In this document: positions 1-59,976 of the stretch, piece by piece | How the letters are laid out: the number at the start of each line of letters is the position of its first letter | Position numbering within the stretch: the stretch's first letter is position 1 | Virus record (IMG/VR): IMGVR_UViG_3300032116_000208 | Location: 1-59,976 of that record | From: a virus | Lineage: Duplodnaviria; Caudoviricetes | DNA: 59,976 nucleotides | Direction: 5' to 3' (one strand) | Program-made: the position numbers and the translations under genes | Notes under the pieces: model-generated | The model's input: only the letters and a program-made list of their open reading frames with translations | Databases searched by the model: none | What the model was told of the DNA's origin: nothing

Positions 1-126
1 AATGAGCCATAATCCACCCATGCCCCACCTTGTCTACGACCAAAAAGAACGCATCGGCGCATGGGTCGCTGAGCAGGTCAACCAGAACGCTGACTGGGGC
101 AGCTTCTACGCTATTGGCGTTGTGAG
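1..126. repeat. Terminal direct repeat, copy 1 (circular assembly overlap)
   Basis: 1-126 is identical to 59850-59975; the last base differs. Falls inside a gene, as expected for an assembly overlap. Confidence 0.95.
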
Positions 127-436
127 TGGTGACGAAGTGCTGGCTGGTGTGGTCATCAACAACTACAACGGGGCCAACGCCACATGCCACATTGCCATCG
201 CTCGGCAGACCAAACAGATTGTGCCGCTGTTTCAAGCGGTGTGCGACTACGCGTTCAGGTATTGCGGCCTCAAAAGATTGACTGGCATGGTTCCATCAAA
301 TGAGCCTAAAATACTGGCATTTGACAAACATCTCGGTTTCGAGGAAGAGTTCGTCATGAAAGACGGTGCCCCCGGTGCCGACATGCATGTTTTGGTAATG
401 CGGCCTGACACCTGTCGGTGGCTGCGCAAGGAGTAA
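2..436 (+). CDS. GNAT-fold acetyltransferase-like virion assembly protein
   Basis: GNAT-like C-terminus (YAFRYCGLKRLTGMVPSNEPKILAFDKHLGFEEE); lies between tail fibre and ejection genes. Start could be 2 or 20. Confidence 0.7.
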   Translation: MSHNPPMPHLVYDQKERIGAWVAEQVNQNADWGSFYAIGVVSGDEVLAGVVINNYNGANATCHIAIARQTKQIVPLFQAVCDYAFRYCGLKRLTGMVPSNEPKILAFDKHLGFEEEFVMKDGAPGADMHVLVMRPDTCRWLRKE

Positions 437-439
437 ATT

Positions 440-1270
440 ATGGGCGGTAAATCTAGTCCTCCACCACCAGACTATGGCCCTATGGCCGCTGCGAGCAGAG
501 AGTCCGCTGAAATCATGGCCGGTCTCGGTCGTGACCAGTTAGCGTTTGCGCGTCAACAGTACGATGAAATGCGTCCGCTGGCGCAACGAGCCGCTGACCA
601 GCAATTTGCCACGCAGAACGAACTCATGCAGATGGGGCGCGAAGACCGGCAGTACCAGATGGAAACCTTCCGTCCGCTTGAGCGAGGTCTCGTGGCTGAC
701 GCAGCGCGGTTCAGTACTGAGGGATTCCGTGAACAACAAGCCCGTGATGCCGCCGCTGCTACAGGCCGTGCCTTTGGCGTGATGCAAGACGCTGCTGGCC
801 GTGCTGCCGCCTCGCGTGGTGTAAATCCGAACTCTGGCGCTGGCATGGCGCTGCAGTCTCAGAACATGCTGGGTCTATCCGCACAACGTGCCAACGCCAT
901 GACAGGCGCTCGCAATCAGGCTGAACAGATGGGCTTCGCCCGACGCATGGATGTCACAGGCCTTGGCCGTGGGTTGAGTGGCTCAGCTCAAGGCGCGTAT
1001 GGCGCTGCCACTGGCGCGGGCTCTGCTGGTGTCAACACATCCATGGCTCCGGGCAACCAATTTACACAAAATATGGTGCAAGGGGCAAACACTATAGGTT
1101 CTGGGCGCACCATGCTTCAGAGTGGTTTGGGCAACATTCTCGGCTCACAGACGTCTGTGTATAACACCGCACAAAGCCAAGCCGATCCGTTTGCTTCTAT
1201 CGTGGGTATGGGCCTTGGCGCTTACGCTGGTGGATTTGGTGGTGCAATGGGCAGAAAAGCAGGTACGTAA
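440..1270 (+). CDS. Internal virion / DNA ejection protein
   Basis: MGGKSSPPPPDY N-terminus, Gly/Ala/Gln-rich, AAGGAG RBS, typical synteny. Confidence 0.7.
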   Translation: MGGKSSPPPPDYGPMAAASRESAEIMAGLGRDQLAFARQQYDEMRPLAQRAADQQFATQNELMQMGREDRQYQMETFRPLERGLVADAARFSTEGFREQQARDAAAATGRAFGVMQDAAGRAAASRGVNPNSGAGMALQSQNMLGLSAQRANAMTGARNQAEQMGFARRMDVTGLGRGLSGSAQGAYGAATGAGSAGVNTSMAPGNQFTQNMVQGANTIGSGRTMLQSGLGNILGSQTSVYNTAQSQADPFASIVGMGLGAYAGGFGGAMGRKAGT

Positions 1271-1271
1271 C

Positions 1272-3113
1272 ATGGCAGATTTCTTCAAAGGCCTCACCGG
1301 TGGCTTCCAATCCGGTTTGCAACTTGGCGAAGCTATGCGTGCCAAGCAAGAGCGCGAACGTCTGCGTGAAGCCATGGGGCTTACCCCCCAAGCTATGGAG
1401 CAGCGTCAGGCTACCCCAGAGGAGTTCGGTCGCGCACAGACTTACACGCAATCAATTGCTGCGGACGATGTGCAAACATTTGGTCTGACACCGCAGGATC
1501 AAGCCATGTACGCCCCGCAGATGCCTGTTGAGGGCCAGCGTATCGGGGCAACCCAGTACGGCCTTGGCGGTCAGACGTTTAACCGCATGCCCACGCAGCA
1601 GGAGATTGAGGCTGCGCGTTTCGGTGCTGCTGCCAACGTGATCGCCGAGCGTGACCCCATCGCAGCTATGCGTATGCGCCGCGAGATGGATGAACAGACG
1701 TACCAAGCGCGTATTCGCCCCATCCAAGAAGAGCAGATGCGGCAGCAAGGTATTCTTACTAGCGGCCAAATTACGGAGATGAACCGCAACCAAGCGCGGA
1801 CAAAGAAAATTGATGATGTCGATGCAGATGTTGCGCAATGGCAGTCAAAGAGGCTTCTTGACCCAAATACCAACGAACTTCGCCAACCGACGATGGATGA
1901 CAACATCGCGGCGCTGCAGTACCGCGCTACAGCTTTGCAAAAGGCTGGTCTTGCAAAAGAAGCTACAGACTCACTGCGCGACTACCAAGGCTTTGCGGTT
2001 AACCAGATCAAGCTCGATGAAACACAGCGGAACTCCCAGCTTGGTGCTGTAGCTGCTGCGATTGCAGCGGGAGACCTTAATCCAGCTGTAGCCTTCTATG
2101 ACCGATACGTGCTTGACGGCGCAAAAGTAACGGGCATGAAGACTGATCCAAAGACCGGTGCCATTACAGTTTCTCGCGTGCGAGACGATGGCGCACCTAT
2201 GCCTGACAAGGTAATTAAGGGTGGAGCAAACGAGCTGCTGGCGGCGCTTAACTCTTTCAAAGACCCTATGGCGCTGTATAACTACAGCCAGAACGAGTTC
2301 ACCAACAACTTGAACTTGCGCAAAACTGTAGCTGCCGAACAAACTGCCAAGTCAACCGTTGGTCTCAACAACGCTCGTGCAAGCCAGATCAAACAAATGA
2401 ACGACGCGCTGGCTACAAATTTGAAGAACAGCGAAGAGGCTAAACAGATTCAAACTCAGTTTGCCGCGTTGGACGATAGCAATGATCCCGGTGGTGCCAA
2501 ACGCCAGAGCCTTGTTACGCAGTTCAACATGCTGTCTGTCAAGGCTGGCGGGACAATTCCGACTACTACTGGCGGTGGTAAAAAAGGTTCTGTACTTCAG
2601 ACTCCTGTCGACCTCAAGAAGAACGACGATGGCACATACACCGCGTTTGCCAAAGATGGCGGTCGTGCGCTGTACAACACGTTTAACGGCGAAGAAATTC
2701 CGCTCGGCATGGAAGTTGATACATACAGAAGCATGAAAGCTAACGCTCAGAAGAACGGCGTTGGTCTGGTCACTGGGGAAGAAAATGGTCGGCTGGTTCT
2801 GAAGTTTGTTGGCCCTGATGGTAAGTTCTACGACGACGCTGAAAAAGCCAAGTACGCCAAACCAACTAAGGCAGATACGCAGCCGGGCGGCTTAGATACA
2901 TCACGTACCCCAGTTGTTCAGCCTGCAGCACAGCCTACGGCACCTACGGCTAAACCGGTGCGGGCCCCCGGTGAATCCTTTACGGAGTTCCGAGATCGCA
3001 CAGTTGCTTGGGATAGAAATCGAATTGCTTACGAGAATATGCTAACTGAACAGCGCCTTAGAGGGCAGCTAAGCGGCAACGCTGCCGGACTGCGCCGACC
3101 ACTAGTTGAGTAA
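1272..3113 (+). CDS. Internal virion / DNA ejection protein
   Basis: ATG 1272 (MADFFKGLTGGFQSG) directly after the previous stop; helical Q/A-rich; synteny. Confidence 0.65.
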   Translation: MADFFKGLTGGFQSGLQLGEAMRAKQERERLREAMGLTPQAMEQRQATPEEFGRAQTYTQSIAADDVQTFGLTPQDQAMYAPQMPVEGQRIGATQYGLGGQTFNRMPTQQEIEAARFGAAANVIAERDPIAAMRMRREMDEQTYQARIRPIQEEQMRQQGILTSGQITEMNRNQARTKKIDDVDADVAQWQSKRLLDPNTNELRQPTMDDNIAALQYRATALQKAGLAKEATDSLRDYQGFAVNQIKLDETQRNSQLGAVAAAIAAGDLNPAVAFYDRYVLDGAKVTGMKTDPKTGAITVSRVRDDGAPMPDKVIKGGANELLAALNSFKDPMALYNYSQNEFTNNLNLRKTVAAEQTAKSTVGLNNARASQIKQMNDALATNLKNSEEAKQIQTQFAALDDSNDPGGAKRQSLVTQFNMLSVKAGGTIPTTTGGGKKGSVLQTPVDLKKNDDGTYTAFAKDGGRALYNTFNGEEIPLGMEVDTYRSMKANAQKNGVGLVTGEENGRLVLKFVGPDGKFYDDAEKAKYAKPTKADTQPGGLDTSRTPVVQPAAQPTAPTAKPVRAPGESFTEFRDRTVAWDRNRIAYENMLTEQRLRGQLSGNAAGLRRPLVE

Positions 3114-3122
3114 CCACTTCGT

Positions 3123-3131
3123 TGGTACAAT
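3123..3131 (+). promoter_or_regulatory. Extended -10 promoter (TGgTACAAT) for the giant gene
   Basis: TGn-TACAAT in the short intergenic gap; no correctly spaced -35. Confidence 0.5.
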
Positions 3132-3159
3132 TCAGCTAAGCTTAATTTAAGGGGTCGCA

Positions 3160-6100
3160 ATGCCTTTCGTACCACTCCGTACTGTTGTTGGAACCGATGA
3201 AGAAGATACTGGTTTCAAGCCGTTGCGGGATGTCTACTTGGGGCCAGCTCCGCAGCGTGGGGCCATTGCTGCCGGTCTTTCGGCTGGTGTAGACCAGCTT
3301 CAGGGGTTGGGTTATAGCGCTCTTGGTGGTGTTGCCGATATTGCGGGGGCAAGTGGAGCTCGTGATTGGGCCAACGAACAAGCCCGCCGTAATCAAGTTG
3401 ACGCTTCTGTTGGCGGTCGCCCCGACCTTGAGCGTATCGAAGATCAGTCGCTTGGTTCTGCGCTGCCGTACTTAGGCTACCAAGTTGCCAAACAAGTTCC
3501 AACGATGCTCGGCATTGCGGGCGCACAGCTTATCCCCGGCGCTGGCCAAGTTGCTGGCGCTGTAGGTCTTACGCGACTTGGTGCTGTTGCACCTCGTATG
3601 CTGGGCGGCGGCGGTTTGCAAGCTGGCTCTAGCGCTGCGGCACGTCGTGCCGCTTTGGCGCAGGGTGAAGTTTTTGGTACAGGCACGCTGGCTGGTTCTG
3701 CCATGGGTTTTGGCTCGCTTTATGGCGAGTCTGTTGAAGGTGGTGACCCAAGCCCATTTAAGTCTTTGGCGCTGGCTCCAATTTATGGCGCTGCTGAAGC
3801 TGTTCTTCCTGCTGTGTTGCAAGGCAGTTTGCGTGCGCCAGCTAGGTACTCCGGCAATATTGGTACTCGCATGGCTAAAGCGGGTGGGGTTGCTGGTGCG
3901 GGCGAAGCCTTAACCGAACTTGGCCAAAACGAACTTGAGATGGGTATGCGGTCAGACTTGACCGCCGAAGAAATGGCGTCTCGCCGCCTTAACGCAGCAG
4001 CAGCTGGCCTGATTGTTGGTGGTAGTTTGGGTACTGTTGGCGGTGTTCGTGGTCCACGACGCCCTGACACAGAGTCAGACCTGACTCAGCCATTGGATAC
4101 CACTACACGCCCAGACCCCAGCCAGTTTGTGACGCAAGACCAGACTGTCGGCCTGAAGAAATTCATTGATGTAAACACTGGGGTGGTGCGTCCATCCCGC
4201 AAAGACTATGAGAAACAGTTTGAGGCTGCGTTTAACGAGCCTAGTGGTCAGTTTGTTGCTGATGCTGCTACTGGCGTTGAACGTGAACTGACTGTCGGTG
4301 AGCTGATGCAGCGTGGCTCTACGGCCATGGACTTGACTCAGGACAAGCCTGCTGACACTGCTGCCGCAGCTACTGCGGCTACTAATGTAGCTACTACGCG
4401 TGATCCACGCGATGTGTTCTTGCGCGATGAGCTCAAGGTAATCCCGAACAACAATAGCCGTCAGCTGTTTACGCTGATGGAAGAGCAGGGTGTTGACCCT
4501 ACGTCCCCAGCCATGGTTCCTGTATGGAACTACGCCGCTGCAAAGTACATGACTCCAAGCCGTCTGACAAAGGCCACAGAGCTGATGGATGCAGCCATCA
4601 TTCAGTCCCGCAAGGAGGCACCAATTGGCACAGGAATTTCTACTGTACAGCAGCCTGCAGGAGGCGTGGGAGTCGGGGGCCCTGTCGTTCAAGGAAGTGT
4701 GGGAAATGCAGGACGCCCTGCTCCTGTCGCAGGAGCAATGGACGGAAGTGCCCCAGCAGCTGGAGCCCCACTTCAACAAGCTGGCATTCTTCCAGTCGCC
4801 CCCGGGCAACCATCTACCACTGTAACCACCGGAGCACCAAGTGGCCCTCAAGCCTCTCAAACCATCCAAACAGCGCCGCAAGGACAAACCGCTACCACCG
4901 TTCCAGCTGCCGCCCCAGTAAGGGCCAATACAACGCTGCGCTTGAACCAGCAGGAAAAGCTGCCCGGTGAAACCGACATTACCAACATCGCGGATATTGC
5001 CCGCATGACAGGTAACGCTGGTGGGATTGATGCTGTTCTGGAAGACGAGGCTGGCTTGCGTGCTGACCAACGCGACTTTACGGACGATGACCTCAACGCT
5101 GTGATTGAAGAGCAGGTAGGCAAAGGCAAGAACGCAGATCGTGACCGTCAGATTTTGCGTGCCTACATCACAGCACGTCGTGCTGTACCGAGCGGCTACA
5201 AGGGCAACATCGCCAAGGAAATCGCTGACTCGTTTGGCATCGCTGAATCGCGGGTACGTCAGATCGGCAACCCAGAAAAGCTGGCTGATATTGCAGTGTC
5301 CATGGGATTTGATCGCGCTCAGGTGTTTGATCGCTTGGGTATCCAGTCAGCCCAAAAAGCCTTGGCTACTGAGTTAGGCAAACTCGAAGGCGAACTGACA
5401 CGCCTGAAGGCCAAAGCCAAACCGACCAAAGCTGACATTGCTCGCATGGCAGAGCTGGATGAGCAGATTACTCGCATCAACGATGAAGTTGAAGCTGGCG
5501 ACATGGCCGCTGCGTTTAAAGAAGCTGGCATCGAAGGCGAAGCCGGGGAAGCGTTTGGCAACTTGGACGACGCTCGTGAATGGCAAAAGGCTAGCACTGC
5601 TGGTAGCCAGATGGCTGTTAAGTTGGTCTCCATTGCAGACACCATTGCTGAGTTGAAGACCGCTGCTGCGGAGTTGAATCAACTGGGTCTGGCCCAAGCT
5701 GAGGCTGCTGCCGCTGAGCGCATTAAAGAACTGACTGCCGAGTACCAAGCAATTGTGTCTGGCTACGAAGCCAAGCCAGAAGCTGCTGCTCCCAAGAAGG
5801 GCAAAGGTAAAGGCAAAGCTGCTGAGAAAGCCTCTGAAGAAAAAGACGCTGCCAAGGAAGCCGAAGCTGCCAAGTTCCGCGCCGAGCGTGCGGCCAAGCT
5901 GCAGGCTGACCGTAACGGCCTTGCCGTTGGCGATACTGTCAAGAACCCCAAGCTGGGCACTGGCGTGGTTAAGAGCTTCGCTGGCGATGGCGATGCAACC
6001 ACTGTTACTGTAGCGTTCCAGAGTGGGCAGACCAAAGAACTGTCAGTCAAACTGGCAAAACTGGAGAAAACCGATGCCGTTCAAGTCGAAAGCCCAGCAG

Positions 6101-9100
6101 GGGTATCTGTTCAGCCAAAAGCCGAAACTGGCGAAAAAGTGGGCCGACAAGTACGGCGTGCCCCAAAGCCTGCCGCAGAAGGTAAAGCCCAAGTCCCAGC
6201 CGTCATCCTCACCCAAGCCGAGCAAGCAGCCCAAGCGTGGGATGTAGTCGCTGCTGACTTCCCAGAGGCTCCCAAGTTTGCTGATCTGACCAAGGCCCAG
6301 CAGAACACATTCATTGGCTTCGGTGAAGGTAACTGGGAGCGTGGTGACGTTGAGCTTGAGCTGACCAAGTTGGCCCGCGCTGCTGCGCCTACGCAACGAG
6401 CTATACGTCTGCGCCACGGAACAACTGCAGCCAACAAGGCGATGATCGAAAAACTCGGTCACATGGACCCAGAAGGCGGTGAGCGCCAGTACACGTACTC
6501 TGAATTTGGTCGTAAAGCCGTGTACCTTACTCGCCCTGAAGGTTGGTGGTTGGACAAAGAAAAAGCCGCCGCTGGGCGTGCCGTTGTTTACGATTCCTAC
6601 GTGGACGTTGAACTGCCAAGCGATGCAAACGTAGTCACCATAAACAACATGGCTGACTTTGAAGCGTTGGCAAAACGCGTCGGCGAGTCCAGTGCAAAGT
6701 CGATGGCTAACAAGCTGGCTGTTGATGGTTTGGATTGGCTATCTCAAGCCAAAGAGCTTCGGTCTATCACGTTAGATCAGGCTGTCCAAAAGTACATACG
6801 CGAGCAGAAAGAAAGCGCCGCCAAGTACGGGGGCTTTGATACTAAGGGGGTCAACACGCTTGGCGAATTGGCGGACTTCCTAAATACCAACGTAAACAAT
6901 CAGTACACCCAAACAACAGAAGCTGAACTGCGTACGCGCATCCGCGACAACTGGCTTGACGCGAAGTCTTACGAACTAGACACGTTTGGCGAATCTGATG
7001 CAATGACACAGAAGCTGATTGACGCTGGGGTGGACGTTATTGACATAGCTCCAGACGCAGACGTTGGCGTTGCTGCAGATCAGGTTGTAGTGTTGCGCCC
7101 AGAACTGGTCAAACTTGCATCGGCTGTAAAACAGCAAGAGGCTTTCTTGCGCAAGTCGCGCCGCAGCGTTCGCACTGCTGACCAGAGCGGTGTGGAGTTT
7201 GAGTCTGTTGAGGCTTCGCTGGACGACCTGTCTAACTACTCCGAGGGCATTGCTGCTGGCATCCGTAGCCTGCGCGACGTTGACATGGGCAACGCTGTTG
7301 ACGCTATTGACTCATGGATGGTCACGTTCTCCCCAGTGTCGTGGGACGCCATCTACACCATGATCGACGGCAAGCGCACCATCATCTACAACGGTGTGAT
7401 TCTCAAGGACAAGGTTCTGTCTACTGTTGCTACTCTGCACGAAGTCGGCCATGGCATTGACGAGGTACAGGGCGGCGCTGGTAAGTTCTCTGGCGGTGCG
7501 GAGTTCAGGATGTCTCGGGTAAACGGCGAGCTGATGTCCATGCGCCCCGGCACGGTTGCAGACGAACTCTTGAACCACTGGGAAGATGCAAGCGAGACGT
7601 CAGCTTTGGGCGGTATGCTCAACTATCCGCTGGACATGACAGACCCGGAAAATCGCTCCCTGACGATGCAAGAGCTGCGTGAGGAAGTCTTTGCTCAGGT
7701 TTGGGCTTTCTCAAATCTGAACGGCGGCATGGATTACCTCCGTGATAACCTGCCCACGACACACGCTTTTATGGAGAAGGCACATGAACAAGTCAAAGCC
7801 ACAAACTACCAACGCGCCCAAGGTGCCCAGCAAGGTGCTCAGTCAGGACAAGTTCAAGCTGGACAGCAAAACGCGCAGCCTGCTGGGGCAGTTCTTAGAG
7901 CCAGCCGTCAAGCCAAACAAGGGCTGATCGACCGCAACATTGCCAAGCTGCCGAAGATGTCTCAGCAACCGGTACGTAACTTGGCCGGTGCTCTTGGTGA
8001 CATTGGAGGTGCTGGTCTGGACTACGTTGTGTTCACCAGTGACTTGGTCAAGCGTGCTGTTGCCGCTGGCCTGCCTGCTGCTCAGACTTTCTCCGACCGT
8101 CTTGCTTCGCGTAACGCCAAGGTCAGTGAAGAGGAACGCAAGATCGAAAAGATTGCAGACCGCTATGCGTCCATTGAGGACGACGCCAAGGGCAGTGGCC
8201 CCGGCTCGGTCAACGAGTTCTTGTTTGAGTCCACCCGCACAGGCAAGTGGGGCTATGGCAAGTTCCGTGACGCCAAGATGGGCGCTGCGTTCGATGCGTT
8301 GGGCCCCAAGGCTCAGCAGTTCGTCAAGGACGTGTTTGCCCATGGTGACGCCACGCTGTCCAACAAGAAGAAGATTGTCTTGGACGCAGCCAACTCTGAG
8401 TACGACGCCATGATTAAGGCAGCTCAGGACGCTGGTGACACCAAGACTGAGGCTACTCTCAAGGCTGAGAAAGCCGCTACGCTCAAGCGCTTTCAGACAC
8501 TGTTCCGCATCCGCGAGGGCATGCCTTATGCGCCCATCAAGCGCACTGGTTCGTATGTGGTAATCGGCGAGTCTGCTGAGTACCAAAAAGCCAAGGCTAA
8601 CAAAGACACCGCCACGCTCAAGAAGCTGGAGTCTGACCCAGACCATTACCATGTGTCGTTCACAGACACCAAGTGGCAAGCCCGTAGCCTGCGTGACAGA
8701 CTAGCAGAGCAAGGCGTGTTCACTGACCCGCAAGTTGTTTCTCGCTCTGAGTCCTTTGACGAGGCGTTCAGTGGTGAGGCCATGCTGCCAGCCCTGACAA
8801 AGATGCGTGCCGCTGTGGATCGCCGTGCTCAGGACTCTACTGGCAAGAAAGACCCGACTGCTGGCAAGCTGCTCAACATCATCAACCAGTTGTACTTGGA
8901 GGCGTTGGCTGAGGGTAGTGCTCGCAAGTCTGAGATGCGTCGTCGTGGTGTAGCCGGTGAAGTGGACATGCTCCAGTCGTTCACCCAGCAAGGTCGTGCC
9001 GATGCCAACTTCTTGGCCAGCGTTGAGTTTGAGCCTAAGATTCAGGATGCCTTGCAACAGATGCGTAACCAGTCACGCACTGGCGACCGCGAACGCAAGT

Positions 9101-10674
9101 CCGAAATCTTCGACGAGTTGACCAAGCGCTACGCAGGTACGCTGGACCCACAGCCAAGCCCGTTCATCAACGGTCTGACCAACATGGCGTCCAAGTTCTT
9201 CTTGGCCTCCAGCCCCGGCTACTACTTGCAGAACTTGACACAGCCGTTCATGATGTCCCTGCCTGCCATGGCAGGTCGTCACGATTACACCAAAGCTGCC
9301 GCTGAGCTGGCCAAGGCGTACGGTGAGTTGGGCCCACTGTTCAAGGATGTGAAGCTGTTCGACGAGCAGTTTGACTTCTCCAAGGTGCCTGCTGACGTGC
9401 GTAAAGCCATCAACGAGTTGGTCAACCAAGGCAAGATTGACATTGGTCTGGCCACTGAGATCAACGAGTACAAGGTAGAAGCCGACAACAAACTCAGCAA
9501 GTTTGCGCAGCGTTTGAACAAGGGCATGCGCTTGGCCGTGCAGAAAGTGGAAGCTACCAACCGCCTGTCTACTGCCATTGCTGCCTACCGTTTGGAGTTC
9601 GCCCGGACTAAGGACGCTGACAAGGCAACCCAGTACGCTGCTGACATCCTGACTGACACCCATGGTGACTACACAGCCTTCAACGCTCCTCGTGCGTTCA
9701 ACACCCAGTGGGGTAAGGTGGCTTTGCAGTTCCGCAAGTTCCAGTTGATTCAGATCGCGTTCTACTCCAAGCTGGTTCGTGACGCGTTCACCAATCCTGC
9801 CGAGCGTGCAGCAGCCATGAAGACTCTGGCCTATTCGCTGAGCCACACTGCCGTGTTCGCTGGCATGATGGGCTTGCCCGGCTACGCTGCCATTTCTGCA
9901 ATCTTGGGCTTCTTCGGTGACGAGGACGAGCCGTACGATCTGACTGCTGAAATGCGCAAGGCGCTTGGCCCTGAGTGGGCTAACATCATCATGCGTGGCG
10001 CTCCAACCGTTGTGGGTATGGACTTGTCCGGCAAGATCGGCGCTGGCAACATGCTGTCCATCATGCCATTCAGTGACGCTGACTTGAGCACCAACGCAGG
10101 TCGCGCCGAAGCTTTCGGTACATTGATTGGTGGTGCAGCTTTGGGGATGACATCCCGCATCATTGACGGCCTTGGCCTGATTGCCAGCGGTGACTACTAC
10201 AAGGGTGTTGAGCGTGTTATGCCAAAGGGTGTGTCCGACGCGCTCAAAGCTGCACGCCAAGGTGCTGAAGGTATGACTCGCCGCAACGGCGATGTGGTCT
10301 TGCCCGACAGTGAGATCAGCTCCCTCGACACAGTATTTACTGCGTTGGGTGTGCCTGCTGTAGAGCAGACTGTAACCTACGAGCGTCAGAACCGCATGCG
10401 CGATTTGACCAAGAACTTCCAAGACCGCACCACGCGTATCAAGAACGACTACGCCAAAGCTGTCCGCGAGAAGGACACTGCTGCCATGGCCGAAGCCCGC
10501 ACTGCATGGACTAAACTCCAGCAGGCTCGCCAGCGTAACGGCTTGACACCACAGCCAGTATCCAGCCTGCTGAAAGCACCGCAGGAACAGAAGGCTCGTG
10601 AGCAGCGCACCGTAGGTGGTGTACAGTACCGCGAAGGCCAGCGTAAACTGGCAGAATCCGTAGCAGCAGATTAA
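3160..10674 (+). CDS. Giant polyvalent internal virion protein (sigma4-like HTH, Tudor/SH3, ART-like, HExxH zincin, PLxRFG-like)
   Basis: 2504 aa; motifs EIADSFGIAESRVRQI, GDTVKNPKLGTGVV, RHGT..AVYLT, HEVGH..EEVFA, YAPIKRTGSY; follows the ejection genes. Confidence 0.8.
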   Translation: MPFVPLRTVVGTDEEDTGFKPLRDVYLGPAPQRGAIAAGLSAGVDQLQGLGYSALGGVADIAGASGARDWANEQARRNQVDASVGGRPDLERIEDQSLGSALPYLGYQVAKQVPTMLGIAGAQLIPGAGQVAGAVGLTRLGAVAPRMLGGGGLQAGSSAAARRAALAQGEVFGTGTLAGSAMGFGSLYGESVEGGDPSPFKSLALAPIYGAAEAVLPAVLQGSLRAPARYSGNIGTRMAKAGGVAGAGEALTELGQNELEMGMRSDLTAEEMASRRLNAAAAGLIVGGSLGTVGGVRGPRRPDTESDLTQPLDTTTRPDPSQFVTQDQTVGLKKFIDVNTGVVRPSRKDYEKQFEAAFNEPSGQFVADAATGVERELTVGELMQRGSTAMDLTQDKPADTAAAATAATNVATTRDPRDVFLRDELKVIPNNNSRQLFTLMEEQGVDPTSPAMVPVWNYAAAKYMTPSRLTKATELMDAAIIQSRKEAPIGTGISTVQQPAGGVGVGGPVVQGSVGNAGRPAPVAGAMDGSAPAAGAPLQQAGILPVAPGQPSTTVTTGAPSGPQASQTIQTAPQGQTATTVPAAAPVRANTTLRLNQQEKLPGETDITNIADIARMTGNAGGIDAVLEDEAGLRADQRDFTDDDLNAVIEEQVGKGKNADRDRQILRAYITARRAVPSGYKGNIAKEIADSFGIAESRVRQIGNPEKLADIAVSMGFDRAQVFDRLGIQSAQKALATELGKLEGELTRLKAKAKPTKADIARMAELDEQITRINDEVEAGDMAAAFKEAGIEGEAGEAFGNLDDAREWQKASTAGSQMAVKLVSIADTIAELKTAAAELNQLGLAQAEAAAAERIKELTAEYQAIVSGYEAKPEAAAPKKGKGKGKAAEKASEEKDAAKEAEAAKFRAERAAKLQADRNGLAVGDTVKNPKLGTGVVKSFAGDGDATTVTVAFQSGQTKELSVKLAKLEKTDAVQVESPAGVSVQPKAETGEKVGRQVRRAPKPAAEGKAQVPAVILTQAEQAAQAWDVVAADFPEAPKFADLTKAQQNTFIGFGEGNWERGDVELELTKLARAAAPTQRAIRLRHGTTAANKAMIEKLGHMDPEGGERQYTYSEFGRKAVYLTRPEGWWLDKEKAAAGRAVVYDSYVDVELPSDANVVTINNMADFEALAKRVGESSAKSMANKLAVDGLDWLSQAKELRSITLDQAVQKYIREQKESAAKYGGFDTKGVNTLGELADFLNTNVNNQYTQTTEAELRTRIRDNWLDAKSYELDTFGESDAMTQKLIDAGVDVIDIAPDADVGVAADQVVVLRPELVKLASAVKQQEAFLRKSRRSVRTADQSGVEFESVEASLDDLSNYSEGIAAGIRSLRDVDMGNAVDAIDSWMVTFSPVSWDAIYTMIDGKRTIIYNGVILKDKVLSTVATLHEVGHGIDEVQGGAGKFSGGAEFRMSRVNGELMSMRPGTVADELLNHWEDASETSALGGMLNYPLDMTDPENRSLTMQELREEVFAQVWAFSNLNGGMDYLRDNLPTTHAFMEKAHEQVKATNYQRAQGAQQGAQSGQVQAGQQNAQPAGAVLRASRQAKQGLIDRNIAKLPKMSQQPVRNLAGALGDIGGAGLDYVVFTSDLVKRAVAAGLPAAQTFSDRLASRNAKVSEEERKIEKIADRYASIEDDAKGSGPGSVNEFLFESTRTGKWGYGKFRDAKMGAAFDALGPKAQQFVKDVFAHGDATLSNKKKIVLDAANSEYDAMIKAAQDAGDTKTEATLKAEKAATLKRFQTLFRIREGMPYAPIKRTGSYVVIGESAEYQKAKANKDTATLKKLESDPDHYHVSFTDTKWQARSLRDRLAEQGVFTDPQVVSRSESFDEAFSGEAMLPALTKMRAAVDRRAQDSTGKKDPTAGKLLNIINQLYLEALAEGSARKSEMRRRGVAGEVDMLQSFTQQGRADANFLASVEFEPKIQDALQQMRNQSRTGDRERKSEIFDELTKRYAGTLDPQPSPFINGLTNMASKFFLASSPGYYLQNLTQPFMMSLPAMAGRHDYTKAAAELAKAYGELGPLFKDVKLFDEQFDFSKVPADVRKAINELVNQGKIDIGLATEINEYKVEADNKLSKFAQRLNKGMRLAVQKVEATNRLSTAIAAYRLEFARTKDADKATQYAADILTDTHGDYTAFNAPRAFNTQWGKVALQFRKFQLIQIAFYSKLVRDAFTNPAERAAAMKTLAYSLSHTAVFAGMMGLPGYAAISAILGFFGDEDEPYDLTAEMRKALGPEWANIIMRGAPTVVGMDLSGKIGAGNMLSIMPFSDADLSTNAGRAEAFGTLIGGAALGMTSRIIDGLGLIASGDYYKGVERVMPKGVSDALKAARQGAEGMTRRNGDVVLPDSEISSLDTVFTALGVPAVEQTVTYERQNRMRDLTKNFQDRTTRIKNDYAKAVREKDTAAMAEARTAWTKLQQARQRNGLTPQPVSSLLKAPQEQKAREQRTVGGVQYREGQRKLAESVAAD
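4625..4825 (+). CDS. Nested +1-frame ORF A (66 aa) in the giant gene
   Basis: AAGGAGG at 4612-4618, TTG start 6 nt later; globular-looking product over a low-complexity linker of the host gene. Confidence 0.6.
   Translation: MAQEFLLYSSLQEAWESGALSFKEVWEMQDALLLSQEQWTEVPQQLEPHFNKLAFFQSPPGNHLPL
6074..6247 (+). CDS. Nested +1-frame ORF B (57 aa, MPFKSKAQ-type basic protein)
   Basis: GGAG at 6063-6066, ATG 6074; N-terminus resembles small stand-alone basic phage proteins. Confidence 0.65.
   Translation: MPFKSKAQQGYLFSQKPKLAKKWADKYGVPQSLPQKVKPKSQPSSSPKPSKQPKRGM
7784..7927 (+). CDS. Nested +1-frame ORF C (47 aa)
   Basis: GGAGAAGG upstream, ATG 7784; overlies the Q/A/G linker after the zincin domain. 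Confidence 0.4.
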   Translation: MNKSKPQTTNAPKVPSKVLSQDKFKLDSKTRSLLGQFLEPAVKPNKG

Positions 10675-10683
10675 GGAGTAACC

Positions 10684-10938
10684 ATGGCCAAGACACCTGC
10701 ATGGCAGCGCAAAGAGGGCAAGTCCGAGAAGGGCGGGCTCAACGCCAAGGGGCGTGCGTCTTACAACAAGGCGAACCCCGGCAAGCCGGGGCTCAAGGCT
10801 CCTCAGCCAGAGGGTGGCCCACGACGTGACTCATTCTGTGCCCGCATGGAGGGTATGAAGGAGAAGCTGACCAGCGCCAAGACTGCCAAAGACCCCAACA
10901 GCCGCATCAACAAGTCGTTGCGTGCATGGAAGTGCTGA
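10684..10938 (+). CDS. Small basic conserved phage protein (DUF6321-like)
   Basis: GGLNAKGRASY..SFCARM..SLRAWKC motifs; TAAGGAG RBS. Confidence 0.7.
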   Translation: MAKTPAWQRKEGKSEKGGLNAKGRASYNKANPGKPGLKAPQPEGGPRRDSFCARMEGMKEKLTSAKTAKDPNSRINKSLRAWKC

Positions 10939-10939
10939 C

Positions 10940-11128
10940 ATGGCTACCAAAGCAAAGTCCACAGTAAACGCTGCTGGCAACTACACCAAGCCCGAGCTGC
11001 GCAAGCGGATCGTGTCTCAGGTTAAAGCTGCTGCTACCCAAGGCACTGGTGCTGGCCAATGGTCAGCTCGCAAGGCACAGCTTGTAGCCAAGAAGTACAA
11101 GGCCGCTGGCGGGGGGTACAGAGATTGA
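10940..11128 (+). CDS. Small basic protein (WSARKAQ motif)
   Basis: NYTKPELRKRI..GQWSARKAQL..YKAAGGGY. Confidence 0.75.
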   Translation: MATKAKSTVNAAGNYTKPELRKRIVSQVKAAATQGTGAGQWSARKAQLVAKKYKAAGGGYRD

Positions 11129-11358
11129 AAGCCCCCCAAAAATCCCTCAAAGACTGGACCAGTCAGAATTGGAAGACTAAAAGTGGAAAACGATCATCTG
11201 ACACGGGCGAAAGGTATTTACCTGAGTCTGCAATCAAGAGTCTTAGCCCTGCTGAATACGCTGCGACAACGCGTGCAAAACGCGCTGGCAAAGCTGCGGG
11301 GAAACAGTTTGTAGCGCAACCCAAAAAGATCGCTGCAAAAACCGCAAAGTACCGTTAA
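11125..11358 (+). CDS. Small basic protein (DUF5872-like)
   Basis: TTGA overlap start; SLKDWTSQNWKTKSG..ERYLP..KQFV. Confidence 0.7.
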   Translation: MKAPQKSLKDWTSQNWKTKSGKRSSDTGERYLPESAIKSLSPAEYAATTRAKRAGKAAGKQFVAQPKKIAAKTAKYR

Positions 11359-11377
11359 CCCCAACTGGAGAATCCCC

Positions 11378-11527
11378 ATGATGAAAGCAAAGAAGCCGAA
11401 CCCGTTCGGCAAAGGCGAGTCCAAGATGATGGAAGCCAAAGAGAAGAAAATGGCTGGTGGCAAGAAAGCCTACGCTGCCATGGAAAAGAAGTACGAGGGT
11501 AAGAAGTCCACCTCGAAGATGAAATAA
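11378..11527 (+). CDS. 49-aa Lys/Met-rich protein
   Basis: GGAG RBS; MMKAKKPNPFGKGESKMMEAKEKK...; below the ORF-track cutoff. Confidence 0.7.
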   Translation: MMKAKKPNPFGKGESKMMEAKEKKMAGGKKAYAAMEKKYEGKKSTSKMK

Positions 11528-11538
11528 GGAGAACCACC

Positions 11539-11676
11539 ATGATGTACGGAAAAATGATGATGGCCAAGGCCCCCGCAAAAGGCGGTAAGAAAGCTGCCCC
11601 TTTCAAACCCTGCCCCGGCTGCAAGAGCCCTGCTAAGTGCAAGGCTGCTGGCAAGTGTTTGGCCAAGTCCAAGTGA
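11539..11676 (+). CDS. 45-aa Lys-rich protein with four Cys
   Basis: TAAGGAG RBS; FKPCPGCKSPAKCKAAGKC. Confidence 0.7.
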   Translation: MMYGKMMMAKAPAKGGKKAAPFKPCPGCKSPAKCKAAGKCLAKSK

Positions 11677-11679
11677 CGT

Positions 11680-11710
11680 AAAAAAACCCCCGGGCCTTTC
11701 GACTCGGGGG
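11680..11710 (-). terminator. Rho-independent terminator where the two arms converge
   Basis: CCCCCG-AGTC-GAAA-GGCC-CGGGGG followed by T7 on the - strand. Confidence 0.85.
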
Positions 11711-11751
11711 TTAAGGTTCCTCAACACAAAGGAGCTGACATGACAATCAGC
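11680..11751 (-). ncRNA. Putative 72-nt trans-acting antisense sRNA
   Basis: Own promoter, two small hairpins plus terminator, complementary to several SD/AUG regions (see findings). Confidence 0.65.
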
Positions 11752-11757
11752 GGGGCG

Positions 11758-11787
11758 ATCATACCTCGTTGGCTGCTGCATCGTCAA
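11758..11787 (-). promoter_or_regulatory. Sigma70 promoter TTGACG-N18-TATGAT for the sRNA
   Basis: -35 at 11787-11782, -10 at 11763-11758, inside the last codons of the primase gene. Confidence 0.7.
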
Positions 11788-14700
11788 ACTGGCTCGTCAC
11801 CAACGTCAACACTGGCGTGGCTGAGTCTGCGTTCAAGCGTCGTGTGTCCACGACAATGCAACGTGTCTGCTGCGACGTGCAGTCAGTACCACGCGTGATG
11901 ACAAACTTCTCACCCTGAGACACAAGCGCGTTGGCTTCCTTGATGCTGGCCACCATTGAATGGTAGTCCATGCGGTGAGCCATGCACCATTCCCGCACTT
12001 CCTTCTGAGACAAGATCAAGCGACCAGCTAGTTCTTTGCTGTTGGCCGTACCTAGGATGTAGCGCCCAGCGATAGGGCCATTGACTCTGTTGCGCGGGGT
12101 CTCAGGGCCACGTCCATCACGGCTGTCACGGCACTCGGTAGTGACAATAATTCGCTGGCTCAGCATGCTAATCATGCGCTGGAACGCATCTTCAGACGAC
12201 ACGGTGTTGTTCTCTTCAACCGAATCAGACAGCTCACGCAGCAGGTTCACGGTGAATTTGTACAGCTCACGGATATCAAACTCCACAATGCCCAGCTTCT
12301 TGGCGATCTTGGCAATCACGATGGTACATGCGCTGTGAGCCCGGTAGAAACGGAACTTGGGATTGGACAGCACCTCAGTGAACTTGCCCAGCATGGTCTG
12401 CATGTCGCGGTAGACCTCGGCTTCATTGGCCAGAATGTACTTGACCATGGCCGCACCAGCATGGCCAGAGTTGGCAGTCATCTTCTTGATGTTCTCGGCA
12501 GCTACCATGGCAGACGCTGACCTCCATGCATCCTCACCCTCTTCTGTGTCCGGGTACAAGCCTCGGTCTACCAGCATCAGCGGGTCGTAGCGGTCCACGT
12601 TGAGCTGAATCAGGCGCACGGCCTCGGCCTGTGAGTTGGCTTGGTTAGCCGCCAGCAACCCGTAGAAGTCACGGTTGCCAGTCACGTATACGTTCAGCCG
12701 CCACTCGGATGACTTGGCGAACACCACACCGCCGCCCTTGGATGTAAGGCGAACCTTCTCTTGGCCGTTGGATACGCCATAGGCTACGTCACTGAACACG
12801 CCAGCTTCCATGTTGGTCAGCTCATCAGCCAGCACAGGGATGTTGTTGTACACACCCAGCGTAGCCCACAGCGCGTTGGTGGTGAAGCCCTCCTTGGAGT
12901 TGAGCGTCATCTTCTCAGGGTTGCCGAACGCAGCCAGCGCGGCGTGACATGCGGTAGTCTTACCCCGGCCAGACTTGCCGCCTTGCAGGGCCAGAATCAA
13001 GCCCTTGTACAGGTCTTCGCAGTGGTGCGATACCAGTGAGCCCCAGCCAGCGCATACGGTGTATTGCCAGTGAACGGCCTCCGGTCTGTTGTACATAAAG
13101 TTCATGGCCTCGGCGTAGCCTTCCAAGCTGCCACGGCCATTCTTGAAAGCGTTGGCACGCTCCTTGGCGTTGCCACCCACCAGTACTTTGCGCTCTGTGC
13201 CGTCTTGGGCGAACAGCGTCTCACCGATAAGGAACGACTTGTGGTCATCCTTCCAGCCAAAGGCTGTCATGGTGTTGGTCTCAGTGATGCTGCGCTTTAA
13301 GGACTGCAGTTGGTCCAGCAAGTATGCCGCCATGTGCTCTCCAGCGTTTTTGTGGTTGCTCTTCGTGAGCTCGTATCGGGCCATAGCCCTCAGCAAATCC
13401 GTTGGTGATGCCACGGACTCACCTGAAATCTCAAAGTCACGGATGCGCTTGTCTGGTAGGTGCAGCCGGATGCCATAACGGAACGTGCCGTCTTCGCCAC
13501 GGATACGGGTGGTTGGGTAGAACAGGTTCTCACAGAACGGGAAAATCTGCATGACCCCTTCCTTGTCGGGGATGAGGCGGCTCAGCAGCCCAGCGTCCCA
13601 CTGGTATCCGCGAGGCAGCGCTGGTATGGTCGCTTGCTCTGCAACACCTTCCTCAGTAACAGTCTCAGCAGTAGTTTCTTCTGGCTCCGGCATCACCCGG
13701 CCCAGCACCAGCGGGGTCTTGACCTTGTCTTTGAACGAGCAGCCCGTGCAGCCGTCAGGGTTGCACTTGCTGAAGAACTCGCACGTCGTTGGTCCAGCAG
13801 TCCATGTGTCGTAGCGGATGTCCCAGTCAACTTGGCCATGGCCAGTTTCTTCGCGCTTGGAACTCCATGACTGAGCTAGCTCACGACCGTCAACGCAGTG
13901 GGTCAGCAGACCGATAACGCCGCGCCAAGTCTCGTAGTCCACGTCACCCATGGTGTCGCGCATCTTGCCAGCCTGCAGACACTTGTCAGCCATGACGTTG
14001 GCGTCTACCGGGACTTCAGGGTATTGGGTCAGGTGCGCCGTCAGGTCTGAGTTCAGGTCAGTCGGCTGATACTGTTTCTTGGGTGTCTCTTTGACAGGCT
14101 TGACGCCATTGGCTTTGGCGTAGTCAAACAGCGTTACAGCAAATTCTTTGGGGTCAATCGGCTCGCATGTAGCTATGACCTTGACCGTCTTAGCGTCGCC
14201 GTTCTTGCGGTTTGTAGAGCCCGCAGGGCGCAGGATAGAACTGAAGTCAGCCGTACGTGTAGGGTCAGCGATGACCTTGGCGTGGGCCAGCGTAGCCTTG
14301 AGGACTGTAGCCACCTTGCGCCACAGCTCATGGCCGATCTCATGGGTCAGGGGCCAGTAGGCATGGATGCCGTTGCCCGAATCCACCAGCATGGGGCGTG
14401 GGATACCGACGTCTTTGGCGAACTTGGCCATGGCCACACAAGCGTCTTTCTTGGTCAGGTAGCCCTGCCCCTTGTCGAACTTGTCTTGGCCGCAGTCAAC
14501 GTCCACCCAGAACGCCTTGGCCTTGTCCCAGTTCTCAGGTATTCGATACTTGCGCTTGGGGTTGCCTTTGATGTCGAGCTCTTCCAACTCGATCACGGCT
14601 TTTTGATACGTCGCACACGCATGGTACACAGACAGCTGCTTGCTATCAGCCATACCATCAATGGCTTCGGCCATTGTCTCAAGGTCAGTGTAGACCTTGT

Positions 14701-14791
14701 GTGCTGGGAATTTGTAGCCCTCTTTGAACAGGGCGAGGTAATGGATGCCGAACTCCGGCAGTATCGTCTTGAGAAACTCAAGGGTGTTCAT
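11759..14791 (-). CDS. DNA primase (AEP/RepB-like) - DUF927/helicase fusion
   Basis: WVDVD and VDSGNGIHAYW primase motifs, Cys cluster (TCEFFSKCNPDGCTGC), FGW motif, Walker A GKSGRGKTT, DE Walker B. Confidence 0.85.
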   Translation of the reverse strand: MNTLEFLKTILPEFGIHYLALFKEGYKFPAHKVYTDLETMAEAIDGMADSKQLSVYHACATYQKAVIELEELDIKGNPKRKYRIPENWDKAKAFWVDVDCGQDKFDKGQGYLTKKDACVAMAKFAKDVGIPRPMLVDSGNGIHAYWPLTHEIGHELWRKVATVLKATLAHAKVIADPTRTADFSSILRPAGSTNRKNGDAKTVKVIATCEPIDPKEFAVTLFDYAKANGVKPVKETPKKQYQPTDLNSDLTAHLTQYPEVPVDANVMADKCLQAGKMRDTMGDVDYETWRGVIGLLTHCVDGRELAQSWSSKREETGHGQVDWDIRYDTWTAGPTTCEFFSKCNPDGCTGCSFKDKVKTPLVLGRVMPEPEETTAETVTEEGVAEQATIPALPRGYQWDAGLLSRLIPDKEGVMQIFPFCENLFYPTTRIRGEDGTFRYGIRLHLPDKRIRDFEISGESVASPTDLLRAMARYELTKSNHKNAGEHMAAYLLDQLQSLKRSITETNTMTAFGWKDDHKSFLIGETLFAQDGTERKVLVGGNAKERANAFKNGRGSLEGYAEAMNFMYNRPEAVHWQYTVCAGWGSLVSHHCEDLYKGLILALQGGKSGRGKTTACHAALAAFGNPEKMTLNSKEGFTTNALWATLGVYNNIPVLADELTNMEAGVFSDVAYGVSNGQEKVRLTSKGGGVVFAKSSEWRLNVYVTGNRDFYGLLAANQANSQAEAVRLIQLNVDRYDPLMLVDRGLYPDTEEGEDAWRSASAMVAAENIKKMTANSGHAGAAMVKYILANEAEVYRDMQTMLGKFTEVLSNPKFRFYRAHSACTIVIAKIAKKLGIVEFDIRELYKFTVNLLRELSDSVEENNTVSSEDAFQRMISMLSQRIIVTTECRDSRDGRGPETPRNRVNGPIAGRYILGTANSKELAGRLILSQKEVREWCMAHRMDYHSMVASIKEANALVSQGEKFVITRGTDCTSQQTRCIVVDTRRLNADSATPVLTLVTSQFDDAAANEV

Positions 14792-14823
14792 GCTTCACCC
14801 CTTGTTGTATTTTTGCAACTCAT
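14788..14823 (-). CDS. 11-aa leader ORF coupled to the primase start
   Basis: GGAG RBS, MSCKNTTRGEA*, ATGA overlap with the primase ATG. Confidence 0.35.
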   Translation of the reverse strand: MSCKNTTRGEA

Positions 14824-14840
14824 GGCCACTCCAGAAAGCG

Positions 14841-14861
14841 AAAAAGCCCGCTGACGGGCTT
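14841..14861 (-). terminator. Terminator after the SSB-like gene
   Basis: AGCCCG-TCAG-CGGGCT-TTTT. Confidence 0.7.
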
Positions 14862-14909
14862 GGAAGAGTAGGGCCAGTGTACTTCAACGCCACTGACCCC
14901 ACAAGTTGC

Positions 14910-15836
14910 TTAGTCGTCGAAACTGATACCGTCGAGGTCGAGGTCCATGTCGTCGTCCACAGGCTTAGGAGCTGGCTTGGCAGCTGCCTTGGGCTTGGCC
15001 GCAGGCTTAGGCGCTTCTTCCTCAGCAGGCTCTTCCACTACAGGCTTGGCTTTAGCCTTGGGCGCTGGGGCTTCCTCTTCTGGCTCAGCAGGAGCTTCAG
15101 CAGCAATGGCAGCAGCCACGGACGAACCTAGGATGTTAGACACCACGTCAGACGCAGCGATCTCTTGGACTTCAGCAAAGCCGTCATCGTCCAGCAAACC
15201 AACAGCGGAGAATGTCAGCTTGGGGGATTCAGCTTGCAAGTCGAAGCCAACCTTGGTGACAACCATGTTGTAGCCAACACCGCGCTTGGCCAACATCTGA
15301 CCGTACTCGCCCAGTGCCTTAATGGACGCTGGAGGCACACGCAGCAGCATGGCGTCGTTGATCTGACCAGCAGGGGCCACGGCCATACGAACAGCGTCAG
15401 CGCAAGCCTTGCCCTTGGTAGCACCCTTCTCGGAGACACGCGAGCCCCACTGGTTGTGTGGGCAGGTAGCGCACTTCTTGGCCTGCTTGTTCTGAGCGTC
15501 AGCCGCTGGCTCAACACCATCGTTGGAGTAGCAGTCAGGCTTCTGGCCTTCGCTGGAGTCCTTGTCGTAGCCCTTGATGTAGAACACCTTGCTGGTGCCC
15601 TTGTTGGCTTTGAGCAACACCACGTTCAGGCTGGTAGCAGCGCTGTCCGGGTCTTTGGGGTTCATCTGGATTTCGCGCTCACCATCGCGGACGACTGCAA
15701 AGACTTTGCCCTTGATGGAGATGACAGGGAAGCCGCCACCTGCGTGGGCGGTCAGGTCGGAGTTGAGCGCAGCGACGTCAACTTTTTTGAGGAAGGCTGG
15801 CAGTTTGCTGCCGGAGTCGAATGGAATAATGTTCAT
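14910..15836 (-). CDS. ssDNA-binding/annealing-like protein
   Basis: PDCYS.DG..P and CxxCP.N.WGS..GKAC motifs; Ala/Pro linker; acidic tail ending DLDGISFDD. Confidence 0.65.
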   Translation of the reverse strand: MNIIPFDSGSKLPAFLKKVDVAALNSDLTAHAGGGFPVISIKGKVFAVVRDGEREIQMNPKDPDSAATSLNVVLLKANKGTSKVFYIKGYDKDSSEGQKPDCYSNDGVEPAADAQNKQAKKCATCPHNQWGSRVSEKGATKGKACADAVRMAVAPAGQINDAMLLRVPPASIKALGEYGQMLAKRGVGYNMVVTKVGFDLQAESPKLTFSAVGLLDDDGFAEVQEIAASDVVSNILGSSVAAAIAAEAPAEPEEEAPAPKAKAKPVVEEPAEEEAPKPAAKPKAAAKPAPKPVDDDMDLDLDGISFDD

Positions 15837-15863
15837 GGTTTTCTCTGTGATGGGAGGAGGAGT

Positions 15864-16250
15864 TTATGCCGAACGGCGGATGTTGACAACGCGCTCTGAG
15901 CGAATATTTATGCCCGGTGGTAACTCGTTGTCGTTGTTGTCGCGGAACTGCTCAATGGCGGTCTTTGCAGCCCGCACCTCAATCAAGCTCCACTCTTCGT
16001 TGGCCTTCACAAATTCCATGAAGGCTTCACGATCTGCCACGCTGGCGGTTGTACGCACAGCGGTGTAAGCCGTACCAAACTCAGTCTTCACTGAGTCCAT
16101 GCCGGTCTTGTTGAATACGTCCAACAGCTTGGCTTCGAGCTTTTCCATCTTGTCATTGATGGGGGCAACCGAGGCGTCGAAGTCGGACTTCATCTGCGCT
16201 TTCTTGTCACGTAGCTGTATGTACAGCGTGACGGCTTCTGATAATTTCAT
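15864..16250 (-). CDS. Conserved phage replication-module protein
   Basis: Coiled coil + SVKTEFGT..D..AF..F..PPG motif, between SNF2 and SSB-like genes. Confidence 0.7.
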   Translation of the reverse strand: MKLSEAVTLYIQLRDKKAQMKSDFDASVAPINDKMEKLEAKLLDVFNKTGMDSVKTEFGTAYTAVRTTASVADREAFMEFVKANEEWSLIEVRAAKTAIEQFRDNNDNELPPGINIRSERVVNIRRSA

Positions 16251-17818
16251 TGGTCTATCCGCTCTTTCATCATGTCGAGTAACACACCCTGCATAGACTG
16301 TTTGTCTTGCAGTCTCTTATACACACGCCGCTCAACATCCGTACCTGCAATGTGAACGATCACTGTGGTTCTTGTCTGGCCCGGTCGCCTTACGCGAGCA
16401 CAAGCCTGTTCGTAAGTCTCATTCGAGTGAACCGGGGCGTACCACACGATGGTGGTTGCTGCCGTCAGTGTCAGCCCATGGCTCATGGTCGATGCGTTAG
16501 CCACCAACACACGAGGGTCAAGGCCTCGTTGAAACTCACTAAAAATTCTGTCGCGCTCGGACTTGCTAGTCCCGCCATGCACCGTTTCTACCGCCCAGTC
16601 CTTACGCAGTTCTGACGCCACGCTTTCCAAGGCTCCGGTCAGTGGCACGAATACGATGACTTTGCCCTCAGACTCCTCAATGATTTCCTTGAGAACGTCC
16701 ATGCGAGGCTTGGATGGGATGACAACCTCTTCGCCACCTGTCCCGTACGCGACACCACATGCGATCTGGATTAACTTGTTGGCCTTGACAGCCTCGTTAA
16801 CCGCAAGAATCTGCCCACCGGAGTACTCGGTAGCCAGCTTGTTCATCATGTCCTTGTACGCCTTATCCTGCTCCTTGGTGAGGGCCACATCACGGGTGAT
16901 GAACGTCTGCTCGGGTAAGTCCACGCAGTCATCCAGCGAGAACCGGATAGCTGGCTGCATCATCTGATACACGGCGTCGTTGGCGTCCTGCCTAGGTGCC
17001 CACTTGAATGGTGTGATCTGCCGCATCACGCGGTCACGGAACGCACTGAAGTACTTGGGTACGCTGGAGTTATCAGGTGTCACCAGCTTGCATTGCGCCC
17101 ATGCGTCGGTAGGAGCGTTGGGAGTCGGAGACCCCGTCATGCCCCACACACGGCGTGTGGACTGCTTGTTGCAGATGGTGTTCAGAATCTTCCAGCGGTC
17201 AGTACCAGAGTTACGTGCCAACGCAAGTTCGTCTACAACGATCAGGTCAATGTCATCTCGCTTGGCCAGCTCGTCTTTGATGGTAGCCAGCCCGTCGATG
17301 TTGATGACGTAGACATGCACGTCTTGCTTGAGCAGCTTGTTGCGTCTGTCCCGTGAGCCATGCAGCACCACGCAGTCTAGGTGCGGGAACGTCTGGAACA
17401 CTGAGTCAGCCCACGTACGCTCCATGGTAGACAGTGGACATACAACGAGCATCTTCTTGACTGTCTTGGTACGACGCAGATAGTCGTACGCCCACAGTGC
17501 GCTGTTGGTCTTGCCAGTGCCCATGCCGTTGAGGCAGAACGCACGGCTGTTCATGGACAGAAATGAAGCCGTCTCCAGTTGAGCGGAGAACGGACTGTGC
17601 CTACCACTGACCTTGGGCCAGTCATAGTGCATGGGCATGGGGTCAGGAACCTCGAAGCCCAAGTTACGCAGCACCCGAGTTTCATCGGGTCTGTGTGGCA
17701 CTGCTACCAGTGTCGCGCCTTTGTGTTCGACCAACACTGAGGTTGGTATGACAGTCGTTACTCTTGTCGGGTTGCGAAGCTTGAGTACGACTGCTTTTTT
17801 GTCTTTGTGAATCAGCAT
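16247..17818 (-). CDS. SNF2-family helicase
   Basis: MGTGKT, VVCPLS, VVDE, MTGSP, HGLTLTAA, QACARVRRPGQ; likely start MLIHKDKK. Confidence 0.9.
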   Translation of the reverse strand: MLIHKDKKAVVLKLRNPTRVTTVIPTSVLVEHKGATLVAVPHRPDETRVLRNLGFEVPDPMPMHYDWPKVSGRHSPFSAQLETASFLSMNSRAFCLNGMGTGKTNSALWAYDYLRRTKTVKKMLVVCPLSTMERTWADSVFQTFPHLDCVVLHGSRDRRNKLLKQDVHVYVINIDGLATIKDELAKRDDIDLIVVDELALARNSGTDRWKILNTICNKQSTRRVWGMTGSPTPNAPTDAWAQCKLVTPDNSSVPKYFSAFRDRVMRQITPFKWAPRQDANDAVYQMMQPAIRFSLDDCVDLPEQTFITRDVALTKEQDKAYKDMMNKLATEYSGGQILAVNEAVKANKLIQIACGVAYGTGGEEVVIPSKPRMDVLKEIIEESEGKVIVFVPLTGALESVASELRKDWAVETVHGGTSKSERDRIFSEFQRGLDPRVLVANASTMSHGLTLTAATTIVWYAPVHSNETYEQACARVRRPGQTRTTVIVHIAGTDVERRVYKRLQDKQSMQGVLLDMMKERIDQ

Positions 17819-18048
17819 TGGTTGAGTGAGTCGTTCAGGAGAATCGCTTCGTCTGTAACGTGATCCCCCCATGTTTGAAGCCAGTATTTCTCCTGCAATT
17901 CCAACTCGCGTTGGGTGTGATGGCACACACGCTCGTACTTTAGAGCTAGCTGCCGTGCTCGCGCCGTTGTCACCCCGAGAACTTTTCCTGCTTTCTCGTA
18001 AGTAAGGCCCTGCGTGTGCTTTAGATTCCATGCAAGGCAGTACCGCAT
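17812..18048 (-). CDS. Small sigma4-like HTH protein
   Basis: GLTYEKAGKVLGVTTARARQL. Confidence 0.6.
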   Translation of the reverse strand: MRYCLAWNLKHTQGLTYEKAGKVLGVTTARARQLALKYERVCHHTQRELELQEKYWLQTWGDHVTDEAILLNDSLNQC

Positions 18049-18061
18049 GGCTGAGTAGTCC

Positions 18062-18328
18062 TCACTTGTCTGGGTTGTATGAGCCACTGCCTTTCCTCCA
18101 TCCACGGTTGGTTGTTCGGTCTTGCACAGCTACGTTGCCCTTGTGGTTGCCGCCGCCGTTCTCCAGTGACTTCTTGTGCGCAACGTCTTTACCATCGCCT
18201 ACCTTGGCCTTGCCATCTTTGATAGCTTCGCGCCGTGCAGCGTTGTTCTTCACACGCTTGGCCACTTCTTCAGGGCGAGCGTTGTATTCCTTCTGGTACT
18301 TAAGTTTTTGGGGTGTCGACTTGGTCAT
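18062..18328 (-). CDS. Small HNH-like protein
   Basis: GDGKDVAHKK...GN..V....NR. Confidence 0.65.
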   Translation of the reverse strand: MTKSTPQKLKYQKEYNARPEEVAKRVKNNAARREAIKDGKAKVGDGKDVAHKKSLENGGGNHKGNVAVQDRTTNRGWRKGSGSYNPDK

Positions 18329-19248
18329 GCTAGTACTCCTTCTACGATGTAAGCCTTACGTTGTTTGAGTTCGCCAGTCCCACGAATGAACGGGCTCCAC
18401 CAGTACACTCCGCTGCTTCGCCGCTTGAAATGTCCGCGCACAAGGTGAGCTTCTACGTCAGCGCGTTGGCTAGTAGTTCCTTTGCAGACAGTTTCTACTG
18501 CGGATAGGGAGACTACAGTGTACTCAGTGCTAGCCAGTATCTTCTTACGCCGACCAAGCATGGTACCTACACCTTGCCTTGGGCCAACTTTTGTTCTGGC
18601 AATACCTGACTTGCAGTTAATGACTGACTCCCAAATAAACATCAACGGGCTAACTTCTTCAAGAACCTCTTGCTTAAGTTTAGGAGTCATGCGTAGCAAA
18701 CCTTGCACAAACTGATTGGTATTCGACGTCGCGGTATTTGCCTGACTAAGAATGTGGCTGCTGATTGCATACGCCATGGGGCTCGGGGAAAAAGCACATT
18801 GCGTGGTTGCAGTTTGTTGGTCTGTGAATATATTAGCCATAAATGCGCCGCCACCTAAAGTGCCGTTATCAAACTCCCAAAATGGCCAAAACTCAAACGC
18901 AGGCTGACCGCTAATAGCAGTACGTCTAATTCGCGCTGCGACTCTGCGAATACTCAGCTTGTTCTCACCTTCAACAGCGTTTCGTAAAGTAGCGATCTCT
19001 GGGGTAATAGGCATTTCTACGACCAACGAGTCGTATGGCATGTGCAGCTCTTGCGCCTCGACTAACTCCCCAGCTTTCTTTTTGGATAGCTTTTGTATTT
19101 CCAGTGCCGTTTTGGGGGACATGACGAATATGGCGTCTACTTTAAATTCACTCGCCGGTATACGCAACGTTTCTATCTTTTCAGTGCTCATGGCAACAGC
19201 AGCCAAAGGCGAAAAGCCCTTGTCATCAGTTGTGAACGCTCTAGTCAT
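18325..19248 (-). CDS. Hypothetical protein with C-terminal H.VRGH.R motif
   Basis: 307 aa; HLVRGHFKRR..WWSPFIRG; overlaps both neighbours by 4 nt. Confidence 0.75.
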   Translation of the reverse strand: MTRAFTTDDKGFSPLAAVAMSTEKIETLRIPASEFKVDAIFVMSPKTALEIQKLSKKKAGELVEAQELHMPYDSLVVEMPITPEIATLRNAVEGENKLSIRRVAARIRRTAISGQPAFEFWPFWEFDNGTLGGGAFMANIFTDQQTATTQCAFSPSPMAYAISSHILSQANTATSNTNQFVQGLLRMTPKLKQEVLEEVSPLMFIWESVINCKSGIARTKVGPRQGVGTMLGRRKKILASTEYTVVSLSAVETVCKGTTSQRADVEAHLVRGHFKRRSSGVYWWSPFIRGTGELKQRKAYIVEGVLA

Positions 19249-19565
19249 TTTTTAGGCTCCAATTTTGAATAAACGTCGATCACGTCGAACAACATCGGCA
19301 TGTCATCAGGATTGTCCACTACCCAAGCAAATCCGTCAGCATTTCTGATAGCGTCAATTACTCTTTCTTGGTTTGACGTAATGTTCTTTTTCTTGCCGGG
19401 GGCCTTGGTCTCAAGGGCTATGAACAGCCCACGGTAGCAGCAGATGATGTCGGGGATGCCGACCTGTCCCATGCCGTTGGATACAGGCATGAAGTACCAT
19501 GCGCCACGCTCTTTGAGAAACTTCTTGCAAGCGTCTTTGACCTTGCCTTCTGGTGTACTAGCCAT
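19245..19565 (-). CDS. VRR-NUC nuclease / junction resolvase
   Basis: PEGKVK..GIPDII..LETKAPG..Q. Confidence 0.9.
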   Translation of the reverse strand: MASTPEGKVKDACKKFLKERGAWYFMPVSNGMGQVGIPDIICCYRGLFIALETKAPGKKKNITSNQERVIDAIRNADGFAWVVDNPDDMPMLFDVIDVYSKLEPKK

Positions 19566-20214
19566 TCTTCCTCCCGTTGAATTCGCAGCTCAATACTGAG
19601 CACCACGCCTTACACAACCCTGACGTTTTGGCTGGCCATTTGTCACGCTCGTATGCAGATTCCAGCTTGGCCACACGGGGCACGAACCCCTGCCAGATGA
19701 TGGGCACTTCCTTGCGCTCCACAGGCTTCCAGTCGATCTTCTTTTCCTTGAGCCAGATGAAACCCGTAGTGACCTTCTGTACTTCAGGGTGATGGGCAAA
19801 CACGTAGTTGGCGTACAGGTCTAGCTGCTCGGTGGGTTTGCGCTTGCCAGTCTTGTAGTCCGCGACCACAGCGTTCTTGCCATGGATGACAACCAAGTCA
19901 GCGATGCCGCGAGTCCATGAGCCTTTCCATTCGGTGGGCTGGAAGTTACGGTCAAGGGCGTATTCCTCCTCACACAGCTTCTGGCCCGGTAGTGCGGCCA
20001 GCTTGAACGCCAGCTTCTGCCACTGAGTCATGCCTTCTGGCAGCATGACACCGTCCTTGATGAAGTCTTCAAAGGCAGTGTGTACCTTTGTGCCCCACTC
20101 TGTGTGTATCGTAGGCGGCTCAACCACGTCTCGTTTGACCTTGAGGTGGTAGAACTTACGCGGGCAGGTCTCGAACGTATCCAATTGCGAGTACGTCCAT
20201 GCTGGGTTTGTCAT
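19558..20214 (-). CDS. PD-(D/E)XK Cas4/RecB-like exonuclease
   Basis: CPRKF, GTKVH, GIADL, DYKTGK, QL.LYA, C..WC....C. Confidence 0.9.
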   Translation of the reverse strand: MTNPAWTYSQLDTFETCPRKFYHLKVKRDVVEPPTIHTEWGTKVHTAFEDFIKDGVMLPEGMTQWQKLAFKLAALPGQKLCEEEYALDRNFQPTEWKGSWTRGIADLVVIHGKNAVVADYKTGKRKPTEQLDLYANYVFAHHPEVQKVTTGFIWLKEKKIDWKPVERKEVPIIWQGFVPRVAKLESAYERDKWPAKTSGLCKAWCSVLSCEFNGRKNG

Positions 20215-20280
20215 GTCATTCCAATGCGGTGACGCCCCAATACGTCATTTGACGGTTGGGGCTTTGTGTTCTGAAGCTCT

Positions 20281-20308
20281 ATGGTAGCAGCATGGTGAGT
20301 GGTGTCAA
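20281..20308 (-). promoter_or_regulatory. Sigma70 promoter TTGACA-N16-TACCAT (extended -10)
   Basis: -35 at 20308-20303, TGc-TACCAT ending at 20281, intergenic. Confidence 0.7.
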
Positions 20309-20311
20309 CGA

Positions 20312-22267
20312 TTATTTCACTTCGCCGTAGGTGTCACCTAAGTCACCCTCAGACCATGTGATTAGCTCTGGCCACCACGACACACCGCTACGCATAATGC
20401 CCTGCAATTCGTCAAGAACGTCTTGCGCCACAGTCTCTGGAACGATGTAAACCAACTCGTCATGCACCGCCAGTGACGGACGGAACTTCGTGCGCTGGAA
20501 CATACGCTGGGCATGCTCGGCGATCACGTCACGGGCAAGGGCTTGCACCAGATTCTCAACGCCTTTTCCGGCATAGATACGGGCTCGTGCGCGGCCACTG
20601 CCGTACCACCATTCGGTCTTGCCGTTGTCGGACTCTTTGGTCAGGCCGGGGTAGTAAATCTTGCGCCCGGACGGTAGGCGCACAGCATGTTTTTCTGTAA
20701 CGCACAGACCCCACGGGTCAATGGCTACCTCTGTACCTTGCTGGATGTTAGGCAGGCTGTTCTGGAACGCCTTCCAGCCCTTAACGATGTCATGGTATGT
20801 GTCACGCCATGCAGTCACCACCTCAAGCGACTCAGCCTCTGACAACTCCAGACCGCCCATCAGCTTGGCCACCTTGCGGAACGTAGGCGCACCAGCACCG
20901 AAGCCCAGACCCAACTGAGCGATCTTGGCCAGCTGTCGCTGGTCTTTGGACACGTCGCTCTCGTCGATGCCGTAGCGTGCAGCAGCAAACGATTTGTACA
21001 GGTCAGCCTCAACGTCGGACGCATACAAGTCCATGGACTGCTTGACCTTCCACAGGAAGTGGTTGACCCGCAACTCGATGCCGGACAAGTCAGCTACGAC
21101 AACCTTGTGCCCCTTGGGTGCTCGCAGTGAGTTACGCAGCGCATCAGAGGGCTTGGGCACCTTGGGGTTGATACGTGGCAGGTTCTGCATGTTGTACTGC
21201 TCACCAGACCAGCGGCCAGTGGTGTCAGCGCCAGCGTACTTGAGTGGCACGGGAATACGCCCGTCGCATGCGTCAGCGGCCTTGATGAACGCTTGCAGCC
21301 TTGTCTCCAGCAGGGTTGACTTAACCTCTAGGCGCACACGGGCAGCAGCAGCGATGATCGGGTCTTCGTGGTCTTGCAGTGCGATGAACGCATCGTCAGT
21401 CTTGGCCAGTGCCGGTGTCATCTTGGCCGGGTTGGTGGGCGACTGCTTCATGGGTACATCCACGCCACGGGACTTAAGCAGGTCACCAAACTTGGCAGCG
21501 CTTGCCATGGTCATGCGTACATACTCTTCGGGGTCGGTGGGGTCGCCTTCCAGCTTACGGGCCACTGATTCAGCTTGCGTAAACAGCAAGTCGTACAAGT
21601 CGTTGAGTGACTTGGCCTTCTCAGCCTTCACATCTTCCAGCGCCTTGTTCACCAGCTTGTAGTCGAGCTGGAACTTAGGCTCCACAAGCATGCGTGTAGT
21701 CATGTCGATGTGCAGCAACTCTGCCTTGGGAAATCCCTTGGCCAGCTTCTTGAACAACTCAGCGCACAGGTCAGTGTCCACCTTGTTGTACTCTTCCATG
21801 TCAGCCAGCTCATCAGGGGTGAAGTCGCACAGGTGCTTGCCCTTGGTGTTAGTGGCTTCTAGGTCTAGCTTCGCACCGACCTTCAACTCAGCGGCCAGCT
21901 TCTTGAGCGACACGCCGATGAGGAACTTGCCACCAACGGACGTGCCTGTCTTGGAATACTTGGACCGCGCCATGGCAGCAGTGCAGCCGTACATCTTGGG
22001 CTTGATGTTGAATCTCCATGCAAGGATCATGGAGTCGAAGCCGGACATGTTGTGGCCAACGACGATCTTGTCGTCCCAATCCATGTCTTGCAGGTGCTCA
22101 CGGATTACCTCCTCACCAAACAGTACGTATGTAGGCTCGTCGCCAACACGTATAGCCACAGAGATGATCTCGGTCTCAGGGTGTGTGATGTACTCGGTCG
22201 GAGACATACGACTCAGCGTGTGGGTCGTGCTCCAGTAGGATTCAAAGTCAATGTAGACGGGTGTCAT
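20312..22267 (-). CDS. polA: Family A DNA polymerase with 3'-5' exonuclease domain
   Basis: IDFES, GHN..FD, Y..D exonuclease motifs; TTGRWSG, DLSGIELRV, RQLAKIAQLGLGFG, VHDE. Confidence 0.95.
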   Translation of the reverse strand: MTPVYIDFESYWSTTHTLSRMSPTEYITHPETEIISVAIRVGDEPTYVLFGEEVIREHLQDMDWDDKIVVGHNMSGFDSMILAWRFNIKPKMYGCTAAMARSKYSKTGTSVGGKFLIGVSLKKLAAELKVGAKLDLEATNTKGKHLCDFTPDELADMEEYNKVDTDLCAELFKKLAKGFPKAELLHIDMTTRMLVEPKFQLDYKLVNKALEDVKAEKAKSLNDLYDLLFTQAESVARKLEGDPTDPEEYVRMTMASAAKFGDLLKSRGVDVPMKQSPTNPAKMTPALAKTDDAFIALQDHEDPIIAAAARVRLEVKSTLLETRLQAFIKAADACDGRIPVPLKYAGADTTGRWSGEQYNMQNLPRINPKVPKPSDALRNSLRAPKGHKVVVADLSGIELRVNHFLWKVKQSMDLYASDVEADLYKSFAAARYGIDESDVSKDQRQLAKIAQLGLGFGAGAPTFRKVAKLMGGLELSEAESLEVVTAWRDTYHDIVKGWKAFQNSLPNIQQGTEVAIDPWGLCVTEKHAVRLPSGRKIYYPGLTKESDNGKTEWWYGSGRARARIYAGKGVENLVQALARDVIAEHAQRMFQRTKFRPSLAVHDELVYIVPETVAQDVLDELQGIMRSGVSWWPELITWSEGDLGDTYGEVK

Positions 22268-22698
22268 CAGTACATGCCCTCAAGGTTAGGTGGTGCATAG
22301 TCCGGGCCTTTGGCAATCTTGCCGCTGTCGTTGAAGATGGGATAGCCGTTCTTGTCGAACTTGCTGTAGTTGCTGCGGTTCACGGCAGTCACAGCCTCGG
22401 CTGTCTTCATGCCAGCACAATGGCCTACGCCCACAGATGTAACGATCTGGTCAGCCAGCGAGTCAAGGAACTCTTTGCGGTCAGTGATGTACGCACTAGC
22501 ACTGCCGTTCTTTAGATTGTCAGCCAGCCAGCTCAAAGCTGTACGCGCCCGTACCAAAGCGTCAGCGTGTGTTGTGTTGATGACCGACAGCATCTCTACG
22601 ATCTCCTCTAAGTGACAGCCAAGCTGCACGTTGAAGTTCTCTTCGTTGGGGTTAGGTCTGGCACGTTTGTGCCACAGTTCAATTTGATCTACGCTCAT
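22267..22698 (-). CDS. MazG-like nucleotide pyrophosphohydrolase
   Basis: EEIVE, D.LAD, V.RSN.SK, GKIAKGPDY..P. Confidence 0.85.
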   Translation of the reverse strand: MSVDQIELWHKRARPNPNEENFNVQLGCHLEEIVEMLSVINTTHADALVRARTALSWLADNLKNGSASAYITDRKEFLDSLADQIVTSVGVGHCAGMKTAEAVTAVNRSNYSKFDKNGYPIFNDSGKIAKGPDYAPPNLEGMY

Positions 22699-22970
22699 TA
22701 CTGCTCCAATGCGTTTATTGCCATGATCCGGGCGATGACGTCCGGGATTTTCTCGTCGTCCTTGACGATGTAGAGGTGGTGCTGCCAGTCAGGGCCGCGC
22801 TGCTGCGGCTTGTATTGTGATGCCTTAACGATGTAGCCGTTGGTGGCTTTGATGATGGAAAAACTCAGCATAGTATCTTCCTCGGATACTCTGTTTGCTT
22901 TAACCACGTCCGTCGCGAGCGCTACGTCATTTGACATGAGCCAGTTACGCAGCCATTGTTTGATACTCAT
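22698..22970 (-). CDS. Hypothetical protein (NGY motif, paralog 1)
   Basis: IIKATNGYIV; GGAG RBS; ends LEQ. Confidence 0.75.
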   Translation of the reverse strand: MSIKQWLRNWLMSNDVALATDVVKANRVSEEDTMLSFSIIKATNGYIVKASQYKPQQRGPDWQHHLYIVKDDEKIPDVIARIMAINALEQ

Positions 22971-23296
22971 TACTGCTCCAGTTGGAATGCGACCATCGCT
23001 GCTGCAATGATCTCGTTGACTTCGGTGATTGTCTGCGCGATGTGCGTCGTGTACTCGTAGCCTTCCTTGGTGCCGATGTTGACTACGTAGCCGTTGGACA
23101 CCTGCTGCACTTCAATGTTGCCGCTGAAGATTTTCTTGCTACGTGTTTGCCTAATTTGGGATTGATAGCCCTGTATGGCACCCTGTAACCCAGAACTGGT
23201 CAAGGTACTGGCATTCACTGCGTTAATGTTGATAGCGCCCTGCGCTGCGTTATGCAACGGGCTACCAGTGATGGTGTGCATTAAGTTTCTGAACAT
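22970..23296 (-). CDS. Hypothetical protein (NGY motif, paralog 2)
   Basis: VQQVSNGYVV; ends LEQ. Confidence 0.75.
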   Translation of the reverse strand: MFRNLMHTITGSPLHNAAQGAININAVNASTLTSSGLQGAIQGYQSQIRQTRSKKIFSGNIEVQQVSNGYVVNIGTKEGYEYTTHIAQTITEVNEIIAAAMVAFQLEQ

Positions 23297-23589
23297 GTGC
23301 GTGTCTCCAGTTCGATTAGTAGTTCGATGTAGTGCTTGGCTTTCTCCAAGTCTTTGATGCCATGCTTGGCTCTCCAGCGCGATACGTACTTGATGACGTT
23401 GCCCTCCATGTAGCCAATGTTGTTGGCATGGATGTACTCCACAGGTTGAATGGCTAAGTCCTTGTAGTGGTTGCCAGCTACTTGCACGTCTAGGGCGCTC
23501 GTGCCGTTCAAGCCTGCGCGTAACATATCCTGCATAACTTCCTCCTCTTGGTTGGTCCAGTCAATTCCTAGGTTGTCGTTCTGGTTCAT
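23281..23589 (-). CDS. DUF3310 (SaV-like) protein
   Basis: QVAGNHYK..IQPVEYI..GNVIKYVSR..DLEKAKHY. Confidence 0.9.
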   Translation of the reverse strand: MNQNDNLGIDWTNQEEEVMQDMLRAGLNGTSALDVQVAGNHYKDLAIQPVEYIHANNIGYMEGNVIKYVSRWRAKHGIKDLEKAKHYIELLIELETRTCSET

Positions 23590-23792
23590 TCGTCTCTCCT
23601 AAAAGTTGGTAGGGGACACCAGTGTGTCCAGCCGTCTGAGTCTCGCCATGAGCCAAGCACTGCAACGCCCAAGCGTTTGTCGATCATCAGCATCTTCACG
23701 CTCTTTGGTGGTGGATACTCTTTGGCATCCAGCCACTTGTTGTTCACGTCCACCACAGCGAACTGGTCGTGGGTGAGCTTGATGTTGGTCAT
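23586..23792 (-). CDS. DUF551-like small protein
   Basis: W....PP...THWCPLP. Confidence 0.65.
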   Translation of the reverse strand: MTNIKLTHDQFAVVDVNNKWLDAKEYPPPKSVKMLMIDKRLGVAVLGSWRDSDGWTHWCPLPTFRRDE

Positions 23793-23974
23793 TTGATCTC
23801 CTCTATGCGTACTCTGACGCGGATTGGTACTGCTGTTATGTCACTGGTCTTCTCGACCCTCATGGCAACAACGGAAGCGTCTGCTCTTGTAGTGTAGAGA
23901 ATCGGAAGTCCACTAAGGCTGCGAAAGTTTCGGCCCCTGAGTTTGATCGCCCAAGCCTTGGTGTCTTTCTTCAT
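23789..23974 (-). CDS. Hypothetical protein
   Basis: MKKDTKAWAIK...VRVRIEE; ATGA-coupled. Confidence 0.65.
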   Translation of the reverse strand: MKKDTKAWAIKLRGRNFRSLSGLPILYTTRADASVVAMRVEKTSDITAVPIRVRVRIEEIK

Positions 23975-24150
23975 GACAACGACTTCCACTTGCTTTTGGG
24001 TTCATTGGCCCGCTCCATGTAGAAGTGAACCAAGAAGTTGAAGACCTGCGTGTAGGTCATGGTGATGCCCGTGTCGGCAGCTAAGCGGTCACGAATCTTG
24101 TCAATGTCTGTGCTCACCGGGATGGTGATGCGTTTGATCTTGTCGGTCAT
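23971..24150 (-). CDS. Small putative DNA-binding protein (RHH-like)
   Basis: AAGGAG RBS; KRITIPVS strand followed by two predicted helices. Confidence 0.55.
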   Translation of the reverse strand: MTDKIKRITIPVSTDIDKIRDRLAADTGITMTYTQVFNFLVHFYMERANEPKSKWKSLS

Positions 24151-24377
24151 GTGTTGCTCCTTGCTCGGATGGCATCTGCACAGTCCAAAGTAACACACTC
24201 ATAAAAAGATTCGCTGTCTAGCGACATTCGCTCAGGAGCGGGTAAGTCATCACACACCTTTGCACACGCCTCACGCTCGTCAGCACGGACAAGGGCTTCA
24301 AAGCGTTCAAGTCCTCGCGCATATACCGGCCCACCTACCAAACCAGCCTCCCGCGCCATTTCAATTACGGTCTTCAT
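24147..24377 (-). CDS. Hypothetical protein (EREACAK motif)
   Basis: LVRADEREACAKVC..CADAIRAR. Confidence 0.8.
   Translation of the reverse strand: MKTVIEMAREAGLVGGPVYARGLERFEALVRADEREACAKVCDDLPAPERMSLDSESFYECVTLDCADAIRARSNT
24255..24293. repeat. 39-bp direct repeat, copy 1
   Basis: Identical to 25081-25119; encodes LVRADEREACAKV. Confidence 0.95.
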
Positions 24378-24550
24378 GTGTTCTCCTTGATTGCATAGTC
24401 TTCACACTTGCGCTTCCAGCCCCATGTGTCTTTCATCCAGTACACCGGCGCATAAAAGCGCGGCTTGTGCAGCATGGCGCAGATCAGTACAGGCTTTGGC
24501 AGCGCTCTCATGGTGGCGTGCTTGCACTCGTCGCAGTGCTGGGTCTTCAT
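24374..24550 (-). CDS. Small Cys-rich protein
   Basis: MKTQHCDECKH..C..C; GGAG RBS. Confidence 0.7.
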   Translation of the reverse strand: MKTQHCDECKHATMRALPKPVLICAMLHKPRFYAPVYWMKDTWGWKRKCEDYAIKENT

Positions 24551-24756
24551 GTGTTCTTCTCCTTGAGTTTGACCACTCTTGGCTCGTGAGCACAAGCGTC
24601 TTCGTACTCCAGCACATCTTGCATCTTGTAACGGATTAAGCCGCCAATCTTCAAATATCGACAACCCTGCTTGAGCGATCTGTCTCGCTCCAGTGTCGCC
24701 TCGCTGATCTTCCATCGGAAGGCCAACTCCTCTTGTGTCATCAGTTGCTCGCTCAT
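24547..24756 (-). CDS. Xis/AlpA-like HTH DNA-binding protein
   Basis: LMTQEELAFRWKISEATLERDR..G..YLKIGG.IRY...DV..YE. Confidence 0.85.
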   Translation of the reverse strand: MSEQLMTQEELAFRWKISEATLERDRSLKQGCRYLKIGGLIRYKMQDVLEYEDACAHEPRVVKLKEKNT

Positions 24757-24875
24757 TGTGGTTTCTCCTCGTCATCAAACGCCATGTCTGGGTGCGGCAC
24801 GTTGTCATGCACCACCACACCATCAACGGCCTCGATGTACCGCCCACAGATAACGCAGTAATAGCCGTCATCCAT
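24753..24875 (-). CDS. 40-aa CxxC protein
   Basis: MDDGYYCVICGRYIE..VVVHDNVPH; GGAG RBS; fills the gap exactly. Confidence 0.65.
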   Translation of the reverse strand: MDDGYYCVICGRYIEAVDGVVVHDNVPHPDMAFDDEEKPQ

Positions 24876-25191
24876 TGTTCTTCTCCTTGAGTTTGGCTTC
24901 GATGGCTCTCATCATTTCCATATGGGCATACCTACCCCAAAGGGCTTGCATCTCCTCATCCGTCAACCCAACCCATTCCCGTTGTGCCGCAGGCAAGGCG
25001 GTGCAAACCGGGTCGCTCATTGTTCGAATGGCTTTAACGAGTAACGTAACATCTGCACCCCATTTTCGCCATGATTCAATCACCTTTGCACACGCCTCAC
25101 GCTCGTCAGCACGGACAAGCTCAGCAAAATGTTCGATGTCCCCATGCAGGGTCAGGCCATGCTCTTCAATTAATTGGAATGCGGTCTTCAT
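24868..25191 (-). CDS. Mosaic hypothetical protein
   Basis: EREACAK + WVGLTDEE + RAIEAKLKEKN motifs. Confidence 0.8.
   Translation of the reverse strand: MKTAFQLIEEHGLTLHGDIEHFAELVRADEREACAKVIESWRKWGADVTLLVKAIRTMSDPVCTALPAAQREWVGLTDEEMQALWGRYAHMEMMRAIEAKLKEKNNG
25081..25119. repeat. 39-bp direct repeat, copy 2
   Basis: Identical to 24255-24293. Confidence 0.95.
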
Positions 25192-25667
25192 GTGTTCTTC
25201 TCCACAATAGGTGTCATCTTACGTAGCCTGTACTCCTCTTGGACAAGGGCAATGGCTGCGTCCATATCTTTCAGTGTCACGACATCCATCTGGGCATCGT
25301 GTAGCTCCATCGCAGCGTTGAGTGCGTTCATCTCATGAGCCTTGAGAACAAAGCTGCCAGAGGCTGCGCCGCGCTTACCTACATCACGCAGGGCTTGCAA
25401 GCCGTCACGCACTACATCGCTGTAGTCTTTGCCGAAGCCAAGACGCGCAAACGCTTCAGTCATGTTGACCATGGAAATTAGCATGTCAATGTCAGTATGC
25501 TTGGCTTTACCTTTTGTCAGTGAGTCCATCGCACCATGGTTCTTGATCTTGAGGTCAACCATGAACGACGTGTGACTGTTGACTGGCGATAGGTTCTCCA
25601 GTACGTACCCTACTGGGTTTACCAAGACGTGCTTGGGTCTGTATTTGCTACGCTTACGCATGGTCAC
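25188..25667 (-). CDS. Hypothetical protein
   Basis: MRKRSKYRPK N-terminus..LHDAQ; coupled to neighbours. Confidence 0.8.
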   Translation of the reverse strand: MTMRKRSKYRPKHVLVNPVGYVLENLSPVNSHTSFMVDLKIKNHGAMDSLTKGKAKHTDIDMLISMVNMTEAFARLGFGKDYSDVVRDGLQALRDVGKRGAASGSFVLKAHEMNALNAAMELHDAQMDVVTLKDMDAAIALVQEEYRLRKMTPIVEKNT

Positions 25668-25792
25668 TTCCTATTGGCGTACCTTGTCCAGCATCTAGTG
25701 CATAGCCATTTGCCACGCACCTCTACGCCACCTAGTGGTTCTGCGTCTTTGTTGCATTGGTCACATGTCCTGAGTCTGTGCATACGGGCCAT
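25664..25792 (-). CDS. Small Zn-finger protein
   Basis: CDQC..WLCTRCW; GGAG RBS. Confidence 0.65.
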   Translation of the reverse strand: MARMHRLRTCDQCNKDAEPLGGVEVRGKWLCTRCWTRYANRK

Positions 25793-26072
25793 TGCTGTCT
25801 CCGGCGTCTCTTGGAATAAGTTTGTCGAAGGCAGTCGCGGTGGTTTGGAATTCATCGAGTATCTGTGGGTTGGTTGTTGCAATCCAGTTCAGGAGTTGCA
25901 TGAGGTGCTTGTTGATAGTCTGGAGTTCAGCGTTGCGTATCGTTTGGCTGTGAACGCGCATTTGAATCTCGTTGAAGTTGCGGTTCATGTCGTCGAACGC
26001 TTTTTGCAAGAGCACATAGTCAACAATGTGCCCCGAAGTGTGTACGGGATTCTGTATTGACTGCAAGTACAT
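25761..26072 (-). CDS. Hypothetical protein
   Basis: GGGAG RBS, start MYLQS. Confidence 0.7.
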   Translation of the reverse strand: MYLQSIQNPVHTSGHIVDYVLLQKAFDDMNRNFNEIQMRVHSQTIRNAELQTINKHLMQLLNWIATTNPQILDEFQTTATAFDKLIPRDAGDSNGPYAQTQDM

Positions 26073-26073
26073 A

Positions 26074-26586
26074 TCAGCTCCCAAAGATTTTCTTGAGCTC
26101 GTCGTACATTGCACGAGCTTGCGCTACAGACATGGTGTCCAGAAGTTCAGGGATGCTGGCCGTAAACCGAACATTGGGTGGCAGTGGAACGCTTGTTGTC
26201 TCTGGCACCTTGGCAGCTTTGGGGGCTGCAACTTTAACTGGCTTCTTGGCTTGCTTCACGTAACCGGGCTTGTATTTCTGAAGAACATTAAAGTAAATAA
26301 AACCGCTGGCGGAATGTTCTTTACGAATAAGTTTTCGCTTGAGAAACTGCGTAACCAAAGATGAGGACGAAGCATTACCTATGTTAGCTTTTTGAGCCAA
26401 CTCCATGAGTTTTTTACGATTGCAACCGGGGTTGTCTCTGATGATGTTAAAGAATCTAAAAGATATACCACCTTGCTGGTCGTCAGGCAGTGCCACAGCT
26501 GGTTGTAATGTAATCACTGTTGTATTTCCATCATCGTCAAATTTCAGGGCTTCGAGTTTCTTCAGTTCAGATTTCAAGTCAGGCAT
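26074..26586 (-). CDS. Putative winged-helix DNA-binding protein
   Basis: FNIIRDNPGC.RK.L..SSSSLVTQF; GGAGGA RBS. Confidence 0.6.
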   Translation of the reverse strand: MPDLKSELKKLEALKFDDDGNTTVITLQPAVALPDDQQGGISFRFFNIIRDNPGCNRKKLMELAQKANIGNASSSSLVTQFLKRKLIRKEHSASGFIYFNVLQKYKPGYVKQAKKPVKVAAPKAAKVPETTSVPLPPNVRFTASIPELLDTMSVAQARAMYDELKKIFGS

Positions 26587-27226
26587 ATTCTTCCTCCAGT
26601 TCGTCAATGATTTCGTTGAGCATGTCGTTGGTGTCCAATGACTCCAACACGGATTCGTCAGATGTAAGGTGGTCGTACTCGGCTTCGAGTCGGTTGTACA
26701 GCGAACGCATGTGGCGCTTGAACTCTTCCTCGAACTCATCCTTCAGAGTGTCGTAGTCGTAGCCCTGCAAGTTTGCTAGGAACACTGCGTCCTGAATCTC
26801 TGTGTTGTAAGGACTGTAGGCATGGACGAACTCGTCCAACTCGGAATAGCAGTAGTCACTAGGGCACGCCATGTCAGAGTAGAACGACGTACAGTTCTCG
26901 TGGTAGTAGTGACCTCTATGCTCGACACGAAAAACCCAAGCTTGCTCAGCCAGCGTTATGAGTGCTGGGTCTGCGCGGTAGATTGACGGCAAGAAGTTTC
27001 CCCATGAAAACACACGACCCTCGAAGCATGCACCGTCACCCTGCGAACTAAAGCCGCTGAAGTACATGCGCTCTACCTCAATGCCAATGTCGTCCATGTC
27101 GCGCTTGAAGTCGTCGTACACAGCATCCCACCATTCGATGTGGTCTACGTTCCAGTGGCGACGCTTGTCCAGTATCTCGTCGCGTACTCTAGCGGGTAGC
27201 GCATTGAATCTTTCGAGAGGTGTCAT
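26579..27226 (-). CDS. Acidic conserved mobile-element protein (FSGFxSQGDGACF motif)
   Basis: WWDAVYDDF..YFSGFSSQGDGACFEG..Y.HE..LEAEYD.LTSDE. Confidence 0.8.
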   Translation of the reverse strand: MTPLERFNALPARVRDEILDKRRHWNVDHIEWWDAVYDDFKRDMDDIGIEVERMYFSGFSSQGDGACFEGRVFSWGNFLPSIYRADPALITLAEQAWVFRVEHRGHYYHENCTSFYSDMACPSDYCYSELDEFVHAYSPYNTEIQDAVFLANLQGYDYDTLKDEFEEEFKRHMRSLYNRLEAEYDHLTSDESVLESLDTNDMLNEIIDELEEEYA

Positions 27227-27318
27227 AGTGGTGCGTCCTCATGGTTGTCTGGGTTGAACTTGGGCACTCTCGTGCCACTGTCTTTTGGATTTGGAAAAGC
27301 AGGGAACGGCCATGTCAT
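27223..27318 (-). CDS. 31-aa WPFP-motif peptide
   Basis: MTWPFPAFPNP..EDAPL; ATGA overlaps at both ends. Confidence 0.6.
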   Translation of the reverse strand: MTWPFPAFPNPKDSGTRVPKFNPDNHEDAPL

Positions 27319-27506
27319 TTGACTCTCCAATACTTACGTGTGTCTTGCACGATCTCAGGTTCCTTGGGCGGGATGGGATCAATCTTGTTGCCGAATGGTG
27401 GTGTCCACCCGAAGCGCCGCCACGTAGCCTGCACGTCAGCGCCTGACGTCCACTTGTAGTCTGGGTGGCCGACAGGGATGGTTGGTAATGTCTTCTTTGC
27501 TGTCAT
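27315..27506 (-). CDS. Hypothetical protein
   Basis: ADVQATWRRFGW.PP; AAGGAG RBS. Confidence 0.75.
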   Translation of the reverse strand: MTAKKTLPTIPVGHPDYKWTSGADVQATWRRFGWTPPFGNKIDPIPPKEPEIVQDTRKYWRVK

Positions 27507-27751
27507 GTATTTTCTCCTTCTAGTTTTTTAATCGCGTTGTACTGTGCAACACAGCCGGGGTAGTACTCCTCAGCGAACCGAACAAAGTCTTCTAGTTGCA
27601 GCTTTTGAGTTCTTAGCTGGTCAGCTACTTCGTTGGTCATGCGAACAGTTCTCTTGAGATTGTCAATGTGCTCATTCAACATATCAATGTGCTTGGAGTA
27701 ACTGTCAGCCTTGGCCTTGGCAGCTCTGGCTTCTAGTTGATGCCCATTCAT
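27503..27751 (-). CDS. Coiled-coil hypothetical protein
   Basis: Coupled ORF in the early operon. Confidence 0.7.
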   Translation of the reverse strand: MNGHQLEARAAKAKADSYSKHIDMLNEHIDNLKRTVRMTNEVADQLRTQKLQLEDFVRFAEEYYPGCVAQYNAIKKLEGENT

Positions 27752-28419
27752 GATGCCTCGGCTAGCTTAGCCGCAATGGCTGCGGCTGTAAGTCCCTCTG
27801 TGTCGTACGACTCAACGATTGCTTTGCGCTGCGTTGCACGCTCGACCTTGCGATTGAGGCGCTCCATGTCTTCTGAGTGGATATACATGGTCACGTTGGG
27901 GAACAGCTTGACTGCCTCGTTGAGTGACTTGCACTTCTTGAGAAACTCGGTGATGTCTGTCTCTACCTTGTTCCACTTGGCATCAATGTCCATGGCGATA
28001 ACAGCTTCGTCCCATCGTTGCAGTAACTCTGTACGGCCTACTGTATCTTCTGGCAGTGAGCGAATGTAGTCGAGCGGCAACTCGGAGTCTGACTTGTTGT
28101 AGTAGCCTTCTCTCGGACGAGAGTACGCATACTTCATGCCGTTGAACCTAGCAGTGGTAGCTAGGGTACGACCATCATCTAACTTGCCGTTGATGGTAAT
28201 GTTGCCATCTTCGATGCGGCTAAGCCATTCCTTGGGGATTTGATTGACGAGGTGTACGTGCTGCACACCCCAGCATCCGATGTTGAATAAGTGGCTGGCG
28301 TCAACAAGAATGTTCTTGTCGAAGTTGGGTAAGTCAGCACTGCGCTCAGACCTACGCATTGCGCTGATTCTTGACGAGACACGGTTGATAAGTTCTTTGG
28401 TGATGTAAACGGTAGCCAT
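27748..28419 (-). CDS. Hypothetical protein, possibly Nmad5-like
   Basis: C-terminal FLKKCKSLNEAVKLFP; AAGGA RBS; family call tentative. Confidence 0.55.
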   Translation of the reverse strand: MATVYITKELINRVSSRISAMRRSERSADLPNFDKNILVDASHLFNIGCWGVQHVHLVNQIPKEWLSRIEDGNITINGKLDDGRTLATTARFNGMKYAYSRPREGYYNKSDSELPLDYIRSLPEDTVGRTELLQRWDEAVIAMDIDAKWNKVETDITEFLKKCKSLNEAVKLFPNVTMYIHSEDMERLNRKVERATQRKAIVESYDTEGLTAAAIAAKLAEAS

Positions 28420-28472
28420 GGTTTATCCTTGTGTGTTGAAGTTGTTACCAATGCTTCTGCGAGCATTTGGTG

Positions 28473-28494
28473 AAAGACCCCGCCGAAGCGGGGT
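28473..28494 (-). terminator. GC-rich UUCG hairpin (weak terminator or stabiliser)
   Basis: ACCCCGC-TTCG-GCGGGGT then CTTT. Confidence 0.55.
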
Positions 28495-28499
28495 GTGGG

Positions 28500-28649
28500 T
28501 CACTCGCCTAGGTGTTCAGCGATTGATTCTCTGAGAGCATCACGGGTAGCTTGCGGTACATCTGCAGCTAGCGCGTCGTAGCATGCACGAAGCACGTCGT
28601 CGTATTGCTTAGCCAGTTTGTCGATTGTGTCGTCGATGGTAGTTGCCAT
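28500..28649 (-). CDS. 49-aa hypothetical protein
   Basis: GGAG RBS, start MATTIDD. Confidence 0.65.
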   Translation of the reverse strand: MATTIDDTIDKLAKQYDDVLRACYDALAADVPQATRDALRESIAEHLGE

Positions 28650-28650
28650 G

Positions 28651-29757
28651 TCATTGCTCCAAGGTAAAGTGGATATTGTCGCCGTAAGGAGCCACGATGT
28701 CACTAGAGATACACCAGACGACTGGGTACTCGGGCTCGTTGGCTGTGTTGAAGTCTGTGTAACCGTCGGTGAGGCACACGAACACCTCGGGCTTGATACC
28801 CTCCTTGGCGATGTAGTTGAAGCCCTCCTCCATGTCAGTGCCACCGCCACAGTAGAACGTCAGCGCCACCTCCTCGCCCTGCTCGAACACCTCGTGCTTG
28901 GCTACGCTAGTGTCAACATACAAGACATGGACGCGGGTGGGGTTGCACATAGACACGATGCGCTGTAAGTGGCCGTTGTAGTGGTCAAGCTCGACCTTGG
29001 AGATAGAGCCAGACACATCGACTTGGATGACAACCTCGCCCATCTCAGGGGACTTGCCTGTGGATGGAAGATAGCAGTCAACGAAGCGGCGGTTAGGACG
29101 CGACCATGTGTAGTCACCACGGGTGAATGTGGTCATGTAGCGCTCAAGAATGTCGTGCCATGGTGTCTGTGTGTCGATGAGGTCAGCGACGATCTTGGCC
29201 AGCGCACCGGGCATCTTGCCCTGAGCCTTGGCTGCTTGGGCAGCTTGGGCAATCTCTACGCGAGTCTCGGCGTCGATGCGGTCAGCCTCCTCTGGAGTGA
29301 GTGGTGTGCCACGCTCAATCAAGTCATCACCAGTACCACCGGGGCCATGGCCGTCAGGCTGGTCAGGCAGCTTGTTGTAGATGACGTCTACTGTCTCGTC
29401 CTTGGAGCCGGGCATATTGACACAGCCCTCGATCTGCTGACCGATGCCAGCATCCTTGAGCATGTCGTTAATCCATGCGTCACCAGCGATGTTCCACTTC
29501 TTGGCGTTACGCGCACCACGTCGCAGTGCATGCTGACCGATGACATGGCCGACCTCATGGCACAGCAAGAACACAAGCTCGTCAACAGACAGCTTGTCAA
29601 CGAAGTCCTTGTTGTAGTAAATCTGACCGCGCTGGTCAACAGCTGCAGTCTTGATGGTGTTGTCCTCGATGAGCTTGCGCTTCATGAGGATGGATGCAAA
29701 GAACGGATGCTGTGTGACAACAGCAACTTTGGCTCTGTCAAGTGTGGTAACTGCCAT
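28651..29757 (-). CDS. DUF2201-type metallopeptidase + VWA domain protein
   Basis: HEVGH..H, WNIAGD..IN; MIDAS DVSGS, GGGTD, TDG. Confidence 0.92.
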   Translation of the reverse strand: MAVTTLDRAKVAVVTQHPFFASILMKRKLIEDNTIKTAAVDQRGQIYYNKDFVDKLSVDELVFLLCHEVGHVIGQHALRRGARNAKKWNIAGDAWINDMLKDAGIGQQIEGCVNMPGSKDETVDVIYNKLPDQPDGHGPGGTGDDLIERGTPLTPEEADRIDAETRVEIAQAAQAAKAQGKMPGALAKIVADLIDTQTPWHDILERYMTTFTRGDYTWSRPNRRFVDCYLPSTGKSPEMGEVVIQVDVSGSISKVELDHYNGHLQRIVSMCNPTRVHVLYVDTSVAKHEVFEQGEEVALTFYCGGGTDMEEGFNYIAKEGIKPEVFVCLTDGYTDFNTANEPEYPVVWCISSDIVAPYGDNIHFTLEQ

Positions 29758-29766
29758 GATTACTCC

Positions 29767-30306
29767 TTAGAAAGTGATGAGGTGGATAGGCTCAGTGCCT
29801 CTGAGTAGGTCTGCTACTTGTTTCGATTTGTCTTTCATCTCCTGTGTAGTGTGCTCGGTCAAGATTTCTACAACCTTACGAATTGATTCTTTGTCGTGCA
29901 CGGTGATGTAGAAGTTCTGGTCGCATGCGTCTATGCGCTCCATAGCTTCGTCGTACTTGTCCTTGTAGTACCCTTTTCGATACTCCGGGCGCTCCAACAA
30001 GAATGCAGCCCAGTCAGCGTGAACAGCTTCTCGGATGCGCGGTGCTGCCTCGGTGCATAGACCTAGGACTTGCATGCCGTTCCAGTGGTGGTTGCTGCAC
30101 TGTATGCCGTGCTTCTCAGCTATGGCCAAGGCCAGCCTGCGTGACTCTGACGACCAGCCACCTTCGACGACGCGGGTCTCCAGCATGCGGATGATGCGGT
30201 TACGCATCCTTACACCTAGTCGTTGTGGGTGCAAGGTCACAGATACCTCAGTGCCGGGCATACCAGTCATACGCCCACGTTCGTTATTTCCTATCGGCTT
30301 TCTCAT
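29767..30306 (-). CDS. Hypothetical protein
   Basis: 179 aa, GAGGAG RBS. Confidence 0.75.
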   Translation of the reverse strand: MRKPIGNNERGRMTGMPGTEVSVTLHPQRLGVRMRNRIIRMLETRVVEGGWSSESRRLALAIAEKHGIQCSNHHWNGMQVLGLCTEAAPRIREAVHADWAAFLLERPEYRKGYYKDKYDEAMERIDACDQNFYITVHDKESIRKVVEILTEHTTQEMKDKSKQVADLLRGTEPIHLITF

Positions 30307-30500
30307 TTGCTCTCCTCGAAGTAATATCCATCGTCTTTTTGCACAATCTTCCCCTTGTTTTCGTACACGCCCATCAGCCAGTTGGCATACTTGTTCGCTC
30401 GTGCCTCCTCCCGCATTGCGTTTAAGTTAGCTGCTGTGTTGCGCCATAGCAGTGCGAACACTGCGATCATCAGCACGTACTCAAGGTCAGTGAAGTTCAT
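30303..30500 (-). CDS. Small membrane-anchored protein
   Basis: N-terminal hydrophobic segment. Confidence 0.65.
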   Translation of the reverse strand: MNFTDLEYVLMIAVFALLWRNTAANLNAMREEARANKYANWLMGVYENKGKIVQKDDGYYFEESK

Positions 30501-31369
30501 GCGAACGCTCCCATCCTTGCAGCGACTTCTTCCAGCTTGCGCTTGGCATCACTGCGCTTGTTAGGTGAACCCTTAATCATCTCAACGTCTGCCAAGTAAC
30601 CCTGCGCTGATTCCTCCAGTGCAGTAATCTCGTCAAGCAATTCTTGCGTTGGGTTGATTGCCAGCTTGCGTGCCAGCTTGCATCCCTCGATGACGTTGTC
30701 GATGAGGCTGTTATGGAAGCGCTCACCCTTGGCACCTTGGTACTCGGCCAACTTAGTCACAAGCGATGCGATGGGCTTGAGCATGCGCTGTATGGTGTCG
30801 GCGTTGACTGCGGCTGCTGCCTCGTCTTCTGCACGTTTGAACGCTGCCAAGTCATCGTCTGACAGGTCGAACAGGAAGTGGGACGCATCTGCCATGGGCT
30901 GGAACCTGAGCTCGGCTGACATGGACAGCTTGAACTGCTCGGCACTGGGGTACTCGGATGCGTTGGCACGCCCTGCTGCATGGCCGGAGTTGCGGTACAT
31001 AACGTCGTCATTCACTAGCTGGTCATACATTGGCATGTAAGTGTTGAGCAGTTGGTCAACCTGAGCGATGCGGTGCTTCATCTCCTGCGTGTACTCCATG
31101 TACATATCGTTCGGCAAGATACGTGGGCCAGCATCAACGTAGGGCAGCGTGTGCTTCTTGTGGTAGGCGTAGACCTCGCCATACTTGGACATGATCTGGT
31201 TGATCGCTGAGTCCTTGTTCTTGAACAGCTTAGTCAGCACAGTGAGGCTGGTATCGTTCTCCTGCTGTTGTAAGGTTGCCGTAAGTCCATGGTCGCGCTT
31301 GGTGAGTGCTGCGCGACGAATAGTCAGCTTGACTAGGACTGCCTTGTCAGATAGTTTGGTGTGTGTCAT
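30497..31369 (-). CDS. DUF3150-like helical protein (MoxR/VWA-associated)
   Basis: AVLVKLTI..K.D, K.LF, HTLPY.D.G.RILP, EYPS; start MTHTKLS. Confidence 0.7.
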   Translation of the reverse strand: MTHTKLSDKAVLVKLTIRRAALTKRDHGLTATLQQQENDTSLTVLTKLFKNKDSAINQIMSKYGEVYAYHKKHTLPYVDAGPRILPNDMYMEYTQEMKHRIAQVDQLLNTYMPMYDQLVNDDVMYRNSGHAAGRANASEYPSAEQFKLSMSAELRFQPMADASHFLFDLSDDDLAAFKRAEDEAAAAVNADTIQRMLKPIASLVTKLAEYQGAKGERFHNSLIDNVIEGCKLARKLAINPTQELLDEITALEESAQGYLADVEMIKGSPNKRSDAKRKLEEVAARMGAFA

Positions 31370-31370
31370 G

Positions 31371-31658
31371 TCATTGCTCCAGTGTGATGATTGCCACGGC
31401 ATATGCCTTGGCTGCTTTCAGGGAGCGGAACGTCCGGCTCCCGTCGTGGTTGACGAATTGACAATCCCACTTGCGTTTGTCAACCTTGGTTACCCATGCC
31501 ACGGTTACTTTCCATTGGCCACGCAGTGGTACGTCAAACTTGTGGGACAGCGGGTCTTTATCCCAGACCTTCTTGAGGTGGTGCTGTACTTGCCATACCA
31601 AGTTGTCATAGGCGTCGTACTTGCTGGGTTGCAGCTCGGTTTCCCATTCGTAGCTCAT
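31371..31658 (-). CDS. Hypothetical protein (F.....AKA[YW] family)
   Basis: Ends TFRSLKAAKAYAVAIITLEQ. Confidence 0.7.
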   Translation of the reverse strand: MSYEWETELQPSKYDAYDNLVWQVQHHLKKVWDKDPLSHKFDVPLRGQWKVTVAWVTKVDKRKWDCQFVNHDGSRTFRSLKAAKAYAVAIITLEQ

Positions 31659-31921
31659 GTCTCTAACCTCACAACAGTATCCACCCAAGCCTTGGCTTCA
31701 TGGACATGGGCGAACTCCGGTATGTCTTCTGGGTTGTCAATCCAGTAGCGGCGGTCTGTTACCTTCCAGCGCAGGGGGCCCCCGCCCCGACCGCGCCCTA
31801 GGTACTTGACTTCAAACAGCCTGCGTACTACGCCAGCGGCGTCTAAGCCTTTGTAGTCCCCGCTCAACGCCCATGTCTCGCCGTCGTCGCGGGTGTGCCA
31901 CTTAAGGTCTGTTACGGTCAC
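31655..31921 (-). CDS. Hypothetical protein (F.....AKA[YW] family)
   Basis: GTGA overlap; ends EFAHVHEAKAWVDTVVRLET. Confidence 0.65.
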   Translation of the reverse strand: MTVTDLKWHTRDDGETWALSGDYKGLDAAGVVRRLFEVKYLGRGRGGGPLRWKVTDRRYWIDNPEDIPEFAHVHEAKAWVDTVVRLET

Positions 31922-32916
31922 ATCAGCACCTCTGCGTTCTTGCTTGCCCACTCGACGAATGCACGGCTGTGCTTGATCGTAGGCTGCAACTTGATTGCGT
32001 CCTTGGTTGCCATGACGTTGAACTCTGGCGACATACGTGACAGGTACTTAGACACACGGTCGAAGTTATCCTTGGTCGACTTACGAGCCAGCGCACCAGT
32101 CAGAGCGTACAGAGTCGCAGGGTCTTGCGGCACGTCAGCACCAGCAGGGTCGAGCAAGATAGAGTCAACGTCAGGCAGTGACATGTAGATGCGACGGAAG
32201 CCAGTGAACTCAGCAGCAGCGCCCTCGCCTACCTCACCAGCGCAGTTGTCGAAGAACAGGCCAGAGTCAAGGCTGTCAGGGATGAGGTTGACACGCTCCC
32301 ATGCACGAGGCGTAGGGTTGGCGAAGCGATTGGCATCGAAGTCAGACAGCAAGCCGGGACGGAAGCGCAGGAACTGAATCAACACAGGGTCAATGTCGTT
32401 GTCGAGCGCCCACTCAGTCCAGTCGTCGATGTTCTCTTGGAAGTCGAAGCGCCGTGTGCGGTTGGCCAGCTTGGATGTGATGCGGTTGGCACCAGACTTG
32501 TCCTCGGTACGGTTGCCAGTGGCGATGATGAACAACTCGTCAGACAGCTTGAGGTTGCCAGCACGACGGTCGTAAATCACGCCACACAAGGCGTTCTGCA
32601 TGGGGACAGGTGCATCGCTGAGTTCCTCCAGAATGAGTGCTGAGCGTCCAGTACCCTCGCGCAACTGATAGAACTCTTGGGGTGGAACCCAGCGTGTGAA
32701 GTCGCCAGTGTTGTCAGGTACACCGAGCACGTCAACAGGGTCACGCAGTGACGCAGTGAACTCGACGACATTCTCGATGCCAAGTGACTGCACAATGTCA
32801 CGGGCACAGGCTGACTTGCCACCGCCCGGCGCACCGAGGATGAATGGAACAACGGCGTTACCACCGTCTACGCTGAACTGAGAGAGCACGGATGTGCGGA
32901 TGTTGCTGTATCGCAT
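31918..32916 (-). CDS. MoxR-like AAA+ ATPase
   Basis: GAPGGGKS, ILEEL, ATGNR..D, LANR, TPRAWE; start MRYSNI after AAGGA. Confidence 0.92.
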   Translation of the reverse strand: MRYSNIRTSVLSQFSVDGGNAVVPFILGAPGGGKSACARDIVQSLGIENVVEFTASLRDPVDVLGVPDNTGDFTRWVPPQEFYQLREGTGRSALILEELSDAPVPMQNALCGVIYDRRAGNLKLSDELFIIATGNRTEDKSGANRITSKLANRTRRFDFQENIDDWTEWALDNDIDPVLIQFLRFRPGLLSDFDANRFANPTPRAWERVNLIPDSLDSGLFFDNCAGEVGEGAAAEFTGFRRIYMSLPDVDSILLDPAGADVPQDPATLYALTGALARKSTKDNFDRVSKYLSRMSPEFNVMATKDAIKLQPTIKHSRAFVEWASKNAEVLM

Positions 32917-33025
32917 GATTTTCCTTGTGTGTTGAGGATGTGTGCGTCTGGATGCCTGCCCCCATGCGTGACGCATGAACGATGGGGTAGCCTGAATACT
33001 GTATCTATGTAAGCTGTCGTGGTGC

Positions 33026-33298
33026 TTACACGTTGAGTCTGTTTACTGTAAGGCCGATGAGGGATTGCTCCTCTACATATGCCTTGGCTTGCTCGATGGT
33101 GTCGAATGTCTTCGGGTGTACAGGTGACACAGTGCCGTAGATGTGCCCCTCGTATCCGTCCATGCGTACTCGCACGAACCCAACTGAGTCGGCCCATATG
33201 GGTACGAAGTTACCATCCCACTCTTTTGTCTTGATGCGTACCTTGGGGCGTACGGTGCATCGACAGTACACCTCGCCGTTCTCCCATATGAAGTTCAT
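33026..33298 (-). CDS. Hypothetical protein (F.....AKA[YW] family)
   Basis: TFDTIEQAKAYVE; GGAGG RBS. Confidence 0.7.
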   Translation of the reverse strand: MNFIWENGEVYCRCTVRPKVRIKTKEWDGNFVPIWADSVGFVRVRMDGYEGHIYGTVSPVHPKTFDTIEQAKAYVEEQSLIGLTVNRLNV

Positions 33299-33387
33299 CC
33301 CGGCCTCCATACCTTCAGGTCAAGGTAGAGTACGGCGAACAGGGCCACATACAGCAGGGCCAAGGCTGTCAGTCTGAGTTTTCTCAT
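33295..33387 (-). CDS. 30-aa membrane peptide
   Basis: MRKLRLTALALLYVALFAVLYLDLKVWRPG; GGAGG RBS. Confidence 0.65.
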   Translation of the reverse strand: MRKLRLTALALLYVALFAVLYLDLKVWRPG

Positions 33388-33509
33388 AGTTCCCTCCATC
33401 CCGATTCGATTCGGGCAATGAGTTGCTGAAAGTTTATACGGCGCAGTGTCCCGAACCCGTCGTCTTGCCATACGGATGGGATGCTGCCTCTGTCAGTGTG
33501 TCTGGTCAT
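33384..33509 (-). CDS. 41-aa hypothetical protein
   Basis: WQDDGFGTL motif; GAGGAG RBS; ATGA overlaps at both ends. Confidence 0.65.
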   Translation of the reverse strand: MTRHTDRGSIPSVWQDDGFGTLRRINFQQLIARIESGWREL

Positions 33510-33748
33510 TTCTTCTCCTCTTGAAGTTGCTTGATGCAGTCAAAGACCACAGTCGATTTGTATTTCTTGAGTAGGTACAGGATTGAACGCACGTAGTCTG
33601 GGTTTGTCACTGCGCTCGTTTTTGAAGCGGACATGAGCACCCGCAGGATTACCCAGTCAGACTCAGTCATGGCTTTGCCCTCCACCACCTCACGCATGGC
33701 ATGGAAGTCTTCGTGTTTCTTGATGAACAGTAGCTGTGCTTCGGTCAT
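33506..33748 (-). CDS. Hypothetical protein
   Basis: Start MTEAQLL, GGAGG RBS. Confidence 0.7.
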   Translation of the reverse strand: MTEAQLLFIKKHEDFHAMREVVEGKAMTESDWVILRVLMSASKTSAVTNPDYVRSILYLLKKYKSTVVFDCIKQLQEEKK

Positions 33749-33939
33749 GGCTTCCTCCATTCTCGCTGGGTGGTGATGATGTTGTACCCAAGTCCGGCTA
33801 TGCGTAAGAGTGTCATATCTGTCAGGACTTTGGTTCCCGCTATGTCTGCAAATATCTTGGCGTTGGTGCATACGGGATATGCGACCTGCTTGCCATACTG
33901 GTCTTTGAGTTCGATGCGAATGGTGAGTGGTGATTCCAC
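33745..33939 (-). CDS. Conserved small phage protein
   Basis: YG....YP.C..AK.FA.IAGTK.LT..LGY. Confidence 0.75.
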   Translation of the reverse strand: MESPLTIRIELKDQYGKQVAYPVCTNAKIFADIAGTKVLTDMTLLRIAGLGYNIITTQREWRKP

Positions 33940-33942
33940 GGA

Positions 33943-34023
33943 TTACTCCTTGAAGATGAAGTACAGCCAGCAAGTGATGCCAGCCCCTATGTACATGAGG
34001 ATGAGTAGGTCGATGACGTCCAT
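33943..34023 (-). CDS. 26-aa hydrophobic peptide
   Basis: MDVIDLLILMYIGAGITCWLYFIFKE. Confidence 0.5.
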   Translation of the reverse strand: MDVIDLLILMYIGAGITCWLYFIFKE

Positions 34024-34143
34024 GATGATTGAGCCTTTTAATGACTTGCTCAGGTCGTGATGGTGGTTGTGGCGAATTGATGGGTTAAGGGGATGCCACC
34101 CCCAAGCTGTTGCCCACACTCTATGTGTGCGCCTAGCCCCGAT

Positions 34144-34170
34144 GTATGTATACACACCTATAGGTGTGTA
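34144..34170. promoter_or_regulatory. Operator-like palindromes (GTATGTATACACAC overlapping perfect TACACACCTATAGGTGTGTA)
   Basis: 1-mismatch 14-mer at 34144-34157; 20-bp palindrome at 34151-34170. Confidence 0.65.
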
Positions 34171-34172
34171 GG

Positions 34173-34343
34173 TTATCTACTGAATCGTTCGGCCAAGTAT
34201 TCGCGGTATGCGAACTCGGGGTCGTCCATGTCCAATGGACTTGTGTCTGTTGAGGCCTCGAAAACGAACGGCTCATCGAGGGGTTCGTCCATGTGCGTAT
34301 ACACACGTTCGGTTGTTGGCAGGATGAAATAGTGTCGGGACAT
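34173..34343 (-). CDS. 56-aa acidic early protein
   Basis: AGGAG RBS; D/E-rich. Confidence 0.65.
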   Translation of the reverse strand: MSRHYFILPTTERVYTHMDEPLDEPFVFEASTDTSPLDMDDPEFAYREYLAERFSR

Positions 34344-34358
34344 GATGACTCCTATGGT

Positions 34359-34372
34359 GTGTGTATACACAC
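34359..34372. promoter_or_regulatory. Operator-like palindrome GTGTGTATACACAC
   Basis: Perfect copy just upstream of an RBS; variant at 34293-34306. Confidence 0.7.
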
Positions 34373-34373
34373 C

Positions 34374-34701
34374 TATCCAAGGTTGATGGGGTAATTAGAC
34401 AGAATTTATTGGGCTTGTCTAATTAGGTGGGCGCTCGAAACCCGCATGGATACTGGGCTAGCGGGGTGATGTTAAGGTTTACCCTTGTCGAATTATCCAA
34501 GTCGGAAAAAGGGGGTCAGGAATTTTAGGGGGCTTCATGATGTGTGGCGCTTGGCGCTTCATGCACGAACAAACACACGCATCGTCATGTGCATCCTAAA
34601 TACTTGGATAATTGGATAATTGTCTAATTGCAGATGTAACCCCTTGATTTTAAAGAGAAACCTAATTATCCAAGGGCAAAAGCCCCTTGGATAATTGGAT
34701 A
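34374..34701. repeat. Iteron-like AATTATCCAAG/TTGGATAA array with IHF consensus (candidate origin)
   Basis: Non-coding; several direct and inverted copies; AATCAAGGGGTTA on - at 34649-34637. Confidence 0.6.
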
Positions 34702-34706
34702 GTCAG

Positions 34707-34724
34707 ATGTGTGTATACACACAT
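34707..34724. promoter_or_regulatory. Operator-like palindrome ATGTGTGTATACACACAT
   Basis: 18-bp perfect palindrome. Confidence 0.7.
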
Positions 34725-35218
34725 TAGGCAGTGATAGCGGCTTGCTTGGCTTTGGCATCGGCAGAATACGCCTCAGCATCGGCAACCATGTCAGTGGCGA
34801 CTGCCTTGAGTTCCATCAATTTGGCCAGTGTCGCACCTGCCTTGAGTGCGCCAGTCTTTTTATCGGTAACCATACCGCCAGTCTTGGACAGCTTGGCCTT
34901 CATGATACGTGCCTCGAATTGGTCAGGCAGTGACTCGAAAGCCGCACGATTGGAGATAACCATTGGCTCACCGAGTTGTGCGGCAAAGTATTCGCCAACT
35001 GGACGATAGTTGCATGAAGGCCATGCGGCTTGCTTGGCCAGAGCTTGGACACCACCATTGGCGATGCCATTACGTGCGGCTACACCAAGTTTGCCCTTGG
35101 CATTGGCGAGCGCCATTTTGGTGTAAGGGCTTGAGTCTTGCACGACAGACAGCTGTCGCTCAGTCTTGGTTTTGCCAGTTACGTTGATGATTGCGGGAGT
35201 GTAAGTTGCGAGTTCCAT
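34724..35218 (-). CDS. First gene of the early arm, Ala/Lys-rich hypothetical protein
   Basis: CAACACAAGGA leader, start MELATY. Confidence 0.8.
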   Translation of the reverse strand: MELATYTPAIINVTGKTKTERQLSVVQDSSPYTKMALANAKGKLGVAARNGIANGGVQALAKQAAWPSCNYRPVGEYFAAQLGEPMVISNRAAFESLPDQFEARIMKAKLSKTGGMVTDKKTGALKAGATLAKLMELKAVATDMVADAEAYSADAKAKQAAITA

Positions 35219-35252
35219 GATATTTCCTTGTGTTGAATGATTGAACGGTGAC

Positions 35253-35770
35253 AATGCACCACATAGCCCACTGGTGCCAATGAGCTATAGGTTGAATTGG
35301 TTTTGCGACTTGCTGTTCTTGGTGTCGCCCGAGACCTCACCGGCCCTTGTTCATAGGTGACCGTTACCTGCGACCGTGATTCAACGGTGCGTCTGACTCT
35401 AGGGTTCTTGCCTAGTCCGTCCCGCAGATGCTCAGATACTCGGTTTTGTGGGTGGCCTAATGATTCGATCACGGGTTGTCTCTCGACAAAGCGTTCGCCC
35501 TGTGTGTTGCCCGCCAATGGACAGCGCACACTCAAGCGTTATCGGGTTAATTCGCCCCTTACCACAAACCCACCGAAGTGAGATGCGATTGCGTGCCCTC
35601 GACTATTCACACGCACCTATTCACGCCACTGAATAGGGATTCCAATACGAATTTTTAAAGACCGGATTCCATCAAAAGCCCCTTACCATGTGACCGCATC
35701 AACCCTGAGGTATCCGCACGCACCTGTCCCTAAGTCCAGCCGCTAGTCGATAAAGAACAATCTCACACGG
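35253..35770 (-). ncRNA. Putative large structured leader RNA
   Basis: No credible ORF; nested long-range helices, GAGA tetraloop, boxA-like motif. Confidence 0.5.
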
Positions 35771-35797
35771 AGCGAACGGTGCGATCACCGCTCAATG

Positions 35798-35848
35798 TAG
35801 GCAACCTTGATAACTCAGAGTCCCTACACAATAGGCAACCTTGATAAC
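35798..35848. repeat. 17-bp direct repeat TAGGCAACCTTGATAAC x2
   Basis: 35798-35814 and 35832-35848. Confidence 0.9.
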
Positions 35849-35936
35849 CGACCACCCCCCACAGGCCCCCCAACGGGCCACCCCGCCCCCCGACTGCTTA
35901 CGACGCGCTCAATCATCATGAGCAAAAAATCAAGAC

Positions 35937-36009
35937 GTGTGTATACACACCTGTTGCGTAAAAACCACAAAAAATACGAAAAAACCCGGTAGAATGTGTG
36001 TATACACAC
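35937..36009 (+). promoter_or_regulatory. Candidate late-arm promoter (-10 TAGAAT) flanked by two GTGTGTATACACAC palindromes
   Basis: Palindromes 35937-35950 and 35996-36009; TAGAAT 35990-35995; no consensus -35. Confidence 0.65.
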
Positions 36010-36025
36010 CTTTTAAGGACCAAAA

Positions 36026-36217
36026 ATGAAGCGCTGGAACCTGTTTTTGCCCCCCGAACTCATCGAAAAATACAAGCAAATGGCCACCAAAAAGGGCGTT
36101 TCGTCGGCAGAAATGGCCCGAATTGCCATGGAAAAGTACGCTCAGGCCGTGGAAAAAGCTAAAGCGCGAGGTGACGAGACGCAAAAACAGGCTGCGGAGA
36201 CTGCAAATGCTGGCTGA
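36026..36217 (+). CDS. Ribbon-helix-helix (Arc/CopG-like) regulator
   Basis: KRWNLFLP.ELIEKYK.MA.KKGVS.AEM.R.AM..Y; TAAGGA RBS. Confidence 0.85.
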   Translation: MKRWNLFLPPELIEKYKQMATKKGVSSAEMARIAMEKYAQAVEKAKARGDETQKQAAETANAG

Positions 36218-36719
36218 TGACACCCCAATGGACGATACGCCTCTGGAGTACAAGCCAAAAAACACCTCATTCCCGCAGATAAGCGAGGAGATGGTAGCCT
36301 CGGTAGCTTTGGGGCTGGAAGATGAGCTGATCGTGGCCAGTCGGCACGGTCTGTCGGTCGAGCAGTACCAAGAGTTGGCCGCGCAGCCGTGGTTTCAGCT
36401 CCAAATTCAGGTAAAACGGTCCGAGTACGAGAAAAATGGCGTCACGTTCAAGGCCAAGGCTGCATGGATGGCCGGGGAGTTGCTCGATCAGGTGTACGTC
36501 ACTGCGGCGTCCCAAGATGCCAGCTTGAACCAGAAGCACGAAGTCCTCAAGACGCTCATCAAGGCCGCAGGTCTGGAGCCCAAGGAGGAAAAAGTCAAGG
36601 ACACTGGGCCGGGATTCAGTATCAGCATCGACTTGGGAGGTGGCCAGTCCATATCCCTGAGCAACCAGCAGACCCTCACGCCGGTTACACTGGACGCAGA
36701 GGTCAAGGAGATTAAGTGA
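36207..36719 (+). CDS. terS: Putative terminase small subunit
   Basis: Immediately upstream of and overlapping TerL; helical with GFSISIDLG C-terminal strand. Confidence 0.6.
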   Translation: MLADDTPMDDTPLEYKPKNTSFPQISEEMVASVALGLEDELIVASRHGLSVEQYQELAAQPWFQLQIQVKRSEYEKNGVTFKAKAAWMAGELLDQVYVTAASQDASLNQKHEVLKTLIKAAGLEPKEEKVKDTGPGFSISIDLGGGQSISLSNQQTLTPVTLDAEVKEIK

Positions 36720-38191
36720 GCAGCACATACAAACCGACAGAGACCCAGCGGAACTTCATGCTGGATGAATCCTATGTTCGGGTGCTGGCTGGGCCCGTCG
36801 GTGGCGGTAAGTCCGTTACTTGCGTACATGAGCTGGTGCGTCTGGCCTGTGGCCAAGCGCCGAACGCCAAGGGTGTGCGCAGAACTCGGGCGATCATCGT
36901 GCGTAACACCGCCGACCAGCTGGCGCTGACGACACGTAAGACGGTGTTCGACTGGCTGCCGCCCGGTGAGGCTGGTATCTGGAAAGCCGTGGAGAAGACG
37001 TTTATCCTGATGGCCAAACTGCCAGATGGGACACAGGTTGAGTCGGAATGGATTTTTATCCCGTTGGATACGCCGGACGACGTGCGTAAGGCGCTGTCAC
37101 TGGAGACCACGTTCCTGTGGGGCAACGAGAGTCGAGAACTCAACAGCGAAGTTGTGGACGGCCTGCTGTCACGTCTGAACCGATATCCGTCAGCCAAGGA
37201 CGGGGGGCCCACCCGGTCGTGTGCGCTGTTCGACACCAACATGCCAGACGAGGACACGTGGTGGCACGACAAGATGGAGAACCCGCCGAGCAACTGGGCC
37301 ATACATAAGCAGCCTGCGGCGATCCTCAAGCCAGAGGTGTACCTTGAGCGGTTCGGCGAAGAGCCTGAAGAGGTGCTGCTGGACAAGGACGATAACGAGT
37401 GGGCGGTCAACCCCGAGTGCGACAACTACAACCACCTGCCCAAGCAGTACTACCCCAACATCATCCCGGGTAAGACTGAGGACTGGCTGCGGGTGTACCT
37501 GCGCTCGGAGTATGGGCGCAGCCTGTCCGGCACCCCGGTGTACGAGAAGACGTTCACGCATGAATTCCACGTATCCAAGGACAAGATCAAGGCTATACGC
37601 AGCGAAGAGTACCCGGTCATCATCGGTCTGGACTTCGGGCGCACTCCGGCAGCCGTGTTCAAGCAGCGCGACCCACGCGGGCGCGTAGTGACTCTGGCCG
37701 AGCTGACGTCGGAGAACATGGGCATCGAGACGTTCCTGCGGACGAAGCTGAATCCGTTCATTGCGAACAACATGCAGGGGTGCTCGTTCCTCGTAGCTCC
37801 TGACCCGGCTGGGTACGCCAAGCAGCAGCAAGGCGAGATGTCGTTGGTGGATATCGTCAAGCAGGCTGGGTTCAAATGTCAGCGACCACCAACAAACGAC
37901 CCGGAAAAGAGGATTCAGGCAGTTGAGCGCTTGCTTGTACAACAGTTGGAAGGTAAGGCGATGTACCTTATCGACCCGGGGTGTACCCAGCTCATCAAGG
38001 GTTTCCGGTACGGTTACCGGTACAAAATCAAAAAGTCCGGGGAGATGGAAGACAAGCCGGATAAGAACGCGTTCTCCCACGTCCACGACGCCAACCAGTA
38101 TGCCGATGCCATCATTGATATGAACGTCCGTGGGGCTACGGTTAACAACGCCCGACGCGAAATCAAGAAGTCCGGTTATTCGTACTCTTGA
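36716..38191 (+). CDS. terL: Terminase large subunit
   Basis: GPVGGGKS, IVRNT, NESRE, DTNMP, GLDFG, SHVHDANQY. Confidence 0.93.
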   Translation: MSSTYKPTETQRNFMLDESYVRVLAGPVGGGKSVTCVHELVRLACGQAPNAKGVRRTRAIIVRNTADQLALTTRKTVFDWLPPGEAGIWKAVEKTFILMAKLPDGTQVESEWIFIPLDTPDDVRKALSLETTFLWGNESRELNSEVVDGLLSRLNRYPSAKDGGPTRSCALFDTNMPDEDTWWHDKMENPPSNWAIHKQPAAILKPEVYLERFGEEPEEVLLDKDDNEWAVNPECDNYNHLPKQYYPNIIPGKTEDWLRVYLRSEYGRSLSGTPVYEKTFTHEFHVSKDKIKAIRSEEYPVIIGLDFGRTPAAVFKQRDPRGRVVTLAELTSENMGIETFLRTKLNPFIANNMQGCSFLVAPDPAGYAKQQQGEMSLVDIVKQAGFKCQRPPTNDPEKRIQAVERLLVQQLEGKAMYLIDPGCTQLIKGFRYGYRYKIKKSGEMEDKPDKNAFSHVHDANQYADAIIDMNVRGATVNNARREIKKSGYSYS

Positions 38192-38215
38192 CCGCTCACC
38201 CGCTGGGGGTACAAT
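38188..38215 (+). promoter_or_regulatory. Sigma70 promoter TTGACC-N16-TACAAT
   Basis: At the TerL stop, upstream of the portal operon. Confidence 0.6.
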
Positions 38216-38238
38216 CCCGGTAACTGTAAGGGGACTGT

Positions 38239-38793
38239 ATGAGCCAGATGACGACGAATTACTTGAACGCGGAAAGAGACTCGTTCGAGCAGGTTCATGG
38301 TTTGAATGGGCGTATGTTCGTTGACTGTGGTGGTTTGAGTCCGACCAGCAATAGCCAGTATTTCATGTTCCACGAGTTTTCTTTGGCTGCAGCCGCTGTA
38401 GAAATAATCAAAGTTGCCGTCGTCGGTGACACCATCCTGAACGCCTTTTCTGTAAAGATCATGTCTGGAACAGCGCGAATTGAAATCGTCTCTGGCGGTA
38501 CTGAAGGCGGCACTTATAACCAGAGTATCCCTAAGATGCCTGTGAACGGCATGTCTACAGCAGTACCTCGTGCGTCGACCAGTACATTTACGTCTGGTGG
38601 AACACTTACTGGTGGGACTACCAATGACCTGTTTCTAGTGAACACCGGGGATAACGCGAACCAGTCCTCTGGCATCGTAAGCGGCGAAGACTTTGCCATC
38701 GGCTACCCAGCGGGTACATACTACATACGAATCACAAACACCGATAACTCTACGACTGCTGGCTTGGTCAAAGCTCTGTGGACTGAGTTGTGA
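38239..38793 (+). CDS. Hypothetical beta-rich (probably structural) protein
   Basis: Gly/Thr/Ser-rich, ends YYIRITN...WTEL; between TerL and portal. Confidence 0.7.
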   Translation: MSQMTTNYLNAERDSFEQVHGLNGRMFVDCGGLSPTSNSQYFMFHEFSLAAAAVEIIKVAVVGDTILNAFSVKIMSGTARIEIVSGGTEGGTYNQSIPKMPVNGMSTAVPRASTSTFTSGGTLTGGTTNDLFLVNTGDNANQSSGIVSGEDFAIGYPAGTYYIRITNTDNSTTAGLVKALWTEL

Positions 38794-38808
38794 TCTAAAG
38801 GTACAAAC

Positions 38809-40899
38809 ATGGCAACAGGCATCGCACTCATCCCGGTAGCTCGCAGTTCAGACCTTGAGCGCGAGTCTCAGAAACGCAACTCGGACATGCAGGCTCAGCC
38901 TGTGATCCAAGGGCTGGCCGCTCATGCACGCAAGCGCTGGGAGTCTTCACGCGAAGCCAAACGTACCATCGAAGAGCGCATGCTGCAGTGTCTGCGCCAA
39001 CGCAACGGCGAGTACGACCCTGACAAATTGGCCGACATCAAACGCCAAGGCGGCTCGGAAATTTACATCCAGCTGTCCTCAGTGAAGTGCCGCGCCGCGA
39101 CAAGCTGGTTGCGGGATACCTTGCTGGGTACTGGCACTGACAAGCCGTGGAGCCTCGAAGCGACACCTGAGCCCACACTGCCCCCTGAGCTGATCCAAGA
39201 GCTGATGGCCAGCATGCAGCAGCAGTTGCAGGCCATGATGGAGCAGGGCATGCCCATGCCAGACCCCACACAGTTGCGCGAGACCGCAGCCCAGATGAAA
39301 GACGCAGCGATGCGCCGTCTGCGCGAGGAAGCCAACGAGCGTGTCGACCGCATGGAACTCAAGATGGAGGACCAGCTCATTGAGGGTAACTGGACCGACG
39401 CGCTGAACGCGTTCTTGGACGACATCGTGACATTCCCCTTCGCTGTGCTAAAAGGCCCGGTGAAGCGCAAGCGCAAGACCATGGCTTGGCAGAACGGCCA
39501 GCTGGTGCCGTCTGAAGAGATTCGCAACGAGTGGGAGCGTGTTGATCCGTTCATGCTCTACTGGGCACCGTGGGCCTCTGACATTCAGGACGGCTTCATC
39601 GTTGAGCGCCACCGCATGACCCGCGAAGACCTGCAAGCTCTGATGGGCGTGCCCGGGTACAACGACGACGCGATCCGCTCAGTGCTCAACAGCTTCGACA
39701 TGGGTAACCTGAACGAGTGGCTGTGGACTGACAGCGCCCAAGCTACGGCTGAAGGCAAGGACACCACGCAGACCATCTTCACAACAGACCTGATCGACGC
39801 CCTGCAGATGTGGGACAGCGTCAAGGGCAGCGACCTGCTGACTTGGGGCCTGTCGAAGAAAGAGATTCCTGACCCAGACCTAAACTACCCCTGCGAGGTG
39901 TGGCTGGTCGGCTCCACGGTGATCCGCGCTGTGCTGAACTACGACCCGCTGGGCCGCAAGCCGTACTACGTGACGTCGTACGAGAAAGTCCCCGGTGCTG
40001 TTGCTGGTAAGGGCGTGACTGACCTGTGCCGTGATTCTCAGAACATGGTGAACGCCGCTGCTCGCAGCTTGGCCAACAACATGGGCATCAGCTCTGGCCC
40101 GCAGGTGGGTGTGAACGTGTCGCGCCTGCCCCCGGGCGAGGACATCACAGAAATGTACCCTTGGAAAATCTGGCAGTTCCAGAGCTCTGAGTTCAACGAC
40201 GGCTCGCAGCCGCTCCAGTTCTTCCAGCCTAACAGCAACGCTCAGGAACTCATGGCCGTGTTCGAGAAGTTCTCTGCCCGCGCTGATGAGGACACCATGA
40301 TCCCGCGCTACATGACTGGCGACCCCTCGGGTGGCGCTGGCCGTACGTCGTCTGGCCTGTCGATGCTGATCTCCAACGCTGGCAAGGGCATCAAGCAGGT
40401 TATCAGCAACATCGACCGCAACGTGATCGTGCCGTCTATCGAGCGTTTGTACCAAGACAACCTGCGCTACAGCAAAGACCCAGACCTGATCGGTGACGTC
40501 AAGGCTGTGGCCAAGGGCGCTACCAGCTTGGTGGTCAAGGAAGCCGAGGCAGTGCGCCGCAACGAGTTCTTGCAGATCGTGCTCAACAGTCCAGTGGCCC
40601 AGCAGATCGTGGGTATGGACGGTGCAGCGGAGCTCCTGCGCGAGCAGGCCCGCAACCTAAGCGGCAACGTGAATCGCATCGTGCCAGACCGCCCAACGCT
40701 CACAGCTATGCAGACTCTGCAGCAGCAAAACGCTCAGCTCCAAGAGCAGCTAGCCATGATCGCTGGCGAGCTCCAAGGTGGCGCACCGGGTGCTCCGGGC
40801 ATGACGCAAGGCCCAGCTCCAAAGAATATGCTGCCTGACGGTAGCCAAGTTGGGGGTCGTGAGGGAAATATGATTTCTCCGCGCCCTAACGGCGTTTGA
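38809..40899 (+). CDS. Portal protein
   Basis: 696 aa after TerL; LKGP, ERVDPF..Y, GKGV.DL, RTSSGLSML; Q-rich tail. Confidence 0.85.
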   Translation: MATGIALIPVARSSDLERESQKRNSDMQAQPVIQGLAAHARKRWESSREAKRTIEERMLQCLRQRNGEYDPDKLADIKRQGGSEIYIQLSSVKCRAATSWLRDTLLGTGTDKPWSLEATPEPTLPPELIQELMASMQQQLQAMMEQGMPMPDPTQLRETAAQMKDAAMRRLREEANERVDRMELKMEDQLIEGNWTDALNAFLDDIVTFPFAVLKGPVKRKRKTMAWQNGQLVPSEEIRNEWERVDPFMLYWAPWASDIQDGFIVERHRMTREDLQALMGVPGYNDDAIRSVLNSFDMGNLNEWLWTDSAQATAEGKDTTQTIFTTDLIDALQMWDSVKGSDLLTWGLSKKEIPDPDLNYPCEVWLVGSTVIRAVLNYDPLGRKPYYVTSYEKVPGAVAGKGVTDLCRDSQNMVNAAARSLANNMGISSGPQVGVNVSRLPPGEDITEMYPWKIWQFQSSEFNDGSQPLQFFQPNSNAQELMAVFEKFSARADEDTMIPRYMTGDPSGGAGRTSSGLSMLISNAGKGIKQVISNIDRNVIVPSIERLYQDNLRYSKDPDLIGDVKAVAKGATSLVVKEAEAVRRNEFLQIVLNSPVAQQIVGMDGAAELLREQARNLSGNVNRIVPDRPTLTAMQTLQQQNAQLQEQLAMIAGELQGGAPGAPGMTQGPAPKNMLPDGSQVGGREGNMISPRPNGV

Positions 40900-40925
40900 C
40901 TTTTTTTGAATTTGTTGTATAGAAT
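40896..40925 (+). promoter_or_regulatory. Sigma70 promoter TTGACT-N18-TAGAAT
   Basis: AT-rich gap before the scaffold/capsid operon. Confidence 0.6.
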
Positions 40926-40931
40926 CCACAC

Positions 40932-41174
40932 ATGAAGATTTTTGTAGGCCAAAAGCCTGATCGGCAGCACATGCAAGCGTTGATTCGCTGCAAGCTGCAA
41001 GAAAACGAAGCGCTACTGGCGCTGTTCCGAACCAAGCTGGAGGAGACCAAAGTCTCCTTGATGCAGGCAGAAGAACCGCACCGCTTGTACCGCCTTCAAG
41101 GTCAGGCTCAGGTCTTATCAGATTTCCTCGAAGCGGTTGAAAAATCGTCAGAGGTTTTCGACCGGATCAAATGA
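40932..41174 (+). CDS. Conserved small protein between portal and scaffold
   Basis: YRLQGQAQVL motif. Confidence 0.75.
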   Translation: MKIFVGQKPDRQHMQALIRCKLQENEALLALFRTKLEETKVSLMQAEEPHRLYRLQGQAQVLSDFLEAVEKSSEVFDRIK

Positions 41175-41263
41175 TCCGTTTTTTGTAAATCCGAGCAAAC
41201 CATTATGTGAACGGCAGACCGCAGTAGGAGCCTGAAGCAGAGTTGGAGCCCAAGGAGAATTGA

Positions 41264-42223
41264 ATGGCATTGCCAAGACAAGTAGAAGCTCAGTTACGTG
41301 AACTGGAAGCACTGGAAAAGCAGCTGACCGACGCGCAGAACCCTGCCCCCGCAGACCCTGCGCCAACCCCAGCAGAGCCTCCCCAAGACCCACAGCCCGC
41401 GCCTGCAGAGTCAAAGCCTGTCGAGCCAACGCCGACACCGACTGAACCAGTCGTAGCGGAAGAGAAATGGGAGCAGAAGTACAAGACCCTCAAAGGTATG
41501 TACGACGCCGAAGTTCCTCGCTTGCATGCAGACTTGCGTGACCTCAAGGCCCAAGTGGATAACCTCCGCAAAGCCAGCGAGACCAAACCGGTTGAGCCTG
41601 TGAAGCCCGCAGTCGCTGAGAAGTTGGTGACTGATGCTGATGTTGAAGCATTTGGTTCGGACCTCATTGAAGTCCAGCGCAAAGTTGCCCGCGAAGTGGC
41701 AGCAGAGTTTCGTGGCGAACTAGACGCCATGCGTGCCGAGAATGAGAAACTGCGCGAGCAGTTGACCAACACTGGCACCCAAGTGTCTGAAGCCAGTTTT
41801 GAGCAGCGCCTGTACCGTATGGTGCCGGACTTTGAAGCAGTCAATGCTGATCCCAAGTGGATTGCTTGGCTGAACGAAGTGGACCCGCTGCTCCGAGCTC
41901 CACGATCTTCTGTTGCACAACAAGCGTTTAACCGAGGCGACGCTGAAGGAGTAGCACACTACGTGGCGATGTTCAAAAAGAGCGTTGCGCCAGTAGAGCC
42001 CACTGCCGACAAAACCGAAGAGCTTGAGCGTCAAATTCAGCCGAATCGTAGTGCCACAAGCACACCCCCTACCTCTCAAAAAGGTAAGGTCTACACCAAC
42101 GCAGACATCGAAAAAATGTTCCGCAAGGCGACTGATCTGGGTGTCAAAGGGCGCGTCGACGAGGCAAAGAAACTTGAAGCTGAAATTGATGCTGCGTTCA
42201 TGGAAGGTCGCGTAACTGCGTGA
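41264..42223 (+). CDS. Capsid scaffolding protein
   Basis: Pro-rich N-terminus, KYKTLKGMY, coiled coil, ends EIDAAFMEGRV; precedes the capsid gene. Confidence 0.8.
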   Translation: MALPRQVEAQLRELEALEKQLTDAQNPAPADPAPTPAEPPQDPQPAPAESKPVEPTPTPTEPVVAEEKWEQKYKTLKGMYDAEVPRLHADLRDLKAQVDNLRKASETKPVEPVKPAVAEKLVTDADVEAFGSDLIEVQRKVAREVAAEFRGELDAMRAENEKLREQLTNTGTQVSEASFEQRLYRMVPDFEAVNADPKWIAWLNEVDPLLRAPRSSVAQQAFNRGDAEGVAHYVAMFKKSVAPVEPTADKTEELERQIQPNRSATSTPPTSQKGKVYTNADIEKMFRKATDLGVKGRVDEAKKLEAEIDAAFMEGRVTA

Positions 42224-42273
42224 CCAGTGACACAGCGTTGAAACCCAACCTGTTTTATTTTTAGGAGGCCAAC

Positions 42274-43272
42274 ATGGCTGCAGTTTATCCCGTCCAATCG
42301 CCGTTCAATACGAACCCTTCGTACTCCGGCGCTTTCATCCCCACCCTGTGGTCCGGCAAATTGCTGGCCAAGTTCTACCAGAACACCATGCTGTCGGAAA
42401 TCGCTAACACCGATTACGAAGGCGAGTTGAAGAACCAAGGCGATACCATCCGTATCCGCTTGGCCCCTTCGATCAGCATCTCCGACTACACCGTTGGCCA
42501 GAACCTGTCGTACGAAGTCCCCACTCCTATCTTCCAAGATATGCAAGTGAACAAGGGCAAGTACTTCGGCGTGCAAGTCAACGACGTGCTGGCCTATCAG
42601 TCCGACATGAACTTGATGAACATGTTCACTGAAGACGCCGCCAAGCAGTTGAAGATCGCCATCGAAAACGAAGTGTTCTTCAACAACATGGTCACTGAAG
42701 GCCCTGCCGCTGCCAACGAAGGCGCTACCGCTGGTGCTATCTCTGCTGCCTACAACTTGGGCACAGACGTTACCCCCATCGACCAAGCCACTCCTGAGAA
42801 CGTCTTGAAGGCTATCCTGCGTATGTCTACAGTGTTGGACGAGCAGAACGTGCCTGAAGATGGTCGCTGGCTGGTTATCAGCCCCTTCGACCGTCATCTG
42901 CTGATGCAATCCAACATCGCTCAAGCCTACTTCACTGGCGACGCTCAGTCGACCATCCGTAGCGGCAAGATCGGTATGCTGGACCGCTTCACTGTGTACG
43001 TGTCCAACTTGCTGCCACGCGGCGCTGCTGGCAAGGCATTGGTTGCTGGTTTGACCGACCCCGCCACTGGCGGTGCTGTGTCTAGCGCTAAGGCTCGTCG
43101 TTTGATGGTTGCTGGTACAAAGGCTGCAATGTCTTTCGCCATGACCGTGAACAAGACTGAGCCTCTGCGTAACCAGACTGACTTCGGCGACATCGTCCGT
43201 GGTTTGGCTGTGTACGGTCGCAAGACTGTCAAGCCAGAAGCTCTGGTCGTTGCCCAAGTCGGCACAGCCTGA
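42274..43272 (+). CDS. Major capsid protein
   Basis: FIPTLWSGKL, NTDYEGE..GDTIRI, LDEQNVPEDGRW, FGDIVRGL.VYG.K..KPEAL; AGGAGG RBS; terminator follows. Confidence 0.92.
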   Translation: MAAVYPVQSPFNTNPSYSGAFIPTLWSGKLLAKFYQNTMLSEIANTDYEGELKNQGDTIRIRLAPSISISDYTVGQNLSYEVPTPIFQDMQVNKGKYFGVQVNDVLAYQSDMNLMNMFTEDAAKQLKIAIENEVFFNNMVTEGPAAANEGATAGAISAAYNLGTDVTPIDQATPENVLKAILRMSTVLDEQNVPEDGRWLVISPFDRHLLMQSNIAQAYFTGDAQSTIRSGKIGMLDRFTVYVSNLLPRGAAGKALVAGLTDPATGGAVSSAKARRLMVAGTKAAMSFAMTVNKTEPLRNQTDFGDIVRGLAVYGRKTVKPEALVVAQVGTA

Positions 43273-43278
43273 TGAACT

Positions 43279-43306
43279 GGGCCCCTCCGGGGGCCCTTTC
43301 TTTTTT
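43279..43306 (+). terminator. Terminator after the capsid gene
   Basis: GGGCCCC-TCCG-GGGGCCC-TTTCTTTTTT. Confidence 0.9.
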
Positions 43307-43324
43307 ACCCTTTTGGAGATTCTC

Positions 43325-43663
43325 ATGCCTAATACCACTTCCTTTCCCCGCAGCATTGGTGGCTACGAAGCCGTCACAGCTGGTACAACTCAAACTCAAG
43401 CCGGTGCTACCCAGCTCGCAGGCGCTATCAGCTTCGTCACAACTGGCAATGCCAGCGATGGCGTGCGTCTGCCTGCTGACTTGGCTCTCGGCGACGTTAT
43501 CTACGTCGTGAACAGCTCTGGTGTGGCTTTGAACGTGTACCCAAACACTGGTGGCAAGATCAACAACGGCTCTGCCAACGCTGCTAAAGCCTTGGCCGCT
43601 AACATGTCTGGTGCTTACATCAGCTTGGGCGGTGCTGACTGGGCCGCTGTTCTCAGCGCCTAA
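43325..43663 (+). CDS. Putative capsid decoration protein
   Basis: AGTTQTQAGAT.L, GVRLP, VYP..G..IN; GGAG RBS. Confidence 0.65.
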   Translation: MPNTTSFPRSIGGYEAVTAGTTQTQAGATQLAGAISFVTTGNASDGVRLPADLALGDVIYVVNSSGVALNVYPNTGGKINNGSANAAKALAANMSGAYISLGGADWAAVLSA

Positions 43664-43676
43664 TCGGTGGCACAAT

Positions 43677-43702
43677 AAAGGGGCTCTTCGGAGCCCCTTT
43701 TT
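43677..43702 (+). terminator. Terminator with cUUCGg loop
   Basis: AAAGGGGCTC-TTCG-GAGCCCCTTTTT. Confidence 0.9.
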
Positions 43703-43719
43703 ACATTTTGGAGCACACT

Positions 43720-43992
43720 ATGAACGTGATTGACCTGCTGGTTCGCCTCAACGGCGAAGTCTTGTCCAACAAAGCCCGAGCAGTAGTTGACGGCAAGATT
43801 GTCATCTTGGCCCGCATGAATGGCACTGAGTGGGAATACACACCGGAAGGCCAAGAGCTGGCCAACGCGCATTCCAACCAAGCTGTCGCCGAAGCCGAGG
43901 CAGAAGTAAAAACTACCCGCACACGCAAGCCAAAAGATGTACCAGCTGAGCCCGTTGCGGTAGAATCGGCTGATGTAGAGCCTGAACTGTGA
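43720..43992 (+). CDS. Hypothetical protein
   Basis: GGAG RBS; TPEGQELA. Confidence 0.7.
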   Translation: MNVIDLLVRLNGEVLSNKARAVVDGKIVILARMNGTEWEYTPEGQELANAHSNQAVAEAEAEVKTTRTRKPKDVPAEPVAVESADVEPEL

Positions 43993-44000
43993 GGTAGACC

Positions 44001-44678
44001 ATGGCCACCGCAAAAGTTGTAGACCTTATCTCTCGGGCGCAAACTCTGCTCCAAGATACCACATCTGTCCGGTGGCCTGTTTTGGAGCTGCAAAGCTGGC
44101 TCAACGACAGCTACCGTGAAGCCGTTAACATCCGACCTGACGCCAACACTGCGACTGGCGAATTTACCTGTGTAGCAGGAGCACGACAAGTTGTAACCAC
44201 GACGTTTGCTTCAGCACTTCGCGTGGTTGAAGTTGTGCGCAACACGGCTGCATCCTCTGCAAGAGGCGCAGTTCGTTTGGTTAACCGCCGCATGCTCGAC
44301 GACCAGCGCCGCAACTGGTACGCAGAGACTCAGACTGTGGACATTCAGCACTACATGTTTGACCCACGTCTGCCCAAAGAATTTCTGGTGTACCCGCCAG
44401 CTACGACTGCGGCTCGCCTTGAGGTGATTTACTCATCGGTGCCACTGGCGCACACGCTAACCGAAGCTCAGTTGCTTAACACTGCCACAGCCGAAGTCAT
44501 CCGCATTGACGACAGCTACTTCAACGCCCTGCTGGATTATGTGCTCTACCGCGCATACAGTAAGGACGCAGAATATGCAGCCAACGCGCAGCGTGCTGTG
44601 GCGCACTACCAAGCCTTCCAGACCGCTTTGGGCGCATCCGCTCAGGCTAACGCTGCATCGCAGCCGGGAGTTGCGTAA
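44001..44678 (+). CDS. Head-tail adaptor (DUF6682-like)
   Basis: LLQD...RW...EL..WLND, RPDA, F.VYPP, YRAYSKDAEYA. Confidence 0.75.
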   Translation: MATAKVVDLISRAQTLLQDTTSVRWPVLELQSWLNDSYREAVNIRPDANTATGEFTCVAGARQVVTTTFASALRVVEVVRNTAASSARGAVRLVNRRMLDDQRRNWYAETQTVDIQHYMFDPRLPKEFLVYPPATTAARLEVIYSSVPLAHTLTEAQLLNTATAEVIRIDDSYFNALLDYVLYRAYSKDAEYAANAQRAVAHYQAFQTALGASAQANAASQPGVA

Positions 44679-45289
44679 TGGCAAAATTGTGGGCCGACTT
44701 TCTACCACTGCTGGCCCCGCATTTGCCCGGGTGCCCAGACCCCAGCTTGAAGTTGTATCTGGCCTCTACAGCTTCTGATTTCTTCGCCCGCACGTACCTG
44801 TGGCGCGAGCAGATTAGCGGTATCACCGTTGTAGCTGGCACGGTCGACTACGACCTCGACCCGGATACAGGCCTTGTGGAGAACGTCATCTCTGTGGTGT
44901 ATGGAGAAGCGACTCTCACACGCACTGACCTGCGCTTGATTGGCGCTGAGAAACTGTCCGAGGTTGGCGAGCCACGTGAGTTCTGGGTTCAGGCCGACAA
45001 CAGCATCCGCATCTTCCCAATACCGGAGGAGCGCACCACGCTCAAGGTCTATGCTGTGCTCAAACCTAACCGCAACGGAACAGGTGTCGAGGACTGGATT
45101 TATGAGACATTCGCTGACACGATCGTGAGCGGAGCCATTGCGCAACTCGCCATGATCCCCGGCAAAGAATGGTCTGATGTGGCTCTGGCTGGTATGCACA
45201 AGGGCTTGTATGAGCGGGCCATTACCAACGCCCGCATTCGTGATTTTCGTGGCGTCCACATGATGGTGCGTCAACGCCCAGCGGCATAA
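44678..45289 (+). CDS. Head-tail adaptor / tail protein
   Basis: PGCP, F..RT.LWR, GAIA.L..IPGK.WS. Confidence 0.7.
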   Translation: MAKLWADFLPLLAPHLPGCPDPSLKLYLASTASDFFARTYLWREQISGITVVAGTVDYDLDPDTGLVENVISVVYGEATLTRTDLRLIGAEKLSEVGEPREFWVQADNSIRIFPIPEERTTLKVYAVLKPNRNGTGVEDWIYETFADTIVSGAIAQLAMIPGKEWSDVALAGMHKGLYERAITNARIRDFRGVHMMVRQRPAA

Positions 45290-45298
45290 GGAGCTCAC

Positions 45299-45631
45299 AT
45301 GGCCGAAAAAATTCGACTGGTTCAGGGCGACACCGCCCCAGCGCTCACGGTGACACTGACAGATACCATAACTAACACCGCTATCAACATCACTGGTGCT
45401 ACTGTGCGCTTGAAGTTTAGGGCTGTGGGCGCTGAAACGCTGCGCGGTACTTTGACTGGTACTGTGACCAACGGCGCAGGCGGTGTGGTGGTGTTTTTCT
45501 GGTCTAACGAGCCGACGATTCTCGACGGCGACCCCGGGGACTATGAGGGCGAGATTGAGATCACGTTCGCAGACACTACGATCCAGACTGTTTACGACTT
45601 GCTGAAGTTCAAGCTCCGTCAGGACTTCTGA
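45299..45631 (+). CDS. BppU N-terminal-like Ig-fold tail protein
   Basis: LVQGDT.P.L, ITGATV, G.YEGEIEITF. Confidence 0.7.
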   Translation: MAEKIRLVQGDTAPALTVTLTDTITNTAINITGATVRLKFRAVGAETLRGTLTGTVTNGAGGVVVFFWSNEPTILDGDPGDYEGEIEITFADTTIQTVYDLLKFKLRQDF

Positions 45632-46596
45632 TGACCAAGGCTACCGTCAGCACTGTCCAACTGGGTGCTGACCTCGGCGTTGTTACGCCTGTAGCTGAGG
45701 CTAGTGCGGTAAAGATAGGGGCGGAAGTAGCCGCAGTGTCTCCACTTGCGACGGCAAGTTATGTAGCCGCTGCTGCCACACCAAGTTTTGTAAACGCTGG
45801 GTTTACCGTTACGTACGTGGCAGCAGCCGCAATAGCTGTGCTTGATGAGCGCGGGCTAAACAAACGGTTTAGGGACACTACAACTGCTGTTGACGCAGCT
45901 GTATGGGTTTTTGGCAAATCTGTGGTTGACTCCATAGCCGCTTCTGACGCAGTGCGGAGAGTGATAACAAAACGTCTGGCTGACACGATCTCTGTCCCAG
46001 ACGTCATCAACATCGTCAAAATTGCCATACGCACGTTTACTGAGACTGTGACCATATCAGAAGCTGTGGCACTGACGCCGGAAAAGCTGCTTCAAGAGAC
46101 CGTAGCCACAAGTGACACTGTAGGCAGGACGGTGGCCAAACTTCTAGCCGATGCGTTTGCTCTGAACGACGGCACGAGTGTAGGCGACGGCAGCACTTAC
46201 ACGTTTGACAAGTACATCAACAACATCGCCTCAATCGCCGACGCTCAGTTCTTCGATGTGGCCACGGTTCTTGTGGACTCACTGGGTGTCCCGGACGATC
46301 AGGCGATTGAAGTAGCCAAGGCGCTAGCTGACGCGTTTAGTATGTCTTCGGCAACTAGGGCTAGCTTTAGCAAGGCACTTGCGGATACACTAACGGCTGC
46401 GGATGTTACGGCTGTAGCGTTCACAAAAATTCTGTCTGACACGGCGGGTACAGCGGATTCAGCGGTACGGTCTACCACCAAAGCAGTCGCAGATTCGTTT
46501 GGTTTTACGGAGTCTGGTTCAGTTATCTCCCAAGGGTACTGTGACTTGACATATTTTGAAGCAGACTACGTCGGTGAGTACCGCACGTTCGCATAG
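45631..46596 (+). CDS. Repetitive tail-associated structural protein
   Basis: Degenerate K.L.D.....D repeats of about 19 aa; ends YFEADYVG. Confidence 0.65.
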   Translation: MTKATVSTVQLGADLGVVTPVAEASAVKIGAEVAAVSPLATASYVAAAATPSFVNAGFTVTYVAAAAIAVLDERGLNKRFRDTTTAVDAAVWVFGKSVVDSIAASDAVRRVITKRLADTISVPDVINIVKIAIRTFTETVTISEAVALTPEKLLQETVATSDTVGRTVAKLLADAFALNDGTSVGDGSTYTFDKYINNIASIADAQFFDVATVLVDSLGVPDDQAIEVAKALADAFSMSSATRASFSKALADTLTAADVTAVAFTKILSDTAGTADSAVRSTTKAVADSFGFTESGSVISQGYCDLTYFEADYVGEYRTFA

Positions 46597-46605
46597 GAGA
46601 ATGAG

Positions 46606-47043
46606 ATGATTCAAGAAACAGTCAAAGCCACAGGTAAGCTAAACATCAAGTTGTTTGGTCCTGATGGCCAACTCAAGAGCGAAAAGACTGTCCCTAACTT
46701 AGTTGTTACGGCGGGAAAGGGTTACATCGCTGCACGCATGGTTGGCACCCCCACAGCTATGAGTCACATGGCCATCGGCTCCGGCACAAATGACCCTGCT
46801 CCCGGCGACAATGTACTGGGCACCGAACTTGGACGACAAGGTCTTACTTCCAGCGGCGTTTCCGGTGCTGTGGTGACTTACGTAGCTTCTTTTGGGCAAG
46901 GTGTCGGCACTGGCGCTGTGACTGAGGCTGGCATTTTTAACGCATCTTCAGGAGGAACATTGTTGTGCCGTACTGAGTTTGCCGTGGTCAACAAAGGTGC
47001 AGATGACTCTTTGAGCATTACTTGGACAATCACAGTAAGCTAA
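46606..47043 (+). CDS. Tail fibre collar-like protein
   Basis: NLVVT.G, HMAIGSG, L..E..R, TEAGIFNA..G.LL.R. Confidence 0.75.
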   Translation: MIQETVKATGKLNIKLFGPDGQLKSEKTVPNLVVTAGKGYIAARMVGTPTAMSHMAIGSGTNDPAPGDNVLGTELGRQGLTSSGVSGAVVTYVASFGQGVGTGAVTEAGIFNASSGGTLLCRTEFAVVNKGADDSLSITWTITVS

Positions 47044-47079
47044 TTTGTTCCCGCCGTTAGTAGAACAGGAAGGTAGATC

Positions 47080-48993
47080 ATGAGCACCATCGTATTGCGC
47101 AGTGTCAAGGGCTCACCCTTGACCAACACCGAGGTCGACACAAACTTTAGCAATCTGAATACGGATAAAGTTGAGAAGACCGCAGCTGCTATTACCGGTG
47201 GAACGATCAACGGCACTTCTGTTGGTGCAACCACTGCAAGCACAGGTGCGTTTACATCGTTGACAGCAACCAGTGGCGTTGTCTCTGCAAACTCATCTAC
47301 TGACGCTCTGCGGATCACGCAAATAGGTGCAGGCAATGCGCTGGTGGTGGAGGACTCTACCAATCCCGATTCAACACCGTTTTTGGTGGACACAAACGGG
47401 CGTGTAGTTTTTGGAAACACAGTTTCAATTAACTTCCCCGACACTCAAGGCACACAGCGAACAATTGCAACAGAGGTATTGGGAAATACTTACGCAAACT
47501 CTTCCTCGGGAATTGCTTCTTTTATAAATTCCTCAAACAGCGGTGCAGCTTTGACGCTGGCCCAATCGCGTAATACAACTGTTGGAAGCCACACTATTGT
47601 CAATTCAAACGATGCGGTTGGAGCAATACAGTTTGCGGGTTCGGACGGAACGGCGTTTATTCGTGCTGCAAGGATTGAGGCAGAAGTAGACGGCACACCC
47701 GGCACAAATGATATGCCCGGTCGCTTGTTGTTCAGCACGACCGCTGATGGGGCTAGTACGCCTACTGAGCGTGTACGCATCACCAGTGCAGGCAAGACAG
47801 GCTTTGCTACATCGGCCCCAGCAGCAACAGTCCATGTAGCTGGTGACACCATTCTGAGCAACGTCAACGTGATTGGTGCAAGTTACGACAGCGTGTTTTT
47901 CTCTGTTGCGGGGGAGGAGCTTACCGCTCACTCTATATTTTTTAGCCCTGACGGGTTAAAGATGTATGTGTCTGGTACGACAGGGGACGATGTCAACGAA
48001 TACAACTTGTCAACGGCTTGGGTGGTTTCTTCTGCGGTGTATTCCACTACGTTTTCTGTTTCTCAAGACGGAACTCCACAAGGTTTGTATTTCCGTGCTG
48101 ACGGATTAAAAATGTACGTTGTTGGCGCAACAAACGACAGCGTTTTTCAATACACACTGAGCACTCCTTGGTCTGTTGCAACAGCGTCCTACGACAGCAT
48201 TTCTTTTTCCGTTGCAGGACAAGAAACAACTCCCACTGGAATTTTCTTTAAGCCTAACGGCCTGTCTATGTATGTGACTGGTTCAACTGGCGACTCTGTT
48301 TACCAATACACACTGTCAACCGCTTGGAACGTATCAACCGCAACATTCTTACAATCTTTTTCAGTGTCGGGCCAAGAACTTACATCCGCTGACCTATCGT
48401 TTACTGGTGACGGTTCTCGGATGTTTGTTTTGGGTACAACAGGTGATGACGTTAACGTCTACAACCTGACAACACCTTGGGACGTCAGCACCGCAGCTTT
48501 TGTCAACTCTTTCAGTGTTTCTGGTCAAGACACAAGCCCTGTTGGTATTTACATCAAGCCTGACGGCACAAAGATGTACATGGTTGGCTCAACCAACGAT
48601 GCCGTCTACCAGTACACAGTACCAAGCATTGACATCCAACTGACAGGCCCAACCTCTGTTGCGGCTTTAGACGTACAGCAAGACCTGAATGTCTACGGCA
48701 GCACCACAGGCTTTTTCCGAAATAATGGTTTTAGAGAAAACATTGGCGGGCAATATTTCAACTTGGTTAGCCAGGCAGACATTGGTACAGCACCTAATGA
48801 GGTTCCACTAAACCAGTATTTGGGTGATATGGCCTACATGAACTCCGAGTCGGTGGTCATTCAGCCACAAGCATCGGTCACTCCTAACGGCATTGGTGAC
48901 ATGGTGTTTGAATTAACATCCAATACATCATTGCTTATTAAAGTCAAAGGCTCTGACGGCACTGTACGCTCTGTAACACTGACACTCGCATAA
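47080..48993 (+). CDS. Tail fibre with beta-propeller-type repeats
   Basis: LR..KGSPLT..E.D.NF anchor; five ~49-aa repeats SV.GQ...P.G..F.PDG.KMYV.G...D.V.QY.L.T.W.VSTA. Confidence 0.8.
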   Translation: MSTIVLRSVKGSPLTNTEVDTNFSNLNTDKVEKTAAAITGGTINGTSVGATTASTGAFTSLTATSGVVSANSSTDALRITQIGAGNALVVEDSTNPDSTPFLVDTNGRVVFGNTVSINFPDTQGTQRTIATEVLGNTYANSSSGIASFINSSNSGAALTLAQSRNTTVGSHTIVNSNDAVGAIQFAGSDGTAFIRAARIEAEVDGTPGTNDMPGRLLFSTTADGASTPTERVRITSAGKTGFATSAPAATVHVAGDTILSNVNVIGASYDSVFFSVAGEELTAHSIFFSPDGLKMYVSGTTGDDVNEYNLSTAWVVSSAVYSTTFSVSQDGTPQGLYFRADGLKMYVVGATNDSVFQYTLSTPWSVATASYDSISFSVAGQETTPTGIFFKPNGLSMYVTGSTGDSVYQYTLSTAWNVSTATFLQSFSVSGQELTSADLSFTGDGSRMFVLGTTGDDVNVYNLTTPWDVSTAAFVNSFSVSGQDTSPVGIYIKPDGTKMYMVGSTNDAVYQYTVPSIDIQLTGPTSVAALDVQQDLNVYGSTTGFFRNNGFRENIGGQYFNLVSQADIGTAPNEVPLNQYLGDMAYMNSESVVIQPQASVTPNGIGDMVFELTSNTSLLIKVKGSDGTVRSVTLTLA

Positions 48994-49002
48994 GGACACA
49001 AC

Positions 49003-50853
49003 ATGAGCATCCAATCCAATTTCCCCGCGATTTCTCCATCACTGCTGCTTGATTTTGCAAACGTCCAGCAACTCGATCCCCGCATCACATTTACCAGAGC
49101 CAGCACAGCCACCTATTACGGTACGCAAACTGCCAAGGCCGAGGAAAATTTGCTGTTGCAGAGCCAAGACATCACTACGAGTTGGTCAACAGAAGGTGTT
49201 ACCAGAACAGCAGACACAAACACAGCGCCAGATGGAACTGCAACTGCTGACACACTTACTGAGACTACAACAACTTCAGCACACCGAATTGACCAAGCCG
49301 TATCAACGTCTGGAACTTTGACATTAAGCGTATTTGCAAAACTTGGTTCTGGAACTCGATTTCTAACGATAGGAGTTAGTCGGGACTTAACACACAACAG
49401 TTCAGCAACTTTTGATTTGTCTCTTGGTACAAATACACAAACGCAAGTCAACGGCGGCATTTACTCATCATTGTCTGCAACCATTACAGCAGTCGCGCAA
49501 GGGTTTTATCGTTGCACACTTACAGTTACAACAGATACAGCAACTTTAGTCAGGGTTGGTCTAAACAACACAGGAACTCCGACTACAGGAAACCGTGGTT
49601 TTGGCGTAAGTTACGCTGGTGATAACACATCAAGCCTCATCCTCTGGGGCGCACAGCTTGAACTCCGCTCCACCGTCACCGCCTACACCCCCACAACTAC
49701 ACAGATCATCACCAACTACATCCCTCAGATGCTTACAGCCGCATCAGGCGTGGCACGGTTCGACCATAACCCCACCACGTTTGAGAGCTTGGGGCTGGAG
49801 ATTGAGGAGAGTCGGACGAATCTGATAATTTACTCTGAGCAGTTCCAGACCAATTGGACAAACGAACGCTCATCGGAGCAGGTCGATGTAATTGTTTCAC
49901 CTGCTGGCACATTAACTGGCGACAAACTTGTTGAAGACACAACCGCTACCAACTCGCACCTAATATTTCAAGGTTTATCTGGTTTGGTATCTGGGTCAAC
50001 GCTTACATTTAGTGTGTATATAAAAGCAGCCGAGCGAACTTCGGTGCGGCTTCAGATCAATGATGGGGGTTCTACAGCAAACGCTGTATTGGCAAACTTT
50101 GATGCTTCTACTGGAGTTGCTTCGGCCACCCAAAGTACTGGAACATTTACGGGCGCAAGTTCAACAATCACCCCCGTTGGGAACGGATGGTATAGGTGCT
50201 CTATCAGTGGTGTTGCTACGGGAGTCACAGCGGTGCAGTGCCGTATTTTCCTGCTTAGTGGTGGCAGCAGCTCCTACACAGGCGATGGCTACTCCGGCCT
50301 TTACATCTGGGGCGCTCAACTGGAAGTCGGAGCCTTTGCCACCAGCTACATCCCTACAGTAGCAAGCCAAGTCACTCGTGCGGCTGATGCTGCAAGCATG
50401 ACAGGGACGAACTTCAGCAGTTGGTATAACCAAACGCAGGGTACGTTTTACGCTCAATTCAGGCCACTGGCTGCAGATTTTGGCGGCAACAGAAATATGT
50501 TTTTGGCAACTGATGGAACCGCAAACAATTTTGTTGGTTTGCGTTACGCTTCAACTGGAACACAAGCAGCACTAGCCGCCACCACACTTGGCGTGTCTCA
50601 GGCCAACATAGCAACAGGAACAATGATTGCTGGAACCAGTTACAAAATTGCTGGCGCTTACAGATTCAATGATTTTGCAGCAAGTAGGGATTTAGGCGTA
50701 GTTGGAACAGACGCCAGCGGGACTTTACCTGCTGTCACGCAAGCGGAAATTGGTATTTTGGGAGGCGTTTCTATTGGCTCTCAACATATTGCAAAACTAG
50801 CCTACTACCCACTGCGAGTAACCAACGCTCAACTGCAAGCATTGACAAGCTAA
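49003..50853 (+). CDS. Fibre/spike protein with two carbohydrate-binding-like domains
   Basis: FTRASTAT, twice NL..S..WGAQLE, GL.IEESRTN, TSYIPT..VTRAAD. Confidence 0.8.
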   Translation: MSIQSNFPAISPSLLLDFANVQQLDPRITFTRASTATYYGTQTAKAEENLLLQSQDITTSWSTEGVTRTADTNTAPDGTATADTLTETTTTSAHRIDQAVSTSGTLTLSVFAKLGSGTRFLTIGVSRDLTHNSSATFDLSLGTNTQTQVNGGIYSSLSATITAVAQGFYRCTLTVTTDTATLVRVGLNNTGTPTTGNRGFGVSYAGDNTSSLILWGAQLELRSTVTAYTPTTTQIITNYIPQMLTAASGVARFDHNPTTFESLGLEIEESRTNLIIYSEQFQTNWTNERSSEQVDVIVSPAGTLTGDKLVEDTTATNSHLIFQGLSGLVSGSTLTFSVYIKAAERTSVRLQINDGGSTANAVLANFDASTGVASATQSTGTFTGASSTITPVGNGWYRCSISGVATGVTAVQCRIFLLSGGSSSYTGDGYSGLYIWGAQLEVGAFATSYIPTVASQVTRAADAASMTGTNFSSWYNQTQGTFYAQFRPLAADFGGNRNMFLATDGTANNFVGLRYASTGTQAALAATTLGVSQANIATGTMIAGTSYKIAGAYRFNDFAASRDLGVVGTDASGTLPAVTQAEIGILGGVSIGSQHIAKLAYYPLRVTNAQLQALTS

Positions 50854-50862
50854 GGAACAAAC

Positions 50863-51162
50863 ATGGACTTGTATCTCAAATTCACAGACGAAGCAGCAGC
50901 CACTGCTGTCCTCTACACCCAAGAGCCAACAGCATGGGACGAGGAAGGCAACGTCACTGCCAGTGAGCCAAGACAGGCTTACGCCAACATAAGCACCATT
51001 GGCATCATCTACAAGCCCACAGGCGAGACAGATGCTGAAGGCAATCCTGTAATGGCCGCATTAGATGGTTGGCACGTTAACGTCCGTGTGGTTGATGAAG
51101 ACCCGACACCCCTTGAGCAATACGCTGTGACACCCGCTGTGCCTGTGCGCGTGTGGGGTTAA
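50863..51162 (+). CDS. Fibre-associated small protein
   Basis: DLYLKF.DE, IG.IY.PTG, GWHVNVR, P.RVWG. Confidence 0.75.
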   Translation: MDLYLKFTDEAAATAVLYTQEPTAWDEEGNVTASEPRQAYANISTIGIIYKPTGETDAEGNPVMAALDGWHVNVRVVDEDPTPLEQYAVTPAVPVRVWG

Positions 51163-51176
51163 CTTTGGAGCAGTAG

Positions 51177-51383
51177 ATGAGCGAACAAATCGACGCAACG
51201 GAGGCCAGATTGACTACCCACGAACAGGTGTGTGCCCACCGTTACGAAGGCATCCAGAAAAGTTTTGAGTCAGGCTCCAAACGTATGGCTAAGATTGAAT
51301 ATCTGCTGTACGCCGTAATTGCTGCTGTTTTACTTGGCCCCGGTGTTGCAGCCGAGGTGGTCAAGAAAGTCTTTGGACTCTGA
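51177..51383 (+). CDS. Holin-like membrane protein (XhlA-like)
   Basis: HE.VC..RY coiled coil + C-terminal TM. Confidence 0.65.
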   Translation: MSEQIDATEARLTTHEQVCAHRYEGIQKSFESGSKRMAKIEYLLYAVIAAVLLGPGVAAEVVKKVFGL

Positions 51384-51385
51384 GC

Positions 51386-51478
51386 ATGAAAGACTGGGCT
51401 GTTAGCTTTATTGCTGCGGTCCTCCTAGTTGGGCTGGTCATTTGGTGCGCCAGAGTTTTCATCGTAGTGCTGTCATGA
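51386..51478 (+). CDS. 30-aa TM peptide
   Basis: MKDWAVSFIAAVLLVGLVIWCARVFIVVLS. Confidence 0.55.
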   Translation: MKDWAVSFIAAVLLVGLVIWCARVFIVVLS

Positions 51479-51558
51479 AGGTTAAAATTGCCATCGGCAT
51501 AGTTGCTGTGTGGTGGCTCCTACAAGCCGCCTTATTTGTTGTCAGGGGGCTTCAATGA
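51475..51558 (+). CDS. 27-aa TM peptide
   Basis: MKVKIAIGIVAVWWLLQAALFVVRGLQ; ATGA overlaps at both ends. Confidence 0.55.
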   Translation: MKVKIAIGIVAVWWLLQAALFVVRGLQ

Positions 51559-52043
51559 TTGATCCGATAAGCGCTATGGCCGCAGTGAGCGCAGCGGTAA
51601 ACATGATTAAGAAAGCGTCGGCTACGGTCGATGATGTGTCTAGTCTTGGGCCGCTGATCGGCAAGTACTTTGATGCCAAGCACACGGCTACCAAAGCCGC
51701 CAGAGAGGCCAAGCAGTCTGGTGGCTCCAACATGGGCAAGGCCATTGAGATTGAGCTGGCTCTGAAAGCTCAGAGGGACTTTGAGGAACAACTCAAGGGC
51801 ATGTTCTTTTCCACCAACAACATGGACGTTTGGAACTCCATCCAGCAGCGTGTGATGGAGATGAACAAAGAAGATGTGGCCGAGCAAAGGCGCGAAGCTG
51901 CGCGTGCGCTCAACGCATCCAAGAGGCGTAAAGAGGTGATCGAATTGACCATTGCCATCACATTGGTTTCGGTCATTGCAATCATCATTTTCTGGGGTGT
52001 CCTTGAATTTATCTTCTACTGCTCTGACTACGGATGCGGTTGA
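51555..52043 (+). CDS. Coiled-coil protein with C-terminal TM
   Basis: Start MIDPISAMA; hydrophobic C-terminus. Confidence 0.75.
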   Translation: MIDPISAMAAVSAAVNMIKKASATVDDVSSLGPLIGKYFDAKHTATKAAREAKQSGGSNMGKAIEIELALKAQRDFEEQLKGMFFSTNNMDVWNSIQQRVMEMNKEDVAEQRREAARALNASKRRKEVIELTIAITLVSVIAIIIFWGVLEFIFYCSDYGCG

Positions 52044-52044
52044 T

Positions 52045-52203
52045 GTGGACAAGTGGAAAGAAGTCAAGGACGGTTTTGACAAGTGGCTCAAAATCAACTG
52101 CTATCTTGCCTTCGTTTGGGTGGGGTTCAAGGTACTTGTGCTCTTGCCCCCAGACATTGCCGACCGCGTCATTGAAGCACTTTTGGGAAAGCTAGGCATA
52201 TGA
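52045..52203 (+). CDS. Small membrane protein
   Basis: GTG start; one TM. Confidence 0.55.
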   Translation: MDKWKEVKDGFDKWLKINCYLAFVWVGFKVLVLLPPDIADRVIEALLGKLGI

Positions 52204-52373
52204 AAGCTGAGATGCACCAAAGACACCTGCAAAACCTGCAAGAGCGTTTTAGGCTGAACCACGAGCAAAACTTGAAACAGTTGCAGTCAGATACGCGGCA
52301 AACGAAAGAGCATAACGCCAAGCTAATCGAGGCGGCTAAGCCTCAACAACACATGGTGGATGTACGCGCATGA
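52200..52373 (+). CDS. 57-aa Gln/His-rich protein
   Basis: ATGA overlaps at both ends; ends VDVRA. Confidence 0.6.
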   Translation: MKAEMHQRHLQNLQERFRLNHEQNLKQLQSDTRQTKEHNAKLIEAAKPQQHMVDVRA

Positions 52374-52585
52374 AATACTTTTTGCTGGCTACTTTAATTT
52401 TGCTTGCTGGTTGCGAAGACCGATACCGGTATCCGTGCCAGAATCCTGACAACTTCCACAAGCCTGACTGCCAAAAGCCAAAATGCCTGTTCACGCAGCA
52501 GTGCCCTGAGTATTTAGTGGCCCCTATCTTGGAGAAGCAAATTGACCAAACTAGACAACCTACTGACACCAAAGCTGACCGCTGA
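52370..52585 (+). CDS. Cys-rich lipoprotein
   Basis: Lipobox LAGC; DRYRYPCQNP..C..P.C....CP. Confidence 0.8.
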   Translation: MKYFLLATLILLAGCEDRYRYPCQNPDNFHKPDCQKPKCLFTQQCPEYLVAPILEKQIDQTRQPTDTKADR

Positions 52586-53060
52586 AGAGCTGGAGGTGCG
52601 GGTGTGGGGCTTTGTAGTCGTGATGATTACATTGATCCTTGCTGGCATCGTCTTTGCCTTGCTGTACTCGGTGACCTTTGTGACGCAGCCGATCAAGTCG
52701 ATGGCCCCCATCGACCAAGCGTACACCAAGATGCTCAACGACATCGTGCTGTTGATAGTAGGTGGCATTGGCGGCATTGTTGGCAAGCGTGCAGTCAGTG
52801 GTGTAATTAACAAGCAGCCCCCGCCGACCAACTCAGCTGTGGCTACCAACACAGCAACGCAGACCACCAATGCAGCGCCACAGGCTTACTGCGCCCCATC
52901 GACTACGGTATCAATGCCTGACTTCAACTGGATGGGATACAAGAATCCAGAGCTGGACGAAACGTGGACACCCGGCCCACCACCTACAACGCCCCCAGAT
53001 CATCAAGAGCCTGAAGAAGATCGTGCAGAAATTGCAGCGGCTCGTAGGGAGGGAGCATGA
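52542..53060 (+). CDS. Two-TM membrane protein (holin-like)
   Basis: Two hydrophobic segments, QP..MAPID, Pro-rich tail. Confidence 0.7.
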   Translation: MTKLDNLLTPKLTAEELEVRVWGFVVVMITLILAGIVFALLYSVTFVTQPIKSMAPIDQAYTKMLNDIVLLIVGGIGGIVGKRAVSGVINKQPPPTNSAVATNTATQTTNAAPQAYCAPSTTVSMPDFNWMGYKNPELDETWTPGPPPTTPPDHQEPEEDRAEIAAARREGA

Positions 53061-53560
53061 GCCCAATGACCCTGTACCCAACGCTGGCGCTGGTAGCCGC
53101 TCTGGCGATGGGAGGGTTTTACAAGTACGGCTACAGTAACGGCTGGGGTGACCGCGACACTGAAATGCAAGTGCAGATTGCGGCCAAGAATGAACACGCA
53201 CGACAGCTTGAGCAAGAGATGGCTAAGGCTGTATCCGACAAAGACGCTGAACTTCGAAAGGCAAACGATGTTGTCAACAAAAAGCAAACTGACCTTAATC
53301 GCCTCATTGCTGCTGGCAGGGTGCGCCTCCCCGCCGCCAGTTGTGTACAAGCCAGCCCAAGTCCCGCCCCTGCCGCTGGAGATAGCAACCAAGCGCGAAG
53401 TGAACCTGACAGACCGGCTGACCCAGCTCCTGATGCCGAGCGAGCAACCCTCCAAGCCATCGCAGAAATAGTGGCTCAGGGTGACAAGAACACTGCCCAG
53501 CTCAACGCCTGCATCGACGCGTACGACCAAATGAGGAGAATCGTGAATGGTAACCCCTGA
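53057..53560 (+). CDS. Rz: i-spanin (Rz-like)
   Basis: N-terminal TM, coiled coil, G.VRL, GD....QLNAC; contains a nested lipoprotein ORF. Confidence 0.85.
   Translation: MSPMTLYPTLALVAALAMGGFYKYGYSNGWGDRDTEMQVQIAAKNEHARQLEQEMAKAVSDKDAELRKANDVVNKKQTDLNRLIAAGRVRLPAASCVQASPSPAPAAGDSNQARSEPDRPADPAPDAERATLQAIAEIVAQGDKNTAQLNACIDAYDQMRRIVNGNP
53268..53471 (+). CDS. Rz1: o-spanin (Rz1-like), embedded
   Basis: +1 frame within Rz; lipobox LLAGC; Pro-rich. Confidence 0.8.
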   Translation: MLSTKSKLTLIASLLLAGCASPPPVVYKPAQVPPLPLEIATKREVNLTDRLTQLLMPSEQPSKPSQK

Positions 53561-54179
53561 GCAACTTAAAAAGCTGCACATTGACCCTGTGTGGACTGAC
53601 CCACTGAACGCCACGTTTGCACGGTTTAATATCCTGACGCCACGCCAGCAAGCTGCGTTTATCGGTCAGTGTGGCCATGAGAGCGCCAACTTTCGGGTAC
53701 TGGAAGAAAACCTGAACTACCGTGCTGCCACGCTCCTGAAGCTGTTCCCTCGCACACCCAAGCGTTCATGGGGCTTTACGCCTGAAGAGGCTGCAGCCTA
53801 CGAGCGCCAGCCCAAGAAGATCGCCAACCGCATCTATGGCAATCGCATGAACAACCGGGATGAGGCTTCTGGCGACGGTTATCGTTTTCGTGGCCGTGGG
53901 TGCATCCAACTTACTGGTGCCGCAAATTACCATCATGCTGGCAAAGCCCTTGGTGTGGACTTCATCATGGAGCCTGACTTGGTGGCTACACCGCAGTACG
54001 CTGCCTTGACAGCTGGCTGGTTCTGGGACACACAAAAGCTCAACGCCATTGCTGAGACCGGAAATAATCTGGCGCTGACCAAGAAGATCAACGGTGGCAC
54101 AATCGGCCTAGATGACCGTATCAAGCACACCAACGAGGCTCTGGCCCTACTAAGCGATCCCAACTACAATCTGGCGTAG
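53547..54179 (+). CDS. Endolysin, glycoside hydrolase family 19
   Basis: AAFIGQCGHES, ENLNY, RGRG.IQLTG..NY, INGG.IGL.DR. Confidence 0.95.
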   Translation: MVTPEQLKKLHIDPVWTDPLNATFARFNILTPRQQAAFIGQCGHESANFRVLEENLNYRAATLLKLFPRTPKRSWGFTPEEAAAYERQPKKIANRIYGNRMNNRDEASGDGYRFRGRGCIQLTGAANYHHAGKALGVDFIMEPDLVATPQYAALTAGWFWDTQKLNAIAETGNNLALTKKINGGTIGLDDRIKHTNEALALLSDPNYNLA

Positions 54180-54192
54180 TGAGGAACATAGC

Positions 54193-55812
54193 ATGGCAGC
54201 ACTTCAGATCAAATCGTTTGGCGGGATTTCTCCCAAGGTGCCGCCGCGCTACCTTCAGGACGCGCAAGCGCAGACTGCGCTGAACACGGATGTGTTCCAA
54301 GGGTCACTCAAGCCCATCGCAGCTCTTGGCTCCACTGTAGCCACACTGACTAAGTCTGGCACCCCGCTGACCATCTACCGCTTTGGGCAAAACGCCATTT
54401 CGGACTCAGAGTATTGGTTCCACTGGACCACTGATGTTGACGTGTGTCGCAGCCAGATCGCAGGGGATGTGTCCGAATGGACGTTCTACACAGGCGACGG
54501 GGCACCAAAAGCCACGTACAACACCATTGCACTGTCTGGTAGCAACTACCCCACTGTGTCGCGTCCGCTGGGCGTTCCCGCCCCCTCTACAGCGTCTACG
54601 GTATCGGTTACAGGTACACCTACAGAAGCAACTGACATCCCAGAGACTAGGGTTTATACCTATACGGTCGTCAACAAAGAGTCCGGGTTTGATTTTGAGT
54701 CTGCTCCAGCCCCAGCGTCTGCTGAGGTCAGCGTGCGTATTGGCCAGAGTGTGACTGTTGGTGGATTTGCCTCAATTCCATCTGGGTACACCATCACCCA
54801 CCGCCGTATTTACCGTGCGACTTCGGGTGTGTTTCTGTTCGTGGCGGAAATACCGGTAGCCAACACCTCATACTCGGACAGCATCGTAGCCGAAGACCTT
54901 GGCGAAGAGCTGCCGTCCCTGACATGGCTCCCTCCACCAGACACACTCAAGGGGCTCATCAACCTACCCGGTGGCATCATGGCTGGGTTCACTGGCCGGG
55001 ACGTGTACTTCTGCGACCCCTATCGCCCTCATGCTTGGCCCGTGCAGTACATGCAATCTCTGGACTTCCCCGTGGTTGGCCTTGGCCGCATGGACACTAC
55101 GCTGGCTGTGATGACCACAGGAACGCCTTACTTTATCCAAGGCAGCTCTCCCGACTCTATGGTAGTGGTCAAGTCCGATTTGGAACAAGCATGCGCCTCC
55201 AAGCGCAGCATCGTGAGTTTCAACGGCGCAGTAATCTACGCCAGTCCTGACGGTCTGGTGTCTTTGTCGCCCAGCGGCTCCAAGATCATCACAGAGAAAT
55301 ACTTTACACGCGCACAGTGGCAAGCGCTGTTTGTGCCCAGTACGATCTACGCGTATCAGCACGACATGAAGTACTTCGGGTTTTACAACAACGGCGTGAC
55401 ATCTGGCGGCTTCATCTATGACGCGGCTACTGGCGAGTTCGTGACCCATGACATTTACGTGGCTGCGGGTTACAACGACTTGCAGGTGGACAAGCTCTTC
55501 CTTGCTGGCGCTGACCGGGCGGTGAAGGTGTGGGGCGCTGGTTCTCTGAAAACTGTGACATGGAAGTCCAAGAAATTCACCCTGCCACAAGTCATGAGTT
55601 TCTCTTGCGCACAGCTCGAAGCTGAGTCGTATCCGATGACGGCTAAAATCTACGCAGGTGGTACGCTTGTCCACACGCAAACTGTAGCAAGCCGGGACTT
55701 TTTCCGCTTGCCAGCGACACCCAGCCGTGACTGGGAGTTCCAGTTTGAGGGCGGCGCTGAGGTGTTCTCGTTCGCAATAGCGCAGTCTGTGCAGGAGTTG
55801 GCTAGTGTCTAA
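54193..55812 (+). CDS. Tail tubular / nozzle-like protein
   Basis: FGGI.P...P..L, R.IYR, P..P.AWP..Y, C.SKRSIV, YASPDGLV, WKSK.F. Confidence 0.7.
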   Translation: MAALQIKSFGGISPKVPPRYLQDAQAQTALNTDVFQGSLKPIAALGSTVATLTKSGTPLTIYRFGQNAISDSEYWFHWTTDVDVCRSQIAGDVSEWTFYTGDGAPKATYNTIALSGSNYPTVSRPLGVPAPSTASTVSVTGTPTEATDIPETRVYTYTVVNKESGFDFESAPAPASAEVSVRIGQSVTVGGFASIPSGYTITHRRIYRATSGVFLFVAEIPVANTSYSDSIVAEDLGEELPSLTWLPPPDTLKGLINLPGGIMAGFTGRDVYFCDPYRPHAWPVQYMQSLDFPVVGLGRMDTTLAVMTTGTPYFIQGSSPDSMVVVKSDLEQACASKRSIVSFNGAVIYASPDGLVSLSPSGSKIITEKYFTRAQWQALFVPSTIYAYQHDMKYFGFYNNGVTSGGFIYDAATGEFVTHDIYVAAGYNDLQVDKLFLAGADRAVKVWGAGSLKTVTWKSKKFTLPQVMSFSCAQLEAESYPMTAKIYAGGTLVHTQTVASRDFFRLPATPSRDWEFQFEGGAEVFSFAIAQSVQELASV

Positions 55813-58800
55813 AAAGCTCCCATTCGTCAAGTCGGACATCCCCCGCGACCTGCGGATGTTTCTGGATCGCGTGCGTGAGCTCGTATCGGGCTCTGGCGCT
55901 GACCGGCTCATCAGTCTTGACGACCTGACTTCTGCAGGGCTTGCTGGCAGTGACTCTTCAGGCTCATTGGTCGCACCAACACAGCCGTTTGTGGCTTCGC
56001 CACCGGCACCGACCAACGTCACTGCTACTGCCGCAATTCGCAATATCATCGTAGCTTGGGACGCTCCGGCCTACCCCGGACATGCGTACGCTGAAGTGTG
56101 GGGGGCAAGCACGAACTCGTTGGCCGCTGCTGTCTTGCTGGGTATGACCCCCGGAGCCATCTACGTGGATGAGACGGGTCCAAGCACTACACGCTTTTAC
56201 TGGGCGCGGTTCGTCAACACCAACGACGTCAAAGGTCCGTACAACGCCACCAGTGGCACTTCAGCTACTACAGGCCCAGAGGTTGACTACCTGCTCGATC
56301 AGCTCGCAGGTGAGATTACAACGGCGGAGCTCAGTACATCCCTGAACAGCCGTATCAATTTGATTGACGGGCCAGCGACAACGATTGGCACAATCCCCAA
56401 CCAGCTAGCCTTCTTGCAGGGGCAGGTGGACGCCATCACGTCGTACCCAGACTACGACAACGCAACGACCTATGCAGCGGAGGACATTGTCAAGTACGAC
56501 GGTGGTCTCTATAAGGCGATCAGTGCCACGACTGGTAACCTGCCAACCAACACCACATACTGGCTCAAGATTGGTGACTACTCGTCGCTGGCTGACGTCG
56601 TTGCCGCCCACACAGCAGAGATCGCTACGCTGACAACGGACTTGGGTGGAGAAGTCACAGCTCGGGAAACTCTGGCCACGCAGATGCGTGGGACGTATAC
56701 GGGTACTGACTTGGCGTCTGTAACGTCTGGCCTGATTTTTTCCGAGCGCACGGCGCGTACTACGGCTGATGAGGGCTTGGCGACTAGCATTTCGACCGTG
56801 AGCGCCACCGCTGCTGGCAAGAACCGTATCTTTCGCCAACCTACGACACCGTCATCACCACAGGTCAACGACATCTGGGTAGACACGAAGATCAGCTACG
56901 CCGAGACTTACTTTGAGGGTGAATACTCTAAGGTAAAAAACAAACAGTTTCAGTGGGATGGCGCTTCGTGGCTGGACATAACAGACATTGACATCCAAGA
57001 AAACTACGCCTTGCTCGTGCTTGAGCAAACAGCCAGAGCCACAGCTGATGATGCTCTTGCCCAAGAAATTGTGACCCTTAACGCAGGTGTCAACGCCAAT
57101 GATGTAGCCATCCGTGCGGCCTTGCAAGTCGAGACTACTGCCCGAGCTGATGAAGACGAAGCGTTGGCAGGGTTGATTACAACGCTGGACTCACAGGTCA
57201 ACAACCCCACCACAGGTTTGTCAGCGACGCGGGCTACGCTCGTCAACGATTATTCGACGACAGCTACAGTAGATGGGGCCATCGCGTCTAGCACCACAAC
57301 GCTCAAGGCCTACACCAACACTACAGCTTCTCGTACGTTTAGGCAGAACGACGCGCCCACTAGGCGCGGCGTAGACGAAGGAACGAACATCCCCTTGCAG
57401 ACTGGCGATGTGTGGGTGGACATCAATGACCAGAACAAGATTTACCAGTGGGACGGTACTGAGTGGGTGTATTCGCCAGATGGCTCTATTGTTGAGTCGA
57501 TTACAAACCTCGGCGCTACGCTGACGAACGACTACCTGACACAGACTGACACTGAGAACGCCATCGCCCAGAGCAGCACGTTCTTGCGTGCGTATGCAGA
57601 CATTCAGTCCAAGGTGTTTCGCACAGCTGACACTCCTACCAAGCGTGGTGTGGACCCAGAAACTTCCGATGATGTGCCATTGGAAGTAGGAGATGTTTGG
57701 TACGACACCAACGACGGAAACAAACTGTACTTGTGGTCTGGTGCAGAGTGGTTGTACTCACCCGACGCCGACATTACAAACTCTGTGACGGCAGTAGACG
57801 CCCGTGTCACAACGGTTGAGACCACACAAATTGGATACTGCACGATTGGCGGCATTGCATCTGATGATACAAACCGCGCTGACTGCCAAGCCGCAGGTGG
57901 TGTGTGGAACGTAGGCATTCCACTGGCTACAGCGGTCAAACAAGTATCAGTTAGTGACGGCGCGGACTCGGCCACGCTGGAGCAGCGCTTTACAGCACAG
58001 AAGACTCTGAACGATGGACTCAAAGCTGAGTACACCATCAAGCTCGATGTCAACGGCAACGTGTCTGGGTATGGTATTTACGGCGATGACGGCGGTTCAG
58101 AGTTTGTAGCCAACGTCGACCGATTTGCTGTCACAACACCACAGTCTTCCATTCAGCTTCGTGCCGACAGCACAACGTACGGTGTGGGGGCCATCGCTCG
58201 TGTTGCGGGTGCGGACGACAGAACACTGGTGTGTAAGGTAGGCGGTTCTACAGGGGCTTCCGCGCCCATCATTGGCGGTATTGGCACCATGGTTACTGAC
58301 GGCACTTTGGTGTGGCAGGTGGCCAGCCGAGTTCCGTTCGCAGTCCAAGCCGTGCCGACAGAGATCAATGGTCAACCAGTCCCTGCTGGTGTGTATGTCG
58401 ACGCAGCTTACATCCTAAACGCCACAGTGCAGAACACCCAGATTGCTGACTTGGCTGTGGATGACTCAAAGATTGCAAACTTGACTGTAGACAAACTCAT
58501 TGCGGGTTCTATTGCTGCGGATCAGTTCATACAAAGCAGCAACTATGTACCGAATGTAAGCGGATTCCGCCTAGATGCGAATGGCAACGCTTACCTGCAG
58601 AACGCTGTGGTTCGCGGGACTGTGTACGCTACGGACGGTCAGTTTGTAGGCGAGGTAATAGCTGAAGACTCTGGCGGTAACAAAGCCCGTATGTGGTCTG
58701 GCAACTTTGAGGTTTACAAACAAGTTCCGTCTGTCGGACTCGTTCTATATAAAGCGCTGTCTCGTGTCGAGACTGGAGTCGGCACGAATAACGTGTTGGT

Positions 58801-59854
58801 AAACATACCGGGGTACTTTACAGCGCAACCTCGTGTCATTGTGTCGCCAGCAAATATGACGCTGTACGACAAAAACTTTGCTAACCAAAATCAAGCTATA
58901 CAGTGTGAAGCCCGTGACCTCGTGGAGACTTCTACTGGATCAATGTCTTGGAGCTTTACTCCGGTGGCGACGCTCAGCCTTGCAGCCAACACGGGCCAGA
59001 CCGTCGTCAATCAGACCAGCGGCTCACTATCTACCGGCTGGACGAGCTCTCAGTACACTACACCAGCAAATACGATTACCATAACGCCAAACATTACACT
59101 CACGTCTTCACGTGGCACTGGTACATCTGGTAACTTTTATCGCCGCACGGTTCGCTGGAGAGTTGAGTATCTTAGCGGCGGCGGTTTCGTGGCTGGTAGT
59201 TGGAACACTACAGCGCTAGGCGATGCCGCTCCGGCCACTGTTACTACTAACGGCACTTTCTCGTTTCCAAGCTCTGGCACTTGGGTTTTTCGCATTGTCA
59301 CCGAAGCGTTTGACTCTGGCGGCACCTTTAACACGGGTACTTCATTTGAGACAGTTGTAGACAGTATTTCTCGCACAAGCGCGGTTACGCAGACTGTGGG
59401 TCCATTTGAGAACGCAACAAGAACGCTAGACTACACGCCAAGCTACACGCTTCCATCTGGTTGGACATTTGTCTCTGTTACATACACGTATAACTATAGC
59501 TACAACATTGCATATGGTGGCTTTAACCCTCCGACTGCCAGCATAACTGGAAGTGGGTTGTTCTTCACCAGTGGTTCAGGTACATCACTGGTTAGGTCAC
59601 ATACGCGCAGTAGTAACTTGCTATCTTTTTCAGTTACAGCTGGTTTTATACCGGGTTCCGTCGGGACTCCCGGTGCTGGGTCTAGTGCTAGCCTTACACT
59701 CAATAGTGTCACAGGTTCAGTCACACGCCAAAGACCGCTTACAAACTCAACAACAGCGGCCAACTCGTTCTCGTTCAACTATTACGACTTCACTTTGACT
59801 GCTGCACAAGTGTTGGCGACTGGGTCGCTCAACTGGATTGCCATTGGCGAATGA
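55805..59854 (+). CDS. Host-specificity tail fibre (J-like, FnIII and DUF1983-like region)
   Basis: PPAPT.V..W FnIII, coiled repeats, three R.FR...P..D.W.D units, YTIKLDVNG.VSGYG..F...DRF, I..L.VDKL.AG. Confidence 0.8.
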   Translation: MSKKLPFVKSDIPRDLRMFLDRVRELVSGSGADRLISLDDLTSAGLAGSDSSGSLVAPTQPFVASPPAPTNVTATAAIRNIIVAWDAPAYPGHAYAEVWGASTNSLAAAVLLGMTPGAIYVDETGPSTTRFYWARFVNTNDVKGPYNATSGTSATTGPEVDYLLDQLAGEITTAELSTSLNSRINLIDGPATTIGTIPNQLAFLQGQVDAITSYPDYDNATTYAAEDIVKYDGGLYKAISATTGNLPTNTTYWLKIGDYSSLADVVAAHTAEIATLTTDLGGEVTARETLATQMRGTYTGTDLASVTSGLIFSERTARTTADEGLATSISTVSATAAGKNRIFRQPTTPSSPQVNDIWVDTKISYAETYFEGEYSKVKNKQFQWDGASWLDITDIDIQENYALLVLEQTARATADDALAQEIVTLNAGVNANDVAIRAALQVETTARADEDEALAGLITTLDSQVNNPTTGLSATRATLVNDYSTTATVDGAIASSTTTLKAYTNTTASRTFRQNDAPTRRGVDEGTNIPLQTGDVWVDINDQNKIYQWDGTEWVYSPDGSIVESITNLGATLTNDYLTQTDTENAIAQSSTFLRAYADIQSKVFRTADTPTKRGVDPETSDDVPLEVGDVWYDTNDGNKLYLWSGAEWLYSPDADITNSVTAVDARVTTVETTQIGYCTIGGIASDDTNRADCQAAGGVWNVGIPLATAVKQVSVSDGADSATLEQRFTAQKTLNDGLKAEYTIKLDVNGNVSGYGIYGDDGGSEFVANVDRFAVTTPQSSIQLRADSTTYGVGAIARVAGADDRTLVCKVGGSTGASAPIIGGIGTMVTDGTLVWQVASRVPFAVQAVPTEINGQPVPAGVYVDAAYILNATVQNTQIADLAVDDSKIANLTVDKLIAGSIAADQFIQSSNYVPNVSGFRLDANGNAYLQNAVVRGTVYATDGQFVGEVIAEDSGGNKARMWSGNFEVYKQVPSVGLVLYKALSRVETGVGTNNVLVNIPGYFTAQPRVIVSPANMTLYDKNFANQNQAIQCEARDLVETSTGSMSWSFTPVATLSLAANTGQTVVNQTSGSLSTGWTSSQYTTPANTITITPNITLTSSRGTGTSGNFYRRTVRWRVEYLSGGGFVAGSWNTTALGDAAPATVTTNGTFSFPSSGTWVFRIVTEAFDSGGTFNTGTSFETVVDSISRTSAVTQTVGPFENATRTLDYTPSYTLPSGWTFVSVTYTYNYSYNIAYGGFNPPTASITGSGLFFTSGSGTSLVRSHTRSSNLLSFSVTAGFIPGSVGTPGAGSSASLTLNSVTGSVTRQRPLTNSTTAANSFSFNYYDFTLTAAQVLATGSLNWIAIGE

Positions 59855-59975
59855 GCCATAATCCACCCATGCCCCACCTTGTCTACGACCAAAAAGAACG
59901 CATCGGCGCATGGGTCGCTGAGCAGGTCAACCAGAACGCTGACTGGGGCAGCTTCTACGCTATTGGCGTTGTGAG
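59850..59975. repeat. Terminal direct repeat, copy 2
   Basis: Identical to 1-126. Confidence 0.95.
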
Positions 59976-59976
59976 A

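What the first reader, a model, noticed from the sequence alone, without database searches (positions are those of the whole stretch)
4612..7927. Three RBS-equipped genes overprinted in the same +1 frame of the giant ejection gene
Seen: ORFs 4625-4825, 6074-6247 and 7784-7927 share one frame, each has a well-spaced SD, and each covers a low-complexity linker between domains of the 2504-aa protein. Inference: the linkers are the off-frame reading of real small genes. They could be chaperones or inhibitors of the toxic domains during virion assembly, or co-packaged partners. I know of no description of this arrangement for polyvalent proteins.
Basis: partly seen in the sequence, partly recalled or inferred. 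Interest (0 to 1): 0.8.

Follow-up and report, generated by a model that had tools for sequence, protein, structure and literature searches.

The report
Three hidden genes inside giant phage gene
Three small protein-coding genes are nested in a shifted reading frame inside the linker regions of a giant phage virion gene, and related phages conserve them better than the giant protein's own linker sequence, so standard annotation misses real genes here.

Summary
The window is a complete 59,976-bp virus record. Its 2,504-aa PLxRFG gene (3160-10674) carries three +1-frame ORFs, each with a Shine-Dalgarno (SD) site and a start codon: 4625-4825, 6074-6247 and 7784-7927.

ORF plus SD in this one sequence is not beyond chance: 6 such +1 ORFs against 3.6±1.8 in synonymous shuffles. 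The comparative evidence decides it:
- In a codon alignment with 17 relatives, the most variable codon position switches from the giant frame's third base to the +1 frame's third base only inside the three ORFs (21 of 248 evaluable windows, none elsewhere).
- Start codons and SD sites persist across three or four different upstream modules.
- Codon usage is gene-like in +1 and off-frame-like in the giant frame.
- A wobble T that would create a stop in the giant frame is never used (0 of 518, against 29% in ordinary genes). Both frames are therefore kept open.

ORF2 belongs to a widespread small basic phage protein family. It stands alone in some phages and lies in +1 inside large genes in 30 of 76 sampled loci. 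ORF1 belongs to a ~67-aa family that was embedded in every giant gene examined (53 of 53 fetched loci). ORF3 is real with less certainty. Translation is not shown and the functions are unknown. My literature searches found no description of this arrangement.

The parts
3160..10674 (+). Giant host gene, 2504 aa. The C-terminal PLxRFG domain spans aa 1830-2484. The gene is a mosaic of modules joined by hydrophobic-poor linkers.
   Evidence: ORF. NCBIfam NF032893, E 2.5e-91, 307 bits against a cut-off of 100; phrog_10089. The frame is open in all 17 relatives used; linker map.
4612..4618 (+). Shine-Dalgarno site AAGGAGG of ORF1, 6 nt before the start.
   Evidence: An SD-like site followed by TTG, GTG or ATG is kept in 17 of 17 sequences across three different upstream contexts, and in 30 of 30 further loci.
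4625..4825 (+). ORF1: nested +1-frame gene of 66 aa. The product is acidic (9 D+E, 2 K+R) and is predicted to be a three-helix protein. It belongs to a ~67-aa family that ends in N-x-LPL.
   Evidence: (Fisher p=2.7e-8); structure, pLDDT 69.7; 36 profile hits; divergent members embedded in 23 of 23 loci.
6063..6066 (+). Shine-Dalgarno site GGAG of ORF2, 7 nt before the ATG.
   Evidence: GGAG plus ATG is present in 18 of 18 sequences across at least four upstream contexts.
6074..6247 (+). ORF2: nested +1-frame gene of 57 aa. The product has a helical hairpin (aa 6-27) and a lysine/proline-rich tail (14 K+R, 1 D+E). It belongs to the widespread phage family that starts with MPFKS.
   Evidence: (p=0.004); family. 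Phe codon TTC in 30 of 30 embedded copies; independent lineage; structure.
7773..7780 (+). SD-like GGAGAAGG before ORF3. It overlaps the conserved giant-frame motif F-M-E-K, so its conservation is ambiguous.
   Evidence: 11 of 11 sequences that carry this module.
7784..7927 (+). ORF3: probable nested +1-frame gene of 47 aa. The product is basic (10 K+R, 3 D+E) and carries a conserved SQDKF motif.
   Evidence: the wobble switch is confined to 7786-7938; 34 of 34 loci found through the neighbouring giant-frame domain have the ATG and an open +1 frame (two cut by a contig end); codon index 0.82 against 0.66. Weaker points: Fisher p=0.15 and only 2 database proteins.

Best explanation
The gene for the 2,504-aa PLxRFG virion protein is dual-coding at three of its four hydrophobic-poor interdomain linkers.

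In each of the three, the +1 frame holds a small gene with its own SD site and start codon:
- ORF1: 66 aa, acidic, helical.
- ORF2: 57 aa, a helical hairpin followed by a basic tail.
- ORF3: 47 aa, basic.

Ribosomes are inferred to start internally on the giant gene's mRNA and make the three small proteins alongside the giant one.

Selection acts mainly on the small genes' frame. In those stretches the giant frame only has to stay open and hydrophilic, and that yields a flexible linker.

At least for ORF2, the small gene is the older reading. The same family stands alone just after the portal gene, or just after a giant gene, in other phages. The linker therefore probably arose when neighbouring head-module genes were fused by reading through the small gene out of frame.

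Shown: dual-frame conservation, start signals and family membership.

Inferred: translation, the order of events, and function. My guess at function is accessory proteins of head assembly or of the giant protein's packaging or ejection, with ORF2's basic tail binding nucleic acid.
For: 1. Wobble phase. In the codon alignment of the window with 17 IMG/VR relatives, the giant frame's third position is the most variable everywhere. The exceptions are 4597-4836 and 6049-6228 and, among the 8 sequences that share ORF3's module, 7786-7938. A scan restricted to relatives of at least 70% local identity could evaluate 248 of 357 windows. All 21 flagged windows lie in the three ORFs and none elsewhere.

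2. Variant classes per opportunity, given as synonymous only in +1 / synonymous only in the giant frame / altering both:
- ORF1: 58/125, 27/167, 41/261.
- ORF2: 25/92, 14/122, 20/238.
- ORF3: 16/72, 12/91, 12/200.
Fisher tests of the first class against the second give p=2.7e-8, 0.004 and 0.15.

3. Start signals. ORF1 has TTG, GTG or ATG behind AAGGAG-type sites in three different upstream contexts, 17 of 17 sequences. ORF2 has ATG behind GGAG in 18 of 18.

4. Both frames are kept open. A T at a +1 wobble position that would create a giant-frame stop occurs at 0 of 518 sites. It occurs at 110 of 1099 safe sites and at 829 of 2889 equivalent sites in ordinary genes of the window.

5. Codon-usage index. 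The +1 frame scores 0.78, 0.78 and 0.82, against an in-frame gene mean of 0.759 ± 0.076. The giant frame in the same segments scores 0.61, 0.69 and 0.66, against an off-frame mean of 0.626.

6. The antisense frame that shares the same wobble phase carries stops in 3 of 17, 2 of 18 and 10 of 10 sequences.

7. ORF2 family.
- 30 database proteins of 41-80 aa match.
- Unannotated stand-alone ORFs exist in S-CBS2 and C75C1, and Papyrus gp8 follows the portal gene.
- At least 343 viral-contig stretches match.
- Of 76 loci with the motif, 30 lie inside a same-strand ORF of at least 300 aa, all 30 in the +1 frame, and 26 stand alone.
- The Phe-3 codon is TTC in 30 of 30 embedded copies, against 12 TTC and 14 TTT in stand-alone copies.
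- A separate AT-rich lineage of 12 loci shows the same wobble switch.

8. ORF1 family.
- 36 profile hits, 30 of them 64-71 aa long.
- 30 of 30 close loci and 23 of 23 divergent loci are embedded in the +1 frame of giant ORFs.
- +1 amino-acid identity is 0.53 against 0.36 for the host frame, and +1 is higher in 81 of 81 pairs.

9. ORF3. 34 of 34 loci found through the neighbouring giant-frame domain have the ATG and an open +1 frame, though two are cut by a contig end before any stop. The SQDKF motif is exact in 20 of 25 unique sequences and differs by one residue in 3 more. The +1 wobble position is the most variable.
Against: - There is no direct evidence of translation. No Ribo-seq or proteomics exists for this uncultured virus. 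The RNA runs held only assembled contigs of relatives.
- ORF3 is weak on its own. Fisher p is 0.15. Its SD and ATG overlap a conserved giant-frame motif (F-M-E-K-x-H/Y-E). One search pattern (FMEKAHEQ) covers that site. The most divergent loci (L131-L136) have an open +1 frame but no recognisable similarity.
- The sequences are related to each other, so counts per sequence overstate the number of independent events.
- I took the longest ORF of each locus as the giant gene, so 'giant frame open' is partly by construction, although every one of the 17 loci had such an ORF.
- Loci fetched with the small proteins themselves cannot show losses.
- 109 of 357 windows of the giant gene could not be evaluated.
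- The functions are unknown. No Pfam or NCBIfam family matched, no PDB fold matched ORF1, and the models are only moderate (pLDDT 69.7 and 71.9).
Confidence: 0.85

Rival explanations
1. The three ORFs are by-products of linker composition. Linkers rich in A, G, P, Q, K and E lack T at codon position 2, so the +1 frame cannot contain stops. The SD-like sites arise from common GAG and AAG codons. Nothing is translated from +1.
For: The giant gene holds 15 +1 ORFs of at least 40 aa. It holds 6 SD-equipped +1 ORFs of at least 45 codons, against 3.6 ± 1.8 in shuffles. Several other frames are also open over ORF1, including a 331-aa antisense ORF.
Against: This reading predicts that the giant frame's third position stays the most variable. 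It does not. It also does not explain the native codon usage in +1, the start codons kept across different upstream modules, the stand-alone homologues of ORF2, or a ~67-aa ORF1 family that stays recognisable at 30-55% identity while the host-frame peptide keeps only its composition.
Confidence: 0.03
2. The stretches are conserved at the nucleotide level as recombination joints between exchangeable modules of the mosaic giant gene, or as RNA elements. They are not conserved for +1 coding.
For: Different upstream modules join exactly at the starts of ORF1 and ORF2. Contigs of relatives in public runs break at 4626 and 6073. The three stretches are islands of high nucleotide identity in a mosaic gene.
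Against: Nucleotide-level constraint would lower variation at all three codon positions alike. The observed variation has a three-base period in phase with +1, in the order pos3 > pos1 > pos2 of the +1 codon. ORF1-family members at 30-55% amino-acid identity are too diverged to serve homologous recombination, yet they keep the protein motifs. Both roles could coexist.
Confidence: 0.04
3. The +1 frames are coding but are reached by programmed ribosomal frameshifting from the giant frame. This would give truncated isoforms of the giant protein with alternative C-termini. The SD-like sites would act as frameshift stimulators.
For: Internal SD-like sites are known frameshift stimulators in prfB and dnaX (recalled from the literature, not from any call). 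The ORFs share strand and transcript with the giant gene.
Against: A legitimate start codon sits at the N-terminal edge of the conserved peptide in every context, and it shifts by one codon together with its SD site in one context. Stand-alone family members begin at the same Met-Pro-Phe. The 10-15 nt before the starts differ between contexts, so there is no conserved slippery heptamer. I did not scan systematically for slippery sites.
Confidence: 0.05
4. The 'giant gene' is really several separate genes with small genes between them. The continuity of the giant frame across the small genes would then be accidental and untranslated.
For: For ORF1 and ORF2, the giant frame shows no amino-acid-level constraint inside the overlap.
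Against: A T at a +1 wobble position that would stop the giant frame is used at 0 of 518 sites, against 10% at safe sites and 29% in ordinary genes. The giant frame is open for 2094-2849 aa in all full-length relatives. It is also open in 23 of 23 divergent hosts.
Confidence: 0.03

Closest known systems
Lambda Rz/Rz1 embedded spanin genes (recalled from the literature, not retrieved here)
   Same: A small gene lies wholly inside a larger gene on the same strand, in the +1 frame, with its own start. Both products are functional.
   Different: Rz1 is a lipoprotein with a signal sequence and a lipobox cysteine, and it sits in the lysis cassette. The three products here contain no cysteine and lie in a head-module giant gene. 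Here there are three nested genes in one host gene, each over an interdomain linker, and the nested frame is the better conserved one.
Overlapping genes of small phages such as phiX174 (B in A, E in D; recalled) and viral overprinting in general. The reviews PMC8227390 and PMC3494269 were seen only as search listings and abstract starts.
   Same: Two proteins are read from one stretch of DNA in different frames, and selection is shared between the frames.
   Different: Those cases are usually explained by genome compression and by de novo birth of the second frame. Here the genome is 60 kb, and the nested frame looks like the ancestral one: native codon usage, stronger constraint and stand-alone relatives. 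The host frame is a low-complexity linker.
Out-of-frame ORFs embedded in mycobacteriophage Patience genes 91 and 20, detected by mass spectrometry (PMC4324244; passages read)
   Same: Same-strand ORFs lie wholly inside annotated phage genes and have strong ribosome-binding sites.
   Different: The Patience ORFs are expressed but mostly not conserved, and the authors doubt that they function. Here conservation is strong and broad, but expression has not been shown.
Polyvalent proteins of phages and conjugative elements (Iyer et al. 2017, PMC5512222; passages read through 'find')
   Same: A giant multidomain protein encoded in the phage head module, mosaic in domain content. PHROGs labels its C-terminal family 'DarB-like'.
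   Different: That paper's main text has 0 occurrences of 'overlapping', 'frameshift', 'linker' or 'low-complexity'. Nested genes in linkers are therefore not part of the description. Its supplements were not seen. No effector or toxin domain typical of polyvalent proteins was identified here.
Pfam DUF3008 (PF11450). The N-terminal resemblance was recalled; the only tool lead is an Atlas cluster at score 0.81 in which 15% of members carry the family.
   Same: Small basic proteins of about 55 aa, partly viral, whose N-terminal motif resembles that of ORF2.
   Different: None of the 22 ORF2-family members scanned matched the Pfam model at E up to 1. ORF2 is therefore not a member by the available test.

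Membership tests
Same-strand nested (overlapping) protein-coding gene | The alternative frame is open from a start codon to a stop in relatives that carry the segment. | tested here: met
   ORF1 in 16 of 16 loci, ORF2 in 17 of 17 and ORF3 in 9 of 9 complete loci with the module. ORF3 also in 34 of 34 loci found through the neighbouring domain, two of them cut by a contig end. ORF1 family in 53 of 53 further loci.
Same-strand nested (overlapping) protein-coding gene | Purifying selection acts in the alternative frame (three-base periodicity and an excess of synonymous changes in that frame). | tested here: met
   Met for ORF1 and ORF2: (p=2.7e-8 and 0.004). For ORF3 the wobble switch is present but the class test gives p=0.15.
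Same-strand nested (overlapping) protein-coding gene | The gene has its own translation start signals, and they are conserved. | tested here: met
   For ORF3 the site also encodes a conserved host-frame motif, so the test is inconclusive there. In the AT-rich lineage no clear SD site is seen.
Same-strand nested (overlapping) protein-coding gene | The host frame is also maintained. | tested here: met
   0 of 518 stop-creating wobble T, against 110 of 1099 and 829 of 2889. Phe codon TTC in 30 of 30 embedded copies, against 12 of 26 stand-alone copies.
Same-strand nested (overlapping) protein-coding gene | The product is detected (Ribo-seq initiation peak, peptides). | not testable with these tools
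   The virus is uncultured. The RNA runs held only assembled contigs.
PLxRFG domain-containing protein (NCBIfam NF032893), for the host gene | The score exceeds the curated cut-off of the model. | tested here: met
   307.1 bits against a cut-off of 100, E 2.5e-91, aa 1830-2484. tblastn hits fall on proteins annotated PLxRFG or 'DarB-like'.
Polyvalent protein in the sense of Iyer et al. 2017, for the host gene | Several recognisable effector or anti-defence domains in one polypeptide, encoded beside the packaging and head genes. | tested here: inconclusive
   The size, the mosaic structure and a neighbouring virion structural gene (phrog_8003) fit. Apart from PLxRFG, only a sub-threshold Tudor-like and an HTH-like match were found, plus an HExxH motif. 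No toxin or methylase/helicase domain was found.
Small phage protein family starting with MPFKS (phrog_1375 is the nearest library family), for ORF2 | Conserved N-terminal ~35 residues (M-P-F-K-S ... P-x-x-A-K ... L-P) followed by a short basic tail, total 35-65 aa. | tested here: met
   30 phmmer hits, E from 3.7e-23 to 1.1e-3. In alignment A1 the columns M1, P2, F3, S5, Q8, P17, A20 and L33 are invariant. The phrog_1375 match itself is weak (E 7e-4).
Pfam DUF3008 (PF11450), for ORF2 | Match to the Pfam model. | tested here: not met
   0 of 22 family members matched at E up to 1. The only support is an Atlas lead at score 0.81.
Rz1-type embedded o-spanin | Signal peptide with a lipobox cysteine, inside an i-spanin gene of the lysis cassette. 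| tested here: not met
   None of the three products contains cysteine. The host is a PLxRFG virion gene.
Programmed-frameshift product | A conserved slippery sequence at the frame junction and no need for a start codon. | tested here: not met
   The sequence before the starts differs between contexts, while a start codon is always present. No systematic heptamer scan was run.

The most novel reading that the evidence does not exclude
Giant phage virion proteins may be assembled by reading through resident small genes out of frame. Under this reading, two previously unrecognised small-protein families supply the interdomain linkers of giant genes as their off-frame shadow. One family starts with MPFKS. 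The other is ~67 aa long and ends in N-x-LPL. Both are hidden from annotation in scores of viral contigs. Their products would be dedicated partners of the giant protein during head assembly or ejection. Nested-gene linkers would then be a general rule of how polyvalent or giant virion proteins evolve and are expressed, with the overlap enforcing co-inheritance and co-expression.
Probability: 0.3. Interest if true: 0.9.

Novelty: new variant of a known kind. Interest (0 to 1): 0.8.

Why it matters
- Gene callers do not call genes nested inside longer ORFs. Two or three conserved small-protein families are therefore absent from phage annotation on long contigs, although they occur in many uncultured phages. 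The MPFKS family matched at least 343 stretches in IMG/VR.
- This is a clean natural case in which the nested frame carries the protein-level constraint and the long host frame is only kept open and hydrophilic. That is the reverse of the usual overprinting picture. It suggests a simple route to multidomain fusion proteins: use an existing small gene as the linker.
- Anyone who engineers, recodes or truncates these giant genes, or computes dN/dS on them, needs to know that three stretches are dual-coding.
- It gives testable candidates for small partners of the poorly understood PLxRFG or 'DarB-like' giant virion proteins.

Tried and rejected
- Near-identity DNA search of the giant gene against GenBank phages found no match.
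- Pfam, PHROGs and NCBIfam scans of the three small proteins gave nothing usable. The only results were a weak phrog_1375 hit for ORF2 and a chance-level 2OG-FeII hit (E 0.086) on the long form of ORF1.
- The ESM Atlas gave no usable hit for ORF1. For ORF2 it gave only unnamed viral clusters, plus a DUF3008 lead at score 0.81.
- Foldseek of the ORF1 model against the PDB gave no match better than E 2.8.
- The co-fold of ORF1 protein with giant-protein aa 200-488 (collected) returned 'no answer'. It is no evidence either way.
- PDB sequence search of the giant protein found only a Tudor-like stretch matching UvrD at E 0.005.
- RNA-run search and read laying found five runs with small shares (0.05-0.10), all as assembled contigs of relatives. 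These cannot show transcription starts, expression levels or translation. Parts without cover mean nothing.
- Antisense coding was considered because the antisense ORFs 4075-5070 and 6043-6462 share the wobble phase. I rejected it for two reasons: those ORFs extend far beyond the signal, and the frame has stops in some homologues.
- The blastp-threaded rescan used only 56 HSPs and had low coverage. It agreed with the main scan, apart from one tie at 9490-9534 and extra flagged windows up to 4899 just beyond ORF1's stop (only 3 sequence contexts there).
- The N-terminal region 3160-4180 and the regions 4831-5082, 5671-5838 and 6364-7224 could not be evaluated for further nested genes.
- The hosts of the embedded MPFKS genes gave no PHROG or Pfam family, except for phrog_32588 on some of the giants.
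- The 663-aa ORF upstream of the giant gene could not be named.
- Literature searches that found no description of the arrangement: 'PLxRFG'; 'polyvalent protein' with 'overlapping gene'; the peptide word; overprinting and embedded-gene terms; 'gene within a gene' terms; polyvalent/MuF/linker terms. Supplements of papers were not requested and may hold relevant tables.

Full report
**What is there.** The window is a complete virus record of 59,976 bp. A single ORF at 3160-10674 (+) encodes 2,504 aa. Its C-terminal third is a PLxRFG domain: NCBIfam NF032893, 307 bits against a cut-off of 100, aa 1830-2484. PHROGs labels that family 'DarB-like'. The rest has only sub-threshold Tudor-like and HTH-like matches and an HExxH motif.

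- ORF1: TTG at 4625, ending at 4825, 66 aa. AAGGAGG lies 6 nt upstream of the start.
- ORF2: ATG at 6074, ending at 6247, 57 aa. GGAG lies 7 nt upstream.
- ORF3: ATG at 7784, ending at 7927, 47 aa. GGAGAAGG lies upstream.

All three are in the +1 frame of the giant gene. They cover three of the four stretches of the giant protein that are nearly free of bulky hydrophobic residues.

**Is the single-sequence observation more than chance? No.**
- The giant gene holds 15 +1 ORFs of at least 40 aa.
- It holds 6 +1 ORFs of at least 45 codons with an SD-like site. 200 synonymous-codon shuffles gave 3.6 ± 1.8.
- Linkers without T at codon position 2 cannot make +1 stops.

The case therefore rests on comparison with relatives.

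**Relatives.** A search of IMG/VR with the giant protein matched 25 stretches. Of these, 21 were confirmed, giving 18 distinct loci at 59-93% identity. I aligned the longest ORF of each locus with the window's protein and threaded the codons. L019 is the window itself and was left out. L001 and L014 are truncated and lack some of the regions.
- The +1 frame is open from a start codon to the same stop for ORF1 in 16 of 16 loci that have the region. L005 carries a 13-codon in-frame deletion.
- For ORF2 it is open in 17 of 17. L002 has a divergent tail and its own stop.
- For ORF3 it is open in the 10 loci that carry the same module. L013 is cut by the contig end.
- Seven loci carry an unrelated module at ORF3's place, with +1 stops.

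**Wobble phase.** Along the whole gene, the giant frame's third codon position is the most variable. The exceptions are 4597-4836 and 6049-6228. There its third-position diversity falls from about 0.5 to 0.04-0.27, and its first position becomes the most variable. The giant frame's first position is the third position of the +1 frame.

Among the 8 sequences that share ORF3's module, the same switch is confined to 7786-7938. A scan that used only relatives of at least 70% local identity could evaluate 248 of 357 windows. All 21 flagged windows lie in the three ORFs (10, 7 and 4) and none elsewhere. The other 109 windows had too few relatives. A rescan with blastp-threaded alignments agreed, with one tie at 9490-9534 and a few extra flagged windows just past ORF1's stop, up to 4899.

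**Variant classes.** I counted distinct single-base variants per mutational opportunity, in three classes: synonymous only in +1, synonymous only in the giant frame, and altering both proteins.
- ORF1 (L005 dropped): 58/125, 27/167, 41/261.
- ORF2 (L002 dropped): 25/92, 14/122, 20/238.
- ORF3 (8 sequences): 16/72, 12/91, 12/200.

Fisher tests of the first class against the second give p=2.7e-8, 0.004 and 0.15. The second class against the third gives 0.89, 0.35 and 0.06.

In ORF1 and ORF2 the giant frame therefore shows no amino-acid-level constraint, while +1 does. In ORF3 both frames seem constrained, and the test alone is not significant.

**Both frames are kept open.** A T at a +1 wobble position followed by AA, AG or GA would create a stop in the giant frame. 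It occurs at 0 of 518 such sites across the homologues. It occurs at 110 of 1099 other wobble sites and at 829 of 2889 equivalent sites in 33 ordinary genes of the window.

The low T usage even at safe sites (10% against 30%) suggests selection against giant-frame codons that begin with T (F, L, S, Y, C, W). That is what a hydrophilic linker would need. One caveat applies: I chose the longest ORF of each locus, so openness is partly by construction, although every locus had such an ORF.

**Start signals.**
- ORF1's start is TTG or GTG behind AAGGAGG in one upstream context. It is GTG behind AAGGAG in a second context. In a third it is ATG, one codon further upstream, behind GGGAG or AAGGAG. 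A start and SD are present in 17 of 17 sequences and in 30 of 30 further loci.
- ORF2 has ATG 6-7 nt behind GGAG in 18 of 18 sequences, across at least four upstream contexts.
- ORF3's SD and ATG are kept in 11 of 11 sequences, but they also encode the conserved giant-frame motif F-M-E-K-x-H/Y-E.
- No conserved slippery sequence precedes any of the three starts.

**Codon usage.** A CAI-like index trained on the window's own genes gives 0.78, 0.78 and 0.82 for the +1 frames. In-frame 55-codon windows average 0.759 ± 0.076. The giant frame in the same segments gives 0.61, 0.69 and 0.66, and open off-frame windows average 0.626 ± 0.067. In all three overlaps the small gene looks like the native reading and the linker looks like an off-frame reading.

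**Antisense alternative.** One antisense frame shares the wobble phase, and in the window it is open over ORF1 and ORF2. Its ORFs (4075-5070 and 6043-6462) run far beyond the signal. That frame has stops in 3 of 17, 2 of 18 and 10 of 10 homologues.

**ORF2 family.**
- ORF2 matches 30 database proteins of 41-80 aa, E from 3.7e-23 to 1e-3. They share an invariant M-P-F-x-S start and a basic tail.
- In GenBank phages the family is an unannotated ORF in S-CBS2 and in C75C1. In Papyrus it is gp8, immediately after the portal gene.
- In IMG/VR, at least 343 stretches encode a relative, and 80 were kept.
- Of the 76 kept loci with the motif, 30 lie wholly inside a same-strand ORF of at least 300 aa, all 30 in the +1 frame. 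Twelve of these hosts are 403-423 aa long. The other 18 are giants of 1248-3185 aa, and several of those are cut by the locus end.
- 26 loci stand alone. The remaining 20 lie in shorter open segments that I did not pursue.
- Stand-alone copies often follow a 596-679-aa ORF. One of these is weakly portal-like. Others directly follow a giant gene (L060, L077).
- The third codon (Phe) is TTC in 30 of 30 embedded copies, against 12 TTC and 14 TTT in stand-alone copies. TTT would put TAA in the host frame.
- In the AT-rich lineage with ~410-aa hosts (12 loci), the same wobble switch coincides with the nested gene. That host gene lies between the portal gene and a virion structural gene, which is the usual scaffold position.
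- The ORF2 model is a helical hairpin (aa 6-27) followed by a disordered basic tail (pLDDT 71.9).

**ORF1 family.**
- A word-based search found only 17 close proteins, all on contigs of 4.3 kb or less.
- A profile search of 1.84 billion representatives found 36 proteins at E ≤ 1e-3. Thirty of them are 64-71 aa long, with a shared pattern that ends in N-x-LPL. Their genomic context could not be inspected.
- Close members occur in 31 viral contigs. Thirty of 30 examined are in the +1 frame of a large ORF. L167 gave no motif match in my script.
- Two sub-alignments of divergent members fetched 23 further contigs. In 23 of 23 the small gene lies in the +1 frame of a giant ORF of 1549-2391 aa or more, at host residue 485-657 (251 in the one locus, L182, whose host ORF is cut at the contig start). 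It is mostly behind a GGAG-like site, and the host frame there reads as G/A/P/V/T-rich low complexity.
- Among the 20 unique divergent sequences, the substitution pattern is that of a normal gene in +1 (pos3 > pos1 > pos2). +1 identity is 0.53 against 0.36 for the host frame, and +1 is higher in 81 of 81 ungapped pairs.
- The host N-terminus is 33% identical to the window's in L189 and is not detectably similar in L172.
- The ORF1 model is a three-helix protein (pLDDT 69.7). It has no PDB fold match.

**ORF3.** Only two close database proteins exist. To avoid ascertainment bias I searched with the giant-frame HExxH domain that lies upstream of ORF3. This gave 12 viral and 22 metagenomic loci at 31-96% domain identity.
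- All 34 have an ATG at the equivalent place, and the 32 complete ones an open +1 frame of about 43-60 codons (L107 and L122 are cut by a contig end).
- Among 25 unique sequences, the SQDKF motif is exact in 20 and differs by one residue in 3 more. L131 and L135 show no clear similarity.
- The +1 wobble position is the most variable in the close group (0.171 against 0.086-0.090). The same holds in the L111-113 group.
- I rate ORF3 as probable, not certain.

**Mechanism.**
- Shown: three stretches of the giant gene are conserved as +1-frame coding sequence with start signals, while the giant frame is kept open.
- Inferred: internal initiation on the giant gene's mRNA yields three small proteins.
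- Inferred: the overlap arose by fusion of head-module genes across resident small genes. This inference is best supported for ORF2.
- Guessed: function. The proteins are tied to the portal, scaffold and giant-protein part of the head module. ORF2's tail suggests nucleic-acid binding. ORF1 is acidic and always accompanies the giant gene, which suggests a dedicated partner.

**Novelty.** Nested +1 genes are known in phages (Rz/Rz1, phiX174; both recalled). The Patience proteomics paper reports expressed but unconserved embedded ORFs. The polyvalent-protein paper does not mention overlaps, frameshifts or linkers in its main text. Seven literature searches found no description of small genes nested in the linkers of giant virion proteins, or of these two families. 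Supplements were not seen. I class this as a new variant of a known kind.

**Verdict.** Confidence is 0.85 that ORF1 and ORF2 are real nested genes, and about 0.7 for ORF3. Interest is 0.8.

Noticed in passing
window 10684-10938: The 84-aa gene directly after the giant gene is a DUF6321 domain (Pfam E 6.8e-19). In PHROGs it matches the C-terminal ends of much longer families, for example positions 850-928 of a 928-position profile. In other phages this piece is therefore fused to a larger protein, which is another sign of fusion and fission around the giant gene.
   Followed up: partly
window 4620-4630 and 6068-6076; loci L001-L018: Three to four unrelated upstream modules of the mosaic giant gene join exactly at the start of ORF1 and of ORF2. 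Contigs of relatives in public runs also break at 4626 and 6073. The nested genes may double as recombination joints for module exchange.
   Followed up: partly
L060 6001-6150 and L077 4214-4369: In these contigs an MPFKS-family gene stands alone immediately after the stop of a giant gene (1973 aa and 1373 aa, C-terminus phrog_32588). In L066 a related giant protein carries the small gene nested at about residue 811. These look like before-and-after states of a fusion.
   Followed up: partly
L084 and L093, 6001-6576: Here the MPFKS N-terminus is the start of a 192-aa protein. The family therefore also occurs fused in frame to a longer C-terminal part.
   Followed up: no
L051 5832-7070 and 11 similar loci: In an AT-rich phage lineage the MPFKS gene is nested in the acidic N-terminal part of a ~410-aa gene. 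That gene lies between the portal gene (phrog_6547) and a virion structural gene, which is the usual scaffold position. No clear SD site precedes the ATG there.
   Followed up: partly
window 3578-3913 (+1 frame, 111 aa) and 3160-4180 in general: A long +1 ORF lies over the G/A-rich N-terminal region of the giant protein. Too few relatives share this module to test it. The low-coverage rescan was noisy there.
   Followed up: no
window 4075-5070 (-), 7843-8679 (-), 9073-10422 (-): Long antisense ORFs of 331, 278 and 449 aa lie inside the giant gene. The first shares the wobble phase with ORF1 but extends far beyond the conserved stretch and has stops in 3 of 17 relatives. The other two were not examined.
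   Followed up: partly
L168 (60,447-bp contig in a genome-collection MAG bin labelled Phycisphaerales): This was the only hit for the ORF1 family in 185,579 species genomes. The contig has the size of the phage genome and may be a phage contig binned with a MAG. It is not evidence of a host.
   Followed up: no
window 1122-3113: The 663-aa ORF just upstream of the giant gene has the size and position of a portal gene. It matched no PHROG, Pfam or NCBIfam model. It also overlaps the end of the 440-1270 ORF if the GTG at 1122 is the true start.
   Followed up: partly

Follow-up and report, generated by a model that had tools for sequence, protein, structure and literature searches.

A giant protein of an uncultured podovirus-like phage, probably carried in the virion, combines a sigma-70 region-4-like helix-turn-helix (HTH) domain, a UvrD/PcrA-type Tudor domain and an ADP-ribosyltransferase (ART)-fold domain. 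Two domain types that in bacteria normally touch RNA polymerase (RNAP) have thus been copied into a phage protein beside an ART-like enzyme, and the phage may send this protein to tamper with host transcription; the arrangement suggests such tampering and does not prove it. The window is the whole 59,976-base record, which corresponds to a genome of ~60 kb.

The protein, P0001, is encoded by a single open reading frame with a Shine-Dalgarno-like AAGGGG 6-11 nt upstream of its ATG. One frame holds all three stretches to which the earlier note had drawn attention: 5140-5265 (aa 661-702), 5920-6069 (aa 921-970) and 6403-7113 (aa 1082-1318). Constant N- and C-terminal parts surround a mosaic centre, and the pieces are arranged as follows.

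3160..10674, + strand: ORF P0001, 2504 aa, large polyvalent / PLxRFG protein
3160..5076, + strand: N-terminal part, aa 1-639 (homologue coverage, composition)
5077..5364, + strand: sigma-70 region-4-like HTH domain, aa 640-735 (Pfam, PDB profile, fold search; model pLDDT 85.5)
5365..5904, + strand: Ala/Glu/Lys-rich spacer, aa 736-915 (composition A 25%, E 14%, K 12%)
5920..6069, + strand: UvrD/PcrA-type Tudor domain, aa 921-970 (Pfam, PDB profile)
6112..6399, + strand: conserved domain without family, aa 985-1080 (homologue coverage)
6403..7113, + strand: ART-fold domain, aa 1082-1318 (AlphaFold model, structure search)
7162..7917, + strand: putative zincin-like metallopeptidase domain, aa 1335-1586 (HEVGH motif)
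8647..10611, + strand: PLxRFG C-terminal domain, aa 1830-2484 (NCBIfam, phrog_10089, phage record matches)

The first 330 residues are rich in Gly and Ala. They are followed by a conserved stretch at about aa 330-560, as judged from homologue coverage, and by a linker rich in A, G, P, T and Q at aa 480-640; no Pfam family matches aa 1-639. The spacer that joins the HTH to the Tudor domain is presumably helical. The domain at aa 985-1080 matches no Pfam family either, and is the most widely shared piece of the central region, being covered in ~88-110 of 120 homologues.

Class and predicted delivery of the protein

P0001 is a PLxRFG-class 'large polyvalent protein' and is predicted to be packaged in the virion. 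It matches NCBIfam NF032893 (PLxRFG) with 307.1 bits, the cut-off being 100, and phrog_10089 'DarB-like antirestriction' with E 8.1e-60. The PLxRFG domain is the constant module that P0001 has in common with the giant 'DarB-like' proteins of cultured phages, and 66 phage records match P0001 in this C-terminal part only (22-29% of the query, <60% identity). The gene is the last of the virion block, preceded by genes for an internal virion protein, a tail fiber and a virion structural protein.

Polyvalent proteins have been proposed to be injected (PMC5512222; PMC9503650), and the class assignment and gene position agree with the earlier proposal that P0001 is a virion-injected protein. In the Bcep22-like phage JC1, a ~60 kb podovirus, 51 peptides of the giant DarB-like gp69 were identified in virions purified on CsCl (PMC9144972). 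The gene for gp69 has the same position as that of P0001, closing the virion module, and both proteins end in a PLxRFG part. Gp69 is nevertheless a distant analog.

P0001 is giant and multi-domain, like the large polyvalent proteins that Iyer et al. described in 2017 from phages and conjugative elements (PMC5512222). These are described as bundles of disparate activities that zincin peptidases release (PMC5512222). ART and HEXXH domains are also found in the mosaic centre of P0001, and injected ARTs in polyvalent proteins are already published (PMC5512222). By Pfam, P0001 has neither the methylase nor the helicase part of DarB. The sigma-4-like HTH and the UvrD/PcrA Tudor domain set P0001 apart from the known large polyvalent proteins; neither 'Tudor' nor 'sigma' appears in the main text of PMC5512222, and no description of the pair was found in the literature.

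The sigma-4-like and Tudor domains

The sigma-4 assignment goes beyond chance, yet it is the weakest and lowest-scoring of the three domain calls. The Pfam core lies at aa 660-702 and ends in the recognition helix AESRVRQI (aa 695-702), followed by an RpoS-like C-terminal tail. Sigma70_r4 matches the isolated piece with 22.3 bits (E 9.5e-5), just under the cut-off of 24.1, and the whole protein with 15.7 bits; it is the best family in all 11 aligned homologues. A profile of these 11 searched against the PDB retrieved sigma factors in 23 of 25 matches at E<=10 (best RpoS, E 0.0043), and sigma factors made up 17 of the best 25 matches in a fold search with the model, at modest Z-scores (<=5.3). 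The recognition helix and the residues downstream are the most conserved part, RVRQIGNPE being invariant in the 11 homologues. Among the residues that we take to make the -35 contacts of sigma-70, R586, R588 and Q589 have unchanged equivalents in P0001, and R584 and E585 are replaced by Glu and Ser. The helix order is identical to that of region 4 of the sigma-70 family, with RpoS (PDB 7f0r, 6fi7) the closest; RpoS reads RERVRQI where P0001 reads SRVRQI, and the alignment extends into the RpoS C-terminal tail. The region 4 fit that had been read from this stretch therefore holds. P0001 is not a sigma factor, however, because sigma regions 2 and 3 are absent from it by Pfam.

The Tudor domain is recognized more firmly, as the UvrD/PcrA C-terminal Tudor domain that the earlier note had seen in it. 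Pfam PcrA_UvrD_tudor (PF21196) covers the isolated piece over all 48 of its positions with 25.4 bits (E 1.3e-5, cut-off 23.9), reaches 19.1 bits over the whole protein and matches 12 of 12 homologues. Nine of the 11 PDB matches of the family profile are C-terminal domains of UvrD, PcrA or UvrD1 (PDB 4c2t, 5dma, 7egs, 6yi2), the best being UvrD with E 3.5e-8. In these SF1 helicases the domain forms the C-terminus, whereas in P0001 it is internal.

In PcrA and UvrD the Tudor domain at the C-terminus is both required for binding to RNAP and sufficient for it, and it binds a TGE hairpin that is present in the SI1 insertion of RNAP β and in UvrB (PMC5397179; PMC8318588). Four residues of PcrA are known whose mutation abolishes RNAP pull-down (PMC5397179), and two of the four are replaced in P0001, H681 by N929 and W684 by L932. 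On the same binding face the critical Lys and Leu (K959 and L961, equivalent to PcrA K712 and L714) and F953, equivalent to PcrA F705, are kept and are invariant in the 12 phage homologues. RNAP is not the only candidate partner, because UvrB and further proteins bind to this surface too (PMC8318588). A TGE-type hairpin motif was not found in any frame of the phage record, so the partner would be encoded by the host.

The ~120 metagenomic homologues of P0001 are mosaics, and some relatives carry ART-PolyVal, ParB_N and LPD23 domains. Of the 120, 66 have both the HTH and the Tudor domain, 17 have Tudor without HTH, 8 have HTH without Tudor and 29 have neither, which gives an odds ratio of 14 (relatedness not corrected for). 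In the 66 the two are separated by 144-249 residues, with a median of 173. ART occupies a swappable slot and is found in 11 of the 120 homologues, in any combination.

Such separate recombination is also what would be expected if the modules were independent effectors and not parts of a docking device, an explanation that is credible but rather unlikely. The Tudor domain would then act as a decoy, sitting on the hairpin of UvrB and/or RNAP to which UvrD/PcrA binds and excluding the host helicase from repair, from R-loop removal or from the work of a UvrD-like defence helicase. The HTH would bind DNA, for instance the incoming phage genome, and the ART would act elsewhere. RNAP and UvrB do compete for the PcrA C-terminal domain via the same TGE hairpin (PMC8318588). 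Moreover, polyvalent proteins are seen as bundles freed by zincins, and a HEXXH domain follows the ART in P0001: HEVGH is found at aa 1427-1431 (7438-7452). The domain around it has no Pfam or NCBIfam match and yields language-model leads only (clusters Peptidase_M90, ATLF and Phage_min_cap2), and its metallopeptidase role is putative, read across from PMC5512222; any release by it is hypothetical. Against independent effectors, the HTH and Tudor domains are far more often paired than apart, although shared descent could account for this as well.

It is quite improbable that the pair has no host target and works inside the particle, holding packaged DNA or core proteins in a body resembling a pre-ejectosome. 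HTH domains are DNA binders, and the ejection proteins of cyanophage A4 grip a ring of genomic DNA within the capsid (PMC12002296); one chain of the A4 pre-ejectosome (9k3a_B) resembles the ART-fold model with a Z-score of 6.6. However, the two domains are specifically of the sigma-4 and UvrD/PcrA families, for which RNAP and UvrB are the known partners, and the phage itself offers no TGE-type partner. Neither domain is present in 29 homologues and the slot is swappable, unlike a structural requirement.

The ADP-ribosyltransferase-fold domain

No Pfam or NCBIfam family matches the third domain, but its AlphaFold model (pLDDT 92.8) supports the phage ART-like fold proposed for it earlier. In an all-against-representatives structure search, PARP, diphtheria-type or ART/RES toxins account for 24 of the best 26 matches, at Z-scores of up to 6.7. 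The best viral model is 'PolyVal ADP-Ribosyltransferase' (E 2.2e-4), and ART-PolyVal accounts for 19 of the 30 named language-model neighbors. H1086 (6415-6417) lies in strand 1, Y1122 (6523-6525) in strand 2 and D1307-Q1308 (7078-7083) immediately before the last strand. As modeled, the domain is a divergent relative of the polyvalent-protein ART, with the motif H-Y-[D/E]Q.

H-Y-[D/E]-type motifs have been described for the ARTs of polyvalent proteins (PMC5512222), and ART-PolyVal (Pfam PF18760; Tox-ART-HYD2 clade, H-Y-D) has the same fold, its His and Tyr likewise lying in strands 1 and 2 and its acid ahead of the last strand. The P0001 domain differs in carrying a helical insert of ~125 residues (model residues 90-214, aa 1164-1288), and PF18760 is touched by only one of 22 family members (E 0.0035), with hhalign giving a probability of only 12%. 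In the homologue P0076 the equivalent slot is filled by a true ART-PolyVal domain (101 bits). Among 66 family members His is conserved in 66, Tyr in 65 and Gln in 57, whereas an acid precedes the Gln in 41 and is missing or unaligned in 25; the Gln is thus better conserved than the acid beside it. T4 Alt, which the earlier note cited, is an injected ART that modifies the RNAP α subunit and has been cited as a model for polyvalent-protein ARTs, but it falls in the R-S-E clade and does not occur within a polyvalent protein (PMC5512222). The P0001 domain is not of the Alt kind. The likeness lies in a particle-borne ART delivered with the DNA, and for P0001 the delivery is predicted.

A protein substrate cannot be taken as given, because the fold matches include NAD+-degrading RES/MbcT toxins as well as DarT and Tpt1, which act on DNA or RNA. 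There is a minor chance that the domain spares RNAP and other proteins, and instead degrades NAD+ in the manner of RES/MbcT or acts on nucleic acid, by ADP-ribosylating it as DarT does or processing it as the RNA 2'-phosphotransferase Tpt1/KptA does; NAD+-dependent defence would be blunted, or DNA or RNA marked. Among the best structural matches are the toxins MbcT (Z 6.7), NatT, Xre-RES and VPA0770 and, with Z 4.3, DarT1. Between the family profile and yeast Tpt1 (7yw4) there is a weak match at the 'HGT' strand (E 0.34), Pfam PTS_2-RNA is touched by 2 of 22 members (best E 0.12), and in the last motif it is the Gln that is near-invariant, not the acid. Against this, the PARP and diphtheria-type protein ARTs equal the RES toxins (Z 5.0-6.7), and the nearest viral models and language-model neighbors are ART-PolyVal domains, predicted to modify host proteins (PMC5512222).

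Possible action on host transcription

A search of the 59,976-base record revealed no gene for an RNA polymerase, in line with the view of this phage as lacking its own RNAP, but the negative is weak because the PF00940 control also matched nowhere. The missing -35 element ahead of the early leader, previously thought to fit hijacking, proved uninformative: positions 35000-36400 contain 0 promoter-like sites where 1.0 +/- 0.9 are expected.

The reading that we prefer, tentatively and at somewhat less than even confidence, is that P0001 is an ejected protein that docks on the host transcription machinery via its HTH and Tudor domains, with the ART or other slot cargo modifying RNAP or a bound factor. 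The earlier note had also linked the ART to the HTH-Tudor pair, a link that did not survive comparison of the homologues. All three domains are present in only 4 of 120, and ART occurs with neither of the others in another 4, so delivery of the ART to RNAP by docking is not supported by co-inheritance.

P0001 would be ejected together with the phage DNA. Its Tudor domain would grip an exposed hairpin of the kind to which UvrD/PcrA binds on RNAP β (and UvrB), and the sigma-4-like domain would contact the partners of sigma region 4, the β-flap tip and/or promoter-like DNA, so that the two jointly position the protein at the host machinery. The zincin domain may cleave the polyprotein into working parts. 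The ART, using NAD+, might then modify RNAP or an RNAP-bound factor, a task that could fall to other slot cargo in relatives.

The giant gene, its neighbours and its class

The three stretches that the earlier note had joined in one virion-injected protein lie in a single reading frame and are parts of one ORF. Its product, P0001, has 2504 residues, and in its numbering the stretches are aa 661-702, 921-970 and 1082-1318. An AAGGGG ribosome-binding motif is located upstream of the gene. The record, which has a completeness rating of 100%, is identical in extent to the window of 59,976 bases.

Parts of P0001 and of its surroundings
3160-10674 (+): gene of P0001, 2504 aa
aa 640-735: HTH, sigma-70 region-4-like
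aa 921-970: Tudor domain, UvrD/PcrA-type
aa 1082-1318: ART-fold domain, filling the slot, a replaceable central stretch of the protein
aa 1427-1431: HEVGH motif, in the domain C-terminal to the ART-fold domain
aa 1830-2484: PLxRFG stretch, the C-terminal 655 residues
About 36 kb to the record end, resuming at the record start: virion block, with terminase, portal/adaptor, major head protein, tail fibres and internal virion protein
Later members of the virion block: 1349-aa tail fibre, virion structural protein, then the 2504-aa gene as the last large gene
11759-14791 (-): 1010-aa primase/helicase-like protein (phrog_25314, E 3e-73), which opens the replication block beside the giant gene

The immediate company of the gene consists of internal virion protein, tail fibre and virion structural protein genes, and the replication genes follow it on the opposite strand. 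The phage had been described as lacking an RNA polymerase (RNAP) of its own. A profile search of the window found neither of the RNA polymerase domains PF04563 and PF00940, which is in line with this description, but the PF00940 part of the result is weak because its control gave a signal in no genome. No tRNA genes were found in the window.

The PLxRFG stretch matches positions 24-672 of the 681 in the NCBIfam model NF032893, 'PLxRFG domain-containing protein', and its score of 307.1 bits exceeds the cut-off of 100. It also aligns with the C-terminal end of the profile phrog_10089, 'DarB-like antirestriction', at positions 4038-4640 of 4647 (E 8e-60). With unrelated HTH, Tudor, ART-fold, HEXXH and PLxRFG domains in one polypeptide, and virion genes as neighbours, P0001 is a large polyvalent protein. 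A tblastn search of 50,697 phage records with P0001 returned 66 records, all below 60% identity and covering only the C-terminal 22-29% of the query. The matched genes are giants that carry the annotations DarB-like, PLxRFG, methylase or helicase, and their phages, about 57-63 kb in size, infect Pseudomonas, Klebsiella, Erwinia, Rhizobium, Vibrio and other hosts. Megablast of the gene against the same records gave no match, and two scans of bacterial genome contigs, one using aa 640-1335 and the other the PLxRFG domain, found no relatives.

Polyvalent proteins are described as multi-domain proteins that are proposed to be packaged and delivered together with the DNA (Iyer et al.; PMC5512222, PMC9503650). 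The giant DarB-like gp69 of the Bcep22-like podovirus JC1, which has the same genome position as P0001, was represented by 51 unique peptides in CsCl-purified virions (PMC9144972). On the strength of its class and gene position, and by analogy with JC1 gp69, we infer that P0001 is a virion protein that is ejected into the host.

The proposal weighed below, which we hold tentatively and at somewhat less than even confidence, is that of an ejected protein in which RNAP-derived modules bring an ART to the host transcription machinery. P0001 would be packaged and then ejected. The Tudor domain and the sigma-4-like HTH, both of which come from cellular modules that contact RNAP, would bring it to the machinery, where the ART would use NAD+ on a target.

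The sigma-4-like HTH and the Tudor domain

The HTH scores 22.3 bits (E 9.5e-5) with the Pfam family Sigma70_r4, PF04545, the gathering cut-off of which is 24.1. Sigma70_r4 is also the best family in all 11 HTH homologues, the top one having an E of 1.1e-4 and 22.0 bits. When the profile of the HTH alignment A2, built from the 11 homologues, was compared with the PDB at E<=10, 23 of the 25 matches were sigma-factor region 4. The best was RpoS (E 0.0043), and this alignment spans region 4.1 and the recognition helix and extends into the RpoS C-terminal tail. The most conserved part of the domain runs from the recognition helix onward and includes RVRQIGNPE, which is invariant in A2.

The AlphaFold model of the HTH has six helices and a pLDDT of 85.5. 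In a structure search of all representatives, sigma region 4 accounted for 17 of the best 25 rows with modest Z scores: the top match had a Z of 5.3 (rmsd 2.6, 65 residues) and RpoS region 4 a Z of 5.1 over 74 residues. Foldseek against the PDB gave sigma-4 chains in 6 of the best 10 rows at E 0.38-0.55, with a truncated haemoglobin at rank 1; at E<=0.001 neither the HTH model nor the ART model had a match. Fold and profile matches bear out the assignment to sigma70 region 4 made in the earlier note, although the Pfam score is just under the cut-off. Since P0001 has no match to Sigma70_r2 or Sigma70_r3, the HTH is a captured region-4-like domain and not a sigma factor. A further Sigma70_r4-like match elsewhere in the window, at 17947-18048 (-), is weak (17.9 bits, E 1.4e-4). 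It lies in a 105-aa frame among the early genes, and this frame may encode a small HTH regulator.

The identity of the Tudor domain, likewise claimed before, was upheld both by its Pfam family and by PDB profile matches. As an isolated piece it matches PF21196, PcrA_UvrD_tudor, over the full profile (positions 1-48 of 48) with 25.4 bits and an E of 1.3e-5, above the cut-off of 23.9; on the whole-protein scan the score is 19.1 bits. A phmmer search of the PDB with whole P0001 gave four matches, all of them UvrD/PcrA C-terminal domains. The alignment A3 comprises 12 phage homologues that are 74-98% identical to the P0001 Tudor domain. Its profile matched 11 PDB sequences at E<=1: nine C-terminal domains of UvrD, PcrA or UvrD1, led by Deinococcus radiodurans UvrD (E 3.5e-8), and two that are noise (E 0.66 and 0.78). 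The last 65-80 positions of the NCBIfam uvrD and pcrA models also match, at E 9e-7 to 5e-5. All 12 homologues match PF21196, and five of them also touch CarD_TRCF_RID weakly. The domain is internal to the 2504-residue chain rather than being the C-terminal appendage of an SF1 helicase, and Pfam and NCBIfam found no helicase domain in P0001. A tblastn search with the Tudor piece gave no match at E<=1e-3 in the 50,697 phage records.

The PcrA Tudor domain is reported to be necessary and sufficient for RNAP pull-down, and each of the substitutions H681A, W684A, K712A and L714A nearly abolishes it (PMC5397179). In the A3 profile alignment K959, L961 and F953 of P0001 are aligned with K712, L714 and F705 of PcrA, the last of which is a cage residue, whereas N929 stands in place of H681 and L932 in place of W684. 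None of these five residues varies among the 12 phage homologues. Thus one part of the binding face is retained and another is altered, and the replacement of two of the four tested PcrA binding residues is a main weakness of the proposal. A purely structural role of the HTH and Tudor domain inside the capsid appears improbable.

The partner of the PcrA/UvrD Tudor domain is described as a TGE-tipped hairpin in the beta SI1 insert of RNAP, and the same motif occurs in UvrB (PMC8318588). That the motif is common to UvrB is a second main weakness of the proposal. A TGE-type motif, strict or loose, is absent from all six frames of the window, so that if the Tudor domain binds such a hairpin, its partner is not encoded by the phage. 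The Tudor alignment co-folded with residues 140-460 of Escherichia coli RpoB, a stand-in for the host protein, scored 0.51, and one unrelated control scored 0.58.

The ART-fold domain and the mosaic centre of the protein

Pfam and NCBIfam searches of aa 1-639, 985-1080, 1075-1335, 1335-1600 and 1600-1900 found nothing, and the ART piece had no tblastn match at E<=1e-3 in the 50,697 phage records. A full HMMER pass over 1.84 billion representatives gave 58 proteins at E<=1e-3, 36 of them at E<=1e-10. One of the 58, P0132, with 13 matched stretches and the appearance of a multi-copy ART, is a PKD-repeat protein and a false positive. The search thereby defines an ART-fold family that has no Pfam model and counts 58 representative clusters, that false positive included. 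Its other members are either proteins of about 160-660 aa or giants, and what they share with the query is mostly its first ~120 residues. The alignment of the ART fold, A1 (22 sequences), has invariant HGT, Tyr and Trp residues and a C-terminal [D/E]-Q-hydrophobic strand.

Conservation of residues in 66 sequences (the query and 65 family members; P0001, its homologue P0002 and P0132 left out)
His: kept in 66 of 66
Tyr1122 equivalent: kept in 65 of 66
Gln: kept in 57 of 66 (8 gaps)
Asp/Glu: kept in 41 of 66 (14 gaps)

The structure predicted from A1 has a pLDDT of 92.8 and a pTM of 0.84. H1086 is at the end of strand 1 (model residues 8-14), Y1122 is in strand 2 (47-50), and D1307-Q1308 immediately precede the last strand (234-237). 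Model residues 90-214 form a helical insert. In a search of all PDB representatives 21 chains reached a Z of 5 or more, and no chain reached 8. Judged by their titles, 24 of the best 26 rows (Z 4.8-6.7) are PARPs, toxins of the diphtheria/cholix/exotoxin A type, or toxins of the ART/RES kind from toxin-antitoxin systems; the RES toxins share the ART fold. MbcT and diphtheria toxin were the best matches, each with a Z of 6.7 (for MbcT at an rmsd of 4.0 over 121 residues). Foldseek against the PDB placed PARP domains in 9 of the best 10 rows, at E of only 0.15-0.73. Among viral predicted structures (BFVD) a 'PolyVal ADP-Ribosyltransferase' ranked first (E 2.2e-4) and a PARP-catalytic-domain protein second (E 2.6e-3); Dickeya phage JA11 and Salmonella phage Mutine contributed further rows with ART-PolyVal-like proteins.

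The relationship to ART-PolyVal is distant in sequence. PF18760 (ART-PolyVal) does not match the P0001 domain and touches one of the 22 family members (E 0.0035). Hhalign to a true ART-PolyVal gave a probability of 12% and an E of 0.0024, covering the C-terminal motif only. ART-PolyVal was found in 19 of the 30 named clusters among the language-model neighbours, evidence that is weak because its recognition value, 2253, does not quite reach the mark of 2300. The ARTs of polyvalent proteins are described as having an H-Y-D site, as opposed to the R-S-E site of T4 Alt (PMC5512222). The Arg, Ser-x-Ser and Glu motifs of the T4 Alt clade are absent from P0001, which has His, Tyr and [D/E]Q instead. 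The domain fits the H-Y-D description and not R-S-E, and reads as a member of a divergent ART-PolyVal-like family and as a predicted enzyme. The ADP-ribosyltransferase-like fold anticipated in the earlier note is therefore supported by a confident model and ART-type structure matches, whereas its comparison with T4 Alt does not hold at the conserved residues.

ART-fold relatives include NADases and nucleic-acid-directed enzymes, another main weakness of the proposal. The Tpt1 family is touched by two of the 22 ART members (E 0.12), and its 'HGT' strand matches at E 0.34. That the domain acts on a non-protein substrate, to be judged by these contacts together with the PARP- and diphtheria-type structure matches, is rather unlikely.

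Two other proteins deserve mention here. Residues 1418-1601 of chain B of PDB entry 9k3a, the pre-ejectosome of cyanophage A4, align with the ART model (Z 6.6, rmsd 3.6, 122 residues). The main text of the A4 pre-ejectosome paper has no occurrence of 'ADP-ribosyl' or 'ribosyltransferase' (PMC12002296), and the stretch may be an unremarked ART-like domain in a podophage ejection protein. P0144, a member of the ART-fold family with 1612 aa, has a GGDEF diguanylate cyclase (aa 625-711) C-terminal to its ART-fold domain (aa 390-483), and is another combination of polyvalent type.

When aa 640-1340 were used as the query, 120 proteins were listed; their lengths are 1456-3137 aa and nearly all are metagenomic. 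By BLAST mapping, aa ~966-1080 are covered in about 88-110 of the 120 and aa 1587-2504 in 105-119, whereas aa 1082-1318 are covered in only 11-21. In other homologues the slot holds 0 to 1136 residues of different sequence.

Content of the slot in homologues of P0001
P0076: true ART-PolyVal, 101 bits
P0082: ParB_N and a weak YkuD match
P0006: LPD23
Three further homologues scanned: no Pfam family at all

In the homologues P0002-P0120 the centre of the giant protein is an assembly of cassettes whose sharp boundaries recur near aa 552-587, 966-972, 1073-1082, 1307-1332 and 1580-1594 of P0001, which suggests frequent recombination at fixed linkers. A zincin-type peptidase has been proposed to process polyvalent proteins (Iyer et al.; PMC5512222). 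The HEVGH domain is taken to be a putative peptidase of this type from its motif and from language-model leads, which are weak.

Module pairing, proposed action and regulatory DNA

HMMs built here divide the 120 homologues into 66 with both HTH and Tudor, 17 that have Tudor without HTH, 8 that have HTH without Tudor, and 29 in which neither was detected. For this association the odds ratio is 14 (p 2e-9), the homologues being counted as independent despite their shared descent. The two domains are 144-249 residues apart (median 173), and the spacer is rich in Ala, Glu and Lys. The ART-fold family occurs in 11 of the 120, only four of which have both HTH and Tudor. Inheritance of the ART independently of the HTH/Tudor pair is the remaining main weakness of the proposal. 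The modules could be independent effectors, the Tudor domain serving as a UvrD decoy. This reading, to be set beside the independent inheritance of the ART on the one hand and the association of HTH with Tudor on the other, is a doubtful one; host helicase recruitment would then be a target of the phage.

A more specific form of RNAP targeting, for which we see a rather low likelihood, is a two-point clamp. The sigma region-4 mimic would sit on the beta-flap tip or promoter DNA and the Tudor domain on the beta SI1 hairpin, joined by a presumed helical spacer of ~170 residues. The clamp would be a delivery platform for interchangeable cargo, here an NAD+-dependent ART, and would re-program transcription at DNA entry without a phage RNA polymerase.

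Phages are known to use only a few strategies, T4 Alt and the N4 virion RNA polymerase among them, for seizing host transcription as soon as they infect. If the proposal is true, host RNAP-contacting modules borrowed by a virion protein would be a new way to aim injected effectors, and a part of the large, unannotated 'polyvalent protein' space would gain a testable function. The interest is moderate, because two RNAP-derived modules give a concrete, testable hypothesis of virion-borne RNAP targeting. ARTs in injected polyvalent proteins, with T4 Alt as the model, are already in print (PMC5512222, PMC9503650). No description of a sigma region-4-like and UvrD/PcrA Tudor pair in a polyvalent protein was found in the literature, though the 2017 supplements or FTP tables may list such domains. 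'Tudor' and 'sigma' do not occur in the main text of PMC5512222, nor 'Tudor' in that of PMC9503650.

The earlier note had counted a missing -35 element ahead of the early leader in favour of its scheme. A sigma-70-type promoter scan of 35000-36400 found 0 sites, which is uninformative because only 1.0 +/- 0.9 were expected.

Repeated sites at 34-36 kb
35798 and 35832 (window 35798-35848): 17-base direct repeat TAGGCAACCTTGATAAC, copies 34 bases apart
34359, 34709, 35937 and 35996: exact copies of the 14-base perfect palindrome GTGTGTATACACAC
34144 and 34293: one-mismatch copies of the palindrome

The direct repeat occurs only twice and does not recur in the genome even at up to 3 mismatches (0.13 expected). 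As a target of the HTH it was rejected, there being nothing that connects it to P0001. All six palindrome copies lie in the divergent regulatory region (34144-36009), with 0.2 expected by chance, and are probably operator sites of a phage regulator. The last two flank the start of a small ORF at 36027, the product of which looks ribbon-helix-helix-like.

What the first reader, a model, noticed from the sequence alone, without database searches (positions are those of the whole stretch)
11680..11787. Candidate multi-target anti-SD/anti-AUG small RNA with its own promoter and terminator
Seen: on the - strand, TTGACG(11787-82)-N18-TATGAT(11763-58) sits in the last primase codons. It predicts +1 near G11751 and a 72-nt RNA GCUGAUUGUCAUGUCAGCUCCUUUGUGUUGAGGAACCUUAA followed by a GAAA-loop terminator and U7. 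It folds into GCUGA/UCAGC (loop UUGUCAUG, anti-AUG) and UCCU/AGGA (loop UUGUGUUG). The core is the reverse complement of a translation start (CAACACAAAGGAGCUGACAUGACAA) and matches distant starts of - strand genes: Cas4-like nuclease (11/11 at 20208-20218 plus 9/9 at 20262-20270); DUF3150-like gene (31364-31390, 10+5+4+3 nt); gene 28649 (11 nt with one GU, +5); gene 26072 (12 nt with one GU, 26070-26081); MoxR ATPase (5+11 nt, 32922-32938); gene 28419 (5+8); gene 35218 (9 nt plus SD); weaker at 24150 and 27506. Established: phage antisense RNAs such as P1 c4, P4 CI and P22 sar act on a few targets, often by loop-initiated pairing. Inference: one sRNA silences translation across the early/nuclease programme, for example at the early-to-late switch or in a carrier state of this integrase-less phage.
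Basis: partly seen in the sequence, partly recalled or inferred. Interest (0 to 1): 0.92.

Follow-up and report, generated by a model that had tools for sequence, protein, structure and literature searches.

The report
Conserved phage small RNA behind primase
A short regulatory RNA gene sits at the very end of the primase gene of an uncultured freshwater phage and seems to turn down at least two of the phage's own early genes by pairing with the places where ribosomes start.

Summary
In detail: on the - strand TTGACG-N18-TATGAT (11787-11758, holding the primase stop codon), a 72-nt RNA (11751-11680) with a 5' hairpin, CUCCU and a U7 terminator. It is not chance. The element follows the primase gene in all 32 relatives whose primase 3' end I read (primase identity 43-97%), and a model of it found 7 more. 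Hairpin 1 keeps pairing through compensatory changes, and its G-U pairs name the primase-sense strand. The two promoter hexamers are near-invariant while the codons between them drift. The opposite-strand SD-ATG heads no conserved ORF. Rfam has no family for it.

The multi-target claim is only partly supported. In this genome alone the pairing is no better than that of reverse complements of other start regions, with no early-versus-late bias. Across phages, two partners co-evolve with the RNA: the start region of the PD-(D/E)XK exonuclease gene (20201-20218, with the hairpin loop) and the leader of an ATPase gene (32923-32938, with the central CUCCUUUGUGUUGAGGA). Cognate pairs beat non-cognate ones; a primase-start control does not. 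Best reading: a DapZ-type sRNA with an ORF-embedded promoter that represses translation of two or three phage operons. No transcript data exist.

The parts
11782..11787 (-). -35 hexamer TTGACG, inside the last primase codons
   Evidence: TTGACG or a 4-6 of 6 variant at the same spacing in 33 of 38 elements. Majority fraction 0.96 against 0.69 in the spacer; wobble positions 0.97 against 0.51.
11758..11763 (-). -10 hexamer TATGAT, containing the primase stop codon TGA (11759-11761)
   Evidence: All 6 columns invariant in 31 rows. Distant relatives carry TACTAT, TAGTAT or CATAAT at the same distance from the hairpin.
11752..11757 (-). 6-nt discriminator, variable in sequence, constant in length; predicted +1 = G11751
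   Evidence: columns 7-12 of A2; majority fraction 0.61; +1 G invariant in 31 rows. The start site itself is inferred, not observed.
11680..11751 (-). predicted 72-nt small RNA
   Evidence: Fold z = -4.7. Covariance model R1 scores 88.8 bits here and finds no second copy in the window. Rfam best 20.6 and 19.2 bits against gathering scores of 50 and 49.5.
11734..11751 (-). hairpin 1 (nt 1-18); loop UUGUCAUG holds the conserved G-Y-C-A-U ('anti-AUG') = seed module 1
   Evidence: 5 pairs, 98% of cells paired in 30 distinct sequences, 3 of 5 pairs with compensatory changes, closing pair GC 17 / GU 12. Loop nt 7-12 unpaired in the ensemble.
11717..11734 (-). central module CUCCUUUGUGUUGAGGAA (nt 18-35): anti-SD plus anti-leader = seed module 2; forms weak hairpin 2 in this phage
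   Evidence: CUCCU/UUCCU followed by GUG is kept in all aligned relatives. Hairpin 2 is not in the consensus structure.
11680..11712 (-). Rho-independent terminator (stem 11712-11685, GAAA loop) and U7; shared with the primase mRNA and, read the other way, placed behind the convergent 45-aa ORF
   Evidence: Helix 2 is 92.7% paired in 30 sequences.
11759..14791 (-). primase/helicase gene (1010 aa, DUF927) whose 3' end carries the promoter
20201..20218 (-). partner 1: start region of the PD-(D/E)XK exonuclease gene (19558-20214): UGACAUGACAA (-4..+7) pairs with sRNA nt 6-16, CAGC (+11..+14) with nt 1-4
   Evidence: best of 82 start regions, -41.9. Ranks 1, 1, 4, 3, 4, 1 in six genomes. Co-variation, cognate test. 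Pfam PF12705 E 1.5e-14, PHROG exonuclease.
20281..20308 (-). promoter TTGACA-N16-TACCAT of the exonuclease operon
   Evidence: 10 of 12, TG before the -10; conserved in relatives.
32923..32938 (-). partner 2: leader of the ATPase gene (31918-32916): UCCUCAACACA-C-AAGG (-22..-7, includes the SD) pairs with sRNA nt 20-34
   Evidence: 2nd of 82, -37.3. Ranks 7, 2, 2, 1, 2, 2. Multi-position co-variation including an indel, cognate test. PHROG ATPase 2.7e-65.
28420..28441 (-). possible partner 3: leader UUCAACACACAAGGAUAAACC of gene 27748-28419 (no family hit)
   Evidence: Ranks 2, 3, 3, 2, 1 in five relatives but 17 in the window. Cognate advantage weak (-2.5; 26 of 720 permutations). Only 5 related loci found.

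Best explanation
This is a real small-RNA gene of the 3'-end type. Host RNA polymerase would start at a sigma-70-type promoter built into the last codons and the stop codon of the primase gene. It would make a ~72-nt RNA that ends at the primase terminator. The RNA carries two seed modules. The loop of hairpin 1 (UUGUCAUG), with the neighbouring arm bases, pairs across the start codon of the PD-(D/E)XK exonuclease gene, the first gene behind the promoter at 20281-20308. The central CUCCUUUGUGUUGAGGA pairs with the leader and SD of the ATPase gene at 32916, and perhaps with the leader of gene 28419. In other lineages it pairs with other start regions. Because the duplexes cover the SD and/or AUG of otherwise open start regions, the expected effect is a block of 30S binding, that is, translational repression, possibly followed by mRNA decay. 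Shown by comparison: conservation, RNA strand, structure, promoter constraint and co-evolution with two partners. Inferred: transcription, the +1 site, the direction of regulation, timing and any chaperone.
For: 1) The element follows the primase stop in all 23 loci that include that end (3 of 26 lacked it) and in all 9 further primase loci. Model R1 found it in 7 of 10 more contigs.
2) Hairpin 1: 0 broken pairs in 24 sequences. In 30 distinct sequences 98% of cells pair, 3 of 5 pairs show compensatory changes, and the covariation score is 0.347 against 0.203 +/- 0.018 in shuffles (0 of 500) and at most 0.10 when slid. G-U pairs (12 of 30 at the closing pair) would be A.C on the other strand.
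3) Promoter: at least 9 of 12 matches at the fixed place in 33 of 38 elements, against 0.08% of 20000 random places. Wobble positions in the hexamers are 0.97-1.00 conserved against 0.51-0.52 around them.
4) The opposite-strand ORF is 7-74 aa long in 24 phages, so it is not coding.
5) Partner 1: over 32 sRNA/exonuclease pairs the loop Y and the first base of codon 2 are U-A in 14, C-G in 13, C.A in 2, and 3 have no CAU. GCUG/CAGC becomes GCCG/CGGC through synonymous changes in one clade.
6) Partner 2: UGUGUUGAGGA/UCCUCAACACA becomes GUUGAAGA/UCUUCAAC, GGUUGAUGA/UCAUCAAUC and GUGGUUGAAAAG/CUUUUCAACCAC (12 of 12) in other lineages.
7) Cognate versus non-cognate duplex energy: exonuclease -30.1 vs -26.4 (n=31, 0 of 10000 permutations; lineage representatives n=15, 13 of 10000). 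ATPase leader -27.8 vs -22.9 (n=21, 0 of 10000; representatives n=11, 3 of 10000). Primase-start control -19.9 vs -19.9 (n=28, 4818 of 10000).
8) In six genomes these two are the best-ranked of 39 comparable start regions.
9) In relative G001 the centre of the RNA pairs 17 contiguous bp with the start region of the Gam-like gene.
10) The exonuclease start region is unstructured in the centroid fold.
Against: There is no transcript evidence: only metatranscriptome contigs of relatives, without ends or strand. In the window alone the pairing is not better than that of reverse complements of other start regions (4 of 82, 2 of 82, 7 of 82), and there is no early/late bias. Both seeds are partly closed in hairpins. 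After opening costs the core duplexes net only about -3.4 and -8.6 kcal/mol. The single-position co-variation rests on 3 changes on a primase tree; the sign test cannot reach significance (p 0.5), and L105 and L106 mismatch. In L014 a different small ORF follows that leader. Three divergent relatives have no CAU in the loop (L104, L107, L110), two weak model hits lack hairpin 1 (L173, L174), and R1 found nothing in 3 of 10 contigs. Gene starts came from a crude caller of my own, and RNAduplex ignores intramolecular structure. Sequences are related, so permutation counts overstate independence.
Confidence: 0.62

Rival explanations
1. It is only the 3' untranslated end of the primase mRNA: a stabilising hairpin plus terminator with no transcript of its own. 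Any pairing with upstream start regions is made by the long mRNA or by a processed fragment. This would be OppZ-like feedback if the exonuclease gene is on the same transcript.
For: The element shares strand and terminator with the primase gene. The exonuclease gene lies upstream on the same strand, 8.4 kb away, behind the only other 10-of-12 promoter match in 11500-31000. 3'-end sRNAs cut from operon mRNAs that repress their own operon are described (PMC7398697; search listing and start of abstract only).
Against: The two hexamers are conserved far beyond the coding constraint, at a fixed 6-nt distance from the hairpin. In the distant relatives the -10-like hexamer lies after the stop codon, where no coding constraint exists. 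A terminator-like hairpin at 14861-14844 lies between the upstream genes and the primase gene. The two modes are not exclusive.
Confidence: 0.12
2. It is a general anti-ribosome-binding-site RNA: CUCCU plus CAU at SD-AUG spacing lets it bind most start regions of the early programme, or of the host, and damp translation globally.
For: The reverse complement is a near-ideal start region. 10 of 82 start regions reach -30 kcal/mol, against 0.67 on average for shuffles and 3.1 for shuffles that keep CAUG and CUCCU. Partner sets differ between lineages. Weak likeness to the CUCCUCC-bearing betaproteobacterial toxic sRNA RF02278.
Against: Reverse complements of ordinary start regions do as well (7 of 82 have as many strong partners), and there is no early-late difference. 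Most start regions show no cognate advantage: 27 of 32 genes lie between -2.3 and +2.7. The primase control shows none. Co-evolution at positions outside the SD and AUG argues for specific partners.
Confidence: 0.1
3. The functional thing is on the + strand or at DNA level. It could be a start-region cassette (SD-ATG) for a short + strand ORF, or an inverted copy of the early leader cassette kept similar by recombination, without RNA-RNA regulation.
For: AAAGGAG-N5-ATG is kept on the + strand in nearly all relatives. The reverse complement of the exonuclease leader matches model R1 weakly over its whole length (20192-20269, 11.4 bits, E 2.2). 15 identical bases are shared with the Gam-like start cassette in G001.
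Against: The + strand ORF is 7-74 aa long without conserved sequence. G-U pairs in hairpin 1 and G.U intermediates in the sRNA-leader duplexes fit RNA pairing on the - strand, not sequence identity. Promoter and terminator face the - strand direction. In L023, L024, L105 and L106 the next gene is on the same strand as the primase gene, so no convergent + strand operon feeds this start.
Confidence: 0.06
4. It is a replication element: a short primer or origin transcript next to the primase gene.
For: Position directly behind the primase/helicase gene and a strong constitutive-type promoter.
Against: A strong terminator follows after 72 nt. I saw no AT-rich tract or iterons in 11500-12000 by reading. 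The conserved loop and centre co-vary with translation start regions elsewhere.
Confidence: 0.03

Closest known systems
sRNAs from mRNA 3' ends with an ORF-embedded promoter (Salmonella DapZ; also MicX, MicL, ArgX)
   Same: [quoted passage not shown] The sRNA shares the mRNA's Rho-independent terminator and acts in trans through short seeds on translation start regions. [quoted passage not shown]
   Different: This one is phage-encoded and its predicted partners are the phage's own operons. It has two separate seed modules, one in a hairpin loop. There is no sequence or Rfam relation. Hfq dependence is unknown.
P1/P7 c4 antisense RNA (immunity; ant/icd operon)
   Same: A phage RNA that blocks translation of a phage gene by pairing of loop sequences with the ribosome-binding region (PMC12197685, passage read). 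Two-site recognition is as I recall it.
   Different: As I recall, c4 is processed from the same transcript as its target and serves lysogenic immunity of a temperate phage. No Rfam match to a c4 family appeared at E up to 10.
OppZ / CarZ autoregulatory 3'UTR sRNAs of Vibrio cholerae (PMC7398697)
   Same: An RNA at the 3' end of a gene cluster that pairs with the start region of an upstream gene on the same strand: a negative feedback design.
   Different: As I recall, OppZ is cut out by RNase E and acts on its own operon's mRNA. Here an own promoter is conserved, co-transcription with the exonuclease gene is unproven, and a second partner (the ATPase leader) lies outside any such operon. I saw only the listing and the start of the abstract.
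Rfam RF02278 (Betaproteobacteria toxic sRNA) and RF02837 (Burkholderia anti-hemB)
   Same: Small RNAs of similar length with a C/U-rich anti-SD-like stretch before a terminator. They are the two best Rfam matches at these coordinates and on this strand. A Limnohabitans (Betaproteobacteria) genome carries a relative of the primase N-domain.
   Different: Scores of 20.6 and 19.2 bits against gathering scores of 50 and 49.5. The alignments rest mainly on the terminator. Not a member.
Phage lambda PreS and other trans-acting phage/prophage sRNAs (DicF, Esr41, AsxR)
   Same: Phage-encoded, trans-acting, base-pairing RNAs (PMC12197685 passages; bioRxiv 10.1101/2024.10.31.621285, listing and start of abstract only).
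   Different: Those described there act mainly on host mRNAs or host sRNAs. Here the supported partners are phage genes. Host targets could not be examined.

Membership tests
Rfam RF02278 Betaproteobacteria toxic sRNA | Score at or above the family's gathering score (50 bits) | tested here: not met
   20.6 bits, E 0.043-0.26; first hairpin of the model not matched.
Rfam RF02837 anti-hemB | Score at or above the gathering score (49.5 bits) | tested here: not met
   19.2 bits.
3'-end sRNA with ORF-embedded promoter (DapZ type) | Conserved promoter inside or at the end of the upstream coding sequence | tested here: met
   At least 9 of 12 matches in 33 of 38 elements against 0.08% background; wobble positions of the hexamers 0.97-1.00 conserved against 0.51-0.52. 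Comparative evidence only; no transcript seen.
3'-end sRNA with ORF-embedded promoter (DapZ type) | Shares the Rho-independent terminator of the parental mRNA | tested here: met
   One terminator, 11712-11680, 47 nt behind the primase stop.
3'-end sRNA with ORF-embedded promoter (DapZ type) | Primary transcript with a 5' triphosphate that accumulates independently of the mRNA | not testable with these tools
   Only contigs of RNA libraries were on hand.
3'-end sRNA with ORF-embedded promoter (DapZ type) | Trans regulation of mRNAs through a conserved seed | tested here: inconclusive
   Co-evolution with two start regions and a clean control support pairing. Regulation itself is untested.
3'-end sRNA with ORF-embedded promoter (DapZ type) | Hfq (or other chaperone) binding | not testable with these tools
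   Host not known. The U7 tail behind a GC-rich stem fits an Hfq 3' module only by recalled rule.
P1 c4-type immunity RNA | Processed out of the transcript that also carries its target; part of a lysogenic immunity region | tested here: not met
   Own conserved promoter. Partners lie at 20.2 and 32.9 kb in other units. The feature list is recalled.
OppZ/CarZ-type autoregulatory 3'UTR sRNA | Target gene lies on the same transcript as the sRNA, and the sRNA is released by RNase E | not testable with these tools
   Same strand and order (exonuclease ... primase-sRNA), but a terminator-like hairpin lies at 14861-14844. No RNA ends are available.

The most novel reading that the evidence does not exclude
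An uncultured, apparently virulent freshwater phage lineage runs a small post-transcriptional regulon of its own. One promoter-in-a-stop-codon sRNA with two seeds (a loop 'anti-AUG' and a linear 'anti-leader/anti-SD') shuts down the first genes of its recombination/replication operon and of its ATPase operon. The regulon is rewired between lineages by matched seed and leader changes; for example, the Gam-like gene is captured with 17 bp in one clade. The RNA may have arisen as an inverted copy of the exonuclease leader. That would be the first covariation-supported self-targeting sRNA regulon read straight from viral metagenomes.
Probability: 0.4. Interest if true: 0.72.

Novelty: new member of a known kind. 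Interest (0 to 1): 0.6.

Why it matters
Known phage small RNAs are few. Most come from temperate coliphages and act on host genes or on one neighbouring phage gene. Here a small-RNA gene, its promoter, its structure and two of its partners can be argued from sequence comparison alone, in a widespread group of freshwater phages with no cultured member: about 40 contigs, and the closest cultured phage primase is 24.6% identical. If confirmed, it shows three things. Lytic-type phages use trans-acting sRNAs to time or dose their own replication and recombination genes. Promoters can be written into a stop codon. And natural seed/target variants, such as U-A versus C-G at the start codon, give ready-made compensatory-mutation tests. 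It also adds a family that Rfam lacks.

Tried and rejected
Rfam: only sub-threshold hits; no membership claimed.

Exact 37-nt search of viral contigs: 0 hits. Relatives were then reached through the primase protein.

+ strand 52-aa ORF (11740-11898): rejected as a gene. Its length is 7-74 aa in 24 phages.

Gapless motif counts in the window were not informative. TCAACACAAAGGAG with up to 3 mismatches: 13 found, 6.75 expected. AACACAAAG with up to 1 mismatch: 11 found, 19.4 expected. TCAACACA: 8 found, 4 expected.

Single-genome target statistics beat shuffles but not reverse complements of other start regions. I therefore did not accept the multi-target claim on that basis.

Second exonuclease-leader site (AACACAAAG / CUUUGUGUU): kept in some relatives and lost in the L010/L017-type leader GAACAAAAAG. 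Not counted as support.

Gene 28419 leader: good ranks in relatives, weak cognate signal, only 5 loci. Left as 'possible'.

Start regions -16250 and +47080 showed cognate advantages in the six-genome test. For -16250 this comes from a 17-bp match in G001/G002 only. For +47080 the energies are low and the pairings inconsistent.

RNA libraries: 18 runs hold small shares (0.05-0.15) of the sampled words of 11500-20400. I laid four of them (X1, X2, X3, X6), all kept as contigs, at 88% likeness or more. Contigs of relatives cover much of 11000-21000. One X1 contig (852 nt) bridges 11000-11773 across the convergent junction. One X3 contig has adapter-like letters next to 11712. None of this shows strand, ends or a discrete small RNA, and DNA carry-over cannot be excluded, so I draw no conclusion on expression or habitat.

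Host: one genome-contig hit, Limnohabitans sp. Hippo3 (primase N-domain 71-72% over residues 1-371 in an 881-aa frame). R1 finds no convincing sRNA in that genome (best E 0.144 elsewhere). This is a lead on the host lineage only.

A 6-codon ORF inside the sRNA (AUG at nt 11) was seen by eye. It has no SD and its stop is not kept in relatives (sequences). Not pursued.

Literature: two searches ran. Neither was aimed at this unnamed phage group, so 'not described' rests only on these and on Rfam. Supplementary files were not opened.
Full report
WHAT IS THERE. The window is a complete 59,976-bp viral record. Genes run + to 11676, - from 36.7 kb down to 11759, then + again. The - block ends with a 1010-aa primase/helicase (DUF927). 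Its stop codon TGA (11761-11759) lies inside TATGAT (11763-11758), and TTGACG sits 18 nt upstream. Then come 6 nt, a 6-bp hairpin (11751-11734), CUCCUUUGUGUUGAGGAA, and a GAAA-loop terminator with U7 ending at 11680. A 45-aa Lys/Cys-rich + strand ORF (11539-11676) converges on the same terminator. The 72-nt RNA folds at -32.3 kcal/mol, z = -4.7. Every coordinate in the finding checks out.

IS IT CONSERVED? The primase protein retrieved 26 viral contigs. Of these, 23 include the 3' end of the gene, and all 23 carry the same arrangement, down to 43% primase identity. Nine more primase loci reached through other genes carry it too. A covariance model built from 31 copies found it in 7 of 10 further contigs and only once in the window (88.8 bits). 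Rfam offers nothing above threshold; the best hits are 20.6 and 19.2 bits against gathering scores of about 50.

WHICH STRAND, AND IS IT RNA? Hairpin 1 has no broken pair in 24 sequences. In 30 distinct sequences 98% of cells pair, and 3 of 5 pairs change on both sides (UA/CG, GC/AU, AU/GC). The covariation score is 0.347 against 0.203 in shuffles (0 of 500) and at most 0.10 when the partner is slid. The closing pair is G-C in 17 and G-U in 12 sequences. On the + strand those 12 would be A.C mismatches, so the structured RNA is the primase-sense one. The perfect SD-N5-ATG on the + strand starts ORFs of 7 to 74 aa with no common sequence, so it is not a gene.

DOES IT HAVE ITS OWN PROMOTER? I scored 38 elements. 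L019, a near-duplicate of L012, and L104, missed by my pattern, were left out. Of the 38, 33 have at least 9 of 12 consensus matches at the fixed place and 26 have at least 10. Only 0.08% and 0.01% of 20,000 random places in the same loci reach these scores. I then took the 31 rows that share the TATGAT frame; dropped were the seven with another -10 hexamer, plus L019 and L104. In these the -10 is invariant, the -35 is 0.96 conserved, the 18-nt spacer 0.69, the upstream codons 0.67 and the 6-nt discriminator 0.61. Third-codon positions are 0.97-1.00 conserved inside the hexamers and 0.51-0.52 outside. In the most distant group the -10-like hexamer (TACTAT, TAGTAT, CATAAT) lies behind the stop codon at the same distance from the hairpin. 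This is selection on a promoter, not on the protein. The start at G11751 is inferred from geometry.

WHAT DOES IT PAIR WITH? In the window I scored nt 1-41 with RNAduplex against 82 start regions (-40..+20), taken from a crude gene caller of my own. The best was the PD-(D/E)XK exonuclease gene (-41.9), then the ATPase gene at 32916 (-37.3), then 31921, +45299 and 31369. Plain shuffles never reach these values (0 of 200). Shuffles that keep CAUG and CUCCU rarely do (2 of 200 for the best energy, 0 of 200 for the top five). But reverse complements of other start regions do about as well (4 of 82, 2 of 82, 7 of 82), and early genes are not favoured over late ones. On one genome the RNA therefore behaves like 'the antisense of a very typical start region'.

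THE COMPARATIVE TEST CHANGES THE PICTURE FOR TWO PARTNERS. In six complete genomes the exonuclease start ranks 1, 1, 4, 3, 4, 1 and the ATPase leader 7, 2, 2, 1, 2, 2 among the comparable start regions. Gene 28419 ranks 2, 3, 3, 2, 1 in relatives but 17 here. The DUF3150-like start does not hold up.

For the exonuclease gene I have 32 sRNA/target pairs from the same contigs. The loop base before CAU and the first base of codon 2 are U-A in 14, C-G in 13 and C.A in 2 (L105, L106); three loops have no CAU. In one clade the arm GCUG becomes GCCG while codons 4-5 change synonymously from CCA GCA to CCG GCU. L013 is an exception.

For the ATPase leader the centre of the RNA and the leader change together at several positions: UGUGUUGAGGA/UCCUCAACACA here, G.U intermediates in G003 and G004, GUUGAAGA/UCUUCAAC in L015, GGUUGAUGA/UCAUCAAUC in L013, and GUGGUUGAAAAG/CUUUUCAACCAC (12 of 12, with a matched one-base insertion) in the L169-L172 clade.

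Cognate pairs are more stable than non-cognate ones. Exonuclease: -30.1 vs -26.4, n=31, 0 of 10,000 permutations; with one representative per sRNA lineage, n=15, 13 of 10,000. ATPase leader: -27.8 vs -22.9, n=21, 0 of 10,000; representatives n=11, 3 of 10,000. The primase start region, taken from the same contigs, shows nothing: -19.9 vs -19.9, 4818 of 10,000. In the six-genome test 27 of 32 genes lie between -2.3 and +2.7.

Limits. On a tree of the primase C-terminus (29 rows) the loop base changes only three times, each time with its partner. That is too few for a sign test (p 0.5). Permutations also treat related phages as independent.

HOW IT MOST LIKELY WORKS. The exonuclease gene is the first gene behind the only other strong promoter match of the region (TTGACA-N16-TACCAT). 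Its leader has a stable hairpin and an open start region. The RNA's loop and arm cover -4..+7 and +11..+14. On the ATPase leader the RNA's centre covers -22..-7, including the SD. Duplexes of this kind exclude the 30S subunit, so repression is the expected outcome (inference).

In the free RNA only the two loops are unpaired. Opening costs are 7.9 and 8.7 kcal/mol for the RNA and about 3.3 for each target. This leaves roughly -3.4 and -8.6 kcal/mol for the core helices. That suggests loop-initiated pairing and perhaps a chaperone. Because the RNA is also the 3' end of the primase mRNA, the long transcript could carry the same seeds. An OppZ-like feedback on the exonuclease gene is not excluded.

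COMPARISON. By architecture it matches the ORF-embedded-promoter class of 3'-end sRNAs. [quoted passage not shown] By logic it recalls P1 c4, which uses loop pairing at a ribosome-binding region (PMC12197685, passage read), and OppZ/CarZ (PMC7398697, listing only). It is a member of none by sequence.

Context: PHROG and Pfam name the partners as an exonuclease and an ATPase. The nearest cultured phage primase is 24.6% identical. A Limnohabitans genome holds a relative of the primase N-domain.

VERDICT. Two partners are supported, a third is possible, and global early-gene silencing is not supported. It is a new family of a known kind of regulator, still without any transcript or functional data.

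Noticed in passing
window 11539-11676 (+): A 45-aa Lys/Cys-rich ORF (MMYGKMMMAKAPAKGGKK...CPGCK...) with a strong SD converges on the sRNA terminator. Its antisense sequence is recognisable behind the terminator in most close relatives, so it seems conserved. Function unknown.
   Followed up: partly
window 20231-20257 (-) and 32965-32993 (-): Both sRNA-partner leaders carry a similar 5' hairpin (CCCCAACCGUCAAAUGACGUAUUGGGG; CCCCAUCGUUCAUGCGUCACGCAUGGGGG). In relatives the exonuclease-leader hairpin keeps pairing with changed arms, for example UCCUUAG...CUUUAGGA. It could be a 5' stabiliser or a protein-binding site.
   Followed up: no
window 20192-20269 (+): The reverse complement of the exonuclease leader is the third-best hit of the sRNA model over its full length (11.4 bits, E 2.2). 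This hints that the sRNA gene arose as an inverted copy of that leader.
   Followed up: no
G001 (contig of L015), start region of the homologue of window gene 15864-16250: UUAACCACAAAGGAACC upstream of the Gam/gp157-like gene pairs 17 contiguous bp with that phage's sRNA centre. G002 has the same with one G.U. The window's own homologue lacks it. Partner sets seem to differ between lineages.
   Followed up: partly
L053 (contig of L014): Behind the exonuclease-type promoter and leader, this relative has an extra small ORF (ATGACAACTCAAATTGCAG...). The exonuclease gene follows with a different start region.
   Followed up: no
window 14844-14861 (-): A terminator-like hairpin AAGCCCGTCAGCGGGCTT plus a T-rich tail lies 53 nt upstream of the primase start. 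The primase gene may therefore be a separate transcription unit, or this may be an attenuator.
   Followed up: no
L183/L185 (Limnohabitans sp. Hippo3, contig C1 458168-459280): A bacterial genome encodes an 881-aa frame whose first ~370 residues are 71-72% identical to the phage primase N-domain. It may be an integrated element and gives a lead to the host lineage. No sRNA copy was found there.
   Followed up: partly
window 28420-28441, 32917-32938, 35219-35240 (-): Three first-in-operon leaders share UCAACACA(CA)AGGA(A/U)A before the ATG. This A/C-rich stretch upstream of the SD may act as a translational enhancer, and it is the part that the sRNA centre mirrors.
   Followed up: partly
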